Positions 1 to 64,000 of a stretch of 64,000 bases of DNA are shown here, piece by piece. The notes below the pieces were generated by a model. It had not been told where the DNA came from. It worked only from the letters and a program-made list of their open reading frames with translations, and ran no database searches. Location: IMG/VR virus record IMGVR_UViG_3300004369_000007, one strand, 5' to 3'. The DNA comes from an uncultured virus (IMG/VR IMGVR_UViG_3300004369_000007). Lineage: Duplodnaviria > Heunggongvirae > Uroviricota > Caudoviricetes. A program made the translations under genes and the position numbers. Numbering within the stretch: position 1 is the stretch's first letter; every line of letters starts with the position of its first letter.

Positions 1-525
1 GAAGTGCATCAAATAAATGAAAGAACGGTTGGACTACATAGAGCAACCAGAAAAAATATTAAAATTGATGGAAACTCACACACAGTAAAAAGCGCAGATG
101 TAGGGGGAGAAGCAATTTACTGGAAAGAATGGGAAAAGGACATGAAAGAACGCCGTGTTAAATATATTATTTTTATGATAGACCACAGACACTTGGATAG
201 TAATTCTAATTTAGACCATCAGTTAGCATGGAAGTTTATAGTTGATTCAATCATTTCAAATACTTGGTCTGATGGTAAAAGAAAGAAAGATATTGATTAC
301 CCACTAGCAGTAGGAATTTGGGCAAATAAACATGACATATGGGGAAAGAAATACCCATTAGAAAAAGAACAACCTATGGATAAGCATGAAATTTTTGAAC
401 CATTTAAATATGGAATGAGAAAACTAAATGATAAAGGAATACCTTGCTTTAAATATATTGTATCGGCAAAGTCGGAACCCGAAATGGTTTATAGAGGAAT
501 TACCACAATGATAAAGGATTACTGA
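1..525 (+). CDS. Small Ras/Arf-like GTPase (5'-truncated by window edge)
   Basis: Candidate G2 Thr (RTVG), G3 DVGG, IIFMID strand, G4 NKHD, G5 SAK; the P-loop would lie upstream of the window. Confidence 0.8.
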   Translation, partial: EVHQINERTVGLHRATRKNIKIDGNSHTVKSADVGGEAIYWKEWEKDMKERRVKYIIFMIDHRHLDSNSNLDHQLAWKFIVDSIISNTWSDGKRKKDIDYPLAVGIWANKHDIWGKKYPLEKEQPMDKHEIFEPFKYGMRKLNDKGIPCFKYIVSAKSEPEMVYRGITTMIKDY

Positions 526-530
526 TTATC

Positions 531-1067
531 ATGTGGAGGCAAATTCTAAAGGCTCTAGAAAGAATTGCTCTTAGTAAAAACGATAAGATAACAAAAGAAA
601 ACAAAAAACAAAAAGAAGGCATCAAACCCACAGGCTTATGGTATTCGTTTAGTTTAGGTAGTGGGTGGATGAGAAGAAATATGTTAGATTATGGTTGGAT
701 GAGTTCATATAAATATATTTTGCACTTAGACACTTCCGCATTAAACATTTTACAAATTAGAAATCTAGAAGATGCTAAAGACTTTTATGAAAAATTTGGC
801 CTTAAAACTGGCCCTTATGAAGTAGTAGCAAAATGGGATATTGTCGCATACACATACGATGGAATAGAATTATTAAATTACAAATCGTGGGTAAAACCAG
901 TTTATTCAGTTAGCAAAGATAAAAAAGCCCTCATGGATATGTTTTATGGATGGGACATGGATTCAGGTTGTATTTGGAATACTCAAAATTTAAAAGTCAA
1001 AAAGGTTAGACCAATTGAAAAAAGGCACTACGATAAAGAGGATAATGAACTTAGGAGGACAATGTAA
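531..1067 (+). CDS. Hypothetical protein with MWRQILK leader
   Basis: 178-aa ORF; N-terminus matches the W-x-x-I-L-K leader of the 62-64 kb genes. Confidence 0.6.
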   Translation: MWRQILKALERIALSKNDKITKENKKQKEGIKPTGLWYSFSLGSGWMRRNMLDYGWMSSYKYILHLDTSALNILQIRNLEDAKDFYEKFGLKTGPYEVVAKWDIVAYTYDGIELLNYKSWVKPVYSVSKDKKALMDMFYGWDMDSGCIWNTQNLKVKKVRPIEKRHYDKEDNELRRTM

Positions 1068-1726
1068 TGTATCAACAACAAATTATAGGACAAAACGCAC
1101 CAGCACAATTTAACCCTACTCTCTCTCCGCTACAACAGGCGAGAGCAAGTGGGGTTGTGCAAGAATATAAGTTTATTTCATTTAAACCGAAAGCACAATT
1201 AAAAGAACTTAAATTGGTTTTGAAGGCAGAACCTAAGAAGTTTTTAGGCATCAAATATGGAAAAAAGTTTAATCTTAAAGACCGTTGCGTTGTCTGTGGT
1301 TTTCATCATATTTGGGAACAAGGAGATTATATGCGTCCTCCTATGCCTTTAGATGGAGTTACTAAAGGAAGGCCATTAATGGGAACTTATTGTCCTAAAC
1401 ACGCTTCAATCTATATGCAAATGGAAATGCTTCAACAACAAATACTGGCTGATAAACATGGTCTTGAGTTTAGTGCCTTTAAGCCACGAATGCCTAAAGT
1501 GATTAAAAGTGGCCCAATTAAGACTTTAACTAAAGAAGATGTTATGACCCTTACTGCGGCAGGATGGTTTATAACCCCACCCGCACTAGCAGATACAAAG
1601 ACGGCCACCGAAGAAGTAATTCGTTTAATTACTGAAATCAGCCTTATGACCGAAAGATTAAATCATTTGATGCTTAAGAACAATGTTCAAGCCCAAAACG
1701 AAGAAGAAAAAAGTAAGGAGGAATAA
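1067..1726 (+). CDS. Hypothetical Zn-binding protein
   Basis: CVVCG...YCPKH motifs; stop/start overlap with upstream gene; AGGAGG RBS. Confidence 0.55.
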   Translation: MYQQQIIGQNAPAQFNPTLSPLQQARASGVVQEYKFISFKPKAQLKELKLVLKAEPKKFLGIKYGKKFNLKDRCVVCGFHHIWEQGDYMRPPMPLDGVTKGRPLMGTYCPKHASIYMQMEMLQQQILADKHGLEFSAFKPRMPKVIKSGPIKTLTKEDVMTLTAAGWFITPPALADTKTATEEVIRLITEISLMTERLNHLMLKNNVQAQNEEEKSKEE

Positions 1727-1728
1727 AT

Positions 1729-2376
1729 ATGGGACTACTAGGAACCAGCAATAGCACAGTTTTAGGTGCAGTTCAGGCTCAAAACGATAATAACTTTAAA
1801 ACAGTCAATAATCTTCTTTCATTACAAGAAAATCATGTTGAAGAATTTTTCCAATATCATGGTGAATTGTTTTTAACTGCTTTTGAAAAAATGATGGAAG
1901 ATGTAGTAGAAAGAGTAGTTTCTCAAATGTTGGCTAAGTTAAGTTTTGATGCTAACGGAACAAGCATGACTATCAACAGGGATGCTCTTCGTGAATACGA
2001 GAGAATTACTCAAGAAAATATTGACTTAGATATTCAAAAATTATTACAGTCTGCTATCAATAGTGAAGTTGTTATGCAAAGAAAAATGGCTAAACAACAA
2101 TATCTTGAATCACAAGGCTTTAGTGGAGGTATGCAACAACCATCAGCAGGTATGGCTTTCGCCAATATTACTGGAAATACTCAGCAATATAATCAAATGC
2201 AAAGTGCTATGAATAATGGCTCAGGTTATCCTATTCCTCCTACGGGAACAGATGGATATGGTCGCCCATATTGGATTGATGCTCAAGGTCAAATGAGTTA
2301 TGAGCCTCCTTCAAGTGGCTTACATTTAGGTTCAGCCATCCAAAAAGGGGCGGCTTGGGCTAAGTGGCTCATGTGA
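1729..2376 (+). CDS. Hypothetical protein, helical N-terminus and Gln/Gly/Pro-rich tail
   Basis: 215-aa ORF, GGAGG RBS, tight operon packing. Confidence 0.6.
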   Translation: MGLLGTSNSTVLGAVQAQNDNNFKTVNNLLSLQENHVEEFFQYHGELFLTAFEKMMEDVVERVVSQMLAKLSFDANGTSMTINRDALREYERITQENIDLDIQKLLQSAINSEVVMQRKMAKQQYLESQGFSGGMQQPSAGMAFANITGNTQQYNQMQSAMNNGSGYPIPPTGTDGYGRPYWIDAQGQMSYEPPSSGLHLGSAIQKGAAWAKWLM

Positions 2377-2386
2377 GGTGTAATTA

Positions 2387-4129
2387 ATGTCTGTTAGTTT
2401 TAGATGGGGAAATCAAACTCTTTCTCTTCCTAATTCGGAAAATTATCTTATAACGCAGATGCGTGATTATATTAGTAGCGGAGATAAAAATTTCCGAACA
2501 AAGGTAAGAATCGCAAGAGAAAGTGTGGAAGATAGTGAAGTGAATCTAAATAAGTTTAAAGAAGAAATGAAATCTGTTCTTGAAAAAGTTCTTAATGAAC
2601 CTCTTGTTCCTGAATTACAAAAAGACTCAGACGCTTGGAAGATGTTTTCTAAACTAAGAGACAGGAAAACAGATAACGAAATAAATTTGAAATTCATTGA
2701 AGGAAAAAAACTTTCTGACCTTTTAAACGCTGAAGTTTTAGGCAGATTGAAAGGAACTGATGTTTCCTTTATTCGTGGAGGACAAACCACTTTGCCGCCA
2801 TTTGATTTTGAAGATTGGTATGACTCATTTACAAATGAAGAAAAAGAAATTGAAGTTAAATACGATTTAGTATTAACAGAACACGCTAAATTACCAGATG
2901 TTTATACTTATGGACATAAGCAATATAAAAGTGCTCTTGATACTCATATTGAAGCAAGATTTCCTGCTTATGACCCAGATAGTTTAGCAAATGCTAAGGC
3001 TGACTATATTTTAGAACAGACTGGTCAAGAAACTAGGTTTAGTCCTTCTTCTGGTAAATTTAAAATCGCAAAAGAAAATATTGATTTTAGTTTTAAAATA
3101 CCCGATTCTGTTATTTCTCAATTAAAAGGTAAAGGTAAAGATGATTATGTTATTGAACAAGAACTTAGTGAAGGAGAAGATGGAAAAGAGGTTTTTACTG
3201 AGGTAGGTAAAAGAATCCCTTTTACTTCTAATCCTGAAGAGGAAATTAACTCATTTAATGTAGCACAGGCCATATCTGCTTTAGATAGAACAGATACTAT
3301 GAGAGAAGAAAGCATTATTAGTTTGAATGGTAAATACTATTATGTCAAATTTACAGATGTTGATGATTTAAAACAAGCAAGAGTTACTTTTCCTAAAGGG
3401 GCAGGTAGTCCCGAACAATTTATTGAGGATAATAAAAACTTAATTATGAGAATTATTAAACCTCATTTAGACAATCCTGAAGTTGTTTATGGTGTTAAGT
3501 TATATGGTAAAATTAACACTAAGGCTACTAAACTTCAATCTTATCAAACATATGCTTTAGGTATTCAAGCCAAAGGAGATGATAAATTAGTTGATGCAGA
3601 ATCGGGTAGGGAGTTATCAGTTAAAGATATTAAGAATCAATCTAAGAGGGCTTATAGTCACAAAACAGAAAAAGAACAAGAATATACTAATCTTAAAACA
3701 GGAAATAAAATTAGTGCTTCGGAATATTTTGAGTTAGGAAATGATGAAAAGAAAAATTATTCTAATAAAGTATTTATTTCTGAAAAAGCCTATAATGCAC
3801 TTTCTTCTGAAGATAAAAAAGATTATACAGCAGAAATTAGAATTTATGACATTCAAGAAGGCGACCGTGATAATCCTAAAGTAAAACCAAGTCTTTCAAC
3901 AAGAGAATCAACTGATTTCGGCGGCATTAAATATAAATCAGATAGTATTTATGTTGATGATATTCAAGAAGCATTTGCTGGTGCTACGGTTGAATTAACC
4001 ATTGAATTAACCAAATATGGTGAATTTAACTTAAGTGGTGCTAGAATGAAACAAAATAGAAAGATGGCGACCCATACTAACAAACTCAAGAAAAACATTA
4101 GAAGATTAAAGAAAATCGTTGGTGTTTGA
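2387..4129 (+). CDS. Hypothetical protein (late region)
   Basis: 580-aa ORF, GAGGTG RBS. Confidence 0.6.
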   Translation: MSVSFRWGNQTLSLPNSENYLITQMRDYISSGDKNFRTKVRIARESVEDSEVNLNKFKEEMKSVLEKVLNEPLVPELQKDSDAWKMFSKLRDRKTDNEINLKFIEGKKLSDLLNAEVLGRLKGTDVSFIRGGQTTLPPFDFEDWYDSFTNEEKEIEVKYDLVLTEHAKLPDVYTYGHKQYKSALDTHIEARFPAYDPDSLANAKADYILEQTGQETRFSPSSGKFKIAKENIDFSFKIPDSVISQLKGKGKDDYVIEQELSEGEDGKEVFTEVGKRIPFTSNPEEEINSFNVAQAISALDRTDTMREESIISLNGKYYYVKFTDVDDLKQARVTFPKGAGSPEQFIEDNKNLIMRIIKPHLDNPEVVYGVKLYGKINTKATKLQSYQTYALGIQAKGDDKLVDAESGRELSVKDIKNQSKRAYSHKTEKEQEYTNLKTGNKISASEYFELGNDEKKNYSNKVFISEKAYNALSSEDKKDYTAEIRIYDIQEGDRDNPKVKPSLSTRESTDFGGIKYKSDSIYVDDIQEAFAGATVELTIELTKYGEFNLSGARMKQNRKMATHTNKLKKNIRRLKKIVGV

Positions 4130-4131
4130 AA

Positions 4132-5439
4132 ATGAGTCAAACAATCTCGCCTAGCGACTTTACGGAAATTAATCCAGATTATGGCGAAGGGAGAGGCTAT
4201 TATACTAACGCTACCGAGGTCGCTAATCTATTACAGATTCCCGCTTTTTCAGTATCTACCTACCCTACATTGGCTCAAGTCGGGTCAATTATCAAACGGG
4301 TGGAGGGCATTGTGGATGACACGGTTAAGCGTTCATACCGACCAATTATTACAAAGGACGAGTATCATAACTTTGAATTTTCTCACCTCCCACACAAGGC
4401 ATATTATGGCGGTCATGTTGGTTTTGTGCAATTATCAAAAATGAAAGTAAGAAAGATTGTTTCTCTACAACTCTGGCAGGGAAGTCAATATATTGAAATT
4501 GCATCGGCTCAAGCAAAATTAACTCTTCTAGATAATTTTAGAGACCTAAATTCTATTATTCTTCAATTACCGAATAGCGGAGTATCTTTTGAAATGGTTG
4601 CAGAAAACACATTAAATAATTTAGGAAATGATGAATTTTGTAATACCTTTGGTATCAAGACTACCAATGAAGAAATCCTTTCTTTGGTAAATGAAACCTT
4701 TCCTACTGTGTCCCAATTTACAGGGGCAACCGCACCAAAGAGGCTCACTTCTTCACAATTATCAATTTCTGACTTTTTCTATGCTGGAAAGAACAAGTCA
4801 GACGGGAAGGAGATTCTCTTCTCATCCCTACTTTCGGGAGACGACGGGGCAGATTGTGTGCTAAAAGCAACAATAAAACAGTCAATCACACATACAAATG
4901 CAGATAATAACCTTGTTGTTGTTGATTCATCAAAATTAGTTGTAGGTATGGAAATTGAAGATAGTAATAATCATATTCCAAGTGGAACGACAATTACTGC
5001 TATTGTTGATTCAACCAATGTTACTATGTCTGCTAATGCTACAAATACAGGGTCGGGAACAGGGACATTTATTACAACAGACCAAATACCAACAGTTTGC
5101 ACTTTAGTTCCCTTTACAGACAAAGAGGATATGCGCCGTCTTGGAGATTACTGGACAATTAATGAAGAAGGGCGTATATTCTTCTTAAAGGATTATCCTT
5201 ATCATAGAAATAATTCTGTTATTGTGACTTATATTGCTGGAGATAATAGAGTTCCTTCTGCAATTCATGAAGCCACCACAAAATTAGCCGCATCAGAAAT
5301 TATCCGACATGATGACCAAAGCGTATTAATTACTGAATCTGGTGGAAATATTTCTACAAAAGAAAAGTATGATATTCTTCGTAAAGAGGCTATGGATATT
5401 CTTAAGGGTAAGGCTGACCTTGTTTATTTCTTGGATTGA
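4132..5439 (+). CDS. Putative head-tail adaptor/neck protein with inserted beta domain
   Basis: N-terminal YTNATEV and C-terminal VTYIAG..VPSAIHEA resemble head-tail connector families; lies upstream of tail genes. Confidence 0.6.
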   Translation: MSQTISPSDFTEINPDYGEGRGYYTNATEVANLLQIPAFSVSTYPTLAQVGSIIKRVEGIVDDTVKRSYRPIITKDEYHNFEFSHLPHKAYYGGHVGFVQLSKMKVRKIVSLQLWQGSQYIEIASAQAKLTLLDNFRDLNSIILQLPNSGVSFEMVAENTLNNLGNDEFCNTFGIKTTNEEILSLVNETFPTVSQFTGATAPKRLTSSQLSISDFFYAGKNKSDGKEILFSSLLSGDDGADCVLKATIKQSITHTNADNNLVVVDSSKLVVGMEIEDSNNHIPSGTTITAIVDSTNVTMSANATNTGSGTGTFITTDQIPTVCTLVPFTDKEDMRRLGDYWTINEEGRIFFLKDYPYHRNNSVIVTYIAGDNRVPSAIHEATTKLAASEIIRHDDQSVLITESGGNISTKEKYDILRKEAMDILKGKADLVYFLD

Positions 5440-5460
5440 TTCTTTGAGGGGGCAAGAGTA

Positions 5461-5676
5461 ATGGCGATTGAGATTGACCTCTCTAAATTTGATGAATTGC
5501 TTCAAATTCAAAAAGAAAGACAATTAGCCATGAAAGAATTATCGGAATCATTAGGAATTGATATTACTTTTAGTGATGATGAAGTAATTAAGTTTGCGAT
5601 GGAAGCATACGAAAAGGAAATCAATAAACAAATCAATACGGAGGTGGAAAATTGGATGAAGTCTCTCTTCTCTTAG
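5461..5676 (+). CDS. Small hypothetical protein
   Basis: 71-aa ORF in structural operon. Confidence 0.5.
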   Translation: MAIEIDLSKFDELLQIQKERQLAMKELSESLGIDITFSDDEVIKFAMEAYEKEINKQINTEVENWMKSLFS

Positions 5677-6164
5677 ATTTATTATCAAACAATTGGGCAT
5701 CTAATGCTACTGCCCTTGTTAGCGATGGAACAATTGATGCATCTCATGCCGTTACTCCTGATTTTATTGACATTAGAACATTGTCTGCTAACAAAGGGGT
5801 TCGTGTTGATTTAAGTAGAACTCCAGCAACAATCGTTATTTTTGAAGATTCTCAATCAATTACATACCCAACAATTCATTATGATATAAGAAATGAAACT
5901 TATTCATTTACTCTTCATATTCGTGTCCTGCATGATGAGCGAGGTGGGGCTGATGCCGACTACGGAAAAGACAGGCTAAGGGCTATATACTTGATTCTGC
6001 GTAGGGTTCTTGAGGGTAAGCGCAAGGGCTATACTGCAAGTGATGGCTCAAGATTTAATCAATTATTTGTTGGCTCAAGAAGCGAATCAAATGATAGAGC
6101 AAAGCGTTTATTTGGATATAAAGTATCATTAGAAGCGAAAAGATTTGCATTAAGTATTCCCTAG
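5652..6164 (+). CDS. Putative tail terminator/completion protein
   Basis: Size and position just before tail tube gene. Confidence 0.5.
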   Translation: MDEVSLLLDLLSNNWASNATALVSDGTIDASHAVTPDFIDIRTLSANKGVRVDLSRTPATIVIFEDSQSITYPTIHYDIRNETYSFTLHIRVLHDERGGADADYGKDRLRAIYLILRRVLEGKRKGYTASDGSRFNQLFVGSRSESNDRAKRLFGYKVSLEAKRFALSIP

Positions 6165-6191
6165 TAAGTTTGTTAGGAAGGGGGAGTTAGC

Positions 6192-8195
6192 ATGGTAAAT
6201 GGCGATATATTTTTAGGTAGCGGCGCAAGTATCACAAAAGTCCCTGAATTGGACTTATACTGTAAAATTACAACTGCAAGTGCAGGAAGTAATGTATCAA
6301 CCTTTACTTTAGACTCTGACTTCACAAATAATTTTTCTCTTGTGAATGATATTTATGTTGGTTGTGTTATTCGCAGATATAATGCTAGTGATATTTTACA
6401 AACTATTCACAGAATTACTTCTAATACAGAAACTACTATCACTATCAGCCCTTCTGTTGATACTTTGGCTTCGGATGATTATTTCGTTATTGAATCCTAT
6501 GGTGCGCCATGTCCTGCACCAAAAGTTTCTTCTGGAACAACCCACACCGATTTAATCACGACTATTACTTTCCTTAGTGATAATAAAACTGATTACAATG
6601 ATGATGTAATCCTTCTAAATCTTCTTTCTGCCGAAACAGCAGGTGGAGGAACTTTAGCCCAAGCCGCAGTATTCTTTGATACTACTGGCTCTCAAACTTA
6701 TAGCGGTTCAGTTTCCACTACTGGGGAAGTGGATATTTCTGCCGCAGCAAACAACACAAGAGAAGAATTTGCTGCTATTTTGGCTACGGCAGTAAATAAT
6801 TTAACTTATGCTACTGCTACGAGAAATGGAGCCACAGTTACTATTACCAGCACTAATGGTGGTTCTAACGCAGTAGCAACTACTATGACTCAATTAAATG
6901 GAACCGCTAAATCTATTAATTCTAATTTGACTATTACCTCAGTAGCAGGAACAACGGCCACCACTACTACTGGAAAAAGACTTCTTGCAGATACTTGGTT
7001 AGGAATTACAGAATCTATTACTTTCCCTACTACTGAGGTTGAAATGAAACAAACAAATCTTTCCCTTGGTGGAAGCCGAAATTGGACTTATCAATATAAA
7101 GGTATTGAAACCGCAGGTGCGGCAGATTTGAGTCTTGTTGCTAATCACGGTGCTTGGTTATATTATTTCTTAGGGAGATGCACTAATGTTGATATTGGAA
7201 ATATTAGCACAAGTGATGTTTTTACTGAAAGTGCGCCAGACGAGACTCCACCAACTAGTGAATTTACTGCTGAAAGTAGTAATGCTATCTATATTGATTA
7301 CGATAGTATTTCTGAAACAGGCCCTATTTTTCAAAGAAGCGTCGGAACTGTTATGACACCTCCTGTTAATATTTCAATTGATAATAGGGCAAATCTTAAT
7401 AAAGTGGGTGCTTTCTCATTAATTAGCGGTAAATTGCAGAATGCTATTAAATATACTTTTGCCGAACAAGAACAAGACCTTCTTCCTTCGTTTGCTTTAG
7501 AACAAGTGATGAGCAAATTGCCTTCTTCAGACACATACCGAACTCAAACTGCTGATGCTAACGAAGAATTAAACTTTGTTAAAATCGCAAGAGGATGCCG
7601 AGTTAATACTCTCACTTTGACGGCTAATGAAAATGAAGAAATTAAGATGTCAATTAGCGCAAATACAAGGGCTGTTCATTCTTTAGAAAAAACTGAATCT
7701 TATGATGCTAGAAGGGGTGTAACTGACGAAACTTCTTTCTTTAACTTTACTTCCATTGATGAACTGCGTGAGCCTTTCTTCTTCTCAGATGGTGTTTTTA
7801 AGTGCTTCGGTCATACTTTCTTAAAAATTAACACTTTGACTCTGACCATGAACAATTCTCTTCAAGACCGAAGATTCTTTGGTGTTGGTAGCAAATCTAT
7901 TCAGGAGGCTATTCCCGCACAAAGAACCTATGAGATTTCATTTACTGGTCATGTAACTGATGATAGATTATACAATGAATTGCTAAATCAAAATGAAGAT
8001 ACTAGTAATACTATTGAATTGACCTTCACTAAATCAACTGGAGAAAAGATTAATTTGAACTTCCAAAATTATTACCTTAGTGCAAATAATTTCCCAATTG
8101 CTGATGATAAAGGCCCGATTGTTGTTGAAGCAACAGTTATGCCGAGAACTTGTTCTCTTTGTGAAGTTATTACTCATTGGATGCTACAAGGGTGA
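6192..8195 (+). CDS. Major tail tube protein with N-terminal accessory domains
   Basis: C-terminal tube-like sequence (GCRVNTLTL, LTMNNSL, RTYEISFTG); followed by chaperone and tape measure genes. Confidence 0.7.
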   Translation: MVNGDIFLGSGASITKVPELDLYCKITTASAGSNVSTFTLDSDFTNNFSLVNDIYVGCVIRRYNASDILQTIHRITSNTETTITISPSVDTLASDDYFVIESYGAPCPAPKVSSGTTHTDLITTITFLSDNKTDYNDDVILLNLLSAETAGGGTLAQAAVFFDTTGSQTYSGSVSTTGEVDISAAANNTREEFAAILATAVNNLTYATATRNGATVTITSTNGGSNAVATTMTQLNGTAKSINSNLTITSVAGTTATTTTGKRLLADTWLGITESITFPTTEVEMKQTNLSLGGSRNWTYQYKGIETAGAADLSLVANHGAWLYYFLGRCTNVDIGNISTSDVFTESAPDETPPTSEFTAESSNAIYIDYDSISETGPIFQRSVGTVMTPPVNISIDNRANLNKVGAFSLISGKLQNAIKYTFAEQEQDLLPSFALEQVMSKLPSSDTYRTQTADANEELNFVKIARGCRVNTLTLTANENEEIKMSISANTRAVHSLEKTESYDARRGVTDETSFFNFTSIDELREPFFFSDGVFKCFGHTFLKINTLTLTMNNSLQDRRFFGVGSKSIQEAIPAQRTYEISFTGHVTDDRLYNELLNQNEDTSNTIELTFTKSTGEKINLNFQNYYLSANNFPIADDKGPIVVEATVMPRTCSLCEVITHWMLQG

Positions 8196-8200
8196 TTTGT

Positions 8201-8296
8201 TTGCCTTCTGCATACGATAAAAATAAAGAAAAGGTTGCCCGCAACCTTGCTAAAGAAGAAAAGAAAAGTAAGAAAAAATCTAAATTGGCTAAATAA
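8201..8296 (+). CDS. Small Lys-rich peptide (31 aa, TTG start; not in ORF track)
   Basis: GGTGA RBS then MPSAYDKNKEKVARNLAKEEKKSKKKSKLAK. Confidence 0.35.
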   Translation: MPSAYDKNKEKVARNLAKEEKKSKKKSKLAK

Positions 8297-8336
8297 TATT
8301 CCACCAACACCGTTTGTAAGTTTGTTGGTTTAGAAG

Positions 8337-8714
8337 GTGGATAATATGTTGAACAAAAAAATTGTAACAGATAAAAGTGTGCTTTTTGCACTAACCGAGC
8401 CAAAACTACACTATATTCGTGTAGCACCCGAAAGCGATGAATACCTCAAAGTGTGGGTCAAAGAACCTACATGGCTTGAGGTGGACAAAGCCATGAACAG
8501 TATGATGAAGATTGATGCAAAGCGTCAAGACATGGACATTGATTTGAATGCTATGTTTAAATTCATGGTTGAAAACTTTGTGGTAAGGACTGAACCAAGT
8601 CTTTCTGCAATTGACATTTTACGACTCACCCCCTATATTGGGAATCAATTAAAAGAAGTCCTACCAAATCCATTTACGGCGTTGGAGGATGATGAAGGAA
8701 AAAAAGACGAGTAA
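8337..8714 (+). CDS. Tail assembly chaperone (gpG-like)
   Basis: Between tail tube and tape measure; ends at a GGA AAA AAA slippery run. Confidence 0.7.
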   Translation: MDNMLNKKIVTDKSVLFALTEPKLHYIRVAPESDEYLKVWVKEPTWLEVDKAMNSMMKIDAKRQDMDIDLNAMFKFMVENFVVRTEPSLSAIDILRLTPYIGNQLKEVLPNPFTALEDDEGKKDE

Positions 8715-8929
8715 GAGCCGCATTAAAGGGAAAGGTTGCTGACCCTGAAATTGTGTCTCTTACAGTTGTTTATTCTTTATCTCAAGCACTTGGAATTAGC
8801 CCATTAGAAATATACCAAATGCCTGTTAGTTTAGTTAAGGATTTATTGATAGTCCATGCAGAAGCGGAGAAACTCAAAGCAGAAGAAATGGATAAAGCAA
8901 CAAAAGGTTCTATGAATAATATTAGGTGA
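8705..8929 (+). CDS. -1 frameshift extension of tail assembly chaperone (gpGT-like)
   Basis: Open -1 frame RRVRAALKGKVADPEIVSLTVVYSLSQALGISPLEIYQMPVSLVKDLL... after A7 run at 8699-8705. Confidence 0.7.
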   Translation, partial: RRVRAALKGKVADPEIVSLTVVYSLSQALGISPLEIYQMPVSLVKDLLIVHAEAEKLKAEEMDKATKGSMNNIR

Positions 8930-8933
8930 TTAA

Positions 8934-10667
8934 ATGGTTGATTTTCCTAGAGGTAAAACATTAGGAGAAATGATGGGTGTGTATAACCAAAGCCTAAAGG
9001 TTATGCAAAAAAATATGTTTGAATTAGGCACGACCTTTGATAATTTTAAGAAAAAAACCGAAAAGGTAAATAAGGTCGTTAAAGAACAGGTAAAAGCAGA
9101 AAATGAACTAGATATTCGTTTTGAAAGAAGAACTGCCGCATTAAAAAATGCAACAGCAGCATTAAATTCACAAGGTAAAGCCTTTGAGATTTTTAGTAAA
9201 TCCTCAAGAAAAGCATTTAAAGATGCTGGCGGAAACATCTTTGAGTTCTTTGATGTTGCTTTATCTTCTTCAAGTGAGCAGGTTAAGATTTTTGGTTTAG
9301 AAGCGGCTAACGCTAGAAAAATCATGTATGGGTTTTTACCGCCAGGAATGTTTAGAGCAGTAAATAAATTATCAACTGGTTTTAGAACATTAGGCTCAAT
9401 AACTAGAAACTTAAAAATGGGTGCGCCCGAAAAGGGAGAAGCAAATAATATTTTTACTACAATTGGTAGGGCAGCAAAAAGAGTTTCTCCTTCAAAAATA
9501 TTCGGAACTGGTGGAAGAGATGTTTCAAAAGCAAGGGCTAGAATATCAGAATTAGAGTCTTTACCTGACTATTTGATGCATGGAACAGATGCACAAGGAA
9601 ATAAGGTTGATAGTGCTAAAAAGAAAGAACTTGCTGGTCTTAGAAGTTTTGTTGCTAAAAACACAACTGCATTTACAAAAACAAAAGATGCTTTAGCGGG
9701 CGTTCCTTTAAGAGTAGAAAAAGCAAGAGCCTATTTAGAACTTATGCATTTAAAGGCACAAATAAAAACAAGAGAATTAAGGAAAAAATTCTTTTATAGT
9801 GCTCTTAAATGGAATACTATGAGTATGAAAGAAAAAGGAAAAACAATAGTAGACCAATTTATCAAATTAATTAAAACACCAGTTATGCAATTCTTAGTTA
9901 CTGGATTACTGTATTTAACTGGTATTGCCCTTGTTATAGTCCTTATAAGAAAAACAATTTGGCCAGCACTAAAAGAAGCATTCAAAGCAGTTAGAGATAA
10001 TATGGGAATGCTGATATTAGGATTTCAAACCATATTTGGTGGAATAAAAGAAATATTTACTGGACTTATTAATGGTGACTTAATGATGATGATTGATGGT
10101 ATCTTAGAAATCGGATTGGGTCTTTTACAAGTTGTTTTAGGTGTTTTGTGGGTAAGCGCAGTTGGCCTCTTTACTTTAGGGAAAGAAATAGTAGTTAAAT
10201 TCTTTTCGGGTGTTGGTGAGTTCTTTTACAAGGTATTTACAGACTTTGACTTCTTTAAGAAAAACATCGGCAAAATTGCCCTTGGTGTAGTTGCCGCTAT
10301 TGCCTTCTTTGTTGGCCTACCTGCTGCTTTAACTGCATTAGGTATAATTGTTATATTCCGAGGTCTTCAATGGATTTGGGGTAAAATTAAAGGATTAGGT
10401 TTCTTTTCTACAGGTGGACTTGCTAATAATGGTATGGCTGTTGTTGGAGAAAAAGGGCCAGAACTAGTCTCATTACCAAGAGGTTCAAGAGTGTATTCTA
10501 ACAGTAATTCAAGAAGAATGCATTCAGGAGGAACAGTAAATAATTTTAACATTACTATTAATGCTAAAGATTCTTCAAAAGCAGAAATGAGAAGAATGGC
10601 TGATGAAATTGGAAAAATGATTAGTTCAAAGATTAATAGAAGCACAAGTTCTAGCACATTGAGGTGA
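8934..10667 (+). CDS. Tape measure protein
   Basis: Helical, hydrophobic C-terminal half, VVGEKGPELV motif, canonical position. Confidence 0.75.
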   Translation: MVDFPRGKTLGEMMGVYNQSLKVMQKNMFELGTTFDNFKKKTEKVNKVVKEQVKAENELDIRFERRTAALKNATAALNSQGKAFEIFSKSSRKAFKDAGGNIFEFFDVALSSSSEQVKIFGLEAANARKIMYGFLPPGMFRAVNKLSTGFRTLGSITRNLKMGAPEKGEANNIFTTIGRAAKRVSPSKIFGTGGRDVSKARARISELESLPDYLMHGTDAQGNKVDSAKKKELAGLRSFVAKNTTAFTKTKDALAGVPLRVEKARAYLELMHLKAQIKTRELRKKFFYSALKWNTMSMKEKGKTIVDQFIKLIKTPVMQFLVTGLLYLTGIALVIVLIRKTIWPALKEAFKAVRDNMGMLILGFQTIFGGIKEIFTGLINGDLMMMIDGILEIGLGLLQVVLGVLWVSAVGLFTLGKEIVVKFFSGVGEFFYKVFTDFDFFKKNIGKIALGVVAAIAFFVGLPAALTALGIIVIFRGLQWIWGKIKGLGFFSTGGLANNGMAVVGEKGPELVSLPRGSRVYSNSNSRRMHSGGTVNNFNITINAKDSSKAEMRRMADEIGKMISSKINRSTSSSTLR

Positions 10668-10671
10668 TTAA

Positions 10672-11289
10672 ATGCCTGACTACTATGTTTATTTGAAATT
10701 ACAAAATCATTCTGGAAGTAGTGCTAGTGTTGATACTATTCCTTTGAGAGTAAATACTGTTAATGTTTCTGTTGATAAAACAATTCCTGCTATTCCCGTT
10801 CCTTTGAGTGGGTTAGGAACAGGAGAATCTGCAACAGTCGCTTTAGATTTAGGTATGTCAAATAAGAGAATTAGTTTAACTGGATTTATTACCGAGACTG
10901 AAATCCGAAGAAGCCACACTAAAACAGACGGAGTGGTAGATACTTTATCTTTTACTGCTCAAGAACTTGCTCAACTGATTGCTTCTGGTGTTGATTCAAC
11001 AGGTCTTGCTGGCTTTCAAGCCATTAATGAGTTAGTAATTTTAATTCCTTCAAAAGTTGATGAGAATTACGCTCAAGTTAATAAGAGAGATATTCCTTTG
11101 ACTTTTAGGGCGAGAGGTGAAGCGTTAAAAAAGGATAATACTAATGTTGCTTTTCCTTCTAGTTTTCCCACCTCATCTACTTCCAAAGGCTTAACAGGGT
11201 TTGTTCAAAACTTTTCTTATGAAATGAGTGGAGAAACTGTTGAAGTTTCCTTTACAATGGAGTTTGCCGTAGCAACTGTTCTTCCTTGA
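10672..11289 (+). CDS. Putative distal tail/hub protein
   Basis: Beta-rich, directly after tape measure. Confidence 0.5.
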   Translation: MPDYYVYLKLQNHSGSSASVDTIPLRVNTVNVSVDKTIPAIPVPLSGLGTGESATVALDLGMSNKRISLTGFITETEIRRSHTKTDGVVDTLSFTAQELAQLIASGVDSTGLAGFQAINELVILIPSKVDENYAQVNKRDIPLTFRARGEALKKDNTNVAFPSSFPTSSTSKGLTGFVQNFSYEMSGETVEVSFTMEFAVATVLP

Positions 11290-11298
11290 GGTGTAAAA

Positions 11299-12471
11299 AT
11301 GTCTTATGCTATTTTCACAGGAAAACAACGCTCACTTGTTTTTCCAATTATGTGTAATGGTTTTTTGACTTTAGACTACTCAGATAATATTGCTTCAGGA
11401 ACAGGTATTCCTTACGGTGTTTGGGACTTAGATGATAATTTTACTTTTGAATGTGTATTAACTCCTTATGAAATTAATGGCTATGGGACTCATAGTGTAA
11501 GTGGAGATATAGTAATTCCCGAAACAGGTAGTTTAACTAAAGAAACTCATGCTGATGGAATAGGAATTGTTTCAAATAGTAAAAAAATTATGTCTGCTTT
11601 AGAAGAATCAATATATACTGCTTCAACTCATACTAATCATGAAAGTGAACTATATTTACCAAGAGCGAATCGTATTAACCATGAGATGAGAATTTTTCAT
11701 AGCACTAATTTTCAAATTAGTTTAGTTAATGATACTCTACATAATGAAAATAATCCAGCAAGATATAAAATTAAAGTAGGAATTAAATTAGGAACTGCAC
11801 CGATGGAATACTTTACAAGTAATGCAGTTATTTTACCAAACGAAGGTAGTCAATACAAATATCAAACAACTGCTGATTTACAGGGCTTTGATACTGATGG
11901 TAAGATGCTATATAGAAAAAACTCAATTGCTGGAAGTGGTTCTTCGGGAACAACAGTAAATTATAGCACAGGTTATTCAACTCTTTTTAATAATGCTGAA
12001 CTATTTATTCGGCAAGATTCTGAATTTGTTTCTATTGGAACAATTGATTCTTTTACAGGAAGTGTTATTACTTTGTCTGCTGACTCACCTATTAGTATTA
12101 ATAGTGGTGATATTTTGTATATAAAACATACTCAAGAACCTAGTTATATTAATAACACTTATCATATTGGTTGTTCTTGGGATAATACAAATAAAGAAAT
12201 ACTTATCTTTTTTAACGGAAAAATAGTTAAAAGTGGAACTCATACTCAAACAGATTCATTCTCAATGGAAGCAGAGGATTTTTATATTGGTGCAAATGGT
12301 AGCGGAACAACGGGTGCTAATTCAGCCACAACTAATAATCAATTTATGGGTGAACTACATGAACTTAGTATTATGAATATTCGTAAAACTCAATTTTCTG
12401 CTATTAACAACTTAATGCCGAACTATAACAATACTGTTTTATATTTGCGATTTGAGGAGGTGGATGAATGA
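11299..12471 (+). CDS. Tail protein with LamG/concanavalin-like domain
   Basis: YHIGCSWD...IFFNG...FYIGA...FMGELHEL pattern. Confidence 0.65.
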   Translation: MSYAIFTGKQRSLVFPIMCNGFLTLDYSDNIASGTGIPYGVWDLDDNFTFECVLTPYEINGYGTHSVSGDIVIPETGSLTKETHADGIGIVSNSKKIMSALEESIYTASTHTNHESELYLPRANRINHEMRIFHSTNFQISLVNDTLHNENNPARYKIKVGIKLGTAPMEYFTSNAVILPNEGSQYKYQTTADLQGFDTDGKMLYRKNSIAGSGSSGTTVNYSTGYSTLFNNAELFIRQDSEFVSIGTIDSFTGSVITLSADSPISINSGDILYIKHTQEPSYINNTYHIGCSWDNTNKEILIFFNGKIVKSGTHTQTDSFSMEAEDFYIGANGSGTTGANSATTNNQFMGELHELSIMNIRKTQFSAINNLMPNYNNTVLYLRFEEVDE

Positions 12472-15400
12472 GTTTAAGTATTCAAGGTGATGATTTTAAT
12501 GCACCAACAAATCCTCAATTGACTTCTACTACTGCTGATTTTTCAGATGGAGATAGAATATATACTGCAATTACATCTATTGGAAACCCATCTATTTCTA
12601 TTCAAGGATGGGGAGGAACTGTCTCAGAATATTCTAATCTAGGCACAACGAAAGGATTTAGAATCAAATGCTTTAATTCACTAACTAGTGAGGGAATTAG
12701 ATTCAATCCTAGTGAATTACAACTAAACACAAATGATTATTTCGTCTTATTATATTCAGATAGTCCATTTCAACATCATTTTGCTAAAATTACTGAAGTG
12801 AAAACAGAAGATGCCTACGGAGATGCTTTTGAATTTAAACCAAAATTGGGAAATGAAATCCCTAAAGATACTAAATTCATTATTTTTGAAATGGTTAAAA
12901 ATACAAATGTTGTTGCTATTTCTTTGGGATTACTTCAAGATAGTTCGGCAGACTTAGTGGATGAATTAGCGAGAAGAATGGTGGTTGCTCGGCCACACTT
13001 TTATTTTTATGACGGGTTAGATAAACCCAATGAACTAAATCATAATACAAAATATTATGCTGTTAGAGAATGCGGAACTGCTAATTCTTATACTTTGGAC
13101 AATACAGACCCCTCAAAAACATTTGTAACTGTTCAGGATTTTGGTAATATAATTGTTGATTACAGTAAATTTTCTCATAGAGTTAAATTAACAGATAAGT
13201 TAGAAGAATTGGATTCTCTTCAAGCCAGCAATTATACTTCAAATGAAGGCAGAACAGGGGTTGCAAATACTACTATTTTCAATCAAACTTATATTAATGC
13301 TAACAGAATATTAGATGATGAAATTAATTCTCCTAATTATATTGGCCCTACTAGATATTTACATTATGATTATTCCCCTACAAAATCAAATATTTTGTAT
13401 AATGTGGTTGAGCACACTAATACTGAATCTATTGATGGAAAGGGAGGATTTGCGGAAACTTTAATTATTGATAATGCAAGAATTATGCCTAGTAAAATTA
13501 AAGAGTTTTATAGTTATAGGGTAAGGCATAATATTCATCGTGGTGAATTAAATAGTTTCTTTCCTCTTAAGGCTACTTATAGTTCTAATTCAGGTAATGT
13601 ATATACCTTTGATACAGAATATGATTTAGAAGATGTATTAAATGATGGAGATGAAATTAAATTAGGAGATAATATCTTCATCATTGAGGACTTCGGCCTC
13701 CTGTCGGGAAATACGCAGACTATAACAGTTGAGAATGACGGCACAGACCCCTATGTGAGAGGTGATAACGAAGGCGTTTTTACCGCACAAGCCATCAGTC
13801 CATCAAGCGGAGATGTGCTTAATAGGCGAGCATATAACGCAACAAATGGGACACTTATGCTTGATATTTCACTACTGAATGGAAGGTTTAGCAAGATGTA
13901 TGTTTCTTTTACATCATTAAATCATAATGAAAGGTTTGCTACAATTACTGCTTGTGATGCAGTTAAAGGAATGATTACTTTATTTTTTGATGATGATTCA
14001 TATACCTCTAACGCTTTAAGTTTTGCTAAAGGACAATATCAAATTTTTATTGAGAGATTTAACGGTGAAGTTGAAAATATTGAAAGTAGAAAAGAAGATG
14101 GACAAACTATTATGGAAATTCAAGGCAGAGATAAGTTTAGCAAATTACTTTCTCCTGTTGTAAATTTAAATACTTTGTTTAGCGAAGATATTATTTATTC
14201 TACTAAAAGTTATTATAACCAATTAACTTCTATTAAAACATCAACTTCATTTAGTGTGGTGGCTACTGACGATGCTTCAAAGGGCGATAGGTTGATTTCA
14301 ACGGGAACTACTTCCTTAAATCAATTACCAGTAGTAGGAGATTATCTTTTTACTACTGATATTTATATCGGAGAAGTCCAAACCATTGACCTAATTAGTG
14401 GAATAACATATAAAATTTATTTAAAAACAACCGATAATATTGCTTATTCTGGAGAAATTTTTGTTAATAGAAATATAAAAAATTATATGTTATTAAAGGC
14501 ATTAGGAGCATCACACCTAGATAGTATAAAACCCAGCACTCTTACGGGTTCTGCAAATAAGGGTTTAATTTTTAATTCTGGAAATGAAATTAATATTTCA
14601 ACAGGAGTTGAAGGAAATACATTAGTAGGGACAAGTTCTAATTCTGGTTCACAGGCAATAGGCTACGCTATTAATTCACCTTCTTCTATATCTAATGATT
14701 TAAATTTTCAAACTAGATTAAAGGATGAGCATGGAACAGATGCTTATTCTAATTTTGATACCATTAATACCTTAATTGATTTTGAAGTAGTTTCTATCAC
14801 AAAAAAAGAAAATATTACCCAATTAGAATTATCTCCATATATTCCAATCACTTTAGGAAGATTAGCCGAATATCATGACTATAAAAATGAATATACTTTT
14901 ACTGAAGTAGCAACTGTTTCTCAAAGTCAAGTAGGAACAAATGATTTTGCTTTTACTACTCTCTCTTCAACAGCATATACATTAATAAAAGATACTCCTT
15001 TATTTATGGGAGAAAATAAAATTTATATTGGAAAAGTATTGGAAATAGTTAATCAAACCATTTCTTATGCAACTGTTTTTAATGTCTACTTAGATAGAGC
15101 AGTTGGTGATATACCTTTAAGTTCAAAAATTTATACTGCTGATGTTAAAATACATAATGTTGCTACAATTAACGGTGAACATTTATGGGGCGGCAAAACA
15201 ATAGGATTAATTCATCCAAAAAATGATTCTTCTTTAGGCACAATAGGATTTAATATTGAAAATACAAATGGTTCTGGACACTATAGCAATAAATATGGAA
15301 ATTTTATTTATCACCCTATTAAATTTTCTAAAGGAAATTTTGGTTCTAATATAGGAAATATAACCTCATCTAACCAAGCAGATAGAAAATTATATGACTC

Positions 15401-18400
15401 TCCTTCAAAAAGAAATTATTTAACAAGTGCTTACAGAGTATCTCCTTATTCTGAAAATAATAATATAATTAACTGGGATAAAACAGACTCAGCCTTTAGA
15501 ACCTTTTCTATTGATTATAGGGGACAAACTAGCACTTATGGTTCTAACTTAACTGATGTTAGAATTGATAAAAACCGAACAAAAAATGCTTTCATAAACC
15601 CTAGTTATGCATTAGGATTAATTAGTAGGAGTCATATCTTTTTAGATGATTCTGCCCAAAGACTATTTTTGTATGCTAATTATGATTTATTACCATACTC
15701 TTCAAAAAGAACAGACAGTCTTATGTCGGGAAACAAAAACTTAAACAACTATAATTTATTTTTGGTAAATACTAATGAACAATTATCTGATGCTAACTTC
15801 CAAGACCTTAATTTTAGTAGTGATTTAGATATTTCTTCTATCAAAAGATTTGGTTTAATGAGATTAACAGAAGTTTGTTATGATTGTTTTTTTAATCCTG
15901 TTAATCCAGAAAAAAACTTAAAAGAAAAAATAAAAGGATATGCAGACATTCCCTTAGCGTTTGATGTTGTAGTATTGCCTGATATTTCTTCTGCGGGTCT
16001 TTCAACTATTACTTTTGATACTAACCCCAGTCCCGCTTTAAGTAGTGGAGATAAAATTTATGACACTAATGGAAATTATATTTGTGAAATAGATTCATTT
16101 GTTTCGGGGTCTACATATAACATACCTTCTGGCACTTTTATTTATTTAACAAATAATGGTTCTATTGCTACTTCGTGTGTTAAAATAACTACCACTCAAA
16201 AAGAAATTGCGGGAAGAAACACAATTAATTCATATAAATTCCACCTTTTAAATTCTATTCCTCATCCTTTAAAAACAGTAATTATTCCTAAATTAACTAA
16301 TGTTGTTTCTTTAGCAACAGATTCCGAAATAATCCTTCCTATTTATATTCACTTAGGGTTTAGTAATTCATATGATGGTTATGAGTTAAAAGTATTGCAT
16401 GATTTTCTTAGCCATCAAAAAACATATAATAATATGAAAGGAGTTGTTTTAGATAGATTTAGTATTGAAGATGGTGGAAAATATCCTGTTCATGTAGGGG
16501 CTACCACTTCTTCTATTATTGGTGGAACTTATCATCAAGATACTGCGAGTTCACCCAGTCCCTATGAAGGAATTGTTCTTAAAACAAGTGAACACTTTAA
16601 GTCTTATAATAATATAACAGACAAATATAGTTCTACTACTAATTATGATAGTGAAGGAATTGATGGAGCATATATGGTTTTTAAACCTATATTAAAAATT
16701 GACGCTTCTTCTGAAACTTATCCTATTTTACAATCTTCTACAACAATTTCTTCATCAAACGGTAATGTTTATAAAGCAATTATTAGTTGCACTAGTGACC
16801 AAAATCATGCAAATTCATTTCTAAAATTCATTGATTTAACAGGTTGCTATCTTGTAGCAGAAAAAGGAGAATTATTTCAAACTACTATCACTAATAGTGC
16901 TGATTCAAGGAGTGTTAATGGTTTAAAAACAGAGGAACTAATTTATGTTATTTCTCATGAACCAGATAATACAACAGATAATCACTTTCACTTAATTACA
17001 GATATTGAATTAAGTTATGCAACAAATTATCGTATCTTACAACCAAATGAAACTTTTTCATATTCTTTTTTTCCTAAAGATATTGAACTAAATTCTTTAA
17101 ATAGTAAATATACTAAAATAGCAAATAAAAATGAAATTTATAATATTAAAGATAATTACTTTTTGAAAAAAACAACAGATTACGGAGATACTCTTGGAGA
17201 TGAGGGGATTTTATCTATGTTTGTTGCTATTGATTTAGATAAACAATCATCAGATGATGGAATTGTCATAAAAGATGTAGATAACTTTATAAATGACATT
17301 TTAAGCGAAGGGGAACATGATTTGCATATTAGTGACGGAAATACTAGTAAAAAAATAAAAATAAATATGAATAACGAAGGAATTTTAAATTTTTCAAATA
17401 TTTATGATTTAAATGGAGTTGTTTCTGTTTCTGAAACCTTTTTAGTTACATCTAAGCAAGAAGTAAAAATTGATGCTAATAGAGCCTGTATTGGTTCAAC
17501 TGTAAGTATTGGTCTTGAAGGTGAAGATTTAATAAATGAACTACTTGAACAGGAAGGAATTGAATTTACAACTACTTCAACTGATGTTCCGATGTATTTA
17601 GCACCTAACTATCAAGGTATAAACTTATATTCTGCAATCCGATATATTCTTGATAGAAAAGAAATGAAACTTGTTGAAGAAAATAATGTGTTTAAAATTT
17701 TCCCAGATGATGAAAATTCAGTAAAAACAAATATTACAATTGATGATAGCGATAATTTTTTAATTAGTAATTTCGAAAAAGTTTCTACTCTCTTTGACTT
17801 TTTTAATGAAATTATTGTTTATGGAAATATTCACAAAGCAATTCGTAAAGACTTGCGTTCAATTCAAAAAAGAGGAAGAAAAACATTAGAGGTGGTAGAT
17901 AATACTTTGCTTACTCAAGAAGAAGCGGATAAAAAAGCCACTAAACTTTTACGCCTTCATTCTAGTCTTAATCAGAAACTTTCATTTACTATGCAAAATA
18001 AAGGAATAAATCAACTACGAGTGGGTGATATTGTAAATGTATCTATTCCTAGAGAAAATATTGAAATGAATAAATATATTGTATTAGAAATGGAACACCA
18101 ACTTAAAGGATTCATTAAATTACAATTAGGAAGATATAGTAAAGATTTGTCAGATGTTTTTTCAGAATTATTGGTTTCTAGTAAAGAAACAAAAGCGGCT
18201 CTTAGAAGTAATGAATTAACTTCAAATGAAATTTCATATAATTTCATTAATACGCTTGACACCAAAGAACTTAAATTGGAGATTCGCAAGACGGAATCAT
18301 CGGGCGGCGCAACTCTCGGTTTTGGAACGGCCTTCAATACTGCTACCACACCATTTGGATTTAATGCGGGAATAACCACAATAACTGATTTACTGGAGGA

Positions 18401-18413
18401 AGATTTGATATGA
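12468..18413 (+). CDS. Large tail tip/central fibre protein (1981 aa)
   Basis: Size, Ser/Thr/Asn-rich; hub-like C-terminus (NEIIVYG, LRVGDIVNV); tail module context. Confidence 0.65.
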   Translation: MSLSIQGDDFNAPTNPQLTSTTADFSDGDRIYTAITSIGNPSISIQGWGGTVSEYSNLGTTKGFRIKCFNSLTSEGIRFNPSELQLNTNDYFVLLYSDSPFQHHFAKITEVKTEDAYGDAFEFKPKLGNEIPKDTKFIIFEMVKNTNVVAISLGLLQDSSADLVDELARRMVVARPHFYFYDGLDKPNELNHNTKYYAVRECGTANSYTLDNTDPSKTFVTVQDFGNIIVDYSKFSHRVKLTDKLEELDSLQASNYTSNEGRTGVANTTIFNQTYINANRILDDEINSPNYIGPTRYLHYDYSPTKSNILYNVVEHTNTESIDGKGGFAETLIIDNARIMPSKIKEFYSYRVRHNIHRGELNSFFPLKATYSSNSGNVYTFDTEYDLEDVLNDGDEIKLGDNIFIIEDFGLLSGNTQTITVENDGTDPYVRGDNEGVFTAQAISPSSGDVLNRRAYNATNGTLMLDISLLNGRFSKMYVSFTSLNHNERFATITACDAVKGMITLFFDDDSYTSNALSFAKGQYQIFIERFNGEVENIESRKEDGQTIMEIQGRDKFSKLLSPVVNLNTLFSEDIIYSTKSYYNQLTSIKTSTSFSVVATDDASKGDRLISTGTTSLNQLPVVGDYLFTTDIYIGEVQTIDLISGITYKIYLKTTDNIAYSGEIFVNRNIKNYMLLKALGASHLDSIKPSTLTGSANKGLIFNSGNEINISTGVEGNTLVGTSSNSGSQAIGYAINSPSSISNDLNFQTRLKDEHGTDAYSNFDTINTLIDFEVVSITKKENITQLELSPYIPITLGRLAEYHDYKNEYTFTEVATVSQSQVGTNDFAFTTLSSTAYTLIKDTPLFMGENKIYIGKVLEIVNQTISYATVFNVYLDRAVGDIPLSSKIYTADVKIHNVATINGEHLWGGKTIGLIHPKNDSSLGTIGFNIENTNGSGHYSNKYGNFIYHPIKFSKGNFGSNIGNITSSNQADRKLYDSPSKRNYLTSAYRVSPYSENNNIINWDKTDSAFRTFSIDYRGQTSTYGSNLTDVRIDKNRTKNAFINPSYALGLISRSHIFLDDSAQRLFLYANYDLLPYSSKRTDSLMSGNKNLNNYNLFLVNTNEQLSDANFQDLNFSSDLDISSIKRFGLMRLTEVCYDCFFNPVNPEKNLKEKIKGYADIPLAFDVVVLPDISSAGLSTITFDTNPSPALSSGDKIYDTNGNYICEIDSFVSGSTYNIPSGTFIYLTNNGSIATSCVKITTTQKEIAGRNTINSYKFHLLNSIPHPLKTVIIPKLTNVVSLATDSEIILPIYIHLGFSNSYDGYELKVLHDFLSHQKTYNNMKGVVLDRFSIEDGGKYPVHVGATTSSIIGGTYHQDTASSPSPYEGIVLKTSEHFKSYNNITDKYSSTTNYDSEGIDGAYMVFKPILKIDASSETYPILQSSTTISSSNGNVYKAIISCTSDQNHANSFLKFIDLTGCYLVAEKGELFQTTITNSADSRSVNGLKTEELIYVISHEPDNTTDNHFHLITDIELSYATNYRILQPNETFSYSFFPKDIELNSLNSKYTKIANKNEIYNIKDNYFLKKTTDYGDTLGDEGILSMFVAIDLDKQSSDDGIVIKDVDNFINDILSEGEHDLHISDGNTSKKIKINMNNEGILNFSNIYDLNGVVSVSETFLVTSKQEVKIDANRACIGSTVSIGLEGEDLINELLEQEGIEFTTTSTDVPMYLAPNYQGINLYSAIRYILDRKEMKLVEENNVFKIFPDDENSVKTNITIDDSDNFLISNFEKVSTLFDFFNEIIVYGNIHKAIRKDLRSIQKRGRKTLEVVDNTLLTQEEADKKATKLLRLHSSLNQKLSFTMQNKGINQLRVGDIVNVSIPRENIEMNKYIVLEMEHQLKGFIKLQLGRYSKDLSDVFSELLVSSKETKAALRSNELTSNEISYNFINTLDTKELKLEIRKTESSGGATLGFGTAFNTATTPFGFNAGITTITDLLEEDLI

Positions 18414-18748
18414 TAACAGATGAACTTAAAACTCTTGTTGCTTCTTATATTAAAGATACTTTATTTGATTCTGCTGATATAGGATTAGGAGGTAATGCAA
18501 CTAGCCCTAGTGCTACCTCTTTAGATGTTCCTTTAGGTCTTACTTTAACACCTACTGTTACAAAATCAGATTTGAATGTATTAGAAGTAAAAGTAAGTGT
18601 TGATGGTAACTCTATTCAAGGAAAGGTAATTCGTGAATTAGGTTTGTTTTATGGAAGCGATTTGGTTTATAGAATTAACTTTGATGGAGTCGGCCCTTTC
18701 TCTACTACTGAGGTATTAGAACTATTTGTATTATTGGAGGTTGAGTAA
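18410..18748 (+). CDS. Putative baseplate/fibre attachment protein
   Basis: IGLGG..., IRELGLF motif typical of fibre-attachment domains. Confidence 0.5.
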   Translation: MITDELKTLVASYIKDTLFDSADIGLGGNATSPSATSLDVPLGLTLTPTVTKSDLNVLEVKVSVDGNSIQGKVIRELGLFYGSDLVYRINFDGVGPFSTTEVLELFVLLEVE

Positions 18749-18749
18749 A

Positions 18750-20069
18750 ATGGTAAATAACCCAAATTTTTATGGACAAAGCACAACAGGAACACCAAAC
18801 CAAATTACTGATGGAACAGATTTTCCCCATACGGGAATCATTAAGGCCTTATCAGATGGATTAGGTCAAAATTATGCTATTAGTGGATTTAATATCACGA
18901 TTAATTCCGCCACATCTATTGATGTTTCATCAGGAGTAATTTTTAGAGATGGTAAAAGTGTTTCAATTGTTGCTACTCCTTCCAGTTTAACCTTAACTAC
19001 TACATACACTAACGGTTATCATTTGTTAGTTGTAAATTCTTCAAATAATATTGTTTTAAGACCCCCTACCGCTACCGAAACAAATCAAAAAGTTCCTTCA
19101 ATAACAACAGGAGACACTATTATTGCTATGATTACATATAATGGGGCAAATCCTATGCCCATTCAGTATTTAACAGTTAATAAAACTGAAAATTCGCTAA
19201 GTATTGGTTATAATAATTCAGGCTATACTGAAAAAGGAACTATTACTGCTGATGCTAACGGTATCTTAGTTACTGGGCCAACAGATGTTACTTTAGACGG
19301 AACAAACGATAGAATATATGTTAAAGACGCAACAGATAACACTTTAAAAACTGTAACTCCGCAAAGCATCGCAAACTTATCCGCATACACTTCATTTAAT
19401 ACAGACTTTGATACTAGGCTCGCTACAAAAGATACTGATGATTTAAGTGAAGGTTTAACTAATTTATATCATACTAGTGCAAGGGCTATTTCAGCAGTTG
19501 AGGGAGAATCAACATTAGATTTAACAGGGGCATTAACTGTTGCTAACGGAGTAGTTTTTAATGAAGCAGGGGCTAGTGTTGATTTTAGAGTTGAGTCTAA
19601 TAATAATGTCAATATGTTGGTTGTTGATGGAAGTCAAGATGGTGTCGGAATTAATGTAGCGGCCCCTGATGCAGAACTTCATGTAAATGGCGTTTCTAAA
19701 ACAAAAGGCTTAGTTGTGAATATAGTTGAACAATTCGCTGGGCCTCCGCCATTTAATACTTATGATATTACAGATGAAGATTATATTATTCTTGCTTCAT
19801 TAGACCCCATAGGAAATAACTTAACTTTAAATTTACCTTCTGCTTCTGCAACCAGACAAGGACAAATTTACAGATTAGTTCTCCCTGTCAATGGAACAGG
19901 AAGTTTAACGATTGATGTTCAAAGTGGCGACCAATTGTATGATGTTACTAGAACTCCAGTATTTACTCCCTATGAAATTTTATCACAAGTTACTCCAACA
20001 GGGGCGGCTGGTGATATTTGGGAAGTTATTTGTTTAAGCGGGACTGAATGGATGGCTTACAAATTGTGA
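18750..20069 (+). CDS. Tail fibre protein
   Basis: DTDDLSEGLTNLYHT fibre repeat, DFRVES and GVGIN...P...LHV shaft motifs. Confidence 0.65.
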   Translation: MVNNPNFYGQSTTGTPNQITDGTDFPHTGIIKALSDGLGQNYAISGFNITINSATSIDVSSGVIFRDGKSVSIVATPSSLTLTTTYTNGYHLLVVNSSNNIVLRPPTATETNQKVPSITTGDTIIAMITYNGANPMPIQYLTVNKTENSLSIGYNNSGYTEKGTITADANGILVTGPTDVTLDGTNDRIYVKDATDNTLKTVTPQSIANLSAYTSFNTDFDTRLATKDTDDLSEGLTNLYHTSARAISAVEGESTLDLTGALTVANGVVFNEAGASVDFRVESNNNVNMLVVDGSQDGVGINVAAPDAELHVNGVSKTKGLVVNIVEQFAGPPPFNTYDITDEDYIILASLDPIGNNLTLNLPSASATRQGQIYRLVLPVNGTGSLTIDVQSGDQLYDVTRTPVFTPYEILSQVTPTGAAGDIWEVICLSGTEWMAYKL

Positions 20070-20240
20070 GCATTTAGTCAAACAACACCAACTTTTGCGT
20101 TGCATTCATTGGCCGAGATTGTAGCCTTTGAATGTAAGGGGTTGCCTTTCTAAAGATGCGGAAATGCTCTCATTTAGCCCAACAAAATTCGTAATAAGCG
20201 AATTTAAAATAGGCAATAGAAAAAAATCCAAAAAAAAAGA

Positions 20241-20262
20241 GAGGGAGCATACGCTCCCCCTC
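20241..20262. terminator. Hairpin between convergent late (+) and replication (-) modules
   Basis: GGGAGC-atac-GCTCCC stem, A-run on left and T-rich run on right. Confidence 0.5.
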
Positions 20263-20404
20263 AATTTGTTTTTTCCGACCAAATGGCTTTACAGGCTCGG
20301 CATTCCCATAATTTTGTCTGTTCTGTTGAACCGACATAAAAACCAAGAAGTCTTCTTGCTACTGTCTTTTCTTGACAATAGAAGCATTCTTGTTTTAAAG
20401 CCAT
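20261..20404 (-). CDS. Zn-ribbon microprotein (47 aa; not in ORF track)
   Basis: MALKQECFYC...LWECRACKAIWSEKTN; two CxxC pairs. Confidence 0.55.
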   Translation of the reverse strand: MALKQECFYCQEKTVARRLLGFYVGSTEQTKLWECRACKAIWSEKTN

Positions 20405-20408
20405 ATAA

Positions 20409-20555
20409 TCACTTTCGGCTCTCTTCGCCCATCAAACGCTTCATGTATTCTTCAACGCTTTCATCGGTGATATTTGTTCCACCGAATGCTGCGAAGAAGA
20501 GAAGCATTAAGATGACTAAAAAGAAAGCCAACCCAATCCATTCCCAAGTCGTCAT
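20409..20555 (-). CDS. Small membrane protein (48 aa; not in ORF track)
   Basis: MTTWEWIGLAFFLVILMLLFFAAFGG...; start overlaps upstream stop. Confidence 0.55.
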   Translation of the reverse strand: MTTWEWIGLAFFLVILMLLFFAAFGGTNITDESVEEYMKRLMGEESRK

Positions 20556-21157
20556 TACCAACTCACCTCCAAATTTTTGTGTTCTCCATGTTCTAAAGAA
20601 AAAGCCTTAACAATACCGTTATCCTGTCCGTATTTCCAAAGGTCATAAACTAACTGTGTGTCTTTCATACAATACTCAACTACTTCATCATATTGACCCA
20701 TTTTCCATAATTTAGGTGCATCGGAACTTTCCATTAATTTGACATCATTCATAGTGCATTTAACAAGATTTTTTAATTGAAATCTTTCACCATGTTCTTT
20801 CATAAGGATTCTTGAAGTATCAATAAACTGTTCTTCTTTGATGTATTTATTTATGCAATAAATGTCCATTGAGTCCCGAAGAACAGGTAAATCAAAAGCC
20901 TTAATGTTATGTCCTAACAATATTCCTCCTTTTTGAAAATGATTATCTAAATCATATTTAAGTTCAGATAGGGTCTTGATAGTATGGCCCGACTTAGCAA
21001 ATGAATCAACGGATTCATCTACATAAACTGTTCCTGTATTACCGTCCCAAGTAGCAACGGTTGAGACTTGAAACATATGGGTATTACTAAAGCCGCCTAT
21101 GTCATAAGACATATTTTTAGTTTCAAGGTCAATAGCCAATACTGACATATCATTCAC
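20555..21157 (-). CDS. RNase H-fold 3'-5' exonuclease (DEDD)
   Basis: AIDLETK, GHNIKAFDLP, YCMKD motifs. Confidence 0.75.
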   Translation of the reverse strand: MNDMSVLAIDLETKNMSYDIGGFSNTHMFQVSTVATWDGNTGTVYVDESVDSFAKSGHTIKTLSELKYDLDNHFQKGGILLGHNIKAFDLPVLRDSMDIYCINKYIKEEQFIDTSRILMKEHGERFQLKNLVKCTMNDVKLMESSDAPKLWKMGQYDEVVEYCMKDTQLVYDLWKYGQDNGIVKAFSLEHGEHKNLEVSW

Positions 21158-21377
21158 CGTTAGACCACAATTTACTAATCTTTTCTTCTTCCTTGTTCAC
21201 CTTTGGTTCTTCGTCAATGTCGGTTCGTCGCTTCAAAAAACAGACAATCTGCTTATTTGCTACGATTAATTGAGAACAACATTCCCAACCATCTTCACCA
21301 TAAGTGTTTAAAGTATCAATAATCACTTTTGGCCCTTTCTCAACTTGAAACACTAGGTATGTGTTTTCCCACTTCAT
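21150..21377 (-). CDS. DUF4177-like small protein
   Basis: KWE..., LNTYGEDGWE, FLKR pattern. Confidence 0.55.
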   Translation of the reverse strand: MKWENTYLVFQVEKGPKVIIDTLNTYGEDGWECCSQLIVANKQIVCFLKRRTDIDEEPKVNKEEEKISKLWSNGE

Positions 21378-22837
21378 TCTTCATCACTCCTAATTAACTT
21401 AACATAAGTCCTGTTATTTGACCCTTTTTGTTCTTCAAACTTGTGTCTAATCACATCAAAATGTCTATACACTTGCGCTCTTGACTTTTTGGCCTTAGTT
21501 CGGACTTCTGTTAAGAGTGTTGTTTTATTGACGAAACCTTCATCATCTTTCTTCATTTTGTTATAAACATCAATAAAGACTGATTCAAGCGAGTTTTCGG
21601 CTATGCTCTTGCGCTTCGCTCGGAGGCTTCGCTCAAGCCAATCCACCAATGTCATATAACATTGTCGGACGATTGTTGCCGCTTGACGAACATTATGCCC
21701 TGTAACAACGAATTGTTGGTCTTTATTCTTAATTGAAGGCGCAGAAGCCACACTACAAAGAACAGACATTTTATAGAGAATCTTCATTAAACGGGTAGTA
21801 AAATTACCCGCAATTTGAGCAACATCAGGGCGAGTATTATGAAGATACATTCTCATGCTTTCATATTCTAACTTTAGCACTTGGTTGAAATCTTCAGTAT
21901 AGCGCATTGTTTTGAGAGGGTCGCCTCCAACTTCATTAAATCGTTGTTGAGTAAGTTCATAAATCTTAAAGATAGCATTTGCATATTTATCAATTGGTTG
22001 ATTTACTTCTTCAATAGTTCCAGCCTTTTCAATTTGCTCAAGACGCATTTTATGTTGAATAAACTCAGGCACTTCCCAAACATACAAAAGCATTCTTTGA
22101 AGAACACCCTTTTCAGCCATAACATCGTTTAGATTATTAGGTGGATAAGTCATAGCCAAAACAGAACGCTCACAAAAACATTCCATAATCATACCGCCAA
22201 AGGAAGTCAAAGCCTTAGAAATAACCCAAGACTCACCTGCTAATGAGTTCATCAAAGTATTTAGATAAACAATTGAGTTTTCTTTATGCTGACTTTGTTT
22301 AAAGATACCAGAATATTCAAACTCATCCCAATGAGCAAGACCATTTCCTTCTAAAACTCCAGGCCTTCGCACATATTCAACTTCATCCTCATCATTCATT
22401 TCTTTATCATAACCACCAATAAGAACAGAATCAGTATAATCCGTTACGCCAAAAGTATTGAAAATGCGGTTCATAGGTAAGTTATTACGAATAAACGGAG
22501 GGTGTTTGTTGCTAGAATTAATCATAGAAAATGTTTGTTCAGCAACAGGCCCAACAAAGTTCCACATTGTAGATTTTCCAGTTCCGCTAGTTTGCACCCA
22601 ACAAAAATGTATTCTAGTATCTTCGTGGTTTCTTCCATTAGGAATCGTGATAAAATCTTTCACGATTTGACCTAAAATATTGAAAAAGCAAATACCAGCA
22701 GGAATATCATTATAGTGTGATACTTCAACTGCTGATGCTTGAAACTCTCTAACAACTCTTGGTAATGCTTCGCTAAAAACACCTGCATTAGTTTCAAGTA
22801 ATTCCATATATTCTTCTTCATCGTATTCTTCATTCAT
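21374..22837 (-). CDS. AAA+ (MCM-related) putative replicative helicase with C-terminal wHTH
   Basis: Walker A TSGTGKS, Walker B HWDEFE, LQR arginine finger, TTR.L sensor 2; next to primase. Confidence 0.6.
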   Translation of the reverse strand: MNEEYDEEEYMELLETNAGVFSEALPRVVREFQASAVEVSHYNDIPAGICFFNILGQIVKDFITIPNGRNHEDTRIHFCWVQTSGTGKSTMWNFVGPVAEQTFSMINSSNKHPPFIRNNLPMNRIFNTFGVTDYTDSVLIGGYDKEMNDEDEVEYVRRPGVLEGNGLAHWDEFEYSGIFKQSQHKENSIVYLNTLMNSLAGESWVISKALTSFGGMIMECFCERSVLAMTYPPNNLNDVMAEKGVLQRMLLYVWEVPEFIQHKMRLEQIEKAGTIEEVNQPIDKYANAIFKIYELTQQRFNEVGGDPLKTMRYTEDFNQVLKLEYESMRMYLHNTRPDVAQIAGNFTTRLMKILYKMSVLCSVASAPSIKNKDQQFVVTGHNVRQAATIVRQCYMTLVDWLERSLRAKRKSIAENSLESVFIDVYNKMKKDDEGFVNKTTLLTEVRTKAKKSRAQVYRHFDVIRHKFEEQKGSNNRTYVKLIRSDEE

Positions 22838-23523
22838 ATTTTCACCTTCTCTTCTGAGTTTAATGTGGAGATAATTCTTTTGGCTAAGGTTTCTCCAATA
22901 CCTTCAATGGCTTGTAATTCAAACGCTGAACATTCACCTATTTCCATAATAGAGCCAAATTCTTTTATTAACTTTTTTGCTTTCTTTATTGAAACGCCTT
23001 TAATGCTAGTCAATAAATCAAGCCTTAAATCATCGGTTGTTAATCTTTTAAATACTTGAGGTGCAATTACATCTCTTTGCATCGGTTTCATTTTGCTAAC
23101 TGCCGTGATAATAAGTGCGGCCTCTTCTTCTGTTTCTACCCATATTGGTTTAATATCAGTATCAAGAATAAGTCTGCCTATTGCCCCAAGAAACTTATTG
23201 TTTAACATAATACTTCTTGTTCCGATAGGCATTTTGTTAGGAGAGTTTTCAATAACATTCATAATTGCTTCATCAAGACTACCATGAATAATTACTACAT
23301 TTGTTTTGTAATGCCTATCCATATTATCAACTTGAGTCCATAATCTTTTTGACATTACTGAACCTAAGAAATCAGTCGTGGATTTTGCTTCAAAACAAAC
23401 ATCATCATAAACATAATCACCAATCTCAATCCAACGCTGTTCAAAAGGAATCTGTAATCCTTTTGCTTTCTGCATAACTAGTTTGGCTAGTTTTGATTTT
23501 TCTCTTGAATCAACTATCAACAT
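22834..23523 (-). CDS. ERCC4/XPF (Hef-like) nuclease with HhH motifs
   Basis: IVDSRE, GDY, EAKS..DF, IKGVS and IEGIG HhH repeats. Confidence 0.85.
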   Translation of the reverse strand: MLIVDSREKSKLAKLVMQKAKGLQIPFEQRWIEIGDYVYDDVCFEAKSTTDFLGSVMSKRLWTQVDNMDRHYKTNVVIIHGSLDEAIMNVIENSPNKMPIGTRSIMLNNKFLGAIGRLILDTDIKPIWVETEEEAALIITAVSKMKPMQRDVIAPQVFKRLTTDDLRLDLLTSIKGVSIKKAKKLIKEFGSIMEIGECSAFELQAIEGIGETLAKRIISTLNSEEKVKI

Positions 23524-24550
23524 CGGGGAACCTCCAACATTTACCTACACAATATCCTTCACTAATTAATTTATCACAATGGGGAGTATTGTAGTTATTG
23601 AATACTGTAAATCTTGCGTGTTTTCTCGTTTCGTTTTTATCCCAATCTAACCAAACAGAATCGGAATCAGCAAATACTCTTTCAAGTTCTTCAACGACTA
23701 ACTCAAGTGTTTGCATTTTTTGTTGTCCTGAAACCAAATCACGGTAGCCCGAAATCAAATCACGATACCATGAAACAAGGTAAGCCCTTGACATATGAGA
23801 GGGATTCTCCGTCATTACTGCATTATGCAAACAGGGCAACATTGGGAGTTTTCCTATTGTTTTTGGAACAGAAATCTCACCCTCCATCGTCGCCATAGGG
23901 GGTGCATCGGGAAACAGCACCTCGTTTTTTCCCTCCTTTTTGAAGGGGATAAGGCGAGGCTCTTTCGCAATTTCAAGAATATCTTCAAGTTCACACATAA
24001 GGTCAAACCGTGTCAAGGGTATGCAATAATAAGGATTACCATTTTCATCCGAAGATGACATATTCACGGTGTTTGGAATACGGCGCAATCTCGTAGTTTG
24101 CCCTACCCTATCATCAAGACTATTTTTGCTACCCACTTTTGAACATAAGTATGCCTTAATATCTCGGAAAAAGGTTTGAACATTTCTCATATTCTTTGTT
24201 CTCTTACCAAATAAAAACAAATGAAATCCACGACCTGAAAAGAAAAGAGTATGCAAATAATCTTTTTGATGGACTAATTGCATTACCACTTTAACATCCC
24301 TCCAAGCCAAATCTAAGTCATTTTCGTGTGCATCAAAATCAAGAAAAACTCTATCAATAATAACAGAGGATTCTATTTTTGCTTTTTCCGAAAAATGTTC
24401 AAAGTCATAGACAGTAGTATATACATTCGTCCTGTTATTTTGAGCATTAATAAAGTCAGCATAATCATTCCTCGTTAAGACGACTTTTCTTTTCATTTGT
24501 GGGGCGTTCTTGATGTGGCTCCCCGCCCACACTTCCCTCGGAAATCTCAT
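23510..24550 (-). CDS. Archaeo-eukaryotic primase, PriS fused to PriL-type Fe-S domain
   Basis: FLDFD, FSGRGFH, RLRRIPNT; C-terminal LPCL, H..R, PHC...CVGKC. Confidence 0.8.
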   Translation of the reverse strand: MRFPREVWAGSHIKNAPQMKRKVVLTRNDYADFINAQNNRTNVYTTVYDFEHFSEKAKIESSVIIDRVFLDFDAHENDLDLAWRDVKVVMQLVHQKDYLHTLFFSGRGFHLFLFGKRTKNMRNVQTFFRDIKAYLCSKVGSKNSLDDRVGQTTRLRRIPNTVNMSSSDENGNPYYCIPLTRFDLMCELEDILEIAKEPRLIPFKKEGKNEVLFPDAPPMATMEGEISVPKTIGKLPMLPCLHNAVMTENPSHMSRAYLVSWYRDLISGYRDLVSGQQKMQTLELVVEELERVFADSDSVWLDWDKNETRKHARFTVFNNYNTPHCDKLISEGYCVGKCWRFPDVDS

Positions 24551-24839
24551 TATTATTACCTCCAAAACTAATTGTTGCACCATTCAATAATTGCTTCATC
24601 ACCATAGCGATTTCGCCATTTAATACTGTCATTACAGTAAGTTTGAGAACATCTTCAAAATATGCCCCCACATAGTCCTCTTTGATTCTCAAATCTTGGA
24701 CAAGTTTAAACTTTTCAATGAGACTCATTTCTGAATAAATATCTTGTGATAAAGATACTATTGTATCATTAAGATTTGAAATCTCATTAAATGTCCAATT
24801 TTTTGACAGGACTTTCTTTTCAATCAGTTCTTTCATCAT
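24465..24839 (-). CDS. Hypothetical protein
   Basis: Likely start MMKELIEK overlapping the upstream stop. Confidence 0.5.
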   Translation of the reverse strand: MMKELIEKKVLSKNWTFNEISNLNDTIVSLSQDIYSEMSLIEKFKLVQDLRIKEDYVGAYFEDVLKLTVMTVLNGEIAMVMKQLLNGATISFGGNNNEISEGSVGGEPHQERPTNEKKSRLNEE

Positions 24840-25783
24840 AGCCACGCATCCTCTTGTGCCGCAGGACAAATACCATAATAAGAACAATATTCGGAACAGG
24901 ATTGTCTCCAAAAACTAGTAGGGAAATCTACTTCCTCAAATGCTTTTTGTTCATAAGTATATACCAACTTAGCCATGTTTTCTAAAAGAGCCGTCATTGA
25001 CCTTTTCTTAACAGGTTCAACCGTAATGTGATTAGCAACAGGATAATACCAACCCCAATGACTAACCTCCATGTCTTTTGTTAAACCGTGTTTTTCTAAA
25101 ACTTCTTCGGGTGCATTTTCAATCATCAACTGATAAAAAGCCATCTCTTGACGCATAGAAGATGCTTTAGATTCTTTCCAACTTCCTGTCTTAAATTCAA
25201 AGGGAATAAGTTTGCCGTTTTCAATAAATACACGGTCAATGATACCTTGAAGGCGAATAACATAATCTCTTTGTAATGGATATTTCTTACTCGTATTCTT
25301 ACGAAGAGTAAATTCACAATCAAACTGCTTCTCATTAATAATAGGTAAAAACTCATGTATTCTATTTTCTGTTCTTGCTTCAATAAATCGCTGTGCTTCA
25401 AAAGCAGCAACCGTCAGAGAAATGTCAAAATAATCATCAACAGGCATAAGAGAAGTGCAGTATTCCAGCACTTCAGAATTGTTCATCTGTTCTGCTTTCT
25501 TAATATCAAACTCATCAAAGAATGCTTCTCGGCTATTGTGAAGAATAGTTCCTTTCCGCATAGCCTCGGTTTGGTCTTGAGGCAAACGCTGAATATATGA
25601 GAAATCATACTTCTTAGGACACCAAGAAAAAGCACCAACAAGAGAAGATTTGCTAATTTTTAGAATCGGTTTTGAAGGGTCGTCATAATTTTCGGGCGAC
25701 CAATCGTAAGTATATTCTCTCATTGATTTAATTCTTGCTTCATATTTTTCATCTGTGTTCATCTTTTCACCACCATTCATCAA
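24836..25783 (-). CDS. Cas4/AddB-like PD-(D/E)XK exonuclease
   Basis: WCPKK, GTILH, GIIDRV, EFKTG, EMAFY, C-terminal C..YC.Y..IC Fe-S ligands. Confidence 0.8.
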   Translation of the reverse strand: MMNGGEKMNTDEKYEARIKSMREYTYDWSPENYDDPSKPILKISKSSLVGAFSWCPKKYDFSYIQRLPQDQTEAMRKGTILHNSREAFFDEFDIKKAEQMNNSEVLEYCTSLMPVDDYFDISLTVAAFEAQRFIEARTENRIHEFLPIINEKQFDCEFTLRKNTSKKYPLQRDYVIRLQGIIDRVFIENGKLIPFEFKTGSWKESKASSMRQEMAFYQLMIENAPEEVLEKHGLTKDMEVSHWGWYYPVANHITVEPVKKRSMTALLENMAKLVYTYEQKAFEEVDFPTSFWRQSCSEYCSYYGICPAAQEDAWL

Positions 25784-26663
25784 GGCTTGCTTGTATTTTT
25801 CCCGTCCGTATGGACGCTATATCCCACCCCATCGCCTTGAAAATGGGTTCGGCCTTCTTGACTACTTGTTGAGAATAGAAGTCCCAATCGGGACTACAAC
25901 CCTCAAAATCCTCGTAAGTTATGCCTGATAAGTATTCAACTTCTCGCTTTTCTTGAGTTAAAGGATGGGTATAGAAATCATTTACCCTCTTAACTTTTAA
26001 GAAGAGATAAGAGTCATCAAAATTAGTGTTTTTCTTTTCCCATGCGTATAAAACACCAGCAATTCCTGAACCGATAGTAGGTTTCTTTCCTTCAAGAGTA
26101 GTAAATTCTTTTGTTGGCGTAGCGCACTTTTCGCAAACTTTGTGCGGTAAAGTAGAACAGTCTCTTAAATTGTATGTAGTATTTTTACAATTGGGGCATT
26201 TAACAGTAAATCTGTTTTTCCTAAGACGGCTTCTCTTGATAATAGAAGCAAGAGGAATTTCACCTTTACTTACTGCACTAAAAGTTTCATGTAAATACTT
26301 AGTAATTTCCGCATAAGATTTTTGTTCAACCCACATTTTAAGAGTATTAGTTTGCACTTCTTTTGCTAATTTAGTTTCACTAACACGCTTTGCAGTAAAA
26401 CCAGTCATACTAAACTTTGGCTTATCTAACCATTCTCCATCTTCCCAAGAAACTAGTCCAGCGTTGCGGTTCTTTGTTGTTCCAACACCCAAAGCAGAAT
26501 AGTATTTCTCAAATTCAAGAACAACAGGATGATTTTCTAGTCCCATTACATTAGGAAAATGCTCTCGCACTTTTGCCTCAATCTGCTTAATTGCAGATTG
26601 AGCAGTTTCAACAGAATCAATTTGCACATAAATTGAATCTGTGTGTCCATATACTACTTTCAT
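25767..26663 (-). CDS. polB: Family B DNA polymerase, C-terminal half (motif C YGHTDS, thumb, Zn insert)
   Basis: VVYGHTDSIYV, LEFEK.Y, TKNRNAG, CPNC...CEKC insert. Confidence 0.85.
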   Translation of the reverse strand: MKVVYGHTDSIYVQIDSVETAQSAIKQIEAKVREHFPNVMGLENHPVVLEFEKYYSALGVGTTKNRNAGLVSWEDGEWLDKPKFSMTGFTAKRVSETKLAKEVQTNTLKMWVEQKSYAEITKYLHETFSAVSKGEIPLASIIKRSRLRKNRFTVKCPNCKNTTYNLRDCSTLPHKVCEKCATPTKEFTTLEGKKPTIGSGIAGVLYAWEKKNTNFDDSYLFLKVKRVNDFYTHPLTQEKREVEYLSGITYEDFEGCSPDWDFYSQQVVKKAEPIFKAMGWDIASIRTGKIQASLDEWW

Positions 26664-26667
26664 ACAA

Positions 26668-26862
26668 TCACCTTAGAGTAAAAAGCATACCAACAGGTTG
26701 CTTTTGCATTTTAGCAACTTCCTCTTGGAGTTCCATAATCTGGCTCTTAATTAATTGGAGAGAACGAAGTTTGATTTCCATATCCTCTAATTCGTTTTCT
26801 AAATGTTCTTTCATTTTCTTAATTTCTTTTAATGCTTCAAAATAAAATTCTTCATCTCTCAT
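26668..26862 (-). CDS. Small coiled-coil protein
   Basis: 64-aa ORF with heptad pattern. Confidence 0.5.
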   Translation of the reverse strand: MRDEEFYFEALKEIKKMKEHLENELEDMEIKLRSLQLIKSQIMELQEEVAKMQKQPVGMLFTLR

Positions 26863-26987
26863 AATACCACCACCAGTAGCGTAATGATAGTCGCAATATT
26901 TACTATATTAACCATCATCAAAATCTTGTTGCTTCTATTTATCATGGCTAGCAACTCTTCCAATAATTCATTCGTTCTGTCCATCAT
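26859..26987 (-). CDS. Small membrane-anchored protein (42 aa; not in ORF track)
   Basis: MMDRTNELLEELLAMINRSNKILMMVNIVNIATIITLLVVVL; stop overlaps next start. Confidence 0.5.
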   Translation of the reverse strand: MMDRTNELLEELLAMINRSNKILMMVNIVNIATIITLLVVVL

Positions 26988-27138
26988 CACTATTAACACC
27001 TTGTTCAACTTCTATAATGATAGCATGACGCTTTAAATTATTCATCATTTGAAATAACTCTTTTACCTCTTGTAAAGTAATATCCCAAGTTTCTTCCGTA
27101 TCATATGATACTTTAATAGTTACATATTTAGTTTTCAT
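26968..27138 (-). CDS. Small hypothetical protein (56 aa; not in ORF track)
   Basis: MKTKYVTIKVSYDTEETWDITLQEVKELF... Confidence 0.45.
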   Translation of the reverse strand: MKTKYVTIKVSYDTEETWDITLQEVKELFQMMNNLKRHAIIIEVEQGVNSDDGQNE

Positions 27139-27215
27139 TTTTCCATCTCCATTGTCTATAACAATTCCAGCAATATCCGTGATTTGGGTGAACGGCTTTT
27201 CTACTTTTACATCTT

Positions 27216-27983
27216 TTACATTCCTTCATAATCATCCCAACTCCATATTTCGTCAAGGTTGTATCTGTTTTTATTTTTGTTTTTTTGGCTTAAAGTTATT
27301 TTTTGACCTTTACCTATGTTATCAACAAGCCACATCATGCTTGATTTCTGGCTATTAATTTCAATATACTTATGAAGTTCTTTTGCAGAATCCTGCAAAT
27401 CCTTTAGGTTGGCCTTTGCTTGTTTAATATTTAATTCAAGGTTATTTTTTTCTCTAAACATAGAAGCATTACGCATTTTATGAATTTTTTGAAAAATAAA
27501 AGGATATATTTCATTAAAAATAAAATAAGGATTTCCTAATTCCTTTTCGCCCCAATCTTTGATATTAAACTCTACCATATTCTTACCAAAAGTTTCTTTC
27601 TTTTTTTCAGAAGATTCTCCATGATTCCAGACTTCAATTGCTAAATATTCCCCTCTTAAATGTCCTTTAGTCCATCTAATACAAACATCAGGTATTAGTC
27701 CTAACAATTTTTTTTCCATCTCTATGGAGGCTGATTTTAGGTAAAGGGAGTCTTGATTCATCAAGAGCATTTCATAAATTAATTCTTTAACATAAAGATG
27801 CTTTTGTCCTTCCCCACTACAAGTAAATTCGCCTTTATGAGCAAAGTGGTGAGTTCGGATTTCGCCCTTTTTAGGAATCATTTTTCCGTTGCATTCAAGG
27901 CAAGTGTATTCAGCACCCCTTAATGCTTTATTAATGGTGATTCTGTTATCACCATCTAAGGCTACCCAAAATTGAATACTCAA
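27216..27983 (-). CDS. CoiA-like Zn finger plus PD-(D/E)XK nuclease
   Basis: YTCLECNG...HHFAHK...C..E..KH, IPDV, LAIEV. Confidence 0.65.
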   Translation of the reverse strand: MSIQFWVALDGDNRITINKALRGAEYTCLECNGKMIPKKGEIRTHHFAHKGEFTCSGEGQKHLYVKELIYEMLLMNQDSLYLKSASIEMEKKLLGLIPDVCIRWTKGHLRGEYLAIEVWNHGESSEKKKETFGKNMVEFNIKDWGEKELGNPYFIFNEIYPFIFQKIHKMRNASMFREKNNLELNIKQAKANLKDLQDSAKELHKYIEINSQKSSMMWLVDNIGKGQKITLSQKNKNKNRYNLDEIWSWDDYEGM

Positions 27984-29668
27984 AGTTTCATCTCCTTTGC
28001 TGCAAATGCGGCTAATCTAATTGCTTCTCTTGCGCTGGCCGTGATACTTGCGGCTAAATCAACATCAGCCCAACTGAATCCTTGAAAGGCAACAATACCA
28101 TAGAAAGAAGCCATTAATCTCTTAACAGCCATTTGATTGTTATACCACTTCGCATATTCGCCATTGTCCGTTTCTCTCGCCTCTCGCATCAGTCGTTTAT
28201 ATTCGTTGCGGAGTTCCTTCAACTCAAGAACGGCTCTCGGCAACAAGCCAAGTTTATCTGTTTTGTAGTATAGCATTTGTTTATGTTTAACATCGCTAAA
28301 ATCTCTCGGAGTTAGAATATTAACTCCAAACTCAGTTGGCTCAACAGATTTTGTCTCCCAAGAAATGTTTCGTGCAATCATCATTGAAGGATATAGACCA
28401 GCAAAATCAAAAGCCGCTACATTGAGGTGCAAACCATTGGTTCCTTCGCTTAGTGGGTCGTAAATCATAGCACCTTCATATTCTTGTCTTTCATCTACTT
28501 TACTACCTGTTGGTGCTTTCCAATCAGCATTTCGCATAAAGTAAATAGAACCCATATGAGAAGCATAGAAACAAGCATCAAATGGTGCTTTCAGTAGTCG
28601 TTGAAGAGAAATAATTGCTTCACTACAAAAGTTCTTCTCATCAATTTCAACCATCAATTCAACATCTCTTAAAGCATATTGAAGATAAGTCGCTGTATCT
28701 TCTAACCAAGCCCTGCGATAAAATTCATTGGTGTCTGGAAACTTTTCAGATACTAACTTCTTTTTACCAAGAACCGTTTCACCGATATAGTCAAGAGAAA
28801 GAGAAGGTAATGTTCCTCTTTGAGAATCATTCCATTGTCTTTCAAATGCTAAGTCTAAAGACAGGGTAATTCTTCCACCAATGGGTTGTTCAATTGGAGA
28901 AAAACCTTTTTCCGAATATTTCGGAGAAAAACCTTCTTTCATAGAATTAAATCCCTTGACTGTTGCCGTTGGTGAAATAATGCGTGGGTCAAGACCCACC
29001 GCAGAAGCCCGTTCAAATAACTTTGGTAAATCAGCAAAATGACCGAACCAAGCAATTAACATATCGGGGTCTTTAATAATCACGGTGTTCATAAAATCCT
29101 CAATCATTTCTTTTTCTGATGAGAAAAAACGCACAGAACAGTTAGAAGGTGGGCAAATATCTCCTTCTAAAATAACATCAGCCAAATCTTTTTTAGTGTC
29201 ATCTTTAGGCCACCACACCCATTGAATGTATTCTTCGTCGTAATTATCATAAACTACAATTGTAGTTAATTGGTCGTGATAGTCTCCACCTTGCGCCCAT
29301 TCCATATCCCAATACCACTTACGCAGTTTATATTCGGGCATTTCATCTAACTCATCAACGCAATAACGAAAATGATAAGGAACATCTGCTTCATAGGTTT
29401 CCCTAAACTCATTTTTAGCATTACTAATATCTTGTGCTGACTCAACAAATACTTTTTTCAAAGGTTGTCCTGTAAGATTAACCCAATCGCCACGCTGATA
29501 CTCAAAATCCCTAGTAAGATATTTAGTAGGTTTATAGTGAGGTCGCTCAGGTTCATCTTGTAAAACATAGAAGTAAGGTCTAAAGGGAACAATTTCATGT
29601 TTTTTCTCTCCGTTTTCTCTCCAAGACTTATATATTCTCATTCCATCATTCATTTTACTAATTATCAT
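27980..29668 (-). CDS. polB: Family B DNA polymerase, N-terminal half (exonuclease, motifs A and B)
   Basis: YWDMEW, YALRDV, FDFAGLYPS, KRLMASFYG, ITASARE. Confidence 0.9.
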   Translation of the reverse strand: MIISKMNDGMRIYKSWRENGEKKHEIVPFRPYFYVLQDEPERPHYKPTKYLTRDFEYQRGDWVNLTGQPLKKVFVESAQDISNAKNEFRETYEADVPYHFRYCVDELDEMPEYKLRKWYWDMEWAQGGDYHDQLTTIVVYDNYDEEYIQWVWWPKDDTKKDLADVILEGDICPPSNCSVRFFSSEKEMIEDFMNTVIIKDPDMLIAWFGHFADLPKLFERASAVGLDPRIISPTATVKGFNSMKEGFSPKYSEKGFSPIEQPIGGRITLSLDLAFERQWNDSQRGTLPSLSLDYIGETVLGKKKLVSEKFPDTNEFYRRAWLEDTATYLQYALRDVELMVEIDEKNFCSEAIISLQRLLKAPFDACFYASHMGSIYFMRNADWKAPTGSKVDERQEYEGAMIYDPLSEGTNGLHLNVAAFDFAGLYPSMMIARNISWETKSVEPTEFGVNILTPRDFSDVKHKQMLYYKTDKLGLLPRAVLELKELRNEYKRLMREARETDNGEYAKWYNNQMAVKRLMASFYGIVAFQGFSWADVDLAASITASAREAIRLAAFAAKEMKL

Positions 29669-29674
29669 TATTAT

Positions 29675-30442
29675 TCACCCTGAAATATGTGGTGCTTTCA
29701 ACAGTATTCTATCATTCGCTACTACTAAAAGAGGAAAATCATCTTTTAGATAAAAATTCAACATCTGGTCTTTCTCAAAGAAAGCATAAATTGGCGAACT
29801 AAACTCCACCGTAGCAGGTTCTCCCATAGGAAAAGCAGGAGTTATTGTTTCTTCGTATTTGTTTGTAACATTTTGGCGTGTTGAGACATTCAACACCCCA
29901 TTATTAAAATCAAACTTATACACTCCACTTTTGACTAATTCACAGGCTTTAATTGCATCCTGTAATTGTCTTTGTGTAAGAGTAAATGCACCTTCAAACT
30001 TGGATTTACCAAAGTTAAAAAATGTCTGCGGCTGAATTTCATATGAAATAGGATTCATCATGTTTTGCATTCTTGAAATAGCATCAGCATTTGGATGATT
30101 TACTACTAAAGGAATTGAGGCTTTCTTTGTTCCGCAACTGATAAGAATAAAATCATTCACAGAAAAAATAATATTCTCACCACTAAAGTTTTTTAGATAG
30201 GGAATAACGGTTTCACTATTTAAACAAACCCTGCCTTGTTCTTCAACCTCGGCATCAATATTAATTTTAACACAAAAAGTAGCATTTCCATTCCAGACTT
30301 CAATAGAAGCAGTATCGGCTACCAAATAAGCATAAGTGCCGAAATTAGTTGAGCCAAATCCACTATTAGTGGTTCCTTTACCTTTCACTTGAACACTTTC
30401 TAATGCATTCTTTAGGGCATCGCTATCAATTATGAATTTCAA
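29675..30442 (-). CDS. Putative sliding clamp (PCNA/beta-clamp fold)
   Basis: 255 aa, two similar alpha/beta domains, ends PLL...LKAP; between polB and RFC. Confidence 0.6.
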   Translation of the reverse strand: MKFIIDSDALKNALESVQVKGKGTTNSGFGSTNFGTYAYLVADTASIEVWNGNATFCVKINIDAEVEEQGRVCLNSETVIPYLKNFSGENIIFSVNDFILISCGTKKASIPLVVNHPNADAISRMQNMMNPISYEIQPQTFFNFGKSKFEGAFTLTQRQLQDAIKACELVKSGVYKFDFNNGVLNVSTRQNVTNKYEETITPAFPMGEPATVEFSSPIYAFFEKDQMLNFYLKDDFPLLVVANDRILLKAPHISG

Positions 30443-31260
30443 ATTAATCCCTCACGCAATTCAGGGATTCCTTCCCAAGAAACATTTCCACCACCAACGG
30501 TTAGAGTTTCCCAAGTTTTGCCCACTAATTCGGTGTTGGTTTTACTGCTGAGTAATTCAGCCTTATACACAACATCATTCTTTTTGCGTGTTCTTCTTGT
30601 TGAAATAATTTGATACAGATAATCCCCCCAATTATGCCAGTTTGGTTTAGAACCAATAACTTCTCCTGTTGCTCCGTAATCTGCTTTAGCATGAGTAATG
30701 TAAATTTGGTCGCAATCAAGATTCTTGCACATCATAAGAAGAGAATAGAATGGTGCGTTTCGCTTTCCCCACTCAAACTTCATCTTTTGAGGCTTTCCAA
30801 TCTTTGAAGAACCAGTTACATTTAAAGTGCAACAATCAAGCCATTTATCAATTCCATCAAAAACAAACAAAATATCTTCACCTTCTTCAATCTTTGACTT
30901 CACAAATAAAACAAAATCTTCTGAGTTTGCTTCGGACTTTTGAATATCCAATTCCCCATTTTTGTTTCGCACTTCGGGATTCCAAAGAGTAATCCTATCA
31001 CTCATTTCATGGTTTTGTCGCCATGTTGGTTCGCAACCATCATCCCAGTCAAGAACATAAATCTGTTTATCTGGAAAATCTAAAGCCAAACCGCTTTTAA
31101 CAGTCTTAGGCTCTCCCCAAATACCACAAATAAGGCGATTGTTTCTAGCCATTCGTCCTTCTGTTTGTTTCTTCAACTTTTCTTTGAAGGCAACAACTCT
31201 TGCGTTGTTAGTCATTCCTTCATCAACTGCGTTTGTTTTATTATTATTGGTTAATCCCAT
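30439..31260 (-). CDS. P-loop ATPase (AAA_24/RecA-like)
   Basis: GIWGEPKTVKS, VLDWD, VFDGID, YITH. Confidence 0.65.
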   Translation of the reverse strand: MGLTNNNKTNAVDEGMTNNARVVAFKEKLKKQTEGRMARNNRLICGIWGEPKTVKSGLALDFPDKQIYVLDWDDGCEPTWRQNHEMSDRITLWNPEVRNKNGELDIQKSEANSEDFVLFVKSKIEEGEDILFVFDGIDKWLDCCTLNVTGSSKIGKPQKMKFEWGKRNAPFYSLLMMCKNLDCDQIYITHAKADYGATGEVIGSKPNWHNWGDYLYQIISTRRTRKKNDVVYKAELLSSKTNTELVGKTWETLTVGGGNVSWEGIPELREGLI

Positions 31261-31547
31261 TCTCTCACTTCTCCTTTAATATCTTCGTATTCAAATTCTA
31301 TTTCATTTCCTTTAGCGTTTGTCCAACTTTTGAACAGTTCTCTAACAGAATTAATATTATTCACCATAATTTTTGTTTCTTTATCACCAATATGAAACGC
31401 CACTAAATATGAAGTTTCATCTTTGTCGTTTAATCTGTAAGTCATAAATTCAACATCTCTTAAATCTATAATCCAACTTCCAGACTTAACTACAAAGCCA
31501 TTAGAGATAAATGCTGATTTGTAATCATTAATTGTAATCTTTTGCAT
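31251..31547 (-). CDS. Hypothetical protein
   Basis: 98-aa ORF with GGTGA RBS. Confidence 0.5.
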   Translation of the reverse strand: MQKITINDYKSAFISNGFVVKSGSWIIDLRDVEFMTYRLNDKDETSYLVAFHIGDKETKIMVNNINSVRELFKSWTNAKGNEIEFEYEDIKGEVREWD

Positions 31548-31629
31548 ATTTTCACCTTTTTAAAAACTAGAGGCTTCGCACCTCTATGGCCGTCATTAAC
31601 GCCAACGACTACACAAAAGGTGGTTTTAA

Positions 31630-32847
31630 TCAAAACCAGTCAAAGTCCTCTTCAACTGGAACTGAAACCTCAACTGCCGAACCATGACGAATAACGCAGT
31701 AAAGGCCAGAAACATTAATAGTAACTGGCTCAACTCCTTCATCAGTCGTTCTTTGACTAGTTCGCCCAATAACGATAACGGAAGAACCGATACCGAAATC
31801 AAGAGTCAAATGTTCGGGAATCCAACAGGTAGTAATACCCGTTGATTCAGAATCATAGTCCATTTCTGCATTTAAGTCAGTTAGGTTAATGATTCTGTTT
31901 CCGTTCTTTGTAGGAGTCATGTTCATATTACAAACAGTTCCGTCAGTAATCACATAACGGTCTTTAGAAGGGAGGGCTTGACGCTCAATGTGCGCTTTGT
32001 CCATATCAACAAGAGGAACAAGATGAGAATAGAAGTTCTCACGCAAACAATCCTCAAAGTCAAAAGACGACATATCACGGTAAAGTTCGTTTTCGGGATT
32101 CATTTCTGAGTTAAGAGAAAGACTGTTCAAAGTCAAGTCTTTAGCCCCATAAATATCAGTCCCGTTGTCGCTAGCGATACAAAGGAAATGCACCCATTCA
32201 AAGGTGTTTGGTGCAAATTGCACCCCTGCATCATTTTTGTAAGAGAAGTAATAGGTCTTCATTTCTCCTTGACCGATAGAGCCAAAGAAAATACCACTTC
32301 TTCGCATTTGTTCTGCGGGAAGAGGCTTACCATAATTGGTGTTTTTACCACCATTCATGTAGGTTGCGGTATTATCCAAAGGAATAAAGAAACGACCATC
32401 TCCTGCTTCTTCTGCACCAGAAGGAAGCGTTGAAACAGTCTTTTCACCGTATTCTCCGTTGTGATAGCGGGAAACAACCCACTTTCCAAGTGCATTTTGT
32501 GATGCAATAGCAACAATACCTTGTTCAAGGGCATTATCAGCATCACGCACAAACTCTTCTTGTGCCTTCATGCGATTCCAAGCCATCATGTCTCTAGGGG
32601 CATCAAGGGAAACAAAGAAACCAAATGCGGCTTTGTAGTAAGAATCATTACTTGTGGATGAATCTCCGCTATCTTGTGTTCTTCGCACATTCGCAACATA
32701 GTTACGCCAAAGACCCCTTGAAATGGGGTTAGTGGTTTCAATGTTGTTTTCGGAACAAATCTCTTCAAACTTGTTCGTCGCTTCTTCAACGCTCATACCA
32801 ATGTATTGTGCGCTTTTTTCAATTTCTGCTTTCATGTTTTCTTCCAT
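31630..32847 (-). CDS. Putative RPA/SSB (OB-fold) protein
   Basis: C-terminal OB-like ITDGTV...INLTD...TTCW...GSSVIVIG; acidic-aromatic tail EEDFDWF. Confidence 0.55.
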   Translation of the reverse strand: MEENMKAEIEKSAQYIGMSVEEATNKFEEICSENNIETTNPISRGLWRNYVANVRRTQDSGDSSTSNDSYYKAAFGFFVSLDAPRDMMAWNRMKAQEEFVRDADNALEQGIVAIASQNALGKWVVSRYHNGEYGEKTVSTLPSGAEEAGDGRFFIPLDNTATYMNGGKNTNYGKPLPAEQMRRSGIFFGSIGQGEMKTYYFSYKNDAGVQFAPNTFEWVHFLCIASDNGTDIYGAKDLTLNSLSLNSEMNPENELYRDMSSFDFEDCLRENFYSHLVPLVDMDKAHIERQALPSKDRYVITDGTVCNMNMTPTKNGNRIINLTDLNAEMDYDSESTGITTCWIPEHLTLDFGIGSSVIVIGRTSQRTTDEGVEPVTINVSGLYCVIRHGSAVEVSVPVEEDFDWF

Positions 32848-32887
32848 GTTTTTCACTTCCATTTTTTGTTTTTATTTTTGTTCAATT

Positions 32888-33796
32888 CTATGATAGTTGG
32901 CTAATTAACCAAGAGGCTAACACTTTTGGAGTCATAGTGGTTGAACGCCATTCGCTTTCTCCAATAGTTCTAAGGATTTTGAATTTCAAATTGCTCTCTA
33001 ATTCAGAATCAATTACTGCATCATGTAAGCCAATACAGACTTCACGGATAGTGAATCCGTTGTGTAAGAAGTCGTGCATACTGCTTAATGCTAAAGTATT
33101 TTTATTTACAATTTTCATTAATAATTTTTTATATTCGTTTAATCCTGCATCAATTTGCGATTTGAGGGTGGAATTGCTTGCCTTTGCCGCTTGTAGTTCC
33201 GTAATCGCCCTCCGCATATCACCATTCATCGCATATATAAAGGAGTCCAATTCATCTTGGGAGAATCGGGTTATTTCTTCAGCCTTGAGAATTGAAGTTA
33301 ATACTTCAAGGACAGCCTCATTAGAAAGCGGTTTAAAATGATAATTTGCACACCTACTTTGTAATGCAAAGATAATCTTATTTCTATCATTACAGGTAAT
33401 AATAAAACGAATATTGCTTGCATATCTTTCCATGATACGCTTTAGTGCGTTTTGGGCATCGGTAGTCATACCATCCATCTCGTCTAATAATACGATTCTA
33501 AATGGTGCATCACCAATTGTGCCGCTTTGTGCGATATTTTTAATTGTAGTTCGCACATTTTCTAATCGCCTATCATCTGACGCATTTACTTCAATGAAAT
33601 TATCTTGAAATGATTCACCTAAGATTTCTCTTCCAATCACTAATCCTGCTCCTGTTTTACCATTTCCTGGATTTCCGTATAATAGAATATTAGGCATATT
33701 ATTTTCTTCTATCCAACCCCTTGCATCAGATACAAAGTGTTCTTGTCCAATTACTTCATTTAATTTTTTTGGTCTATATTTTTCTGTCCATAGCAT
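32888..33796 (-). CDS. rfcS: Replication factor C small subunit
   Basis: WTEKYRP, GNPGNGKT, EVNASD, LLDEMD, AQNALKR, LQSRC, GDMR. Confidence 0.95.
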   Translation of the reverse strand: MLWTEKYRPKKLNEVIGQEHFVSDARGWIEENNMPNILLYGNPGNGKTGAGLVIGREILGESFQDNFIEVNASDDRRLENVRTTIKNIAQSGTIGDAPFRIVLLDEMDGMTTDAQNALKRIMERYASNIRFIITCNDRNKIIFALQSRCANYHFKPLSNEAVLEVLTSILKAEEITRFSQDELDSFIYAMNGDMRRAITELQAAKASNSTLKSQIDAGLNEYKKLLMKIVNKNTLALSSMHDFLHNGFTIREVCIGLHDAVIDSELESNLKFKILRTIGESEWRSTTMTPKVLASWLISQLS

Positions 33797-33798
33797 TA

Positions 33799-34041
33799 TT
33801 ATTCCTCCTTTAATTTCCAAAGAGCAGGATAAATATATTTATCGTTTGCTCTTACACATCCATATTTAGGATTAGATAGCATCCCTACTAATATATTATA
33901 TTCTGGAACTGTTCTTCTTTTCTTTAGGCCGCTATCATCTACTGCTGGTAAATCAATAATAGCATTATGAATCTGTCTTGATGTTAAGGGTTCTCTATCT
34001 TTTAATACTCTATGAATTAATTTTTTATATTGGTTTTTCAA
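33799..34041 (-). CDS. Small winged-helix-like protein
   Basis: LKDREPLTSRQI...W pattern. Confidence 0.45.
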   Translation of the reverse strand: MKNQYKKLIHRVLKDREPLTSRQIHNAIIDLPAVDDSGLKKRRTVPEYNILVGMLSNPKYGCVRANDKYIYPALWKLKEE

Positions 34042-34883
34042 ATGTATTCCTCCAATGAAGATTGCTGAATCTCAATTGGCGTAGTTTTATTTCTACGCTT
34101 TTTTTCACCAATTTTAAGTAGGCGACATTCAGCATTATTAAGTTTCTTTTTTGCATGTTCCTTAAATGCTTCATCTTTTAATAAAGCAGGAAGAAGCCTT
34201 TCGTTCTTAACACCAAGTCTTTTTGCTAGTTTAGGTATTTGTGAGTATGCTTTTCTTTTCGGCATATTTAACTGCCCAAAAAAACCACCTGTATGACAAT
34301 AGGCTAGCATCTCATAAAAATACCTTTGACTCCATCTTCTCTTAACTATTCCATCAACAAAAATTAATCTGTTAGGGTGCATATTTTCAGACAACCATGA
34401 TAAAATCTGAGTATCTGATGGTTTGTTAAACAACAATACCTCGGCAACTAAATCTCTATCTCTTTCTTTTAGAAAACCATTTACAATTGAATAGGTATCT
34501 CTTTCTAAGGAGAAAGGAGTTTCACTATTTGGTGCAATTGTTTTTATTTCTTCCTCAAGAAAATTATGAGAACCTGCTCTTTTAATTTTACACATATCCT
34601 TAATTTCTTTAGGGACAGATTTTTGATTAATAGAAGTCAATACTACTTGACCTTGATAATTTCGTATGATGTGCAAAATTGCAGACTTATCTGCATTGTA
34701 ATGCACATCTTCAATAACAATACCGTTCTCCACAGGAAATGAACCTATGTCAAAATCAATATCGTTTGCATAAAGAACGATTGGGTCATTTACAAATGTA
34801 AGTGCCTTTGTTGATTTTCCCGTTCCATTTTTGCCCGTTATTAAAATTGTTCTATTGTCATTATTTTTATTTGTCAATCCCAT
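34038..34883 (-). CDS. Degenerate AAA+ protein, probable RFC large subunit
   Basis: GKNGTGKS, IVIEDV; near rfcS. Confidence 0.55.
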   Translation of the reverse strand: MGLTNKNNDNRTILITGKNGTGKSTKALTFVNDPIVLYANDIDFDIGSFPVENGIVIEDVHYNADKSAILHIIRNYQGQVVLTSINQKSVPKEIKDMCKIKRAGSHNFLEEEIKTIAPNSETPFSLERDTYSIVNGFLKERDRDLVAEVLLFNKPSDTQILSWLSENMHPNRLIFVDGIVKRRWSQRYFYEMLAYCHTGGFFGQLNMPKRKAYSQIPKLAKRLGVKNERLLPALLKDEAFKEHAKKKLNNAECRLLKIGEKKRRNKTTPIEIQQSSLEEYI

Positions 34884-35278
34884 TAAATTACCCCTTTTAA
34901 TTCAAAAATTCTATCAAGTCCACTTGATGTTCTATGTTTATTTTCAGATATTAAACTAACTAATTCTCTAAATATTCCCCATTCATTCTTTGCGTCGGGC
35001 AATACTGGAACTAATTGTGTCAGTTTATACAGATTTTTAATGCCGCCAATTTTTAAGACTGGTTTAGGTCTTGTCTTTGATTCTTTTTCTTTGTAAGAAG
35101 ATATAATTTCATGTTGAAGTAGTGTTCTTTTTACTGCTCTAAGAAACGGTTCTTCAGCACGAAGAATAATTTTCACCCGAATACGATAGCCCATTTGGGC
35201 ATCTTTTACTCTTTCAATATTAAAGTCTAATTTACCCGAAGATAACAAGATACCGATAAGCATATCCTTACTATACAT
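34883..35278 (-). CDS. LAGLIDADG-fold protein (degenerate motif)
   Basis: LIGILLSSG helix, beta strands, C-terminal KHRTSSGLDRI. Confidence 0.6.
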   Translation of the reverse strand: MYSKDMLIGILLSSGKLDFNIERVKDAQMGYRIRVKIILRAEEPFLRAVKRTLLQHEIISSYKEKESKTRPKPVLKIGGIKNLYKLTQLVPVLPDAKNEWGIFRELVSLISENKHRTSSGLDRIFELKGVI

Positions 35279-35693
35279 AAGAACAACTCCTATCATTACC
35301 CATGTAGTCGTTTTTATATCTAAGATACTTTAAACCATCTTGAACAACTTCAATAATCTCATTCTCAATGTCTAATACATCTCCTGCAAAAACAAAAGAA
35401 ATTGAGGTTCCTTGAAATGTATTCCAAGCAACTGCTTTTTCTTCGTTAATGTATTCTGAAAATATTGCAGTTTCAAGTTGAAAGCCTTTACAGTTTAAGT
35501 GAAAAACTAAGCCTTTGATAAGAATGGCTAATTCTTCATCTTTCATATCACCATATACAATAAAAGTAAAACTCGTTACTGTCCCAAATTCCTCTATCCA
35601 ATTTTGGATTTGGGTATCGGCAATCATACTATCAATCCTGAATATATTCTGTGTTTGAAGGCCAATAACCATTTGGTGCAGTATTTGTTTCAA
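35271..35693 (-). CDS. Hypothetical protein
   Basis: ORF in tight operon; start uncertain. Confidence 0.5.
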   Translation of the reverse strand: MKQILHQMVIGLQTQNIFRIDSMIADTQIQNWIEEFGTVTSFTFIVYGDMKDEELAILIKGLVFHLNCKGFQLETAIFSEYINEEKAVAWNTFQGTSISFVFAGDVLDIENEIIEVVQDGLKYLRYKNDYMGNDRSCSYV

Positions 35694-36075
35694 GCCAAAA
35701 GAAGTGCGCCGCAGTTAGGCGAGAGTCGCCCCTGTTAATAGCGTTTTCTTCTGCGTTGCTTACAAGATTGGAAATCGCAGTTTCCACCCATTGTGTAATG
35801 AAATACTTTGCTTCATTTGATATTTGTAAATCAGTAGTTTCTTTTATTAACTGAGTTACATTGATTTTAGTGGTAGGTTTAGGTTTTTCATACTTGGGTT
35901 TTTCAGGTATAATGATTTGGTTATTTTCAATATAAGGACAATACTTCTGTAAAATTAATTTAGGTCTTCCCTGTTCATGTAGAATATTTTTAAGATGAGC
36001 ATAGCCTTCTTCATCAACTTTTAAACACCTATATGTTACTGCATCAATAATTGTCATTTCTCCTTGCTGAATCAT
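35632..36075 (-). CDS. Histone-fold protein with N-terminal extension
   Basis: VTQLIKETTDLQISNEAK...LVSNAEENAINRGDSRLTAAHF aligns by eye to the HMf-type fold. Confidence 0.7.
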   Translation of the reverse strand: MIQQGEMTIIDAVTYRCLKVDEEGYAHLKNILHEQGRPKLILQKYCPYIENNQIIIPEKPKYEKPKPTTKINVTQLIKETTDLQISNEAKYFITQWVETAISNLVSNAEENAINRGDSRLTAAHFFWLETNTAPNGYWPSNTEYIQD

Positions 36076-36446
36076 AATTCATCCCTCGCTTGTTCAAGAA
36101 TTGCTTTTATTAAATCAACACTTTGGCCTTGTTCAATAAAATTAAGAGCCGTAAGTAAAATCTGTTGCATTCTTTCATTAGTTTGCACCTGTTCTTTAAG
36201 GCCAAGATTTTGCACAATTTTTTCTTTAGTGTTTTTACGCATATAATCTGTTTCGCCCATCTCTTGCATAAGAACAAAACGCCGTTGATATAAACCATCA
36301 AGTTGAGTCTTGATTGTTTTCATTCTAGCAAAGGAAGTCCCAATTGCTGTATTACATTGTTTAAGACTCATTTCAGAAATCTTACGGCATCGTCCAATAA
36401 TATCAGGATAATATTTTGTATTCCAAACTGCTTGTTCTTCTTTCAT
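36072..36446 (-). CDS. Hypothetical helical protein
   Basis: 124-aa ORF overlapping neighbours. Confidence 0.5.
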   Translation of the reverse strand: MKEEQAVWNTKYYPDIIGRCRKISEMSLKQCNTAIGTSFARMKTIKTQLDGLYQRRFVLMQEMGETDYMRKNTKEKIVQNLGLKEQVQTNERMQQILLTALNFIEQGQSVDLIKAILEQARDEL

Positions 36447-37990
36447 TCTAATCTCTCCACATCATTTAAAGTATTAATATCAGCAACGAACTTATCATCA
36501 CGAATACGAACACAACGAGGGAACCTAAGTCCAATGTTCCCCTTTTCATCACGGCTAACCAAATCAGCCTTTACTTCTAAAATAACAACAGGTGAAACAA
36601 AGAATTGGCCATTTTCAAACGACTCAACATTACGCCGAAGGGTATTAGTGAGGCTGATTAAATCGCTATCCGAGAAGCCTGTCCCACACCAGCCAACGCT
36701 ATGAAAACCATTATCAGCCTTCACGCCTAACTCGTAAGTGCCGAAAACACTTGACCTCTTTCCTTCCCCGTATTTTGCGGAGAGGACAACAACATCAAGA
36801 TTAATCTGTGGAGGTTTGTATTTAGCCCAAGAAACGGAGCGTTTTCCTGATTGATATGGTTGGCTTGCATCTTTAACGATGATTCCTTCAAACCCTTCGT
36901 TGATTGCTTCATGGTAAAAAGCCATAATGTCTCCCTCGGTAATTCGGTGTGCTTGATTCGGCAAGTCTTTCATCTTCTCTAAGCGTTCTGTGTATGACAA
37001 ATCCATGACTGTTTCATTGTTCAACATAAGACAATCAAAAATAACCCATTCAACCTTGACCTTTTCCATAGCCTCTTGAATATCATTTGAATGAACCCTT
37101 GTTCCCATTTGCTTATGAGGTGCAGGTGCGCCATTTTCTAAGATAGGATAGATTTCACCATCAAGAATTGCATTTTGAACACCATAGGCTTGAACTAATT
37201 CAACAATATCAGGGAATTGATTAGTAACAATCTTACCTTTGCGGTTAAAAATCATAGTTTTGTTACCATCAATATGAATTTGGTATCTGTTTCCATCGTA
37301 TTTGTAATCAACAACAAAGTTAGACGGCCACTTATTCATCGGAACTTCCTTAGCAAGCATTGGTTTGATGAATTTTCCATATGTTAGATTACATGGAGGA
37401 TTAGAGCCAGCAACATAATGAGAAACAACCACTTCAATAGAATTAAAATTCAAATGTTTCTTCACATCTGCTTGCTTCTTATTGTAGTGCTTGGCGATAA
37501 TCTTCGCAACTGTTCCTTCATTTATTCCGTTTCGTGGAGTTCTTAGCATATAACGAATAAACCAGCGTCGTGCGTTTGCAGACATAGCCAAAATTGTTTC
37601 CTCAAGAATAGAGAACTCATTAGAATCAAGTTTTCCGCAGTTCATATTTAAAATACGATAAACATACTGAACAGAAAAGTTTCGCTGTTTTTCTGCCGAT
37701 GGGTCAAGGTGATAAATTGCTTCGCCCAAGTCATCGTGAGCATACATCAATCCATCAATTTCATCGTCAAAAACATCAAAGATTTTAGCCATCCATTTCT
37801 TTGCTTTTGCTAAACCGAGATTATTTGCTTCAAGGGTATCTTTGTCAAGAATCTGCAAAACCAAAGAAGGACTACTCTTCTCCGTCGTAAATGTTTCCAA
37901 GTCCCGTGAAATCCGACTTATCTGTTGAGTCGGTGTCAATTGGTCTGTCGCTTGTAGCATTCTGCTCATATTTTCCCATGTCATTTTCAA
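36443..37990 (-). CDS. lig: ATP-dependent DNA ligase
   Basis: PMLA, KYDGNR, LDGEI, FDCL, EGIIVK, LRFPR..RIRDDK. Confidence 0.95.
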   Translation of the reverse strand: MKMTWENMSRMLQATDQLTPTQQISRISRDLETFTTEKSSPSLVLQILDKDTLEANNLGLAKAKKWMAKIFDVFDDEIDGLMYAHDDLGEAIYHLDPSAEKQRNFSVQYVYRILNMNCGKLDSNEFSILEETILAMSANARRWFIRYMLRTPRNGINEGTVAKIIAKHYNKKQADVKKHLNFNSIEVVVSHYVAGSNPPCNLTYGKFIKPMLAKEVPMNKWPSNFVVDYKYDGNRYQIHIDGNKTMIFNRKGKIVTNQFPDIVELVQAYGVQNAILDGEIYPILENGAPAPHKQMGTRVHSNDIQEAMEKVKVEWVIFDCLMLNNETVMDLSYTERLEKMKDLPNQAHRITEGDIMAFYHEAINEGFEGIIVKDASQPYQSGKRSVSWAKYKPPQINLDVVVLSAKYGEGKRSSVFGTYELGVKADNGFHSVGWCGTGFSDSDLISLTNTLRRNVESFENGQFFVSPVVILEVKADLVSRDEKGNIGLRFPRCVRIRDDKFVADINTLNDVERLE

Positions 37991-38113
37991 TCATCTCCTT
38001 ATTGTTATTTATTTCTCTAATCAGTTGTTTTAGAAGCCTACTGATTCTTCCTTCATTCTTCTCCGAATAAGTCCACATAGCGTTTGCTAGATAGACCCAA
38101 TCATTCCTCTTCA
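37956..38113 (-). CDS. Hypothetical protein (boundaries approximate; ORF track extends to 37872)
   Basis: MKRNDWVYLANAMW... ORF fills the gap between genes. Confidence 0.35.
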
Positions 38114-38454
38114 TTGTTTTCCTCTCCATCCAATCGTTGAAGAAGCCGCAAGAAATTCATCATTAATTGCTCAACAACCTTCACTTCTTCATACATTTGT
38201 GCGTCCATAAATCTATGCAACATATGAATTAATGATGCTTGAGTAATTGCTGGTGCTAATCTTGCTAAAGAATCGTTTGTATAGATTTCCCAATAACAAA
38301 CAAAAGAGGCTCTTGCTAAATAATTTCCATTTACTACATCATTATATCCCGAATTAAAAGCCTCAAGAGCAAGACCTTTTAGTTGTTTCTTCATCTCTTT
38401 AGACCAAGAATCAAATTTCTTGTTGTTGGTTGTAATCAAATATAGTTTATTCAT
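38101..38454 (-). CDS. Hypothetical protein
   Basis: ORF in operon. Confidence 0.5.
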   Translation of the reverse strand: MNKLYLITTNNKKFDSWSKEMKKQLKGLALEAFNSGYNDVVNGNYLARASFVCYWEIYTNDSLARLAPAITQASLIHMLHRFMDAQMYEEVKVVEQLMMNFLRLLQRLDGEENNEEE

Positions 38455-38710
38455 TCTTTTCACCGTCCATAAATTCTCTCATAGCCTGATAAAACTTACC
38501 GAAACACAAATCAATATGTTCTTTTTGAACACGACAACCTCTTCCACCTTTAGGCGGAACAGTCATACTTTCTTCAACATATTGTGCAAACAAATCAATA
38601 ATCTTACCAGCACAAGTTCCAAACCGAGGAACAGCATTATGTCCATATTGTCTTTCTTCATTTGCCGCCCGTAGGCTTTGTTTTGATTGAACATCACTCA
38701 CTCTCTTCAT
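38447..38710 (-). CDS. Possible second histone-fold protein
   Basis: Short helix, loop, long helix, then RVQKEHIDL resembling histone L2-alpha3. Confidence 0.4.
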   Translation of the reverse strand: MKRVSDVQSKQSLRAANEERQYGHNAVPRFGTCAGKIIDLFAQYVEESMTVPPKGGRGCRVQKEHIDLCFGKFYQAMREFMDGEKNE

Positions 38711-38915
38711 TTAATTCTCTCCTTAAAATTTGTAATAACAATTTTGCTTCATCAACATTCAAACGAATGCCTTTATTTGTTGGTTTGTCATTACGATACC
38801 AACGAATATCCATGACATCTATATTCCAATAGATACCACGCTTTATTTTACAGTCCAGTTCAGCATTACGGACTATGGTTCCTTTGACTTCTAATTCATC
38901 TGTCAATTCATCCAC
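38694..38915 (-). CDS. PC4/YdbC-like ssDNA-binding protein
   Basis: MDIRWY...PTNKGIRL..DE motif. Confidence 0.7.
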   Translation of the reverse strand: MDELTDELEVKGTIVRNAELDCKIKRGIYWNIDVMDIRWYRNDKPTNKGIRLNVDEAKLLLQILRRELNEESE

Positions 38916-39301
38916 CCCTGTTTAAATTTATCAAGTTCCTGTTTTGATGTAAAATATCTTGGAGTATCTAAATCATCCAAACGATTCACAACCCAACAAA
39001 CACCACCTAGACTAGAAATTTGAACAACTTCATATTGCCCTTTATTAACTTCCAACACTTCAGAGGTATTGATTTCTGGAACTAAACCATATTTTTTGGT
39101 TATTTCTTTCGCTACTTCATGAATGTTTTCAACAACATACTTAATGATATGTGCTCTTTGAATGGGGATTTTTGGCGCAACTTCAATTGCTAATTCTCCA
39201 GTCATTCCGCAGACTTTACATTTATTTCCCACACAAATAGGGCATTTAACCCTTGCTTTATGAGGTGCGGGTAAAGTAACAGTTACTGCTTTTTCCATCA
39301 A
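38903..39301 (-). CDS. Zn-finger protein (DnaJ-type CxxCxG repeats)
   Basis: CPICVG..CKVCGMTG. Confidence 0.55.
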   Translation of the reverse strand: MMEKAVTVTLPAPHKARVKCPICVGNKCKVCGMTGELAIEVAPKIPIQRAHIIKYVVENIHEVAKEITKKYGLVPEINTSEVLEVNKGQYEVVQISSLGGVCWVVNRLDDLDTPRYFTSKQELDKFKQGWMN

Positions 39302-39429
39302 GAATGCCTCCTTTCTACACTAAAGGTTCCATCTTTTTGTCTAAGCAAAATAACTAACGAGCCATCAGCATAAACAACGGTCATTCTTACAATTTCATTA
39401 TCTAATAACATATTTAGAGCATCTACCAT
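39298..39429 (-). CDS. Small hypothetical protein (43 aa; not in ORF track)
   Basis: MVDALNMLLDNEIVRMTVVYADGS...; GGAGG RBS. Confidence 0.45.
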   Translation of the reverse strand: MVDALNMLLDNEIVRMTVVYADGSLVILLRQKDGTFSVERRHS

Positions 39430-39431
39430 AT

Positions 39432-40955
39432 TTATTCCTCCACTAATACTGCAACATCTGTTGAATAAAACAATTGAGCAATTGATAATGCCGCCAAGAA
39501 ACTATTCTTAGAAACCTTCACAGGGTCAAAGACCCCTGCCTCAAACAAATCTTCATGCTGACATGAAACGGCATTAAAACCCCAATTAGGGTTTGTCCCA
39601 TCAATTGTCTTTTCAATTTCAAACTCAACAACTCTTGTTTGCTCGGTATAATTTGCATTGTCCATCAAAACACGATAAGGCTGAACAACCGACTTTCTAA
39701 ACCATTCTGGTGCTTCAATTGCATAAGCAAGACGAATAAACGGAACACCACCACCAACAACAATACCTTCTTCTAAAGCGGCTTTTGTTGCGTTAAGTGC
39801 GTCATCAAGTCTTTCTTTCTTTTCACGCATTTCAATTGAAGATGAAGCACCAACCTTAATGGTAGCAATACCTCCCTTTAGACGGGAGACTCTCGCTTTA
39901 ATCCGAGCCAAATCATGTCCCTTTAATTCTTTAGCCTGTTGCTTTAGAGATTTAATGCGTTCTTCTGTATTGCCTTCTCCACCGATAAAAGTAGTCGTTT
40001 CCTTTGTAATGATAATTTTAGAACAGGTTCCCAAATCAGTTTCAGTAAAAAGTTTAGAATCATCTTTACTCTCTTCAACAAAGACTTTACCCCCTATCAA
40101 AGACTGAATATCCGACAACTCATCAATTTGAGCATCTCCGAAGTTAGGAGCCATAACTACTGCACATTCAACAGTTCTATTGATTAGATTCATAATTAAA
40201 TTGTTAAGTGCCGAACCATCCATGCCTTTACACATAATTAAAAGTGGTCGGCTTTGACTTGCTGAATATTCAAGCAAAGGCATAATGTCCTTGAAATGAC
40301 GAATGCTCATATTTGACATAAAAACAACGGGATTATCAAATTCAACTTTTCCACTTTCTGTATTACACATAAGATGGCTAAGATAACCTTCTTGAATCTC
40401 CATACCTTCACGAAGAATTAGTTGTGTTTGGTAATTGTTAGATTCCTCAACAGTAATAACTCCATCACGACCAACGGTATTAAATGCTTCTTGAATCAAT
40501 TCACCCAATGCCGAGTCATTATTTGCCGCAATAGTAGCAACATTCATAATATCGTTATCCTTAACTTCAATAGAGATGCTATCTAAGAAATTAATAGTTT
40601 GTTCACGAAGAGATTCCATTAGAAGATTAAAGTCGTGAGTAGTCCATTGTTCTTCATTCTTCATCAATTCGTTACAAAAAGCCTGTGCAAGAATACAAGC
40701 AGTAGTTGTTCCATCACCTGACCCTTCTTGTGCTTTACTTGCTAAGTTTTGAACCAATTGAACACCCATTTGAACATAGGGGTCATCGTGAGAAACATAC
40801 TTTGTAATAGTTACTCCGTCATTAATGACGACTGGTGGATTACCCTGCAAAATAACAGTTTTGGCTTGAGGGCCAAGTGTAGGTTTTACAGTATCAGCAA
40901 CCAAGTTAATACCTTGTAGCAACTTTTGTTTTACTTCTTTTCCATTCAAAATCAT
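39432..40955 (-). CDS. groEL: Group I chaperonin GroEL
   Basis: TLGP, NDGVTI, GDGTTTA, VGRDGVITVEES, EKKERLDDAL.AT.AA.EEGIVVGGG, DPVKV. Confidence 0.95.
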   Translation of the reverse strand: MILNGKEVKQKLLQGINLVADTVKPTLGPQAKTVILQGNPPVVINDGVTITKYVSHDDPYVQMGVQLVQNLASKAQEGSGDGTTTACILAQAFCNELMKNEEQWTTHDFNLLMESLREQTINFLDSISIEVKDNDIMNVATIAANNDSALGELIQEAFNTVGRDGVITVEESNNYQTQLILREGMEIQEGYLSHLMCNTESGKVEFDNPVVFMSNMSIRHFKDIMPLLEYSASQSRPLLIMCKGMDGSALNNLIMNLINRTVECAVVMAPNFGDAQIDELSDIQSLIGGKVFVEESKDDSKLFTETDLGTCSKIIITKETTTFIGGEGNTEERIKSLKQQAKELKGHDLARIKARVSRLKGGIATIKVGASSSIEMREKKERLDDALNATKAALEEGIVVGGGVPFIRLAYAIEAPEWFRKSVVQPYRVLMDNANYTEQTRVVEFEIEKTIDGTNPNWGFNAVSCQHEDLFEAGVFDPVKVSKNSFLAALSIAQLFYSTDVAVLVEE

Positions 40956-41170
40956 TCAATCACACCCAACAAATGTTCAACGGAAACAATAATCATATCA
41001 TCATGGGTAACAAAACGGTGTCTATCATCAAATAGAACCAATTTACCCTCTACTTCAGGCATAGAAGGACATGAATGCACAATACCTGTGCTGTCAATTT
41101 TAACCTGAATCCCCGATTTAGAAACAGAGTTTTCTAGTTTAATTACTGCATAGTTTCCCAAAGCCTTCAT
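40952..41170 (-). CDS. groES: Co-chaperonin GroES-like
   Basis: MKALGNYAVI...SKSGI...VLF...EHLLGVIE; overlaps groEL start. Confidence 0.75.
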   Translation of the reverse strand: MKALGNYAVIKLENSVSKSGIQVKIDSTGIVHSCPSMPEVEGKLVLFDDRHRFVTHDDMIIVSVEHLLGVIE

Positions 41171-41454
41171 TCTTCTTCCTCCGATTGAGGAATTGCGACC
41201 CATGCTCGGTGGTTTTCTGAAACCCAAGTATAAACATGAGTTTTATAGAACTGTTTAAGGCGTTTTTCTCTCTCAGTCATTTTTGCACCTTTTTTAAACC
41301 ATTGAACGCCTTTATCGGTTCTTCGCTCATTTTTGTCATTGGGATGACGAATATGATGAGGTTCCAATGGTTCTTCATCATGTGGGCGCATTGGTCTTTC
41401 TCCGTATTTCTTTGCTGTGCTTAATCCGCTTTTAATTGTTCTATACTTTGTCAT
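41167..41454 (-). CDS. Basic hypothetical protein
   Basis: 95-aa ORF in operon. Confidence 0.45.
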   Translation of the reverse strand: MTKYRTIKSGLSTAKKYGERPMRPHDEEPLEPHHIRHPNDKNERRTDKGVQWFKKGAKMTEREKRLKQFYKTHVYTWVSENHRAWVAIPQSEEEE

Positions 41455-41612
41455 TATTCTTCACCTACCATTTTTACTAAACTCATGAAAATTGCTCTCG
41501 CTTCTGCTTCCGATTCGCAAGCGATGGTTCGCTTATTTTCGGTGTTAATCAGAATCCAACCCCTATGTTCACCTGTTACCTCATAAGTTAATTCGCTGAT
41601 TTCCCAACTCAT
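41454..41612 (-). CDS. Small hypothetical protein (52 aa; not in ORF track)
   Basis: MSWEISELTYEVTGEHRGW...; overlaps both neighbours. Confidence 0.45.
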   Translation of the reverse strand: MSWEISELTYEVTGEHRGWILINTENKRTIACESEAEARAIFMSLVKMVGEE

Positions 41613-42199
41613 TCTTCTTCCTCCTTTTTATTCCAAATTTGAATTTTTTCTGATTCAAAGTTGCGATAGATTTCAAGTTGTTGTGGTTCTTTTTGATTCC
41701 AAAAACCATAGTGGCCTTCTCCACCAAGAACATATGCACATTCCATATTTAGTTCCCAAATAGAAACAGTCCGAATATCAGTTCCACTAAAATAAGCAGA
41801 ACCAAATGGATGAGTATGAATCCAACAACGAATAGGCAGACTCATTCCAACAGGAGGTTGAAAGAAATCAACATACCCTGCTGTTCCTGTTGATACGAAA
41901 CAATTGTTTTTACCATCAATAACTACTTGAACTTCAAGATTGGGCAAAAGAACCGTTGATGCTTCCCAAATAGTGTCGTGAAAACTATGGTTGTGCATAG
42001 CAACATCAAGAAGTTTTTCTTTTGGGCCAGCACAAGAAGTTAATTGTTCTTGAAGCAATTCTTCAAAGTGGTTTTCAATGATTTGTTGAGCAGTTAGTCG
42101 TGCTTCATCAATGAGGGCATTTTCAGCAACCCAAGCATCATAACCAGAATCATCTTCGTTTTCAATTTCTTTCCAGTATTTATCTTTAATTTTTCCCAT
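41609..42199 (-). CDS. JAB/MPN+ metallopeptidase (deubiquitinase-like)
   Basis: Upstream Glu (NLEVQ) and WIHTHPFGSAYFSGTD = HxH-x7-S-x2-D. Confidence 0.85.
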   Translation of the reverse strand: MGKIKDKYWKEIENEDDSGYDAWVAENALIDEARLTAQQIIENHFEELLQEQLTSCAGPKEKLLDVAMHNHSFHDTIWEASTVLLPNLEVQVVIDGKNNCFVSTGTAGYVDFFQPPVGMSLPIRCWIHTHPFGSAYFSGTDIRTVSIWELNMECAYVLGGEGHYGFWNQKEPQQLEIYRNFESEKIQIWNKKEEEE

Positions 42200-42201
42200 G
42201 T

Positions 42202-43245
42202 TTATTCACCTCGGACACGCTTCAATTTGGCCTCCAACTTAGCGGTTTTCTTAGCCTGTTTTCTTTCCTTACGAAGCATACGGCGGCTCTTTTGTGGCTT
42301 TGGGGCGGGCGGTTGTTTGCGAGCCTTGATTTCCTTAGAAGCCTCCATAAGCATAGAGATATGCTCAGGCTTTGTGCTATCAACGAGGCGTTCCAAGCGA
42401 CTTGCGATAGCCCCGTATGACCTATTAAATCGGTTTCGGGCATCATCAATTGAAAGTTCGTAAAAGTTTAAGATAAGGTCATAATCCTCTTCTTTCGTCC
42501 AACGAGCCACATACCGTTGCTTAGGCTTTTTCTTAGAAGTTTTCTTCTTCTCTTCCTTTTGAGGAAGTGAAGCACTTTTAAGTGTAGCAAAATACCGAAT
42601 AATTGTTTCTGGTTTTCGCAGGTTAAGAGCAACTGCTTCCTCAACGGTTTCACAATTACGAATCATTTCTAATTCAACCTTTGACAATCGCCCACGCCTT
42701 ACGCCATTTTTTGTTTGTTGTTTTTGAAGTATAGTCCATCGTTGGTTTTTAGCCGACCTTGACCGACCATTATCCAATTCCATAGCCTTCTTCCAAGAAC
42801 CACAAGCAAGCAATTGCTCATCTTCTTCTTTTGTCCATGCATTTCTCTTCATCTTTTTCATCTCCATATTTTGTTTTATTTTATTTTTTGTTTCGGTTAA
42901 TTCTGATTTAACCTTTTGTTCGTGAATAATTTGTTTCACGATAAAATCAACATTATCTTCGTTAATTTTTTGCTGAAATTGTTCCTCAAAGCCAGTAATA
43001 ATTTTCTTCATAGGAAAATTATTTAGCCAAGCGGCATAAACAAACTGTGTTTGTTTATCAGTAAAATAATTGCTGAAATCTACTCCAATCAAAGAGTTAT
43101 ATTTGATTGAAAGATTTGATGGCGCACGACGATAGCCGAACTTTATTTCCATTTCATCAGCAATAGTCTCCCAAGTTTTCTTGAGAGTCCTACCTACTAC
43201 CATGTGTGCAATCTCTTCATCACTATATACTTTTCTTGTTCTCAT
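42202..43245 (-). CDS. Multi-HTH (Myb/SANT-like repeat) DNA-binding protein
   Basis: WTKEEDEQL and WTKEEDYDL...RS..AI..R repeats. Confidence 0.65.
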   Translation of the reverse strand: MRTRKVYSDEEIAHMVVGRTLKKTWETIADEMEIKFGYRRAPSNLSIKYNSLIGVDFSNYFTDKQTQFVYAAWLNNFPMKKIITGFEEQFQQKINEDNVDFIVKQIIHEQKVKSELTETKNKIKQNMEMKKMKRNAWTKEEDEQLLACGSWKKAMELDNGRSRSAKNQRWTILQKQQTKNGVRRGRLSKVELEMIRNCETVEEAVALNLRKPETIIRYFATLKSASLPQKEEKKKTSKKKPKQRYVARWTKEEDYDLILNFYELSIDDARNRFNRSYGAIASRLERLVDSTKPEHISMLMEASKEIKARKQPPAPKPQKSRRMLRKERKQAKKTAKLEAKLKRVRGE

Positions 43246-43799
43246 ACATTCACCACCATATATTCTCTCACTTCTTCATTATTAAAATATCTTTGAATCC
43301 ATTGTGCGCCCAATCCTGCAATTGCGACCTGCATGAAATGAACATTACTATTTGTTCCATCCCATGAATCCCCTTGACAACTGAATGAACCTTCTTCTCC
43401 TGCTAAGAGCATATCATACATTTTCGGGTCGGCCTTATGCGACACAAGGGCGGCATTTCTGCCCTGCGCTCGTAAGTCAAGCCATTTAAGGGTTGTGTTG
43501 TATAAGGTTCGCCTTACGCCCAAGTTATCAACGCAACAAACCACAAGGTCATAGCCCGACATTTGTTTTTCAGTCAAAACAGGATATTTACTATAAGTAG
43601 CGACAGATTCATAAGAATCCATCATTACTTGAGCCTTATTCTGCCCGACATGACCTTTCTTAAAGTTTTGATAAGGTAGATTCTTTGTTTCTACGCTATC
43701 GGGGTCAGCCACATGAATGCGGTAAAGTCCCACTTTATCTAATGTAGGAATTAGAAAACTTCCAATTCCACCTGCGCCAATTACTAATACTTTTCTCAT
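43242..43799 (-). CDS. ThiF/MoeB/E1-like adenylating enzyme
   Basis: VLVIGAGGIGS, DPDSVETKNL..Q, VGQNKA, DLVVCCVDN. Confidence 0.88.
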   Translation of the reverse strand: MRKVLVIGAGGIGSFLIPTLDKVGLYRIHVADPDSVETKNLPYQNFKKGHVGQNKAQVMMDSYESVATYSKYPVLTEKQMSGYDLVVCCVDNLGVRRTLYNTTLKWLDLRAQGRNAALVSHKADPKMYDMLLAGEEGSFSCQGDSWDGTNSNVHFMQVAIAGLGAQWIQRYFNNEEVREYMVVNV

Positions 43800-43811
43800 A
43801 TATATTCCTCC

Positions 43812-44144
43812 TTAAAACGATTTACCATGCATATATTCACGGCTTTGATTGTATTCAATCTTAGCGAGAATCGCACCCGCTATATCTAAATCTTTACCAA
43901 AAGCATAATCCATAATACGAATTACTGCGTCGGCTAATTCTTCTTCAAGATTACTATATTCAATAATCTTTGATGAAGAAGGATTACCTTCTCTCAAGGC
44001 TTCAAGTGCTTCACTAATTTCAGCATGAATTAAAGCCATGCGCTCGCCATCATTAGGCTTTTCTTTCCAAAAGCCATGATTAACTGCATTTGTATATACT
44101 TTCTTTGCTATTCTATTCCATTCCTTTTCAAACATTTTATTCAC
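43812..44144 (-). CDS. MazG-like NTP pyrophosphohydrolase
   Basis: EISEALEA, EEELAD..IR, KIEYNQSR. Confidence 0.8.
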   Translation of the reverse strand: MNKMFEKEWNRIAKKVYTNAVNHGFWKEKPNDGERMALIHAEISEALEALREGNPSSSKIIEYSNLEEELADAVIRIMDYAFGKDLDIAGAILAKIEYNQSREYMHGKSF

Positions 44145-44997
44145 CTAGTTCACTTAATTGTTTTCCTTTGACTTGATTCGCTAATTCTAATCCAATCATA
44201 CTGAGAATCTCTTTGGTTTGTCTGCGAATATTAAATCTAGAAAACCCAGTTTTCTTTGTAATCAATACTTGTGTAATTTGAGTATTCACAGTCATTTTTG
44301 CAGTAATCCAAATAATACAAGCATAATAAGAACGACCTCTGTTAAATGTATTCTGTTCAACCTTTGATTCAAAAAATTCAAGCACTTTAATTGCTTGACG
44401 CTTGAATACTAAATCATCAGTAATTTTATTGAGAGTTTGTTCAAGTAAATACTGAGGATTGATAGGCATATAATTTGCGCTATTACGATAGGTTTGGTTA
44501 ATTTTTCTAACCAAACGCTTTACTACTTTTAAGTTAGGTTCAAACTCACCCATTACTTCCTTAAATGAATAAGGTGTTCCGTTTTCCCTTAACGCATAAA
44601 AAACAACTGCGGTTGCTCTTGCTTCGTATTCACTTCGGCCAAATATGCCTTTGTTGTTTAAGTCCATGTAAAGTTTCTCAACTCTTTCATTTAACTTAAG
44701 ATTAGGTGCTACATTTGCTAATACCATGTTACAATGAACAAGTCCATTTTGCACAGATTTCGGAATTACACTATTTTTACCAAACTTATTAAATTTATAA
44801 GAACCTTTTCCAGTAATAACTGAGCCTAATTTCCCTTTGTCTGCTGAATGTTGTAGATTACCGCCAGTATCTAAAAGATGGACGGTTTCTTCAAACATTT
44901 CTTGCACAAGAACAAGACCACATTCATTACAGATTCTTTCACCTTGAATTTCATCAAAGTAATTATCTTTGCTACCACATTCATCGCAATTCATCAT
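44137..44997 (-). CDS. tfb: Transcription factor B (TFB/TFIIB)-like
   Basis: Zn ribbon CDECGS...GERICNECGLV plus two cyclin-like repeats (GRS..A). Confidence 0.8.
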   Translation of the reverse strand: MMNCDECGSKDNYFDEIQGERICNECGLVLVQEMFEETVHLLDTGGNLQHSADKGKLGSVITGKGSYKFNKFGKNSVIPKSVQNGLVHCNMVLANVAPNLKLNERVEKLYMDLNNKGIFGRSEYEARATAVVFYALRENGTPYSFKEVMGEFEPNLKVVKRLVRKINQTYRNSANYMPINPQYLLEQTLNKITDDLVFKRQAIKVLEFFESKVEQNTFNRGRSYYACIIWITAKMTVNTQITQVLITKKTGFSRFNIRRQTKEILSMIGLELANQVKGKQLSELGE

Positions 44998-46141
44998 TAT
45001 CAACTCTATATTCATTGGGTTGAGCAGTAAGATACCGCCTAATTGTATTCACTATTTTAATTGTGTGGAAGTCGTTTAATAAAGCCAATGCCCGTGTTGC
45101 GAATTGGTCGCCCAAAGGAGAACCTTCAGCCATATTATCAATACAAATTGGGCCTCTCCAATTTGGAGAAGAAACAACTTTTTTAGTTTTGCCGCTTTCT
45201 TCATCTTTAAATTCTTCAAAAATCGGTTGCCAGACATAAGTTGAAACCATTTGAATGCCTGACTTATATCGGTTGTTGGTTAGCATCCAATCATATTCTT
45301 TACCACGAATATAAATAGTGGTAAGAACATTATCTTCATACTCAGCAGAAAGACGACCTTTGTATTGAACTAGCATATCTGCAACCAATTCCAATGCTCT
45401 AGCATCAACAATATCTTGCGTTCTGTTTTGCATCAAAAAGGCAATCATAACCTTTAACTCAGAACTGCTGGGTTCACGACCAATTAATTTAGTGTAAAGA
45501 CTCTTAGGAGAAAGATACTTCCAAGAGCCTCTTTTCTTTCCATGAAGATAAAAATTACAATATGAATCTAATTGCTTAGGAGTAATTTCGCCCCAAATAC
45601 CATCACTAATTTCCATAGCCAGCATTTTCTCATCAATTTGAACAACATTTAAACGAACATCTTGTTTTTCAAAATCAACAAAGAAATGAAAAGGTGCTCG
45701 GTTTTCAATACAATATAGAACATTTTCAGGTAAATTAAGAGTTGAGTAAAGAGAAGAAAGAAGTTTAGCACCATCTTTTTCAAAGCAAGCCTTGAAAGTA
45801 ATTCTAGCCAAAGCAGAACAAATGGTTGCTAAACTATAAGATTTACCGTTCAAGTGGTAGCGAATGCCTTCTCTTGAAAGAACAACGGGACATTGTTCAA
45901 TAAACACAATATGGTGAAATTCTTCAGTAAAATGTATTTGCTGTCTTAGACTATGATACCGATTTCTTCTTCTTGGAGAAATAATGTCTCTCCAGAATGC
46001 TTCTAAACCTGCTTGAACAGGGTCTTTTGCGTTTCTTATATAAGCAATGCTTTTCATTTCTGGAAATGAAAAAGTTTCGCAAGTAATATTACAGATATAA
46101 TATTTATTTGAATCGTCGGGAACTGCTATATTTAATTTCAT
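44981..46141 (-). CDS. Hypothetical protein with C-terminal putative E2 (UBC)-like domain
   Basis: SPNWRGPICIDNM resembles the E2 active site HPN..G.ICLD; near E1 and JAB genes. Confidence 0.5.
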   Translation of the reverse strand: MKLNIAVPDDSNKYYICNITCETFSFPEMKSIAYIRNAKDPVQAGLEAFWRDIISPRRRNRYHSLRQQIHFTEEFHHIVFIEQCPVVLSREGIRYHLNGKSYSLATICSALARITFKACFEKDGAKLLSSLYSTLNLPENVLYCIENRAPFHFFVDFEKQDVRLNVVQIDEKMLAMEISDGIWGEITPKQLDSYCNFYLHGKKRGSWKYLSPKSLYTKLIGREPSSSELKVMIAFLMQNRTQDIVDARALELVADMLVQYKGRLSAEYEDNVLTTIYIRGKEYDWMLTNNRYKSGIQMVSTYVWQPIFEEFKDEESGKTKKVVSSPNWRGPICIDNMAEGSPLGDQFATRALALLNDFHTIKIVNTIRRYLTAQPNEYRVDNDELR

Positions 46142-46145
46142 TTTA

Positions 46146-46307
46146 TCACATCATATATACATTTTTATCATCACTATCACATTTAGTGTGAACTTCTTTT
46201 TTAATTTCATCAACAACCATAAGTTGCCCACCGCACACACGACAGCGTGTGGCTATTTGTTTATTGCTTCTCTTATTGAGAATATAAGTTGGGTCTTGTT
46301 CTCTCAT
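46146..46307 (-). CDS. Small C2HC Zn-finger protein (53 aa; not in ORF track)
   Basis: CRVCGGQL...VHTKC. Confidence 0.5.
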   Translation of the reverse strand: MREQDPTYILNKRSNKQIATRCRVCGGQLMVVDEIKKEVHTKCDSDDKNVYMM

Positions 46308-46641
46308 TTAAATTCCTCATTCTGTTTATTGTTAATTCTTTTGATTCGCAGATTTTACAACTCATTCCTTCGCAATTGACTCTATGATAATCAACCAACT
46401 CTTTTATTTTAGCACTTTGTTCTTTTAGGTATTTGTGAAAGCCACAAAGGATGGCTTCCTCAATTTCCCAAAAACATTCTTTTAATGTAGTATTTAGTCT
46501 AAACATTTTTTCATTCTCATCTATGTATGAATCACAGACATTTATTGCTAAATTTATTCTTTTAAGAGAGTCGTCTGACAAATCTCTAATCATTAATATT
46601 ACTGTTTCTAAATACTCTTCAAATGATTTGAAGAGTGTCAT
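46273..46641 (-). CDS. Hypothetical protein
   Basis: 122-aa ORF with H...C....C..C motif; GGTGA RBS. Confidence 0.5.
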   Translation of the reverse strand: MTLFKSFEEYLETVILMIRDLSDDSLKRINLAINVCDSYIDENEKMFRLNTTLKECFWEIEEAILCGFHKYLKEQSAKIKELVDYHRVNCEGMSCKICESKELTINRMRNLNERTRPNLYSQ

Positions 46642-46650
46642 TTAATCACC

Positions 46651-48525
46651 TTAGATTTCGCAAGCACCGCCAGCACAGGCAATTTCACCCGAAAGGTCAG
46701 TATTGTCCTGCAATTCTTGAATCATAGTCAAATCAACATCTTGTAGTGATTCAGTCAATTTATCATATGTTTCTTTATCGCAGGTTTCAAAGGGTGCTTG
46801 AGTATATGTTCCTCCGTCATATGGGAGAACAGACAGTCCGTTATAATAATGTCGGTTAAGCCACATCCAATCGGCAACTGTTTCCCATTCATCATCTTTA
46901 ATAGAAATGGTAGCAGAAACATTGTGGGTATTCAATCCATCATTGTGTCCTGCACGAACCCAACGAATGCTAAAGTTTTTCACTCTTTCTAATAAATCAA
47001 ATACTGATTCATGGCGAGTAATTGCTGATTTTGGTGCTTTTTGAGGAACTGAAATAACAGCCTGTTCGTGCGGATTGAAGAACTCGTCCTCAACCAATTC
47101 TGGGTGATTGTTTGCGAGATACCCATAGATTGCTTCATTCTTACCAACACGCAGACGGCGAATATAATACTCATCGTGATAAGCGTGAATCCCACTACTT
47201 GTTCCAAGAACAAGAGAAGTCGTTCCAGCAGGTTTAACGCAGGTGGTTCGTGAAGCAGGATTAATACCAATTAACTTAGCAACCTTTTCATTTTCCTTTT
47301 TAACTTCATATGCGGCCATTTCTAAGTCTAGATGCTCAACAACATTTGAAGCAATACCAGTCATAGAAACTCCGAGCAAAGCATCTTTTTCTGTATTCTT
47401 TCGCCAAACTTCACGGAGATAATGAAAATCAGTATATCCTGCTTGAAGTGTTCCGAGGAAAGCGGCGGCAGAAACTCTTGCTTCTAAATCGGCTTGGTCG
47501 GTAACATCTGAAGCATTTACTTCAGTTAGGTTACAAAACTGATATGGTCGGAGAGCAATTTCACAACAGGGATTTGTTCCCCAATCTTTGTCATTATTGA
47601 AATAAATTCCTGGCTCTCCAGAACCAGATGCTTTGATTCTATTCCACAAATCCATAAAGAAATCTTTAGTTACTCTATGGCGTAGCAATACTGCTGAATT
47701 GTTTGCCCTACCTCTTTGTGGATTGTTTTCCCACCAATTACCAGATTTACAAGCAATCATTTCATGGTCGTCTGCTGAAAATAAACTAATCATAGCCGCA
47801 CGACGAATACCGCCACTAAGAACAGCATCAGCAATATGACACATAATGTCATGTGCTTGAATAGGTTTCAATACAGAGCCGTTAGGGATATTTTGAAGCA
47901 TTCCTTCAATTTTAACGAGACATTCTCTTAATGGTTGTGGGCCTGGGGCTTTTCCACCAGAAGTTTTCAAAAGAGAACCTTTTGGTCTAATATCAGAATA
48001 ATCAAATATAGGAGTAGATGTTCTCACACCCGTATAACATTCCATTAGAATTTTTACTGCATCAGCCCAACCCTCTATTGAATCATTAACTAAATATCGT
48101 CGTTGGCGATTTGGGTTAGGATGCAGAATAGGAGTCATCAATTCAACATGGTGTCGCTGAACAGAATATCCTACGCCTGTTCCTCCTAACAATAGGAACA
48201 TTGCTTCACTAAAAGCGATGTAAGTATCAATAGGCATATAAGCACAGTTATAGACACGGTTAGGGCTAATTTCAATTGGCTTACCGCCAAACTGCATTGA
48301 GCGCATAGAAGGCAAAATCTTTTTAGGTTTGACAAAATGAGTATAAACTTCTCTAATGTCTTTTTCTAACTGGGGATAAGTTTTAATGTGCATTTCCATG
48401 TTTCGCTCAACAATTTCATCCCAAGTTTCTCGGCGGAGAAGTTCGGGGCTGTATTTTGCGTATTTCATATGCACAGTAATGTCAGATAAAATTTTCTTAT
48501 TTGGGGCTTGAGTCATGTTTAACAC
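46651..48525 (-). CDS. nrdJ: Class II (B12-dependent) ribonucleotide reductase
   Basis: LPSMR, NCAY, GTGVG, TNPCCEI, FCNLTEV, TCVKPAGTTS, C-terminal CAGGAC; no R2 gene. Confidence 0.9.
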   Translation of the reverse strand: MLNMTQAPNKKILSDITVHMKYAKYSPELLRRETWDEIVERNMEMHIKTYPQLEKDIREVYTHFVKPKKILPSMRSMQFGGKPIEISPNRVYNCAYMPIDTYIAFSEAMFLLLGGTGVGYSVQRHHVELMTPILHPNPNRQRRYLVNDSIEGWADAVKILMECYTGVRTSTPIFDYSDIRPKGSLLKTSGGKAPGPQPLRECLVKIEGMLQNIPNGSVLKPIQAHDIMCHIADAVLSGGIRRAAMISLFSADDHEMIACKSGNWWENNPQRGRANNSAVLLRHRVTKDFFMDLWNRIKASGSGEPGIYFNNDKDWGTNPCCEIALRPYQFCNLTEVNASDVTDQADLEARVSAAAFLGTLQAGYTDFHYLREVWRKNTEKDALLGVSMTGIASNVVEHLDLEMAAYEVKKENEKVAKLIGINPASRTTCVKPAGTTSLVLGTSSGIHAYHDEYYIRRLRVGKNEAIYGYLANNHPELVEDEFFNPHEQAVISVPQKAPKSAITRHESVFDLLERVKNFSIRWVRAGHNDGLNTHNVSATISIKDDEWETVADWMWLNRHYYNGLSVLPYDGGTYTQAPFETCDKETYDKLTESLQDVDLTMIQELQDNTDLSGEIACAGGACEI

Positions 48526-48902
48526 CTATATTTACTTCGTTTAGGTAATTCAGAAAGATTAGAGAAAGAAGATAACCAATTAGTTCCATCGGTTATTACC
48601 CACTCCATTTCTTCAAGGAATACCCAGTCCTTAAAATTCAGAATAGCATCTTTTCCACAAAAAGAAAGCAATTCTTCCGTGGATGAAAATGTCTGCCCTG
48701 CGTATTCAATCCGAGTATGCCCTTCGGCATAAATGTAGCCCCTGTTCCCCATAGCGAGGACATGACGGGCGGGATAGAAGTCAGGTTTTACTACTGCTAG
48801 ACCATTTATCTGAATACAGGATGTTAATTTCCATCCTTTCAGGTCTAGCATTATTTTTAATCCATTTTGGTTAATAAAATTTATTAAATCGGGTTGCATC
48901 AC
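48519..48902 (-). CDS. Hypothetical protein
   Basis: 127-aa ORF. Confidence 0.5.
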   Translation of the reverse strand: MMQPDLINFINQNGLKIMLDLKGWKLTSCIQINGLAVVKPDFYPARHVLAMGNRGYIYAEGHTRIEYAGQTFSSTEELLSFCGKDAILNFKDWVFLEEMEWVITDGTNWLSSFSNLSELPKRSKYRC

Positions 48903-48910
48903 CCGAAAAA

Positions 48911-48947
48911 GGGGATAGCGCAGGGTGGATTAACCCTACGCTACCCC
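48911..48947 (-). terminator. Hairpin downstream of Ubl gene
   Basis: GGGGATAGCGCAGGGT...ACCCTACGCTACCCC imperfect stem, followed by T-run on - strand. Confidence 0.5.
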
Positions 48948-48988
48948 CAAATTGCGGCTTTGGAAGAGTAAAAGAAATTACACTAATT

Positions 48989-49195
48989 TCAATAGCACCC
49001 TCCAACGATTGCGGGAGTCAAATCAACAGATTGAACCGTTTCCCAGTTAATTTCACCGATAGATTCTCGGCTAACCATTTCTCCGTCAATAAAGACCCAA
49101 TGGGTGGGGTGTCGGTCAATTTCATCAATAACCTCGCTTTGTGCGAGAACGACTTCTGTGTGTCCAGTTTCATTCATAATTCTTAACTTAATCAT
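48989..49195 (-). CDS. Ubiquitin-like (beta-grasp) protein ending GG-CY
   Basis: 68 aa; IKLRI strand, helix, VFIDG, VDLTPAIVGG then Cys-Tyr. Confidence 0.75.
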   Translation of the reverse strand: MIKLRIMNETGHTEVVLAQSEVIDEIDRHPTHWVFIDGEMVSRESIGEINWETVQSVDLTPAIVGGCY

Positions 49196-49235
49196 AATAT
49201 CATCTCCTGATGTGTGTTTTCTCTACTCTTCCAAA

Positions 49236-49252
49236 GTATATAAAGGAGTCCA
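49236..49252 (-). promoter_or_regulatory. Archaeal TATA-type promoter (TGGACTCCTTTATATAC)
   Basis: TTTATATA box; identical 17-mer at 57737-57753. Confidence 0.6.
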
Positions 49253-49359
49253 CTTACTCCAAAGGGTAGTCTGCTTTGTCAAGTGCGGCAAGTAGGCCAA
49301 TACCAACAAGACCTGTTGCTACACCAACAGTTCCCCAAAATGCTATCTTTACTAATCCT

Positions 49360-49788
49360 TTAATCATTTTCTTCCATCTCCTGAATAATTTTCACAATTT
49401 TATTATTCAAAATAACTAATTGATTCTGAATCTTAGTTTTGAACTTATCGTTCTCTTCTTTGATTTCGTTGAGTTTTTCACTAAGGGTCTGTTCCATCTG
49501 CTGATGGATTTTATCAAACAATTGGTTGTCTGACAATGATGCAAGAGCATTACTAATTTCTGCACTTATCAGAACATCAATGTCAGAGACTTTTGCATAC
49601 AACTTTTCAATATCCTTACGAACAGAAGCATCCATATTCATTTGTCTCTTTTGTGCTTGTGCAACAACGGTTGTTTGTCGTTGTTTCCCATAACAAGTGG
49701 GGCATTTTTTCTCCCATCTTGCCGACTTAATCGTTCTGCTCATAAAAAATTCATCACAAGTCATGCATTGTTTTTGTATTCCAGCCAT
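49360..49788 (-). CDS. Zn finger plus coiled-coil protein
   Basis: CMTC...CPTC then heptads. Confidence 0.55.
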   Translation of the reverse strand: MAGIQKQCMTCDEFFMSRTIKSARWEKKCPTCYGKQRQTTVVAQAQKRQMNMDASVRKDIEKLYAKVSDIDVLISAEISNALASLSDNQLFDKIHQQMEQTLSEKLNEIKEENDKFKTKIQNQLVILNNKIVKIIQEMEEND

Positions 49789-49790
49789 AT

Positions 49791-50039
49791 TTATTCCTCC
49801 CTATCCATTTTTTCATATATTCGTTGTTGCTCAAGATATGCAGTTAAAAGCATATCAAATTTTTCGGGCAAGGCATCAATAATACCTGCAATTAATCGTC
49901 GGTTAAGACTTAACCAAAGTCGGTGATAAGTATTAATCACTACCTTCGGTTCATCATTTTCATTCTGTGATATGACAATCGGCGGCATATCTTCTGCGTC
50001 AATTATTCTAAATTCTACTTTTGATTTTATTTCATTCAT
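49791..50039 (-). CDS. Hypothetical protein
   Basis: 82-aa ORF in operon. Confidence 0.5.
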   Translation of the reverse strand: MNEIKSKVEFRIIDAEDMPPIVISQNENDEPKVVINTYHRLWLSLNRRLIAGIIDALPEKFDMLLTAYLEQQRIYEKMDREE

Positions 50040-50410
50040 ATTAATTCCATCCTTTCTTTTTTAAGTGCAATTGGGTGTTGAAAGAAATACCCAATTAATT
50101 CTCCATCTTCATCATACATTTCTTGTAATAGATGCTCGCTACAAAACTCAACTGCTTCTTCTGTTGCTTTGTAATACTTAACATTATCTGTTACATCTAG
50201 AAAACCACCATACAACGAAATATCATATTCGTTGAAAAATCTTTTCAACGAAATAAATAATGCACGAATAGTATTATTCATAGCATTGGTTGTTTGCTTA
50301 ATAAGATTTGCATGAATTAAAGCGTTTTTACAGTCTTCATTTGTAACTCTTTCATGATTCAAAAGAATATTAAGAATCACGGTTTGCATCGTTTCTTGTT
50401 CACTATACAT
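50036..50410 (-). CDS. Hypothetical protein
   Basis: Start at GAGGTAATAAAAATG (MYSEQ...). Confidence 0.5.
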   Translation of the reverse strand: MYSEQETMQTVILNILLNHERVTNEDCKNALIHANLIKQTTNAMNNTIRALFISLKRFFNEYDISLYGGFLDVTDNVKYYKATEEAVEFCSEHLLQEMYDEDGELIGYFFQHPIALKKERMELI

Positions 50411-50526
50411 TTTTATTACCTCTTTATTTTTATTTGGTTTGGTTGAAACGACCAACAGCCGAGTGTATATAAAGAAAACAAACGGGGTCGGCGGTCTTGT
50501 CTAAAAGTTGGTTCAACAACAGGAAA

Positions 50527-50602
50527 TGGCGGGCGTATCAGGATTTGAACCCGAATCTTCGGCTTAGAAGGCCAAAATGCTATCCTATTACACCATACGC
50601 CC
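50527..50602 (-). tRNA. tRNA-Arg(UCU) with encoded CCA
   Basis: GGGCGTA/TACGCCC acceptor stem, loop CTTCTAA, GGTTCAAATCC T-arm. Confidence 0.92.
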
Positions 50603-50617
50603 ATGTGAACCATTTCC

Positions 50618-50929
50618 TTATTGTGAATACGCTTCTGCAAGCGTGAGAGCATTCATAATGTTTTTGGTATGAAGGATTCCCTCAATCCTTTGAATATCGT
50701 CGTTTTCGTTCCTATCAACTGAATTAACAATCAACTGTGCTACAATTTGAGCAAGTTTCTGTTGGCTTGTGTTGATTAGAAGTCGGGACAATTCGCCTTT
50801 CAAATGGTCTTTGTAGTTTTCATGTGCTAAACAATCCATACATTCAACATTCTCCATAATTTCAAGACGGACATTTGGGACTTTATACCATCCCGTTCCT
50901 TGACATTTTTTACAATCCATTTTAAACAC
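50618..50929 (-). CDS. Zn-finger protein
   Basis: CKKCQGTG...CMDC. Confidence 0.55.
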   Translation of the reverse strand: MFKMDCKKCQGTGWYKVPNVRLEIMENVECMDCLAHENYKDHLKGELSRLLINTSQQKLAQIVAQLIVNSVDRNENDDIQRIEGILHTKNIMNALTLAEAYSQ

Positions 50930-51032
50930 CTGTTAGATGAGTCATGTTTGCTTTACATTGAAAACAATAAATCTCTTTAGTATATCTTTCACAATCTTCT
51001 GTTGCACATGGGGTTGAAATTGCACCACACAT

Positions 51033-51284
51033 TCAAAAGTCCTCCCTAATTGAGAATAAACGAACTTTCTTTTGATTCCAGTATTGTAAAGAAACCATAG
51101 CAATAATTAGATGATTGTAGTTTTGAGCAGATTGATTTACTCGGAAATCATCAGTTGCCCTTTCATAAAAATCACGGGCAAGCCTTACCTTTTCCATAAC
51201 AATATGTTCTTCATTTTCTTCATAAATCATTCCAAACTCTTTTTGTAGGGCTTCAATAACTCTGTCTTCTAGTTCATTATACAT
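51033..51284 (-). CDS. Hypothetical protein
   Basis: 83-aa ORF with GGAG RBS. Confidence 0.5.
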   Translation of the reverse strand: MYNELEDRVIEALQKEFGMIYEENEEHIVMEKVRLARDFYERATDDFRVNQSAQNYNHLIIAMVSLQYWNQKKVRLFSIREDF

Positions 51285-51396
51285 TACAATTCATCTCCAT
51301 GTTTATCTTCTAATTCATTCAAACAGGTAAAGCAATAGGGGTATTTTCTATTCACTATTACATTACAGGCAATACATCGTCGTTGTGTTCTAATTT

Positions 51397-51615
51397 TCAT
51401 TCTTCTTCCTCCTCAGTTAAACCATTTGTTGAATAGAAAAAGTCAAAGTTAGTTTCCATTCCACTTAATTCCATCAGGGCATTAAAGGCGGCTTCTGCCC
51501 CTTCAAGCATAATCAACAAATACTCTTCAAAAGTCAATTCAAAATCAATTGATACTTGACTTGACATAAATCCATCCATGTAGTGTTCTCTCAATCGTTC
51601 TAGTCTATCTTTCAT
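51397..51615 (-). CDS. Acidic hypothetical protein
   Basis: 72-aa ORF with GGAGG RBS. Confidence 0.5.
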   Translation of the reverse strand: MKDRLERLREHYMDGFMSSQVSIDFELTFEEYLLIMLEGAEAAFNALMELSGMETNFDFFYSTNGLTEEEEE

Positions 51616-51617
51616 AT

Positions 51618-52271
51618 TTATTCCTCCATTAGTTTTTGTGGGTATCGTGGTTTGCGGGCATTGTAGGCACGAACACCTACATTATATTTCTTTGCATAAT
51701 GATTTGCAGGAAACCATTCAGGACGACGGTTCTTACGCCATTCAGCAATACGCCACTTGCCCTCAAGATAATAGTGGCGATAAGATTTAATCGTATGTTC
51801 CCAATTAGGAATACTCATTTCATTAGGAATACGAAACATATCGTCCATAGCAATTGTTACAGGTTGTAATTGCTTCTTTTCAAACGGGTGTTCAAACACC
51901 ACATCAAAGTAAGGAATACAATCAAGGATTCTTTGAAGAGTTCCATGCTTTTTTTCATAACGATAAGTGTATTCATCACAAAGGGCCAAGCCATGTTCAT
52001 AAAGCCAATTCCAATTAGCATAAGTTTGCCTCGCCCAAATGGTTGAGGGGTGATTTAGCATGGCTGGCTTCATTAAATTGGACTCGGTGGCGAGGTGAAA
52101 AGCCTTAAGGTCTTTCAATTGGGGTTCTTCACCGTGTTCTTTGACATATTGCATATAAAGAATGTTAGTATGCAACATTTGACAGGTTTCAGTAGGCATC
52201 TTGATAATATGCTTATCAATCATTTGATGCGCCGATTCAACAGGGTTTCGTGATAGTGCAAAGATATTCAT
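51618..52271 (-). CDS. Pyrimidine-dimer DNA glycosylase (DenV-related) family protein
   Basis: MNIF.L...P...A....DKH..KM..E..QML, NHPSTIWAR, EY..RY.K.H, YR.YY. Confidence 0.7.
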   Translation of the reverse strand: MNIFALSRNPVESAHQMIDKHIIKMPTETCQMLHTNILYMQYVKEHGEEPQLKDLKAFHLATESNLMKPAMLNHPSTIWARQTYANWNWLYEHGLALCDEYTYRYEKKHGTLQRILDCIPYFDVVFEHPFEKKQLQPVTIAMDDMFRIPNEMSIPNWEHTIKSYRHYYLEGKWRIAEWRKNRRPEWFPANHYAKKYNVGVRAYNARKPRYPQKLMEE

Positions 52272-52471
52272 TCTTCTTCCTCCAAATACTGTGCTAATTG
52301 AGCAAGCACTTCAGGATGCTCATTTTCTAACCAATTAAGCACAAGGTCATATTCATATCCATTCTCCTTCAAACCTGAGCAATTCCAGCAAAATATGACT
52401 TTAGTGTTAAAATTATGTGGTGATTTACCTATGGGAACCGAACAATTAGAACAAATTACTTCTCGCATCAT
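52268..52471 (-). CDS. Small Zn-finger protein
   Basis: CSNC...CWNC. Confidence 0.5.
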   Translation of the reverse strand: MMREVICSNCSVPIGKSPHNFNTKVIFCWNCSGLKENGYEYDLVLNWLENEHPEVLAQLAQYLEEEE

Positions 52472-52698
52472 TCTTCCTCCAACATAAAAAAGTATTCATC
52501 AACATTTACCCATTCACGGGCAGTAATAGTCAATTCTTTAGTGTTTGCTTCATATTCACAATCAGAAAAACGATTTCGGTTGTCCCAAGCAGTTCGCAAA
52601 CCATTAAGAGTATCAAACCGATAAATAGTTCGCTTATGGATAGTGTTGTCGTCATGAATAGTATTTCCCCATTCAATAGTAATAAAGTCATCTTCCAT
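52468..52698 (-). CDS. Hypothetical protein
   Basis: 76-aa ORF with GGAGG RBS. Confidence 0.5.
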   Translation of the reverse strand: MEDDFITIEWGNTIHDDNTIHKRTIYRFDTLNGLRTAWDNRNRFSDCEYEANTKELTITAREWVNVDEYFFMLEEE

Positions 52699-53250
52699 AA
52701 TTATTCCTCCTCATCTAAAGATTCAGTCAATTTTAGCAATTCCAACGCTTCATGGCGAGCCAAGGAAAGAGTAACTTTCCAATGTTCATCTCCTTTATCG
52801 TAGTGCTTCAAAGTAGAAGTCGCATAATCAAGCAACTCCCACATCTTTCTCTTAATTTCTTCATTCATTTTCATACATCCTTTTTATTGATATTTGGAAT
52901 GCTTGATACGGAGGCATTCCTAAACTCCTTAGTTCTTTAAATATTCTTTTTCTATTCTTTTCTGCCCAACAACTTCGCAACAAAAACTCTTTTTTGTATA
53001 AACTCTGTGAATGGGTAGGAATTATATCTTTCATTAATTTCATTATTAGCAACCCCTAAAGGGCGGGGAAAACGGCTCATAGAGAACAAATCTATTATTC
53101 CGATGAGGTAAAGAAGTGCCGTTTTTACTGGAAAAACCCCTGTGAGTAGGTGCAGGAAAACCATCAAAATATGGCTGAACAGATGACTGATGATTTTTAC
53201 TTTTAAACCTGCGGTTTCAAAGGTGGAACGAGATTGACGCGAACCTCCAC

Positions 53251-54555
53251 CTATTGAATGTATTCCTCAATTAATTTGCTTGCTTGTAGTTTAGTGAGGG
53301 TTGAGGTTTCCCCCGTAAAGCCGAGACTACGCAGATAGTTAATCTGCTTTTCGGTTGCCTTATCTTGAACAAGGACTCTCTTTAGTGTGTTGAGTTGTCT
53401 GTCAGACATGGTTTTACCAGCAAGCAATTGTTCTTTAATACTGGAGAGAAATTCTCTTTCCCAATCATTACCAGACATTGTTTCATCAAAGACAGGAATA
53501 CCATAGTAGCCACACATATTTTCAAACTCAGCATTATTTGAGGCAAGTGTTTCCTCTTGTTGCATTTGTTCTTGAATCCTTCGTGCTTGTTCCCGCTTTT
53601 CATCTTCTAAGCGTTGTAGGCGCAAACGCTCTTGATGTTCGGCTCGGATGCGTTCTTGTTCAATTTGTTGAAGACGACGCTTTTCAACATTTTCAGGAAG
53701 ATTGTAAATACGCAAACGCTCGGCTTCCCGTTCTTCACGGGCAATTCGTTCCTGTTCCATTCGTTCTAGGCGTATTCGTTGTTGTTCGGCTATCTCAGCA
53801 ATCCTTTCTTCTCTACGAGTTTTAGCCCGATTAAAGTTAGGTAAATACTGACTTTGAGTAACATACAACAATGACAAATCTTTCATTAGATTATCATTAG
53901 GATAGCCAATAGTATTAATTTGAGCCTTTGGGTTATCTGGATGATTCCACCGCCAAACAATAGAAGCCATCTTGTATTCAGGACTACCAAATTGACCTTC
54001 TGCTCTCTTACGAATAAACTTTTCAGTTTCATACCATTGAGTTTCAGCATCCCAAAAAGTCTTCTCACCTTCACGAACATTTACAAACAAATCTAGTTCC
54101 TTGACAGAATCAAACATCAATTCAAATCCAGCACCGTTGGCTTTCCACCATGCTTCTGCTTTCATTGATTTAGTTCGCACATCAATCCATTCTTGAATCT
54201 TCTCATCAGTAATAGCATCAATTGAAATACCTTCATCTTCTGCAATTGCTCGCATAATAAGATAGGTATTGATATGGTCGCTACCAACACATTCAACAAC
54301 ACCATTTTCAGTATTCACGATTTGAAAGTGATAAACAACGATATGGCCGCAAAGACACTTACCTTCTCCCATTTGCGAGTTAGAAACCCACTCAGGAATT
54401 TCGTCATTTCCTGCCCACCAAACTTCACCAGTAGCAATCCATTCTTCCTTAGCATCATCATAATTGTCAGCAACCGACAATTCAACCATATTGCGCTTCA
54501 ATGCTTTGTCCCATCGGCCACTACCTAGTTCTCTCTTAGCAACAATAGATTCCAT
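53251..54555 (-). CDS. Hypothetical protein: Zn-binding N-domain, coiled coil, C-terminal ATEKQ...L domain
   Basis: CLCGH...VGSDHI; Glu/Arg/Gln-rich coil; ATEKQINYL...QASKLI. Confidence 0.6.
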   Translation of the reverse strand: MESIVAKRELGSGRWDKALKRNMVELSVADNYDDAKEEWIATGEVWWAGNDEIPEWVSNSQMGEGKCLCGHIVVYHFQIVNTENGVVECVGSDHINTYLIMRAIAEDEGISIDAITDEKIQEWIDVRTKSMKAEAWWKANGAGFELMFDSVKELDLFVNVREGEKTFWDAETQWYETEKFIRKRAEGQFGSPEYKMASIVWRWNHPDNPKAQINTIGYPNDNLMKDLSLLYVTQSQYLPNFNRAKTRREERIAEIAEQQRIRLERMEQERIAREEREAERLRIYNLPENVEKRRLQQIEQERIRAEHQERLRLQRLEDEKREQARRIQEQMQQEETLASNNAEFENMCGYYGIPVFDETMSGNDWEREFLSSIKEQLLAGKTMSDRQLNTLKRVLVQDKATEKQINYLRSLGFTGETSTLTKLQASKLIEEYIQ

Positions 54556-54557
54556 AT

Positions 54558-54770
54558 TTATTCCTCCAAATCAAGTTGAGTTTGTTCAGGGTAGCCATGT
54601 GCTTTACCGAAAGCATTCAATTCACTCAATTCAATTTCATTGTCATCAAACCAACCATCACGGATAAATTGCATAATTGCATCACACCAACGACTGTCTT
54701 TCATAATGAAAGAAACAATGTCGTTATAACTCCATAGGTCAGTCAGTTTGTCAAATTCTTCATATTTCAT
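54558..54770 (-). CDS. Hypothetical protein
   Basis: GAGGTAATAAAAATG start. Confidence 0.5.
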   Translation of the reverse strand: MKYEEFDKLTDLWSYNDIVSFIMKDSRWCDAIMQFIRDGWFDDNEIELSELNAFGKAHGYPEQTQLDLEE

Positions 54771-54848
54771 TTTTATTACCTCATTTGTATTGGCTTCGCA
54801 CCTTGTTGAGTGTCAAGTATAGGCTCACACTTACAGCCATGTTTGGAA

Positions 54849-56276
54849 TCAAATAATTCCAGGTTTTGGGCCAACATAGAATAAATTCCTTTTAGCCCGT
54901 GTAATCGCAACATAACAAATGTTATTCTCTTCCTTGTTTCCATAAGGATGAGGCATTCGTTCAGTAGCGAGAATATACACATTATCTGCTTCAAGACCCT
55001 TAGCCTTGTGAACGGTTGAAAGCATAATTTCACCTTCATCATTACCGTCAAAGACACGCTTAATTTCTTCAATAATTCCACCAACAGTTGTTGCTTTCTT
55101 AATGAAAATCATAAGACAATCTCGCTTATCTTCAAGAGCCATCGCTTGGTTCTCTTTGTTTTGATTAAGTAGTCGTTGATAATTATAGGCAAAGTCTTTT
55201 TGAAACAATTGTTCAAACTCTTCAACGCCCATTTGGTTGTTCTTGGTAATCTTTTGAACCGCAGTAATTAAACCCTTTGTCATATCACGACCAAGCACAT
55301 AAGCGGATTTGCCCTGTGAAATCAAATCATAGAAAGCAGACACCAAAGGAGCATTGTATCGGCAAAGAACCATATCATTTCGTTGTGGATTAAACGGTGC
55401 ATCTACGATAACTGCGCCTTCTTCAGCAAAATCGGGGGCATTAAACTCAGCAACATACCGATTGGCTTCCTTAACAACCGATTTTGGACAACGCCAAGTG
55501 ATTGAAAGAGGAAATTCGCTGATTTCTCGTTGGGTCTTGAGAAGTCGTTGTCGGAACATCTCAATTGAGTTAGAATCAGCACCACGGAAACCGTAAATTG
55601 CTTGGTTTTTATCACCGACAATAATACAGCGACCTCCATTAACGCACAAAGAAATCATTTCACGCTGAACCTCATTGAAATCCTGCGCTTCATCTACAAA
55701 CAAAACATCGTATTTTGGGAAAGGATAGCCATTAACAATGGGCAACCAAATCATATCATCAAAATCAATGTGTTGGGTCTGCGTCTTACAAAGAGTAAGG
55801 ATAGCAGGAATAGATTGAATTGCGATATTCTCTTCACGGTCAGAATTAAAGTTGATATTGTATTCGTCAATCAAACCGAGAATTGCATTTCTGTCAGTTG
55901 GTGAAATTAAACTACCCTTGACAAGCGAAACCAATTGCTTAAGTGGTGGGATATGGTAATCAGCACCGAGTAATTCCTTGATAATGTTGTTAAGTTTGAA
56001 ATTATTCACACGGGTTGTAACTCCCGCAGCACGAATAGCAGCAAAGCCGAAAGCGTGGAAAGTTTTTGCTTCAACATCTGCTGGAAGTCGTTCAGCCAAT
56101 TCAGTAGCAATAGACTTGTTGAAAGCCAAGAAAGCGGCTTTCTGCCCATTAATACGATTTGCTGCTTCAACAATAGTCGTAGTTTTCCCTGTTCCTGCAC
56201 CTGCATTGATAATTAGGTGGTTCTCCGTATTTTCTATGCAATCAAAGATTGCTGTTTGTTCTTCTGTATGTTTCAT
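54849..56276 (-). CDS. UvrD/Rep-like SF1 helicase
   Basis: AGAGTGKT, TFHA, VDEAQD, VGDKNQAIYGFRGAD, STVHKAKGLE, YVAITRAK. Confidence 0.92.
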   Translation of the reverse strand: MKHTEEQTAIFDCIENTENHLIINAGAGTGKTTTIVEAANRINGQKAAFLAFNKSIATELAERLPADVEAKTFHAFGFAAIRAAGVTTRVNNFKLNNIIKELLGADYHIPPLKQLVSLVKGSLISPTDRNAILGLIDEYNINFNSDREENIAIQSIPAILTLCKTQTQHIDFDDMIWLPIVNGYPFPKYDVLFVDEAQDFNEVQREMISLCVNGGRCIIVGDKNQAIYGFRGADSNSIEMFRQRLLKTQREISEFPLSITWRCPKSVVKEANRYVAEFNAPDFAEEGAVIVDAPFNPQRNDMVLCRYNAPLVSAFYDLISQGKSAYVLGRDMTKGLITAVQKITKNNQMGVEEFEQLFQKDFAYNYQRLLNQNKENQAMALEDKRDCLMIFIKKATTVGGIIEEIKRVFDGNDEGEIMLSTVHKAKGLEADNVYILATERMPHPYGNKEENNICYVAITRAKRNLFYVGPKPGII

Positions 56277-56286
56277 TTTTATTACC

Positions 56287-56475
56287 TCAGTTATTCACGA
56301 AAAAATCAATAAAATCCCCTTGCTTAAACAGTTCAGGTATTTCAATTTCTTGAGAAATCATCCAATCGTGATACACTTTACGCATCATTATTAGCGATTC
56401 TATTTGTTTATTTCGTTCTTGTTGCTTGGTGTGTTCAATTAGTGAATCCACCATTTCTTTTTCTTCTTTGTTCAT
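56287..56475 (-). CDS. Hypothetical protein
   Basis: 62-aa ORF with GGAGGT RBS. Confidence 0.5.
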   Translation of the reverse strand: MNKEEKEMVDSLIEHTKQQERNKQIESLIMMRKVYHDWMISQEIEIPELFKQGDFIDFFVNN

Positions 56476-56588
56476 TTTATTACCTCCTTAAAATTAGTGA
56501 ATAGGTGGGGAAGGGAACAATACCGATTACTCGGCATTTTACTTCTTAGTAGCCCCTTTGTTCAACCTTCCCCATGTAAAATTGAAAG

Positions 56589-56672
56589 TGCTGAGAGCAG
56601 GATTTGAACCTGCGAACCGTTTAGGACAGGAGTTTAAGCCCTGCGCTTTTAACCAAACTCAGCCATCTCAGC
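56589..56672 (-). tRNA. tRNA-Leu(UAA)
   Basis: GCTGAGA/TCTCAGC acceptor stem, loop CTTAAAC, long variable arm, GGTTCAAATCC. Confidence 0.9.
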
Positions 56673-56810
56673 ATTTGTATTTGTTCAATCAAAGCCACAC
56701 CAATTTCAATTTACAAAAGTGAAACTGGGTCGTTTGCGACTGTTGAAAGACAACCCCACCCTCGGAGGGCGTATAAGGTTCGGCGCAGGGGGTTGCTCAA
56801 GCGAATAGAC

Positions 56811-57068
56811 CTAAAACCCTGCGTTTTGATAAAAAAAGTATAAAAGCCACAGGCTAACGCCTATAACAACAGTTCCCCAAAATAACTTCAAACGAACATT
56901 ATTCGGAGGATTGCACTTTGGGTTTAAACAATAATGACTAGTTGAAATAACTCCGTGATGCACATAAGACTCAAGAAGATGATTACTGTCTTTTGGAATA
57001 TCAGTTCCGCAAGATTGACAGATTAAATCCTCTTTGGCCTTAACATACACTTCTTCTACTAAACGCAT
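56811..57068 (-). CDS. Zn-binding protein with C-terminal TM helix
   Basis: CQSCG...HYCLNPKC; hydrophobic tail. Confidence 0.55.
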   Translation of the reverse strand: MRLVEEVYVKAKEDLICQSCGTDIPKDSNHLLESYVHHGVISTSHYCLNPKCNPPNNVRLKLFWGTVVIGVSLWLLYFFYQNAGF

Positions 57069-57212
57069 TTAATCACCCAAAGGCGGGGGAGAGCCTTGAG
57101 GTATCATAAGGCTCTCCCCCATTGGAAAAGGGGAGAATAGGAGGCCTTAGCCCCCTATTCCCCGTTGTTCAGGTCAATGACCTGTAATGGTGCTGGATTG
57201 AAGTTTAAAACT

Positions 57213-57686
57213 TCAAAGTTCGTCCGATTCGCCTAAAAGGGAATCAACCGAACCATCCCAAGAACCGTCCTTGAACATATTGCTCAAGTTTGTTCGGGTT
57301 CTCTTGACAACAGCAGAAGCGTAATCTTCTGCGCCATCAAAGGCTCCACCGCCAGATTTGATGTGCTTCATCGTAATTGCACCGATAATAGCGTCGTGGT
57401 TGTAGTAAGCAATAGATGCTTCTTCAACAACGCCACAAATTCGGTCAATAGCGACACGAACAGATGCAGGAACTGCGCTCTTTTGGCCACGGCGGAACGG
57501 GGTTCCATCACGGCCACGCAAAAGGGCTTTCAAAGCACCTTCGGCGGCAGTTCGCTCATCAGGGTTGTTCGTCCCGATTTGCAGGTTCAATTCAACAACT
57601 TGGCGCAATCCTGCGTCAAGCGTCTGGTCGGCTTCAAGGTATTCGTTCACTTCAATGACAAGTGAATCCCATGTGGTGTTATCCAT
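57213..57686 (-). CDS. Unknown protein, paralog family A copy 1
   Basis: Shares W, RRG.., GG.F, WDG with 59865 and 60966 genes; own promoter and downstream hairpins. Confidence 0.65.
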   Translation of the reverse strand: MDNTTWDSLVIEVNEYLEADQTLDAGLRQVVELNLQIGTNNPDERTAAEGALKALLRGRDGTPFRRGQKSAVPASVRVAIDRICGVVEEASIAYYNHDAIIGAITMKHIKSGGGAFDGAEDYASAVVKRTRTNLSNMFKDGSWDGSVDSLLGESDEL

Positions 57687-57736
57687 ATTATCTACTTCCT
57701 CCCCTTTGCGGGGTTGTTTTCAATAGTTGTCTTGAG

Positions 57737-57753
57737 GTATATAAAGGAGTCCA
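57737..57753 (-). promoter_or_regulatory. TATA-type promoter at head of the - strand module
   Basis: Identical to the 17-mer at 49236-49252. Confidence 0.6.
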
Positions 57754-57939
57754 GAAATGCCTCCGAATGCCCTCCCTTGAGGGAATTACTAACCTTTTCT
57801 TAAGACCTGCGGTGTTCCATAGCACCTTTTTTCACTTCTGTTTTTTAACTGAAATGATAAGTAATTCGTTTTGTTGAATCAAATAGATTTTATTTACAAC
57901 AATAGTTTGCCCATTGAAATAACTTTGATGGCCTTGTGC

Positions 57940-58245
57940 ATGAGACTGTCTCGCTTGTTGTCTCAATGTGAGACGGTGAGGTTATGCAACACAACCCCTT
58001 AGAACCTTGCGGAAACCCGTAAAAATAAGTTGTCTCATCTCGTCTCATCAAAAAAGGGATATATTTCTCTCTCTTTACCCCATAGAATATAAGGGGTTAT
58101 GTAAGAGAAGAAGAAGAAGATAGATAGATAGATGAGATAGATGAGATAATGAGAAATATATAATAAATCTATACTTATGTTGCATAACCTTGATGATTCT
58201 TTCATGTCTTGTCTCGTCTCATACCCTCCCGACCATGAGACAACC
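57940..58245. repeat. Nested inverted repeats with TGAGAC/GTCTCA units and GAA/GATA runs (candidate origin)
   Basis: AGGTTATGCAACA (57979-57991) vs TGTTGCATAACCT (58178-58190); many GTCTC/GAGAC units; non-coding. Confidence 0.55.
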
Positions 58246-58464
58246 ACTTTAGTTTAGTATAATACTAATATTGAATATTAGAATATGAATATGAATTAAT
58301 ATAACTACAATTGAGGAACACCCTGTCAAATCTGACGGATTTTTGGGGGCTGAAAATTATCCCTATTTCAGTTGCATTGACTATGGCTAAATAAGGAGAT
58401 TCTTCTTTCTTTGATGTTTTCAAAACCATATGGTCATGCTTTGTTTTTTGACCCCGAAGGGCGG

Positions 58465-58707
58465 CTAAGCCATATCATCTTGGATTTTGGATAATATCGT
58501 GTTCATCATATCCATCATCGCTTGATGAGTCATAATCTCAGCAAATCCAGCCCATGACTGTTCAAAGGTGATAATAGCAATCATAGCATGAGGTTCGTCA
58601 AAATAATGCATATCGGTGTTAATGGCTTCGTAAAATTGGTCTGCAATAAAAGGCTTAAGGACTTTAGGAAAGGTTTCGCATAGTAGGTTCACAATCTCTC
58701 TTGACAT
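58465..58707 (-). CDS. Cassette 1 hypothetical protein (80 aa, probably leaderless)
   Basis: MSREIVNLL...; CCCTTCGGGG hairpin after stop. Confidence 0.55.
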   Translation of the reverse strand: MSREIVNLLCETFPKVLKPFIADQFYEAINTDMHYFDEPHAMIAIITFEQSWAGFAEIMTHQAMMDMMNTILSKIQDDMA

Positions 58708-58795
58708 GGTTCTAACATAGAATATCTTATTGTTTAGGGTATTACAAAGCATTACCATATGGTCGTAACTTTGAGTAACGGCCCGAAGGCCGCCA

Positions 58796-58921
58796 TTAAC
58801 GGCAATCGGGGCAAATCCAAACTATTCGCAATTCCTTAACCCAAGTATCATTTCCATATTGGTCGTAAAAACAAACCGTTCCGTCAGCATTACATTCTTC
58901 ACAATACATTGTTTCTTCCAT
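58796..58921 (-). CDS. Cassette 2 Zn-finger microprotein (41 aa; not in ORF track)
   Basis: MEETMYCEECNADGTVCFYDQYGNDTWVKELRIVWICPDCR; GGCCTTCGGGCC hairpin after stop. Confidence 0.6.
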   Translation of the reverse strand: MEETMYCEECNADGTVCFYDQYGNDTWVKELRIVWICPDCR

Positions 58922-59029
58922 GCTTAACCTAAAAATGTGCATATTCATTGAGGTATTACCAAAGCACTACCATATGGTTGATGATTGCTTTGCATATTAA
59001 CAACCTTATCTGTTATTCAATGGGTTTTA

Positions 59030-59360
59030 TTGCTTCGGGGGTCTTGCCCTCGGAGGGGATTCATATTCCCTTGGTTGATTGGCCATATACACCAATCGGA
59101 AACAAAGCCGAAACACAGAGCAGTAAAGCGAGAAAGTAACAAGTAATCATTTATTGGCGCGCCAATTCTTGATGAAGGAACAAAGTATCGGTGTGAGTCT
59201 CATATGCATGGAGTAGGCGGCGTTTCTCATATTCACATTAAACCCCCCGTTTGAGAGCAACTGATGTAGGTAACGGCTAAGGTTTAGAGAGCCATAAACG
59301 GACATATAGCATACGAAAAAGATTTACTGCTTTCCCTGTCCGTTTATGGCTCGCCCATTT
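59030..59360 (+). ncRNA. Cassette 3 candidate non-coding RNA
   Basis: Same promoter and leader as cassettes 5 and 7 but no convincing ORF; perfect 16-bp stem 59289-59304/59337-59352. Confidence 0.35.
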
Positions 59361-59439
59361 AGATAAGGTAATGATTAAGTGCAAAGCATAATCATTACCA
59401 TATGGTCATGCTTTGTCTTTAATTGGCCCGAAGGCCGTT

Positions 59440-59688
59440 TTACCGCTTAACGCGGCCATTTGTGATGTCGTCAATGAATTGCATGATTTTCGGGATGACA
59501 GCCTCCAATTCCGAGCCACCCTTAATGGAGAAATTGACTCGGTAGAAATCCGTATTCATTCGGCAATAAAGCCCCGTGTCCCTAATAAAGCCGTAAATCT
59601 CACCCATGTAGTTAATAGCCTCCGAACAGGTTTTAATGTTGATGCTGGCGATTCCAGTAATCAAATTGCGCGTATAACTTGCTTTCAT
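59440..59688 (-). CDS. Cassette 4 hypothetical protein (82 aa)
   Basis: CAACCCTATA box just over 20 nt upstream of ATG; GGCCTTCGGGCC hairpin after stop. Confidence 0.55.
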   Translation of the reverse strand: MKASYTRNLITGIASINIKTCSEAINYMGEIYGFIRDTGLYCRMNTDFYRVNFSIKGGSELEAVIPKIMQFIDDITNGRVKR

Positions 59689-59864
59689 GCCTTATACATG
59701 GATAAGAGGCTATAGGGTTGCATCTCCATTGAGAAACAAAGTATGCAACCATATGGTTGATTATCGCTTTGCGTGGAATCAACCTTATACGCTATTGCGT
59801 GGGTTAGGTTGCTTCAAGGGGGGAAAAACACTTGAAGACACTTTTACAAACGAGGTGAAAAAAC

Positions 59865-60389
59865 ATGAAGATGAAAAATTGGACATTGAACACGAACAAG
59901 GTTCGGGCGTGGGCTGAAAATCAACCCAAATCCGACAATTTGAACGCTGTGTTGCTATCGCTCACTTTGGGCGACAATGCGGCTTCGGACGAACTTAGAA
60001 GCACCTATTGGACGGCTATTCGTTCAATTGGCTCCACTATGGAGGGTTTTCCTGCGGCACGACGAGGGCGGGAATCAACGCTTTCGGAGGAACAAGAACT
60101 TGTTTTGGCGACTGTGGAGGAAAGCGTGGCTCATGCTATTGCTCAAATCCCTACTGACTATCAAAGCATGATTCTTTCCGTTATCGTGCCTCATGGACGA
60201 ACTGGTGGCGTTTATGAGACTTTTGGCGATTTGGTGGATTCTTTCCGTTCAAAGGCTCATTCCTACATGGTTAAGGCCATTAAGGAAGACCGTTGGGATG
60301 GACTATCCGTTGATGACAACGGAGTTCCCCAAATCACGCCACCACCCGTTAATTCGGGTGATTCGGAAGGAGGTTCCGAGGAAGAGTAA
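59865..60389 (+). CDS. Cassette 5 protein, paralog family A copy 2
   Basis: GAGGTG RBS; LRSTYWTAIRSIGS, RRGRES, PHGRTGG, RWDG shared with 60966. Confidence 0.75.
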   Translation: MKMKNWTLNTNKVRAWAENQPKSDNLNAVLLSLTLGDNAASDELRSTYWTAIRSIGSTMEGFPAARRGRESTLSEEQELVLATVEESVAHAIAQIPTDYQSMILSVIVPHGRTGGVYETFGDLVDSFRSKAHSYMVKAIKEDRWDGLSVDDNGVPQITPPPVNSGDSEGGSEEE

Positions 60390-60503
60390 GTCTGCAAGGT
60401 TTTCCCCCCTTGTGGCCCCTTTCGGGGGGTTAATGCAAAGCCTAACCATATGGTTGCATACTTTGGTAATAAAACCCTATATTTGCCTATTAAGGGGTTA
60501 ATC

Positions 60504-60725
60504 ATGTTCCAAAGAAGGCACTACCAAAAGATGGCTGAAACCCTTGCAACCGTTCATAACATTGACAATATGCCCATAGAGGCGGTTAGTGTTATGTTTT
60601 CTCGTGATAATCCCAATTTTAGCGAGGAACGGTTCTTTGAGGCTTTTCGCAAGGAATATGAATGGGTATGGGGAGAAACCTATCCATTTGCCCTTAGAGG
60701 CCGCTATGAGCGTTTAAACGCTTGA
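60504..60725 (+). CDS. Cassette 6 hypothetical protein (73 aa)
   Basis: MFQRRHY...DNPNFSEERFFEA; AAACCCTATA box upstream. Confidence 0.6.
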   Translation: MFQRRHYQKMAETLATVHNIDNMPIEAVSVMFSRDNPNFSEERFFEAFRKEYEWVWGETYPFALRGRYERLNA

Positions 60726-60965
60726 ATAAACAACTGGCGAGTGGGTTTTGATTGTTTCCCACAGGTAATGGAGCGTCGGACAGGGTTAAAGTCCAAATAG
60801 CCGAAAAATAAAACAATCCCCGTTGGGTATTAACAAAGCATTACCATATGGTTGTTTTTCGCTTTGCGAGTGTAACATAAAAACAACCTTATAGGTTATT
60901 GTGAGGTTGAGGTTGCTTCGGGGGGAAAACGGAGCATCAAAACCTTTATTGGAGGATTGATTACC

Positions 60966-61469
60966 ATGAATGCAACAAATTGGATAAAGAACACAAACGC
61001 CGTTCAAGCGTGGCTTGAGCGTGAAGATAGGGGAGATGTCGGTAATGCGATTTCTCTTTCTATTACCCTTGGAAATGCGACGGATAGCGATGATTTGCGC
61101 TCCACCTATTGGACAGCAATTCGCTCAATTGGAAGTCCTTATGACGATTTCCCAGTCGCCCGCCGAGGCCGAGAATCATCTTTGCCCGAAGAAGTAGAGT
61201 TGTCTGCGACTTCTGTGAAGAATGCGGTCATTACTGCCTTTGCGGGTATTTCTAACGCTGACTTGATTACTACCGTTATTCTCCCTCACGGGCGAACAGG
61301 CGGAGCATTTGAGAACATTGAGGCACTTGCCGAGGCTATGGGCAAAAAGGCCTATGATGCTCTCGTTAAGGGCTATAAGGAAGGTCGTTGGGATGGAACC
61401 ATGAACGGTGAAATCCCAGCATTGACCCCACCTGCGGCTAAAGACGAAGGAGGTCAAGAAGAGGAATGA
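60966..61469 (+). CDS. Cassette 7 protein, paralog family A copy 3
   Basis: GGAGG RBS; identical blocks with 59865; CCCCACTTCGGTGGGG hairpin at 61491-61506. Confidence 0.75.
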   Translation: MNATNWIKNTNAVQAWLEREDRGDVGNAISLSITLGNATDSDDLRSTYWTAIRSIGSPYDDFPVARRGRESSLPEEVELSATSVKNAVITAFAGISNADLITTVILPHGRTGGAFENIEALAEAMGKKAYDALVKGYKEGRWDGTMNGEIPALTPPAAKDEGGQEEE

Positions 61470-61877
61470 TGTTCCCAATTCCCCCCGTAGCCCCACTTCG
61501 GTGGGGTTCCGTTAAATAACTGGCAAAGCCAACCATATGGTGTTGAAGTTTTTAATAACTACTATTTAGAGATAATAGAGTTATGATTATATTCGTCATA
61601 AAAGAGCGTAAACAAACATTTTGTAGTTACCAATAGCGTTCTATAGAGAACTGTTAAGGAAGATGAGAATAAAACAATAGATGAAAATGGTAGTTATTAA
61701 CAACTTTTCACGCATTCATAATCTACAACCATATGGCTTTGTTTCAAAATTTTTTATTTATGTAGAGTTAAATGAAATCGCTCTAAAGGGCCTATTTTAA
61801 AGCATTAACTTTAAATAAAGCAAGGTTAAAGCCGCCAGTATTATAGGCTATGGCTTCCTCCCATAACATGATACTGT

Positions 61878-62120
61878 ATGTCTGCTGAACAAGAGGCTAT
61901 TTCTCATTTAAATGAGATATTCACCATTATCAAAGAAACCCTTGAAGAAGCAAAGGAAAACAGAAAATTTGCACGAGAATTGTCAAATAATGAGGAAAGA
62001 GCACTTACTGAAATAACAAATAAATTAAAACAAGTTCGCTCAAATTTAGACAAATACTTAAAATCATTCCGTGTGCAAACTACATTAACTCAATTTGGCG
62101 TTGGAAATACTGAACAATAA
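61878..62120 (+). CDS. Coiled-coil hypothetical protein
   Basis: 80 aa, ends QTTLTQF (PIP-box-like). Confidence 0.55.
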   Translation: MSAEQEAISHLNEIFTIIKETLEEAKENRKFARELSNNEERALTEITNKLKQVRSNLDKYLKSFRVQTTLTQFGVGNTEQ

Positions 62121-62355
62121 ACAATATTATTAACATAATTAATTTAATTATTATTATTCGCATTTTTATAACAACATCTTTACACGGCGGCCAAATTGAT
62201 TATCTTTAAACGAACAACTTTAAATGAATAACTTTAAATGAACAAATTTAAATGAATAAATTTTTATCCTGTTTATACAATTCATAAAATTTAAATGAGA
62301 ACGCAAGTGCCGAAAAAATTCCGAGTCATTTTTTGAGAAAATTAAGGTGATTAAC

Positions 62356-62607
62356 ATGAGTTGGGAAGATATTGTTAAAAAAGAATACAATAATGCGTAT
62401 GATAGATTAAGAGACGAATTACAAGCCAACGGTAATTCTCCCGAAGGTAAAACTGAGATTTTATTAGGTTTGTTTGAACAAATGGGCATTTTACATGGAA
62501 ATATGAATCCTTTTGAGGCAGCGAGAACAGTTTTAAATCAAATTAGTTTTTTAATAAAAGAGGAACAAATTGGTCTTATGATTGATGAAGATGAGAGGGG
62601 TTTTTAA
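62356..62607 (+). CDS. W-x-x-I-x-K leader family protein (MSWEDIVK)
   Basis: GGTGA RBS, shared leader. Confidence 0.6.
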   Translation: MSWEDIVKKEYNNAYDRLRDELQANGNSPEGKTEILLGLFEQMGILHGNMNPFEAARTVLNQISFLIKEEQIGLMIDEDERGF

Positions 62608-62655
62608 ACCGCCAAAAAAATTCCGAGCCATTTTTTGAGAAAAAAAGAGTTGATT

Positions 62656-62865
62656 ATGATGAATTGGGCAAGTATTATTAAAAGAGACCCTCCCACTTGT
62701 TTTAACTGTAATGTTTTTATGACTCCTCAAGAAACACGCTTATATGCAGATAGATGTTCTCTTTGTAATAGTGCAATTGAATATTCTAAAAGAACAGGAA
62801 AAGAAATGCCGAATACTTATCAGCCTTCAAGACAATATGGCGAAGAAGGTTATACGGGGAAATAA
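62656..62865 (+). CDS. W-x-x-I-x-K leader family Zn-finger protein (MNWASIIK)
   Basis: CFNC...CSLC. Confidence 0.6.
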   Translation: MMNWASIIKRDPPTCFNCNVFMTPQETRLYADRCSLCNSAIEYSKRTGKEMPNTYQPSRQYGEEGYTGK

Positions 62866-62903
62866 ATTCCGAGTCAAATTTTGAGAAAAAAGAGTTGATT
62901 AAG

Positions 62904-63275
62904 ATGAAATGGGAAGATATACTTAAAGATGAAGGATTTAGAGAAGAACACAAAGAACGATTAGGTTCAATGCGTTCTTCTAAACAACCAATGTTTGATG
63001 AGCGAGATAATCCAGCAGATATGGTGTCTGAGATGGTGTTTAAAATTATTGATTTTGACAAACTAGAACGGTTTCTTCAAATGTCTAAAGCCCACTACAT
63101 GAGGGCTATGGATGTTAAAAACTTCACTCCTCCGAGTTTATCCCAAAATGATGAAAATAAATTAATAAATGGTCTTGAATTAATTTTGAATAAAGAAATT
63201 GCTTCCTATGTTGAAGAAGCCAGAAAAAATCAAGGTGAAAACCCCTTACCTAAATACGACCCAAAGGGTATTTGA
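62904..63275 (+). CDS. W-x-x-I-x-K leader family protein (MKWEDILK)
   Basis: Shared leader. Confidence 0.6.
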   Translation: MKWEDILKDEGFREEHKERLGSMRSSKQPMFDERDNPADMVSEMVFKIIDFDKLERFLQMSKAHYMRAMDVKNFTPPSLSQNDENKLINGLELILNKEIASYVEEARKNQGENPLPKYDPKGI

Positions 63276-63285
63276 GGTGATTAAC

Positions 63286-63513
63286 ATGAATTGGACACAT
63301 ATTATTAAAAATGAAGATATGGGCAATTGGGAAGACGAAACGGGCGAACTAACTGATGAACAGTTTGATAAATTACTTAAGTTGTGGAGAATGATTAAAG
63401 AATCATGGGATTTTTTTCAAGATAATTCGGAACTTCACTCAATTAGAGAACTAGATGATGTTGATACTTATTTACAAAAAGCGGCGAGTATTGTTTTTGA
63501 TTTAACAGGGTGA
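63286..63513 (+). CDS. W-x-x-I-x-K leader family protein (MNWTHIIK)
   Basis: GAGGTGA RBS, shared leader. Confidence 0.6.
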   Translation: MNWTHIIKNEDMGNWEDETGELTDEQFDKLLKLWRMIKESWDFFQDNSELHSIRELDDVDTYLQKAASIVFDLTG

Positions 63514-63547
63514 AAAAATTCCGCCAAAAATTTTTGGAGAAATTAAC

Positions 63548-63655
63548 ATGACAAGATGCATTTATTTAGATTCATGGTTTGACTCTCAATCAAAGCGTTT
63601 AGACGAAGAAGAACAAAAACAAAAGAAAGACTTAATTACAGGTGAGAGAAAATGA
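63548..63655 (+). CDS. Small hypothetical peptide (35 aa; not in ORF track)
   Basis: MTRCIYLDSWFDSQSKRLDEEE...; ATGA overlap with next gene. Confidence 0.45.
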   Translation: MTRCIYLDSWFDSQSKRLDEEEQKQKKDLITGERK

Positions 63656-63948
63656 GTTGGAAAGATATTATTAAAAACGAAGATTTCGGCTATTGGCTAA
63701 ATGAAGAAACGGGCGAACCCATTCGTAATTTTGACTATGGCGGAAGTTTGAACAAAAAGTTTAAACCAAAGTGTCAAAACGGCCCTTGTTTAAGAATTGC
63801 TAATGGGACTGATGGAATTGGTTTTTGTATGCCTTGTGAAGATGATGCAAGCGATAATCGTTTAACTGACCCTAAAAGCCCATATACAAGGGAGAACCAA
63901 ATGAAAAACCCTACCCTCCCTAACATTTTTGTAGGTGATGAAAAATGA
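63652..63948 (+). CDS. W-x-x-I-x-K leader family Cys-containing protein (MSWKDIIK)
   Basis: Shared leader; CQNGPC...CMPC. Confidence 0.6.
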   Translation: MSWKDIIKNEDFGYWLNEETGEPIRNFDYGGSLNKKFKPKCQNGPCLRIANGTDGIGFCMPCEDDASDNRLTDPKSPYTRENQMKNPTLPNIFVGDEK

Positions 63949-64000
63949 GTTGGAGAGATATTGTTAGAAAAAGCAATTGCACCGCAAAAATGGGACATTG
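63945..64000 (+). CDS. W-x-x-I leader family protein (MSWRDIVR; 3'-truncated)
   Basis: GGTGA RBS, ATGA overlap. Confidence 0.5.
   Translation, partial: MSWRDIVRKSNCTAKMGH

What the first reader, a model, noticed from the sequence alone, without database searches (positions are those of the whole stretch)
58425..61737. Integron-like array of self-contained gene cassettes joined at the palindrome ACCATATGGT
Seen: eight exact copies (58425, 58754, 58969, 59397, 59748, 60445, 60843, 61532) and one variant (61728), spaced 196-697 bp apart. Internal sites read CAAAG-N-ACCATATGGT-N-CTTTG, so each cassette has inverted ends, while the outermost exact sites carry only the inward arm. Each of the seven intervals holds one unit: a promoter-like box (CAACC[CT]TAT or similar), one gene (or candidate RNA) and, in five, a TTCG-loop hairpin right after the stop. 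Orientation is mixed (-,-,+,-,+,+,+). The promoter-side arm TGCATACTTTG is identical in oppositely oriented cassettes 4 and 6. Inference: a site-specific cassette capture, inversion or shuffling system for early accessory genes; a symmetric core would explain both orientations. It recalls integron attC arrays and T4-type promoter/stem-loop modules but matches neither. I saw no recombinase in the window, so repressor operators remain an alternative.
Basis: partly seen in the sequence, partly recalled or inferred. Interest (0 to 1): 0.9.

Follow-up and report, generated by a model that had tools for sequence, protein, structure and literature searches.

The report
Palindrome-jointed gene cassettes, archaeal virus
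A marine archaeal virus keeps its small unknown-function genes as separate units joined by one conserved palindrome flanked by hairpins, and related viruses have swapped, gained and lost these units at those joints.

Summary
Observation confirmed. There are eight exact ACCATATGGT in 58425-61541 against 0.04 expected, and none elsewhere in the 64 kb.

The window is a magrovirus-like tailed virus of marine archaea, not a bacteriophage.

The same joint, CAAAG-N-ACCATATGGT-N-CTTTG, forms one array per genome in 104 IMG/VR contigs. It is present in 45 of 46 relatives picked by a neighbouring helicase alone.

The 307 cassettes fall into 230 sequence clusters.

Homology between relatives breaks at or within 12 nt of the core. 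A salt-marsh population lacks exactly one core-to-core unit.

New anatomy: the CTTTG/CAAAG "arms" are C-TTT-G loops of hairpins (GGT-x...x'-ACC) with compensatory changes.

No tyrosine or serine recombinase was found.

Best reading: a composite boundary-plus-promoter module that also serves as the recombination seam. It is an archaeal-virus counterpart of the T4 PeSL elements, not an integron. A dedicated structure-specific recombination system is not excluded.

The parts
58425..58434 (.). Junction core S1, the left end of the array. Only the inward (right) CTTTG arm is present.
58435..58753 (-). Cassette 1: a small ORFan (ORF 58465-58758; the likely start is near 58707). ACCCTAAAC box at about 58732-58740. 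GC-rich TTCG hairpin at the stop, about 58450-58465.
   Evidence: no Pfam family over cut-off
58754..58763 (.). Junction core S2. The 92%-identical collinear match to G001 ends exactly here.
58764..58968 (-). Cassette 2: a 50-aa zinc-ribbon-like ORFan (58796-58948). It is absent from G001, where one core stands for S2 and S3 together.
   Evidence: In one search, an X5 contig skips 58795-58952.
58969..58978 (.). Junction core S3, a divergent junction with promoters on both sides.
58979..59396 (+). Cassette 3: CAACCTTATC box at 59001-59010 and a structured leader, but no ORF conserved in relatives. Candidate non-coding RNA. The window copy lacks about 245 nt that relatives have.
   Evidence: No Rfam family.
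59397..59406 (.). Junction core S4, a convergent junction. Its left arm is an 11-bp-stem hairpin (z -3.0).
59407..59747 (-). Cassette 4: an 82-aa ORFan (59440-59688). CAACCCTATA box at 59711-59720, 26 nt before the ATG. The unit is missing, core to core, in contigs of runs X19 and X5.
   Evidence: In one search, the joint 59396>59748 skips 351 with 10 shared letters.
59748..59757 (.). Junction core S5, a divergent junction with twin hairpins on both sides. As DNA the MFE is -21.3 kcal/mol and z is -4.9.
59758..60444 (+). Cassette 5: AACCTTATA box at 59781-59789, a leader with a hairpin and a GAGG motif, and a 174-aa gene (59865-60389) of the array-associated all-alpha family with an acidic tail. 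92.5% identical to the G001 cassette.
60445..60454 (.). Junction core S6, a tandem junction.
60455..60842 (+). Cassette 6: AACCCTATA box at 60473-60481, 26 nt before the ATG at 60504. A 73-aa ORFan (60504-60725).
60843..60852 (.). Junction core S7, a tandem junction. Its right arm is a 10-bp-stem hairpin (z -2.65).
60853..61531 (+). Cassette 7: AACCTTATA box at 60885-60893, and a 167-aa paralogue (60966-61469) of the cassette 5 gene.
61532..61541 (.). Junction core S8, the last exact core. Only the inward (left) CAAAG arm is present.
61542..61727 (.). AT-rich non-coding spacer between S8 and the array-end site. It is conserved with G001.
61728..61770 (+). Conserved array-end site CAACCATATGGCTTTG followed by AAAATTTTTTATTT, upstream of the conserved rightward genes that start at 61878.
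57213..57686 (-). Third paralogue of the array-associated family, just outside the array. It has a TTTATATA box and no palindrome.

Best explanation
The stretch is the hyperplastic small-gene region of a magrovirus-like tailed virus of marine Poseidoniales archaea.

Each cassette is its own transcription unit. It has an archaeal BRE/TATA-like box (ACC-YTATA), which lies 26-29 nt before the ATG in leaderless units or ahead of a structured leader. It carries a small ORFan or an RNA, and ends in a GC-rich UUCG-type hairpin.

Cassettes are joined by a composite, symmetric boundary element. The 10-bp palindrome ACC-ATAT-GGT supplies the feet of two flanking stem-loops (GGT-x ... x'-ACC), each capped by C-TTT-G. 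On the promoter side the stem runs straight into the TATA-like box.

The element works like the promoter/stem-loop modules (PeSLs) of T4-type phages. It separates and drives neighbouring units, and the exact core is probably bound by a dimeric factor. Because it is the only sequence shared by all cassettes, it is also where general or short-homology recombination joins unrelated cassettes, between co-infecting relatives or within one genome. The outcomes are gain, loss, replacement, reordering and, rarely, inversion.

Shown here: the anatomy, the conservation, the covariation, the breakpoints and the population polymorphism.

Inferred: the transcriptional roles, protein binding, and the recombination pathway.
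For: Virus identity:
- Split PolB, ERCC4+HhH nuclease, RFC-like ATPase, ATP ligase, chaperonin, RNR and a TFIIB zinc ribbon.
- tRNA-Leu, tRNA-Arg and tRNA-Lys.
- These match the group B/B1 magrovirus description (passages of PMC5434244).

One array per genome:
- G001 is two related genomes in a row, each with one array.
- Arrays occur in 104 IMG/VR contigs.
- They occur in 45 of 46 helicase-ascertained relatives with at least 3 kb upstream and 49-95% identity, and in 0 of 21 distant helicase relatives.

Core conservation: 390 exact against 44 one-mismatch sites.

Content is hypervariable:
- 307 cassettes fall into 230 nucleotide clusters.
- 228 unique ORFs fall into 97 families, and only 1 of the 97 has a Pfam family.

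Breakpoints:
- The window-G001 collinearity ends at 58763.
- In 26 junction pairs with unrelated neighbours, all break 0-12 nt beyond the core: 10 at 0-1, 9 at 2-6, 7 at 7-12.
- Of 198 HSP ends, 35% lie within 20 nt of a core against 8% at random.

Population data:
- A joint 59396>59748 with 10 shared letters occurs in contigs of two runs.
- Contigs end at cores and continue into other neighbours.

Hairpins:
- Perfect stems of 6 bp or more occur in 23% of 860 half-sites, against 3.5% when partners are swapped.
- CTTTG lies in the loop in 175 of 198 stems.
- 5 of 9 pairs show compensatory changes.
- On 150 model-aligned hairpins, 91.5% of cells pair against 75.6% shuffled (0 of 500 shuffles as high), and 28-52% when the partners are slid.

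Promoter box:
- It lies 26 nt before the ATG in cassettes 4 and 6.
- In 34 of 111 boxes the distance to the ATG is 24-30 nt.
- The same AACCTTATA stands upstream of tRNA-Leu without a palindrome.

Crossovers in the CTTTG loop as well as in the core fit homology-driven exchange.

Precedents:
- PeSLs (PMC2839356 abstract and section 13; PMC4122927 abstract).
- A TATA-plus-inverted-repeat motif in halovirus HGTV-1 (passage of PMC3950731).
Against: - No transcript ends were mapped. Only assembled contigs were available, so promoter, terminator and insulator roles are inferences.
- The hairpins are not universal. A stem span of 6 or more occurs in 57% of 141 promoter-side half-sites and 33% of 136 3'-side half-sites. 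Only 4 of 8 window junctions fold clearly better than shuffles.
- The loose TATA-like pattern is also found in 47 (sense) and 72 (antisense) of 206 3' regions, against 111 of 206 5' regions.
- A regulatory role does not by itself explain why the core stands at convergent junctions, 9 of 107.
- It also does not explain why a 10-bp sequence 28 nt upstream of the TATA-like box is kept exact.
- No binding protein was identified.
- Archaeal termination is known to depend on T-runs, which are lacking here (established knowledge, not tested).
- One relative (L321) has small genes in the same place without the joints.
- The alignment used for one search was fitted to the structure.
Confidence: 0.55

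Rival explanations
1. A dedicated, structure-directed site-specific recombination system, integron-like or HUH-like. An unrecognised viral (or host) enzyme reads the twin hairpins and cuts in or beside ATAT. Cassettes are excised and inserted at any core, and the symmetric core allows either orientation.
For: - The stems vary in sequence but conserve structure next to invariant 7-bp elements (ATATGGT / ACCWTAT), which recalls attC architecture.
- The 10-bp core is exact across viruses whose helicases are only 54% identical.
- One unit is lost exactly, core to core.
- One cassette is inverted in place.
- Outer sites carry only the inward arm, as expected if the arms travel with cassettes.
- A conserved arm-less end site could act like attI.
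- A protein family of unknown fold is present in 37 of 39 arrays.
Against: - No tyrosine or serine recombinase, transposase or HUH domain was found in any scan.
- 7 of 26 breakpoints lie in the far CTTTG loop rather than in the core.
- Homologous cassettes keep their orientation in all 16 clusters seen in two or more oriented arrays.
- Tandem junctions dominate, 77 of 107.
- Hairpins are weak or absent at many half-sites.
Confidence: 0.2
2. Operators only. The palindrome is the binding site of a dimeric regulator that switches the whole accessory region on or off. The hairpins and the breakpoints are side effects.
For: - It is a perfect 10-bp palindrome with W flanks, kept exact.
- It lies a median 28 nt upstream of the TATA-like box.
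- It is confined to one region of the genome.
- The virus encodes a TFB-like protein and a Myb-like protein.
Against: - Cores stand at convergent junctions and at 3' ends without promoters.
- The spacing to the promoter box varies: the 5th-95th percentile is 19-47 nt.
- Covariation in the stems shows selection on pairing, which an operator does not need.
- Breakpoints are enriched at cores.
Confidence: 0.15
3. RNA-level processing sites. Long transcripts across the array are cut at structures formed by the self-complementary cores and hairpins, in the manner of rRNA processing stems or archaeal bulge-helix-bulge sites.
For: - Any two cores could pair as a 10-bp duplex (this follows from the sequence).
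- G-T type mismatches in stems outnumber A-C type 63 to 28 on the strand read from core into cassette.
- A contig from an RNA library runs across a core. This may be DNA carry-over.
Against: - Cassettes have their own promoter boxes and lie in both orientations.
- No bulge-helix-bulge geometry was seen, and there was no Rfam match.
- Contigs cannot show RNA ends.
Confidence: 0.05

Closest known systems
PeSLs (promoter-early stem-loops) of T4-type phages (Arbiol et al. 2010, PMC2839356; Comeau et al. 2014, PMC4122927)
   Same: Both are short composite motifs that join a promoter and a stem-loop. Both sit in front of ORFans in hyperplastic regions. In both, indels and replacements between close relatives break in the motif, and each small gene is its own unit.
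   Different: - The host domain and the promoter type differ: an archaeal TATA-like box here, sigma-70 there.
- Here an invariant 10-bp palindrome forms the seam.
- Here hairpins flank it on both sides and at 3' ends too.
- Here there is one array per genome rather than many dispersed motifs.
- Promoter and terminator activity and mini-circles were shown for PeSLs and were not tested here.
Conserved TATA-like plus inverted-repeat motif before ORFs of halovirus HGTV-1. Described in PMC3950731, which cites Sencilo et al. 2013; that paper is not held and was not seen.
   Same: It is an archaeal tailed virus related to magroviruses. Many small ORFs are preceded by one conserved motif that its authors likened to PeSLs.
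   Different: The sequence differs. HGTV-1 has only 4 scattered CCATATGG in 144 kb. Its own palindrome ACTTAAGT (28 sites) lies about 27-30 nt before the ATGs, so it is the TATA-like box itself. No seam between cassettes was examined there.
Integron cassette arrays (attC sites, IntI)
   Same: Both are arrays of small, highly diverse cassettes. In both, boundary sites conserve structure more than sequence, next to short invariant inverted cores.
   Different: - There is no IntI or any recombinase here.
- Each cassette has a hairpin at both ends rather than one attC.
- Cassettes here carry promoters and lie in both orientations.
- The core sequence is unrelated to RYYYAAC/GTTRRRY.
- The system sits in a virus of archaea.

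Membership tests
Integron | IntI-type tyrosine recombinase gene beside the array | tested here: not met
   PF00589 six-frame search of G001 gave 0 hits at E<=1, while the control matched in 14 of 14 genomes. No hit in the Pfam scans of window and G001 ORFs.
Integron | attC sites with RYYYAAC / GTTRRRY core sites, one per cassette at its 3' end | tested here: not met
   The joints read ACCATATGGT with hairpins at both cassette ends.
Integron | Mostly promoterless cassettes in one orientation, read from a common promoter | tested here: not met
   The cassettes have their own ACC-YTATA boxes, and 30 of 107 junctions are not tandem.
PeSL-type mobile regulatory cassettes | Repeated intergenic motif that joins a promoter and a stem-loop, concentrated in a hyperplastic ORFan region | tested here: met
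   (hairpin plus TATA-like box). (ORFan diversity). Promoter activity itself was not tested.
PeSL-type mobile regulatory cassettes | Differences between close relatives break in the motif | tested here: met
PeSL-type mobile regulatory cassettes | Sigma-70 early promoter of a T4-type phage | tested here: not met
   This is an archaeal virus with TATA-like boxes. It works like a PeSL but is not a member.
PeSL-type mobile regulatory cassettes | Mini-circles formed by exchange between neighbouring motifs | not testable with these tools
   Only assembled contigs were on hand.
MITE / IS with terminal inverted repeats | The two ends of one element resemble each other more than the ends of other elements | tested here: not met
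   Mean identity of the two ends is 0.349, against 0.312 for other cassettes, over 266 cassettes.
MITE / IS with terminal inverted repeats | Transposase in the genome | tested here: not met
   No transposase family appeared. Unknown folds cannot be excluded.
Magroviruses (viruses of Marine Group II archaea), group B/B1-like | About 90-100 kb tailed-virus genome with an archaeal-type replisome, split PolB, GroEL-type chaperonin, RNR, tRNA-Leu and tRNA-Arg | tested here: met
   compared with passages of PMC5434244. No phylogeny was made.

The most novel reading that the evidence does not exclude
The twin hairpins and the ATAT centre are the substrate of a new, recombinase-family-independent cassette exchange machine of archaeal viruses. 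It may be run by the all-alpha, acidic-tailed protein family present in 37 of 39 arrays. It would excise and insert ORFan cassettes as circles or hairpin-capped pieces, making it a viral counterpart of the integron that arose independently.
Probability: 0.15. Interest if true: 0.92.

Novelty: new variant of a known kind. Interest (0 to 1): 0.7.

Why it matters
Magroviruses are described as among the most abundant viruses of the surface ocean (PMC5434244), yet their hosts are uncultured and most of their genes are unknown.

This element marks exactly where their fast-turning accessory genes sit and how they are packaged. It gives a 10-bp handle to pull such arrays out of any metagenome. It also offers a testable case of modular gene exchange in archaeal viruses.

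The stems vary in sequence but covary, and they sit next to an invariant palindrome. The same logic underlies integron attC sites, but no recombinase is present here. Two outcomes are possible. Either short structured repeats are enough to organise a gene-cassette market, or an unknown enzyme awaits discovery.

Term searches of four magrovirus papers and a full-text search for the motif (52 papers, the 20 listed being primer and vector uses) found no description of it.

Tried and rejected
- blastn of 57000-62200 against deposited phage genomes gave no match.
- The window's own assembly is not held, so G001 was used instead.
- The search of earlier findings returned nothing.
- The array-associated protein family gave nothing: no Pfam family; no Foldseek PDB match at E<=0.001; in the VIA wide search the best Z was 7.7 over a generic three-helix bundle, below the stated noise level for helical models; ESM Atlas gave no usable hit. 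Its function stays open.
- Rfam had no family for the joints or for cassette 3.
- In host and other cellular genomes, the full joint pattern occurs in 43 stretches of 185,579 species genomes. Forty-one are single sites in unrelated bacteria. The only array is on a 14.7-kb contig binned as Altibacter, held as two overlapping stretches, and is probably a misbinned virus. None is in Poseidoniales.
- Distant helicase relatives (34-39% identity; 18 of the 21 were looked at) show no analogous palindrome arrays.
- Cassette-specific terminal inverted repeats are not seen.
- From the laid runs, parts of the stretch without contig cover, and contig depths, were not used. Contigs from RNA libraries were not taken as proof of transcription.
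- The Sencilo et al. 2013 paper on HGTV-1 could not be read. The motif was examined in the genome record instead.
- One accession recalled from memory turned out to be HCTV-1, not HGTV-1.
- Complex prediction was not used, because it cannot take DNA.


Full report
**1.

ACCATATGGT occurs eight times, all between 58425 and 61541. The expectation is 0.04, and no shuffle of 100 reached 8. With one mismatch allowed the only extra site in the region is ACCATATGGC at 61728. Two isolated one-mismatch sites elsewhere are at chance level.

The six internal sites read CAAAG-N-core-N-CTTTG. The two outer sites carry only the inward arm. TGCATACTTTG is shared by cassettes 4 and 6. The seven intervals hold one small unit each, in orientation -,-,+,-,+,+,+.

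**2. What genome this is.**

The window is not a bacteriophage of the usual kind. Pfam finds:
- a family-B DNA polymerase split by a CoiA-like nuclease gene;
- an ERCC4 plus helix-hairpin-helix nuclease;
- a PD-(D/E)XK nuclease;
- an RFC-like ATPase;
- an ATP-dependent ligase with the archaeo-eukaryotic N-domain;
- a Cpn60-family chaperonin;
- a class II-type ribonucleotide reductase;
- a 291-aa protein with a TFIIB zinc ribbon (PHROGs).

All the best solved-structure matches of that 291-aa protein are TFIIB/TFB (E = 0.0028). There are tRNA-Leu, tRNA-Arg and tRNA-Lys genes.

This is the gene set described for group B/B1 magroviruses, which are tailed viruses of about 100 kb assigned to Marine Group II (Poseidoniales) archaea (passages of PMC5434244).

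The nearest held record, G001 (184,733 bp), is two related genomes in a row. The window matches its first half at 92-94% identity and its second half at 65-73%. The 14 cores of G001 form two clusters about 94 kb apart, one per genome. So there is one array per genome. It lies between the replication module (UvrD-like helicase, tRNA-Leu) and a run of small rightward genes.

**3. How widespread it is.**

By my count of the listing they lie in 104 distinct contigs, many of them 92-99 kb long.

A second sample was drawn without reference to the palindrome, through the neighbouring helicase.
- Of 46 relatives with 49-95% helicase identity and at least 3 kb upstream, 45 have 2-11 exact cores upstream of the helicase, and none has any downstream.
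- The 21 distant helicase relatives (34-39% identity) have none.
- The one exception (L321) keeps the array-end site and about nine small genes, but lacks the joints.

In 185,579 prokaryote species genomes the pattern gives 43 stretches. Forty-one are single sites in unrelated bacteria. The only array is on a 14.7-kb contig binned as Altibacter, held as two overlapping stretches, and is probably viral. None is in Poseidoniales. The element is therefore a property of this virus clade.

**4. Conservation against diversity.**

In the merged pieces, arrays hold 390 exact cores and 44 one-mismatch sites. Of those 44, 32 differ only at the first or last base, so the hard core is CCATATGG.

A conserved variant, CAACCATATGGCTTTG followed by AAAATTTTTTATTT, closes arrays on the side of the rightward genes. 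The window's 61728 site is this end site.

The content between cores is very diverse.
- 307 cassettes (median 516 bp) fall into 230 nucleotide clusters.
- 228 unique cassette ORFs of 50 aa or more fall into 97 families.
- Only one of the 97 representatives has a Pfam family: Kyano_Gp96, known from cyanophages.

One family stands out. It is a roughly 170-aa all-alpha protein with an acidic tail, and the window has three copies (59865-60389, 60966-61469, 57213-57686).
- It makes up 59 of the 228 ORFs.
- It is present in or beside 37 of 39 arrays with five or more cores.
- Its confident model (pLDDT 87) has no convincing structural relative.

**5. The joints are the seams of exchange.**

*Window against G001.* The 92% collinear match ends exactly at the core at 58754-58763.
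- Cassette 2 is absent from G001, where one core stands for two.
- Cassette 4 has no nucleotide match.
- Cassette 5 is 92.5% identical.
- G001 has other units in between.

*Across pieces.* Arrays are mosaics. Order differs in several cases, for example clusters 33 and 34 in M012 against M013, and cluster 4 at position 1 against position 3.

*Clean junction pairs.* I took 26 junction pairs where the cassette is homologous and the neighbour is clearly unrelated. Homology ends 0-1 nt beyond the core in 10 pairs, 2-6 nt in 9, and 7-12 nt in 7; this last group runs through the far CTTTG. This set was selected for good register next to the core.

*Unselected test.* Of 198 independent HSP ends inside arrays, 35% lie within 20 nt of a core centre against 8% of random positions, and 14% within 5 nt against 2%.

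*Orientation is mostly kept.* All 16 clusters seen in two or more oriented arrays agree in orientation, though some of these arrays are near-duplicates. One cassette (cluster 41) is 90% identical but inverted between two contigs that otherwise share orientation.

*Public runs.* Contigs of two salt-marsh runs, one DNA and one from an RNA library, join 59396 to 59748 with ten letters fitting both sides. That is a loss of exactly cassette 4, core to core. Other contigs start or stop at cores, or continue after a core into a different, G001-type neighbour. Because the joined form stands in a DNA run, it is a DNA arrangement. The contigs say nothing firm about transcription.

**6. New anatomy: hairpins.**

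Read from the core into a cassette, a half-site is GGT-x-(n)C-TTT-G(n)-x'-ACC, where x and x' differ between cassettes but are complementary.
- So CTTTG/CAAAG is a C:G-closed triloop, not a free-standing arm.
- On the promoter side, ACC is followed by TTATA or CTATA.

Evidence for selection on pairing:
- Perfect stems of 6 bp or more occur in 23% of 860 unique half-sites, against 3.5% when partners are swapped between sites. For 5 bp or more the figures are 41% against 11%.
- CTTTG lies in the loop in 175 of 198 such stems.
- RNAalifold on 20 promoter-side sites of the conserved family gives 9 pairs, 5 of them with compensatory changes.
- A covariance model found 183 matches in 327 kb.
- On the best 150 matches, 91.5% of cells pair against 75.6% in shuffles (0 of 500 as high). 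There are 180 double-change cells against 61.6 in shuffles. Slid controls pair at 28-52%. The caveat is that this alignment was fitted to the model.

The hairpins are not universal.
- A stem span of 6 or more occurs in 57% of 141 promoter-side half-sites and 33% of 136 3'-side half-sites.
- Of the eight window junctions folded as DNA, four beat shuffles clearly (z -2.65 to -4.9; S5 shows both hairpins) and four do not.
- The two ends of one cassette are not specially alike: 0.349 against 0.312 identity. So these are not transposon-type terminal repeats.

**7. Promoters.**

In cassettes 4 and 6 the TATA of ACC-CTATA lies 26 nt before the ATG. Cassettes 1 and 2 have looser boxes 29 nt before it.

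Across 206 cassettes with one clear ORF:
- a loose box pattern is found in 111 5' regions, against 47 (sense) or 72 (antisense) 3' regions;
- 34 of the 111 lie 24-30 nt before the ATG.

This spacing is what established knowledge of archaeal TATA boxes predicts for leaderless mRNAs. The reading is inference, not measurement.

The paralogue cassettes and cassette 3 have about 80-nt leaders with a hairpin and a GAGG-type motif. The same AACCTTATA stands upstream of tRNA-Leu without any palindrome, and the paralogue outside the array has a TTTATATA box and no palindrome. So the promoter box works independently of the core.

Junction types among 107 unique classified junctions are 77 tandem, 21 divergent and 9 convergent. 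The core is therefore neither purely promoter-linked nor purely terminator-linked.

**8. No known recombinase.**

Pfam scans covered 87 window ORFs, 54 ORFs covering the rest of the nearest genome and 97 cassette families. None shows an integrase, resolvase, transposase or HUH domain. Six-frame searches of G001 with PF00589 and PF00239 found nothing at E<=1, while the controls matched. The virus does carry general recombination and repair nucleases and a UvrD-like helicase.

**9. Interpretation.**

The best fit is a composite boundary-and-promoter module that doubles as the recombination seam. It is the archaeal-virus counterpart of the PeSLs of T4-type phages.

In PeSLs, a promoter fused to a stem-loop precedes ORFans in hyperplastic regions, and recombination between motifs shuffles modules (PMC2839356 abstract and section 13; PMC4122927 abstract).

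A PeSL-like TATA-plus-inverted-repeat motif was already noted in halovirus HGTV-1 (passage of PMC3950731). In that genome the repeated palindrome is ACTTAAGT at TATA distance from the ATGs, and CCATATGG is not repeated.

Three features are new here:
- the invariant palindromic seam;
- the twin, covarying hairpins at both ends of each cassette;
- the single, positionally fixed array across a whole clade of abundant ocean viruses.

Crossovers in both the core and the CTTTG loop, and the rarity of inversion, favour homology-driven exchange over a fixed-site recombinase.

However, a 10-bp sequence stays exact across viruses whose helicases are only 54% identical, and this calls for a sequence-specific reader that I could not identify. 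A dedicated structure-specific system therefore remains a live rival, at about 0.2.

I found no description of the element by term searches in four magrovirus papers or by a full-text search for the motif. Supplements of those papers were not examined.

Noticed in passing
window 44137-45012 (-): A 291-aa protein with a TFIIB-type zinc ribbon. All its best solved-structure matches are TFIIB/TFB over most of its length, but weakly (E 0.0028 to 0.3). It is a virus-encoded TFB-like factor that could direct host RNA polymerase to the ACC-YTATA boxes. 'TFB' and 'TFIIB' do not occur in the main text of PMC5434244.
   Followed up: partly
window 58979-59396; relatives L015 8077-8688 and cluster-2 cassettes: Cassette 3 has the promoter box and leader of the paralogue family, but no ORF conserved among four relatives. 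It has long, strongly conserved blocks, and the window copy lacks about 245 nt. It is a candidate non-coding RNA of about 550-670 nt without an Rfam family.
   Followed up: partly
G001 (IMG/VR record of 184,733 bp): The record rated 100% complete is two related genomes of about 92-95 kb joined in one contig, not one 185-kb genome. The window matches one half at 92-94% and the other at 65-73%.
   Followed up: yes
window 25767-29665 (-): The family-B DNA polymerase is split into two ORFs, with a 254-aa CoiA-N-domain nuclease gene (27216-27980) between them. This is the split described for group B1 magroviruses. The intervening gene looks like a homing-type insertion.
   Followed up: no
window 62347-63948 (+): Five tandem small genes whose products begin with a shared M-x-W-x-[DSH]-I-[IVL]-K motif. 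They form a second, palindrome-free paralogue cluster right of the array. None has a Pfam family.
   Followed up: no
window 62197-62263 and 58106-58154: A 14-nt unit (CTTTAAATGAACAA) is repeated about four times just right of the array, and an AGAT-type microsatellite lies in the non-coding stretch left of it. Both are iteron-like and could belong to an origin or a regulatory region.
   Followed up: no
window 56772-56780 (-), upstream of tRNA-Leu 56588-56672: The same AACCTTATA box as in the cassettes stands about 100 nt upstream of the tRNA-Leu gene, without a palindrome.
   Followed up: partly
L025 4106-4510 and 17 further cassette ORFs: The second largest cassette family (18 members) matches Pfam Kyano_Gp96 (E 5e-18), a family named from T4-like cyanophages. 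This suggests gene sharing between bacterial and archaeal viruses of the ocean.
   Followed up: no
L270/L271 (NZ_NZTP01000027.1, 14,756 bp, binned as Altibacter MAG): This is the only cellular-genome record with an array (five joints). It is most likely a magrovirus contig misplaced in a bacterial bin.
   Followed up: no
L321 2463-8400: One relative (helicase 68% identical) keeps the array-end site, the flanking paralogue and about nine small same-strand genes, but has no palindromic joints between them.
   Followed up: partly
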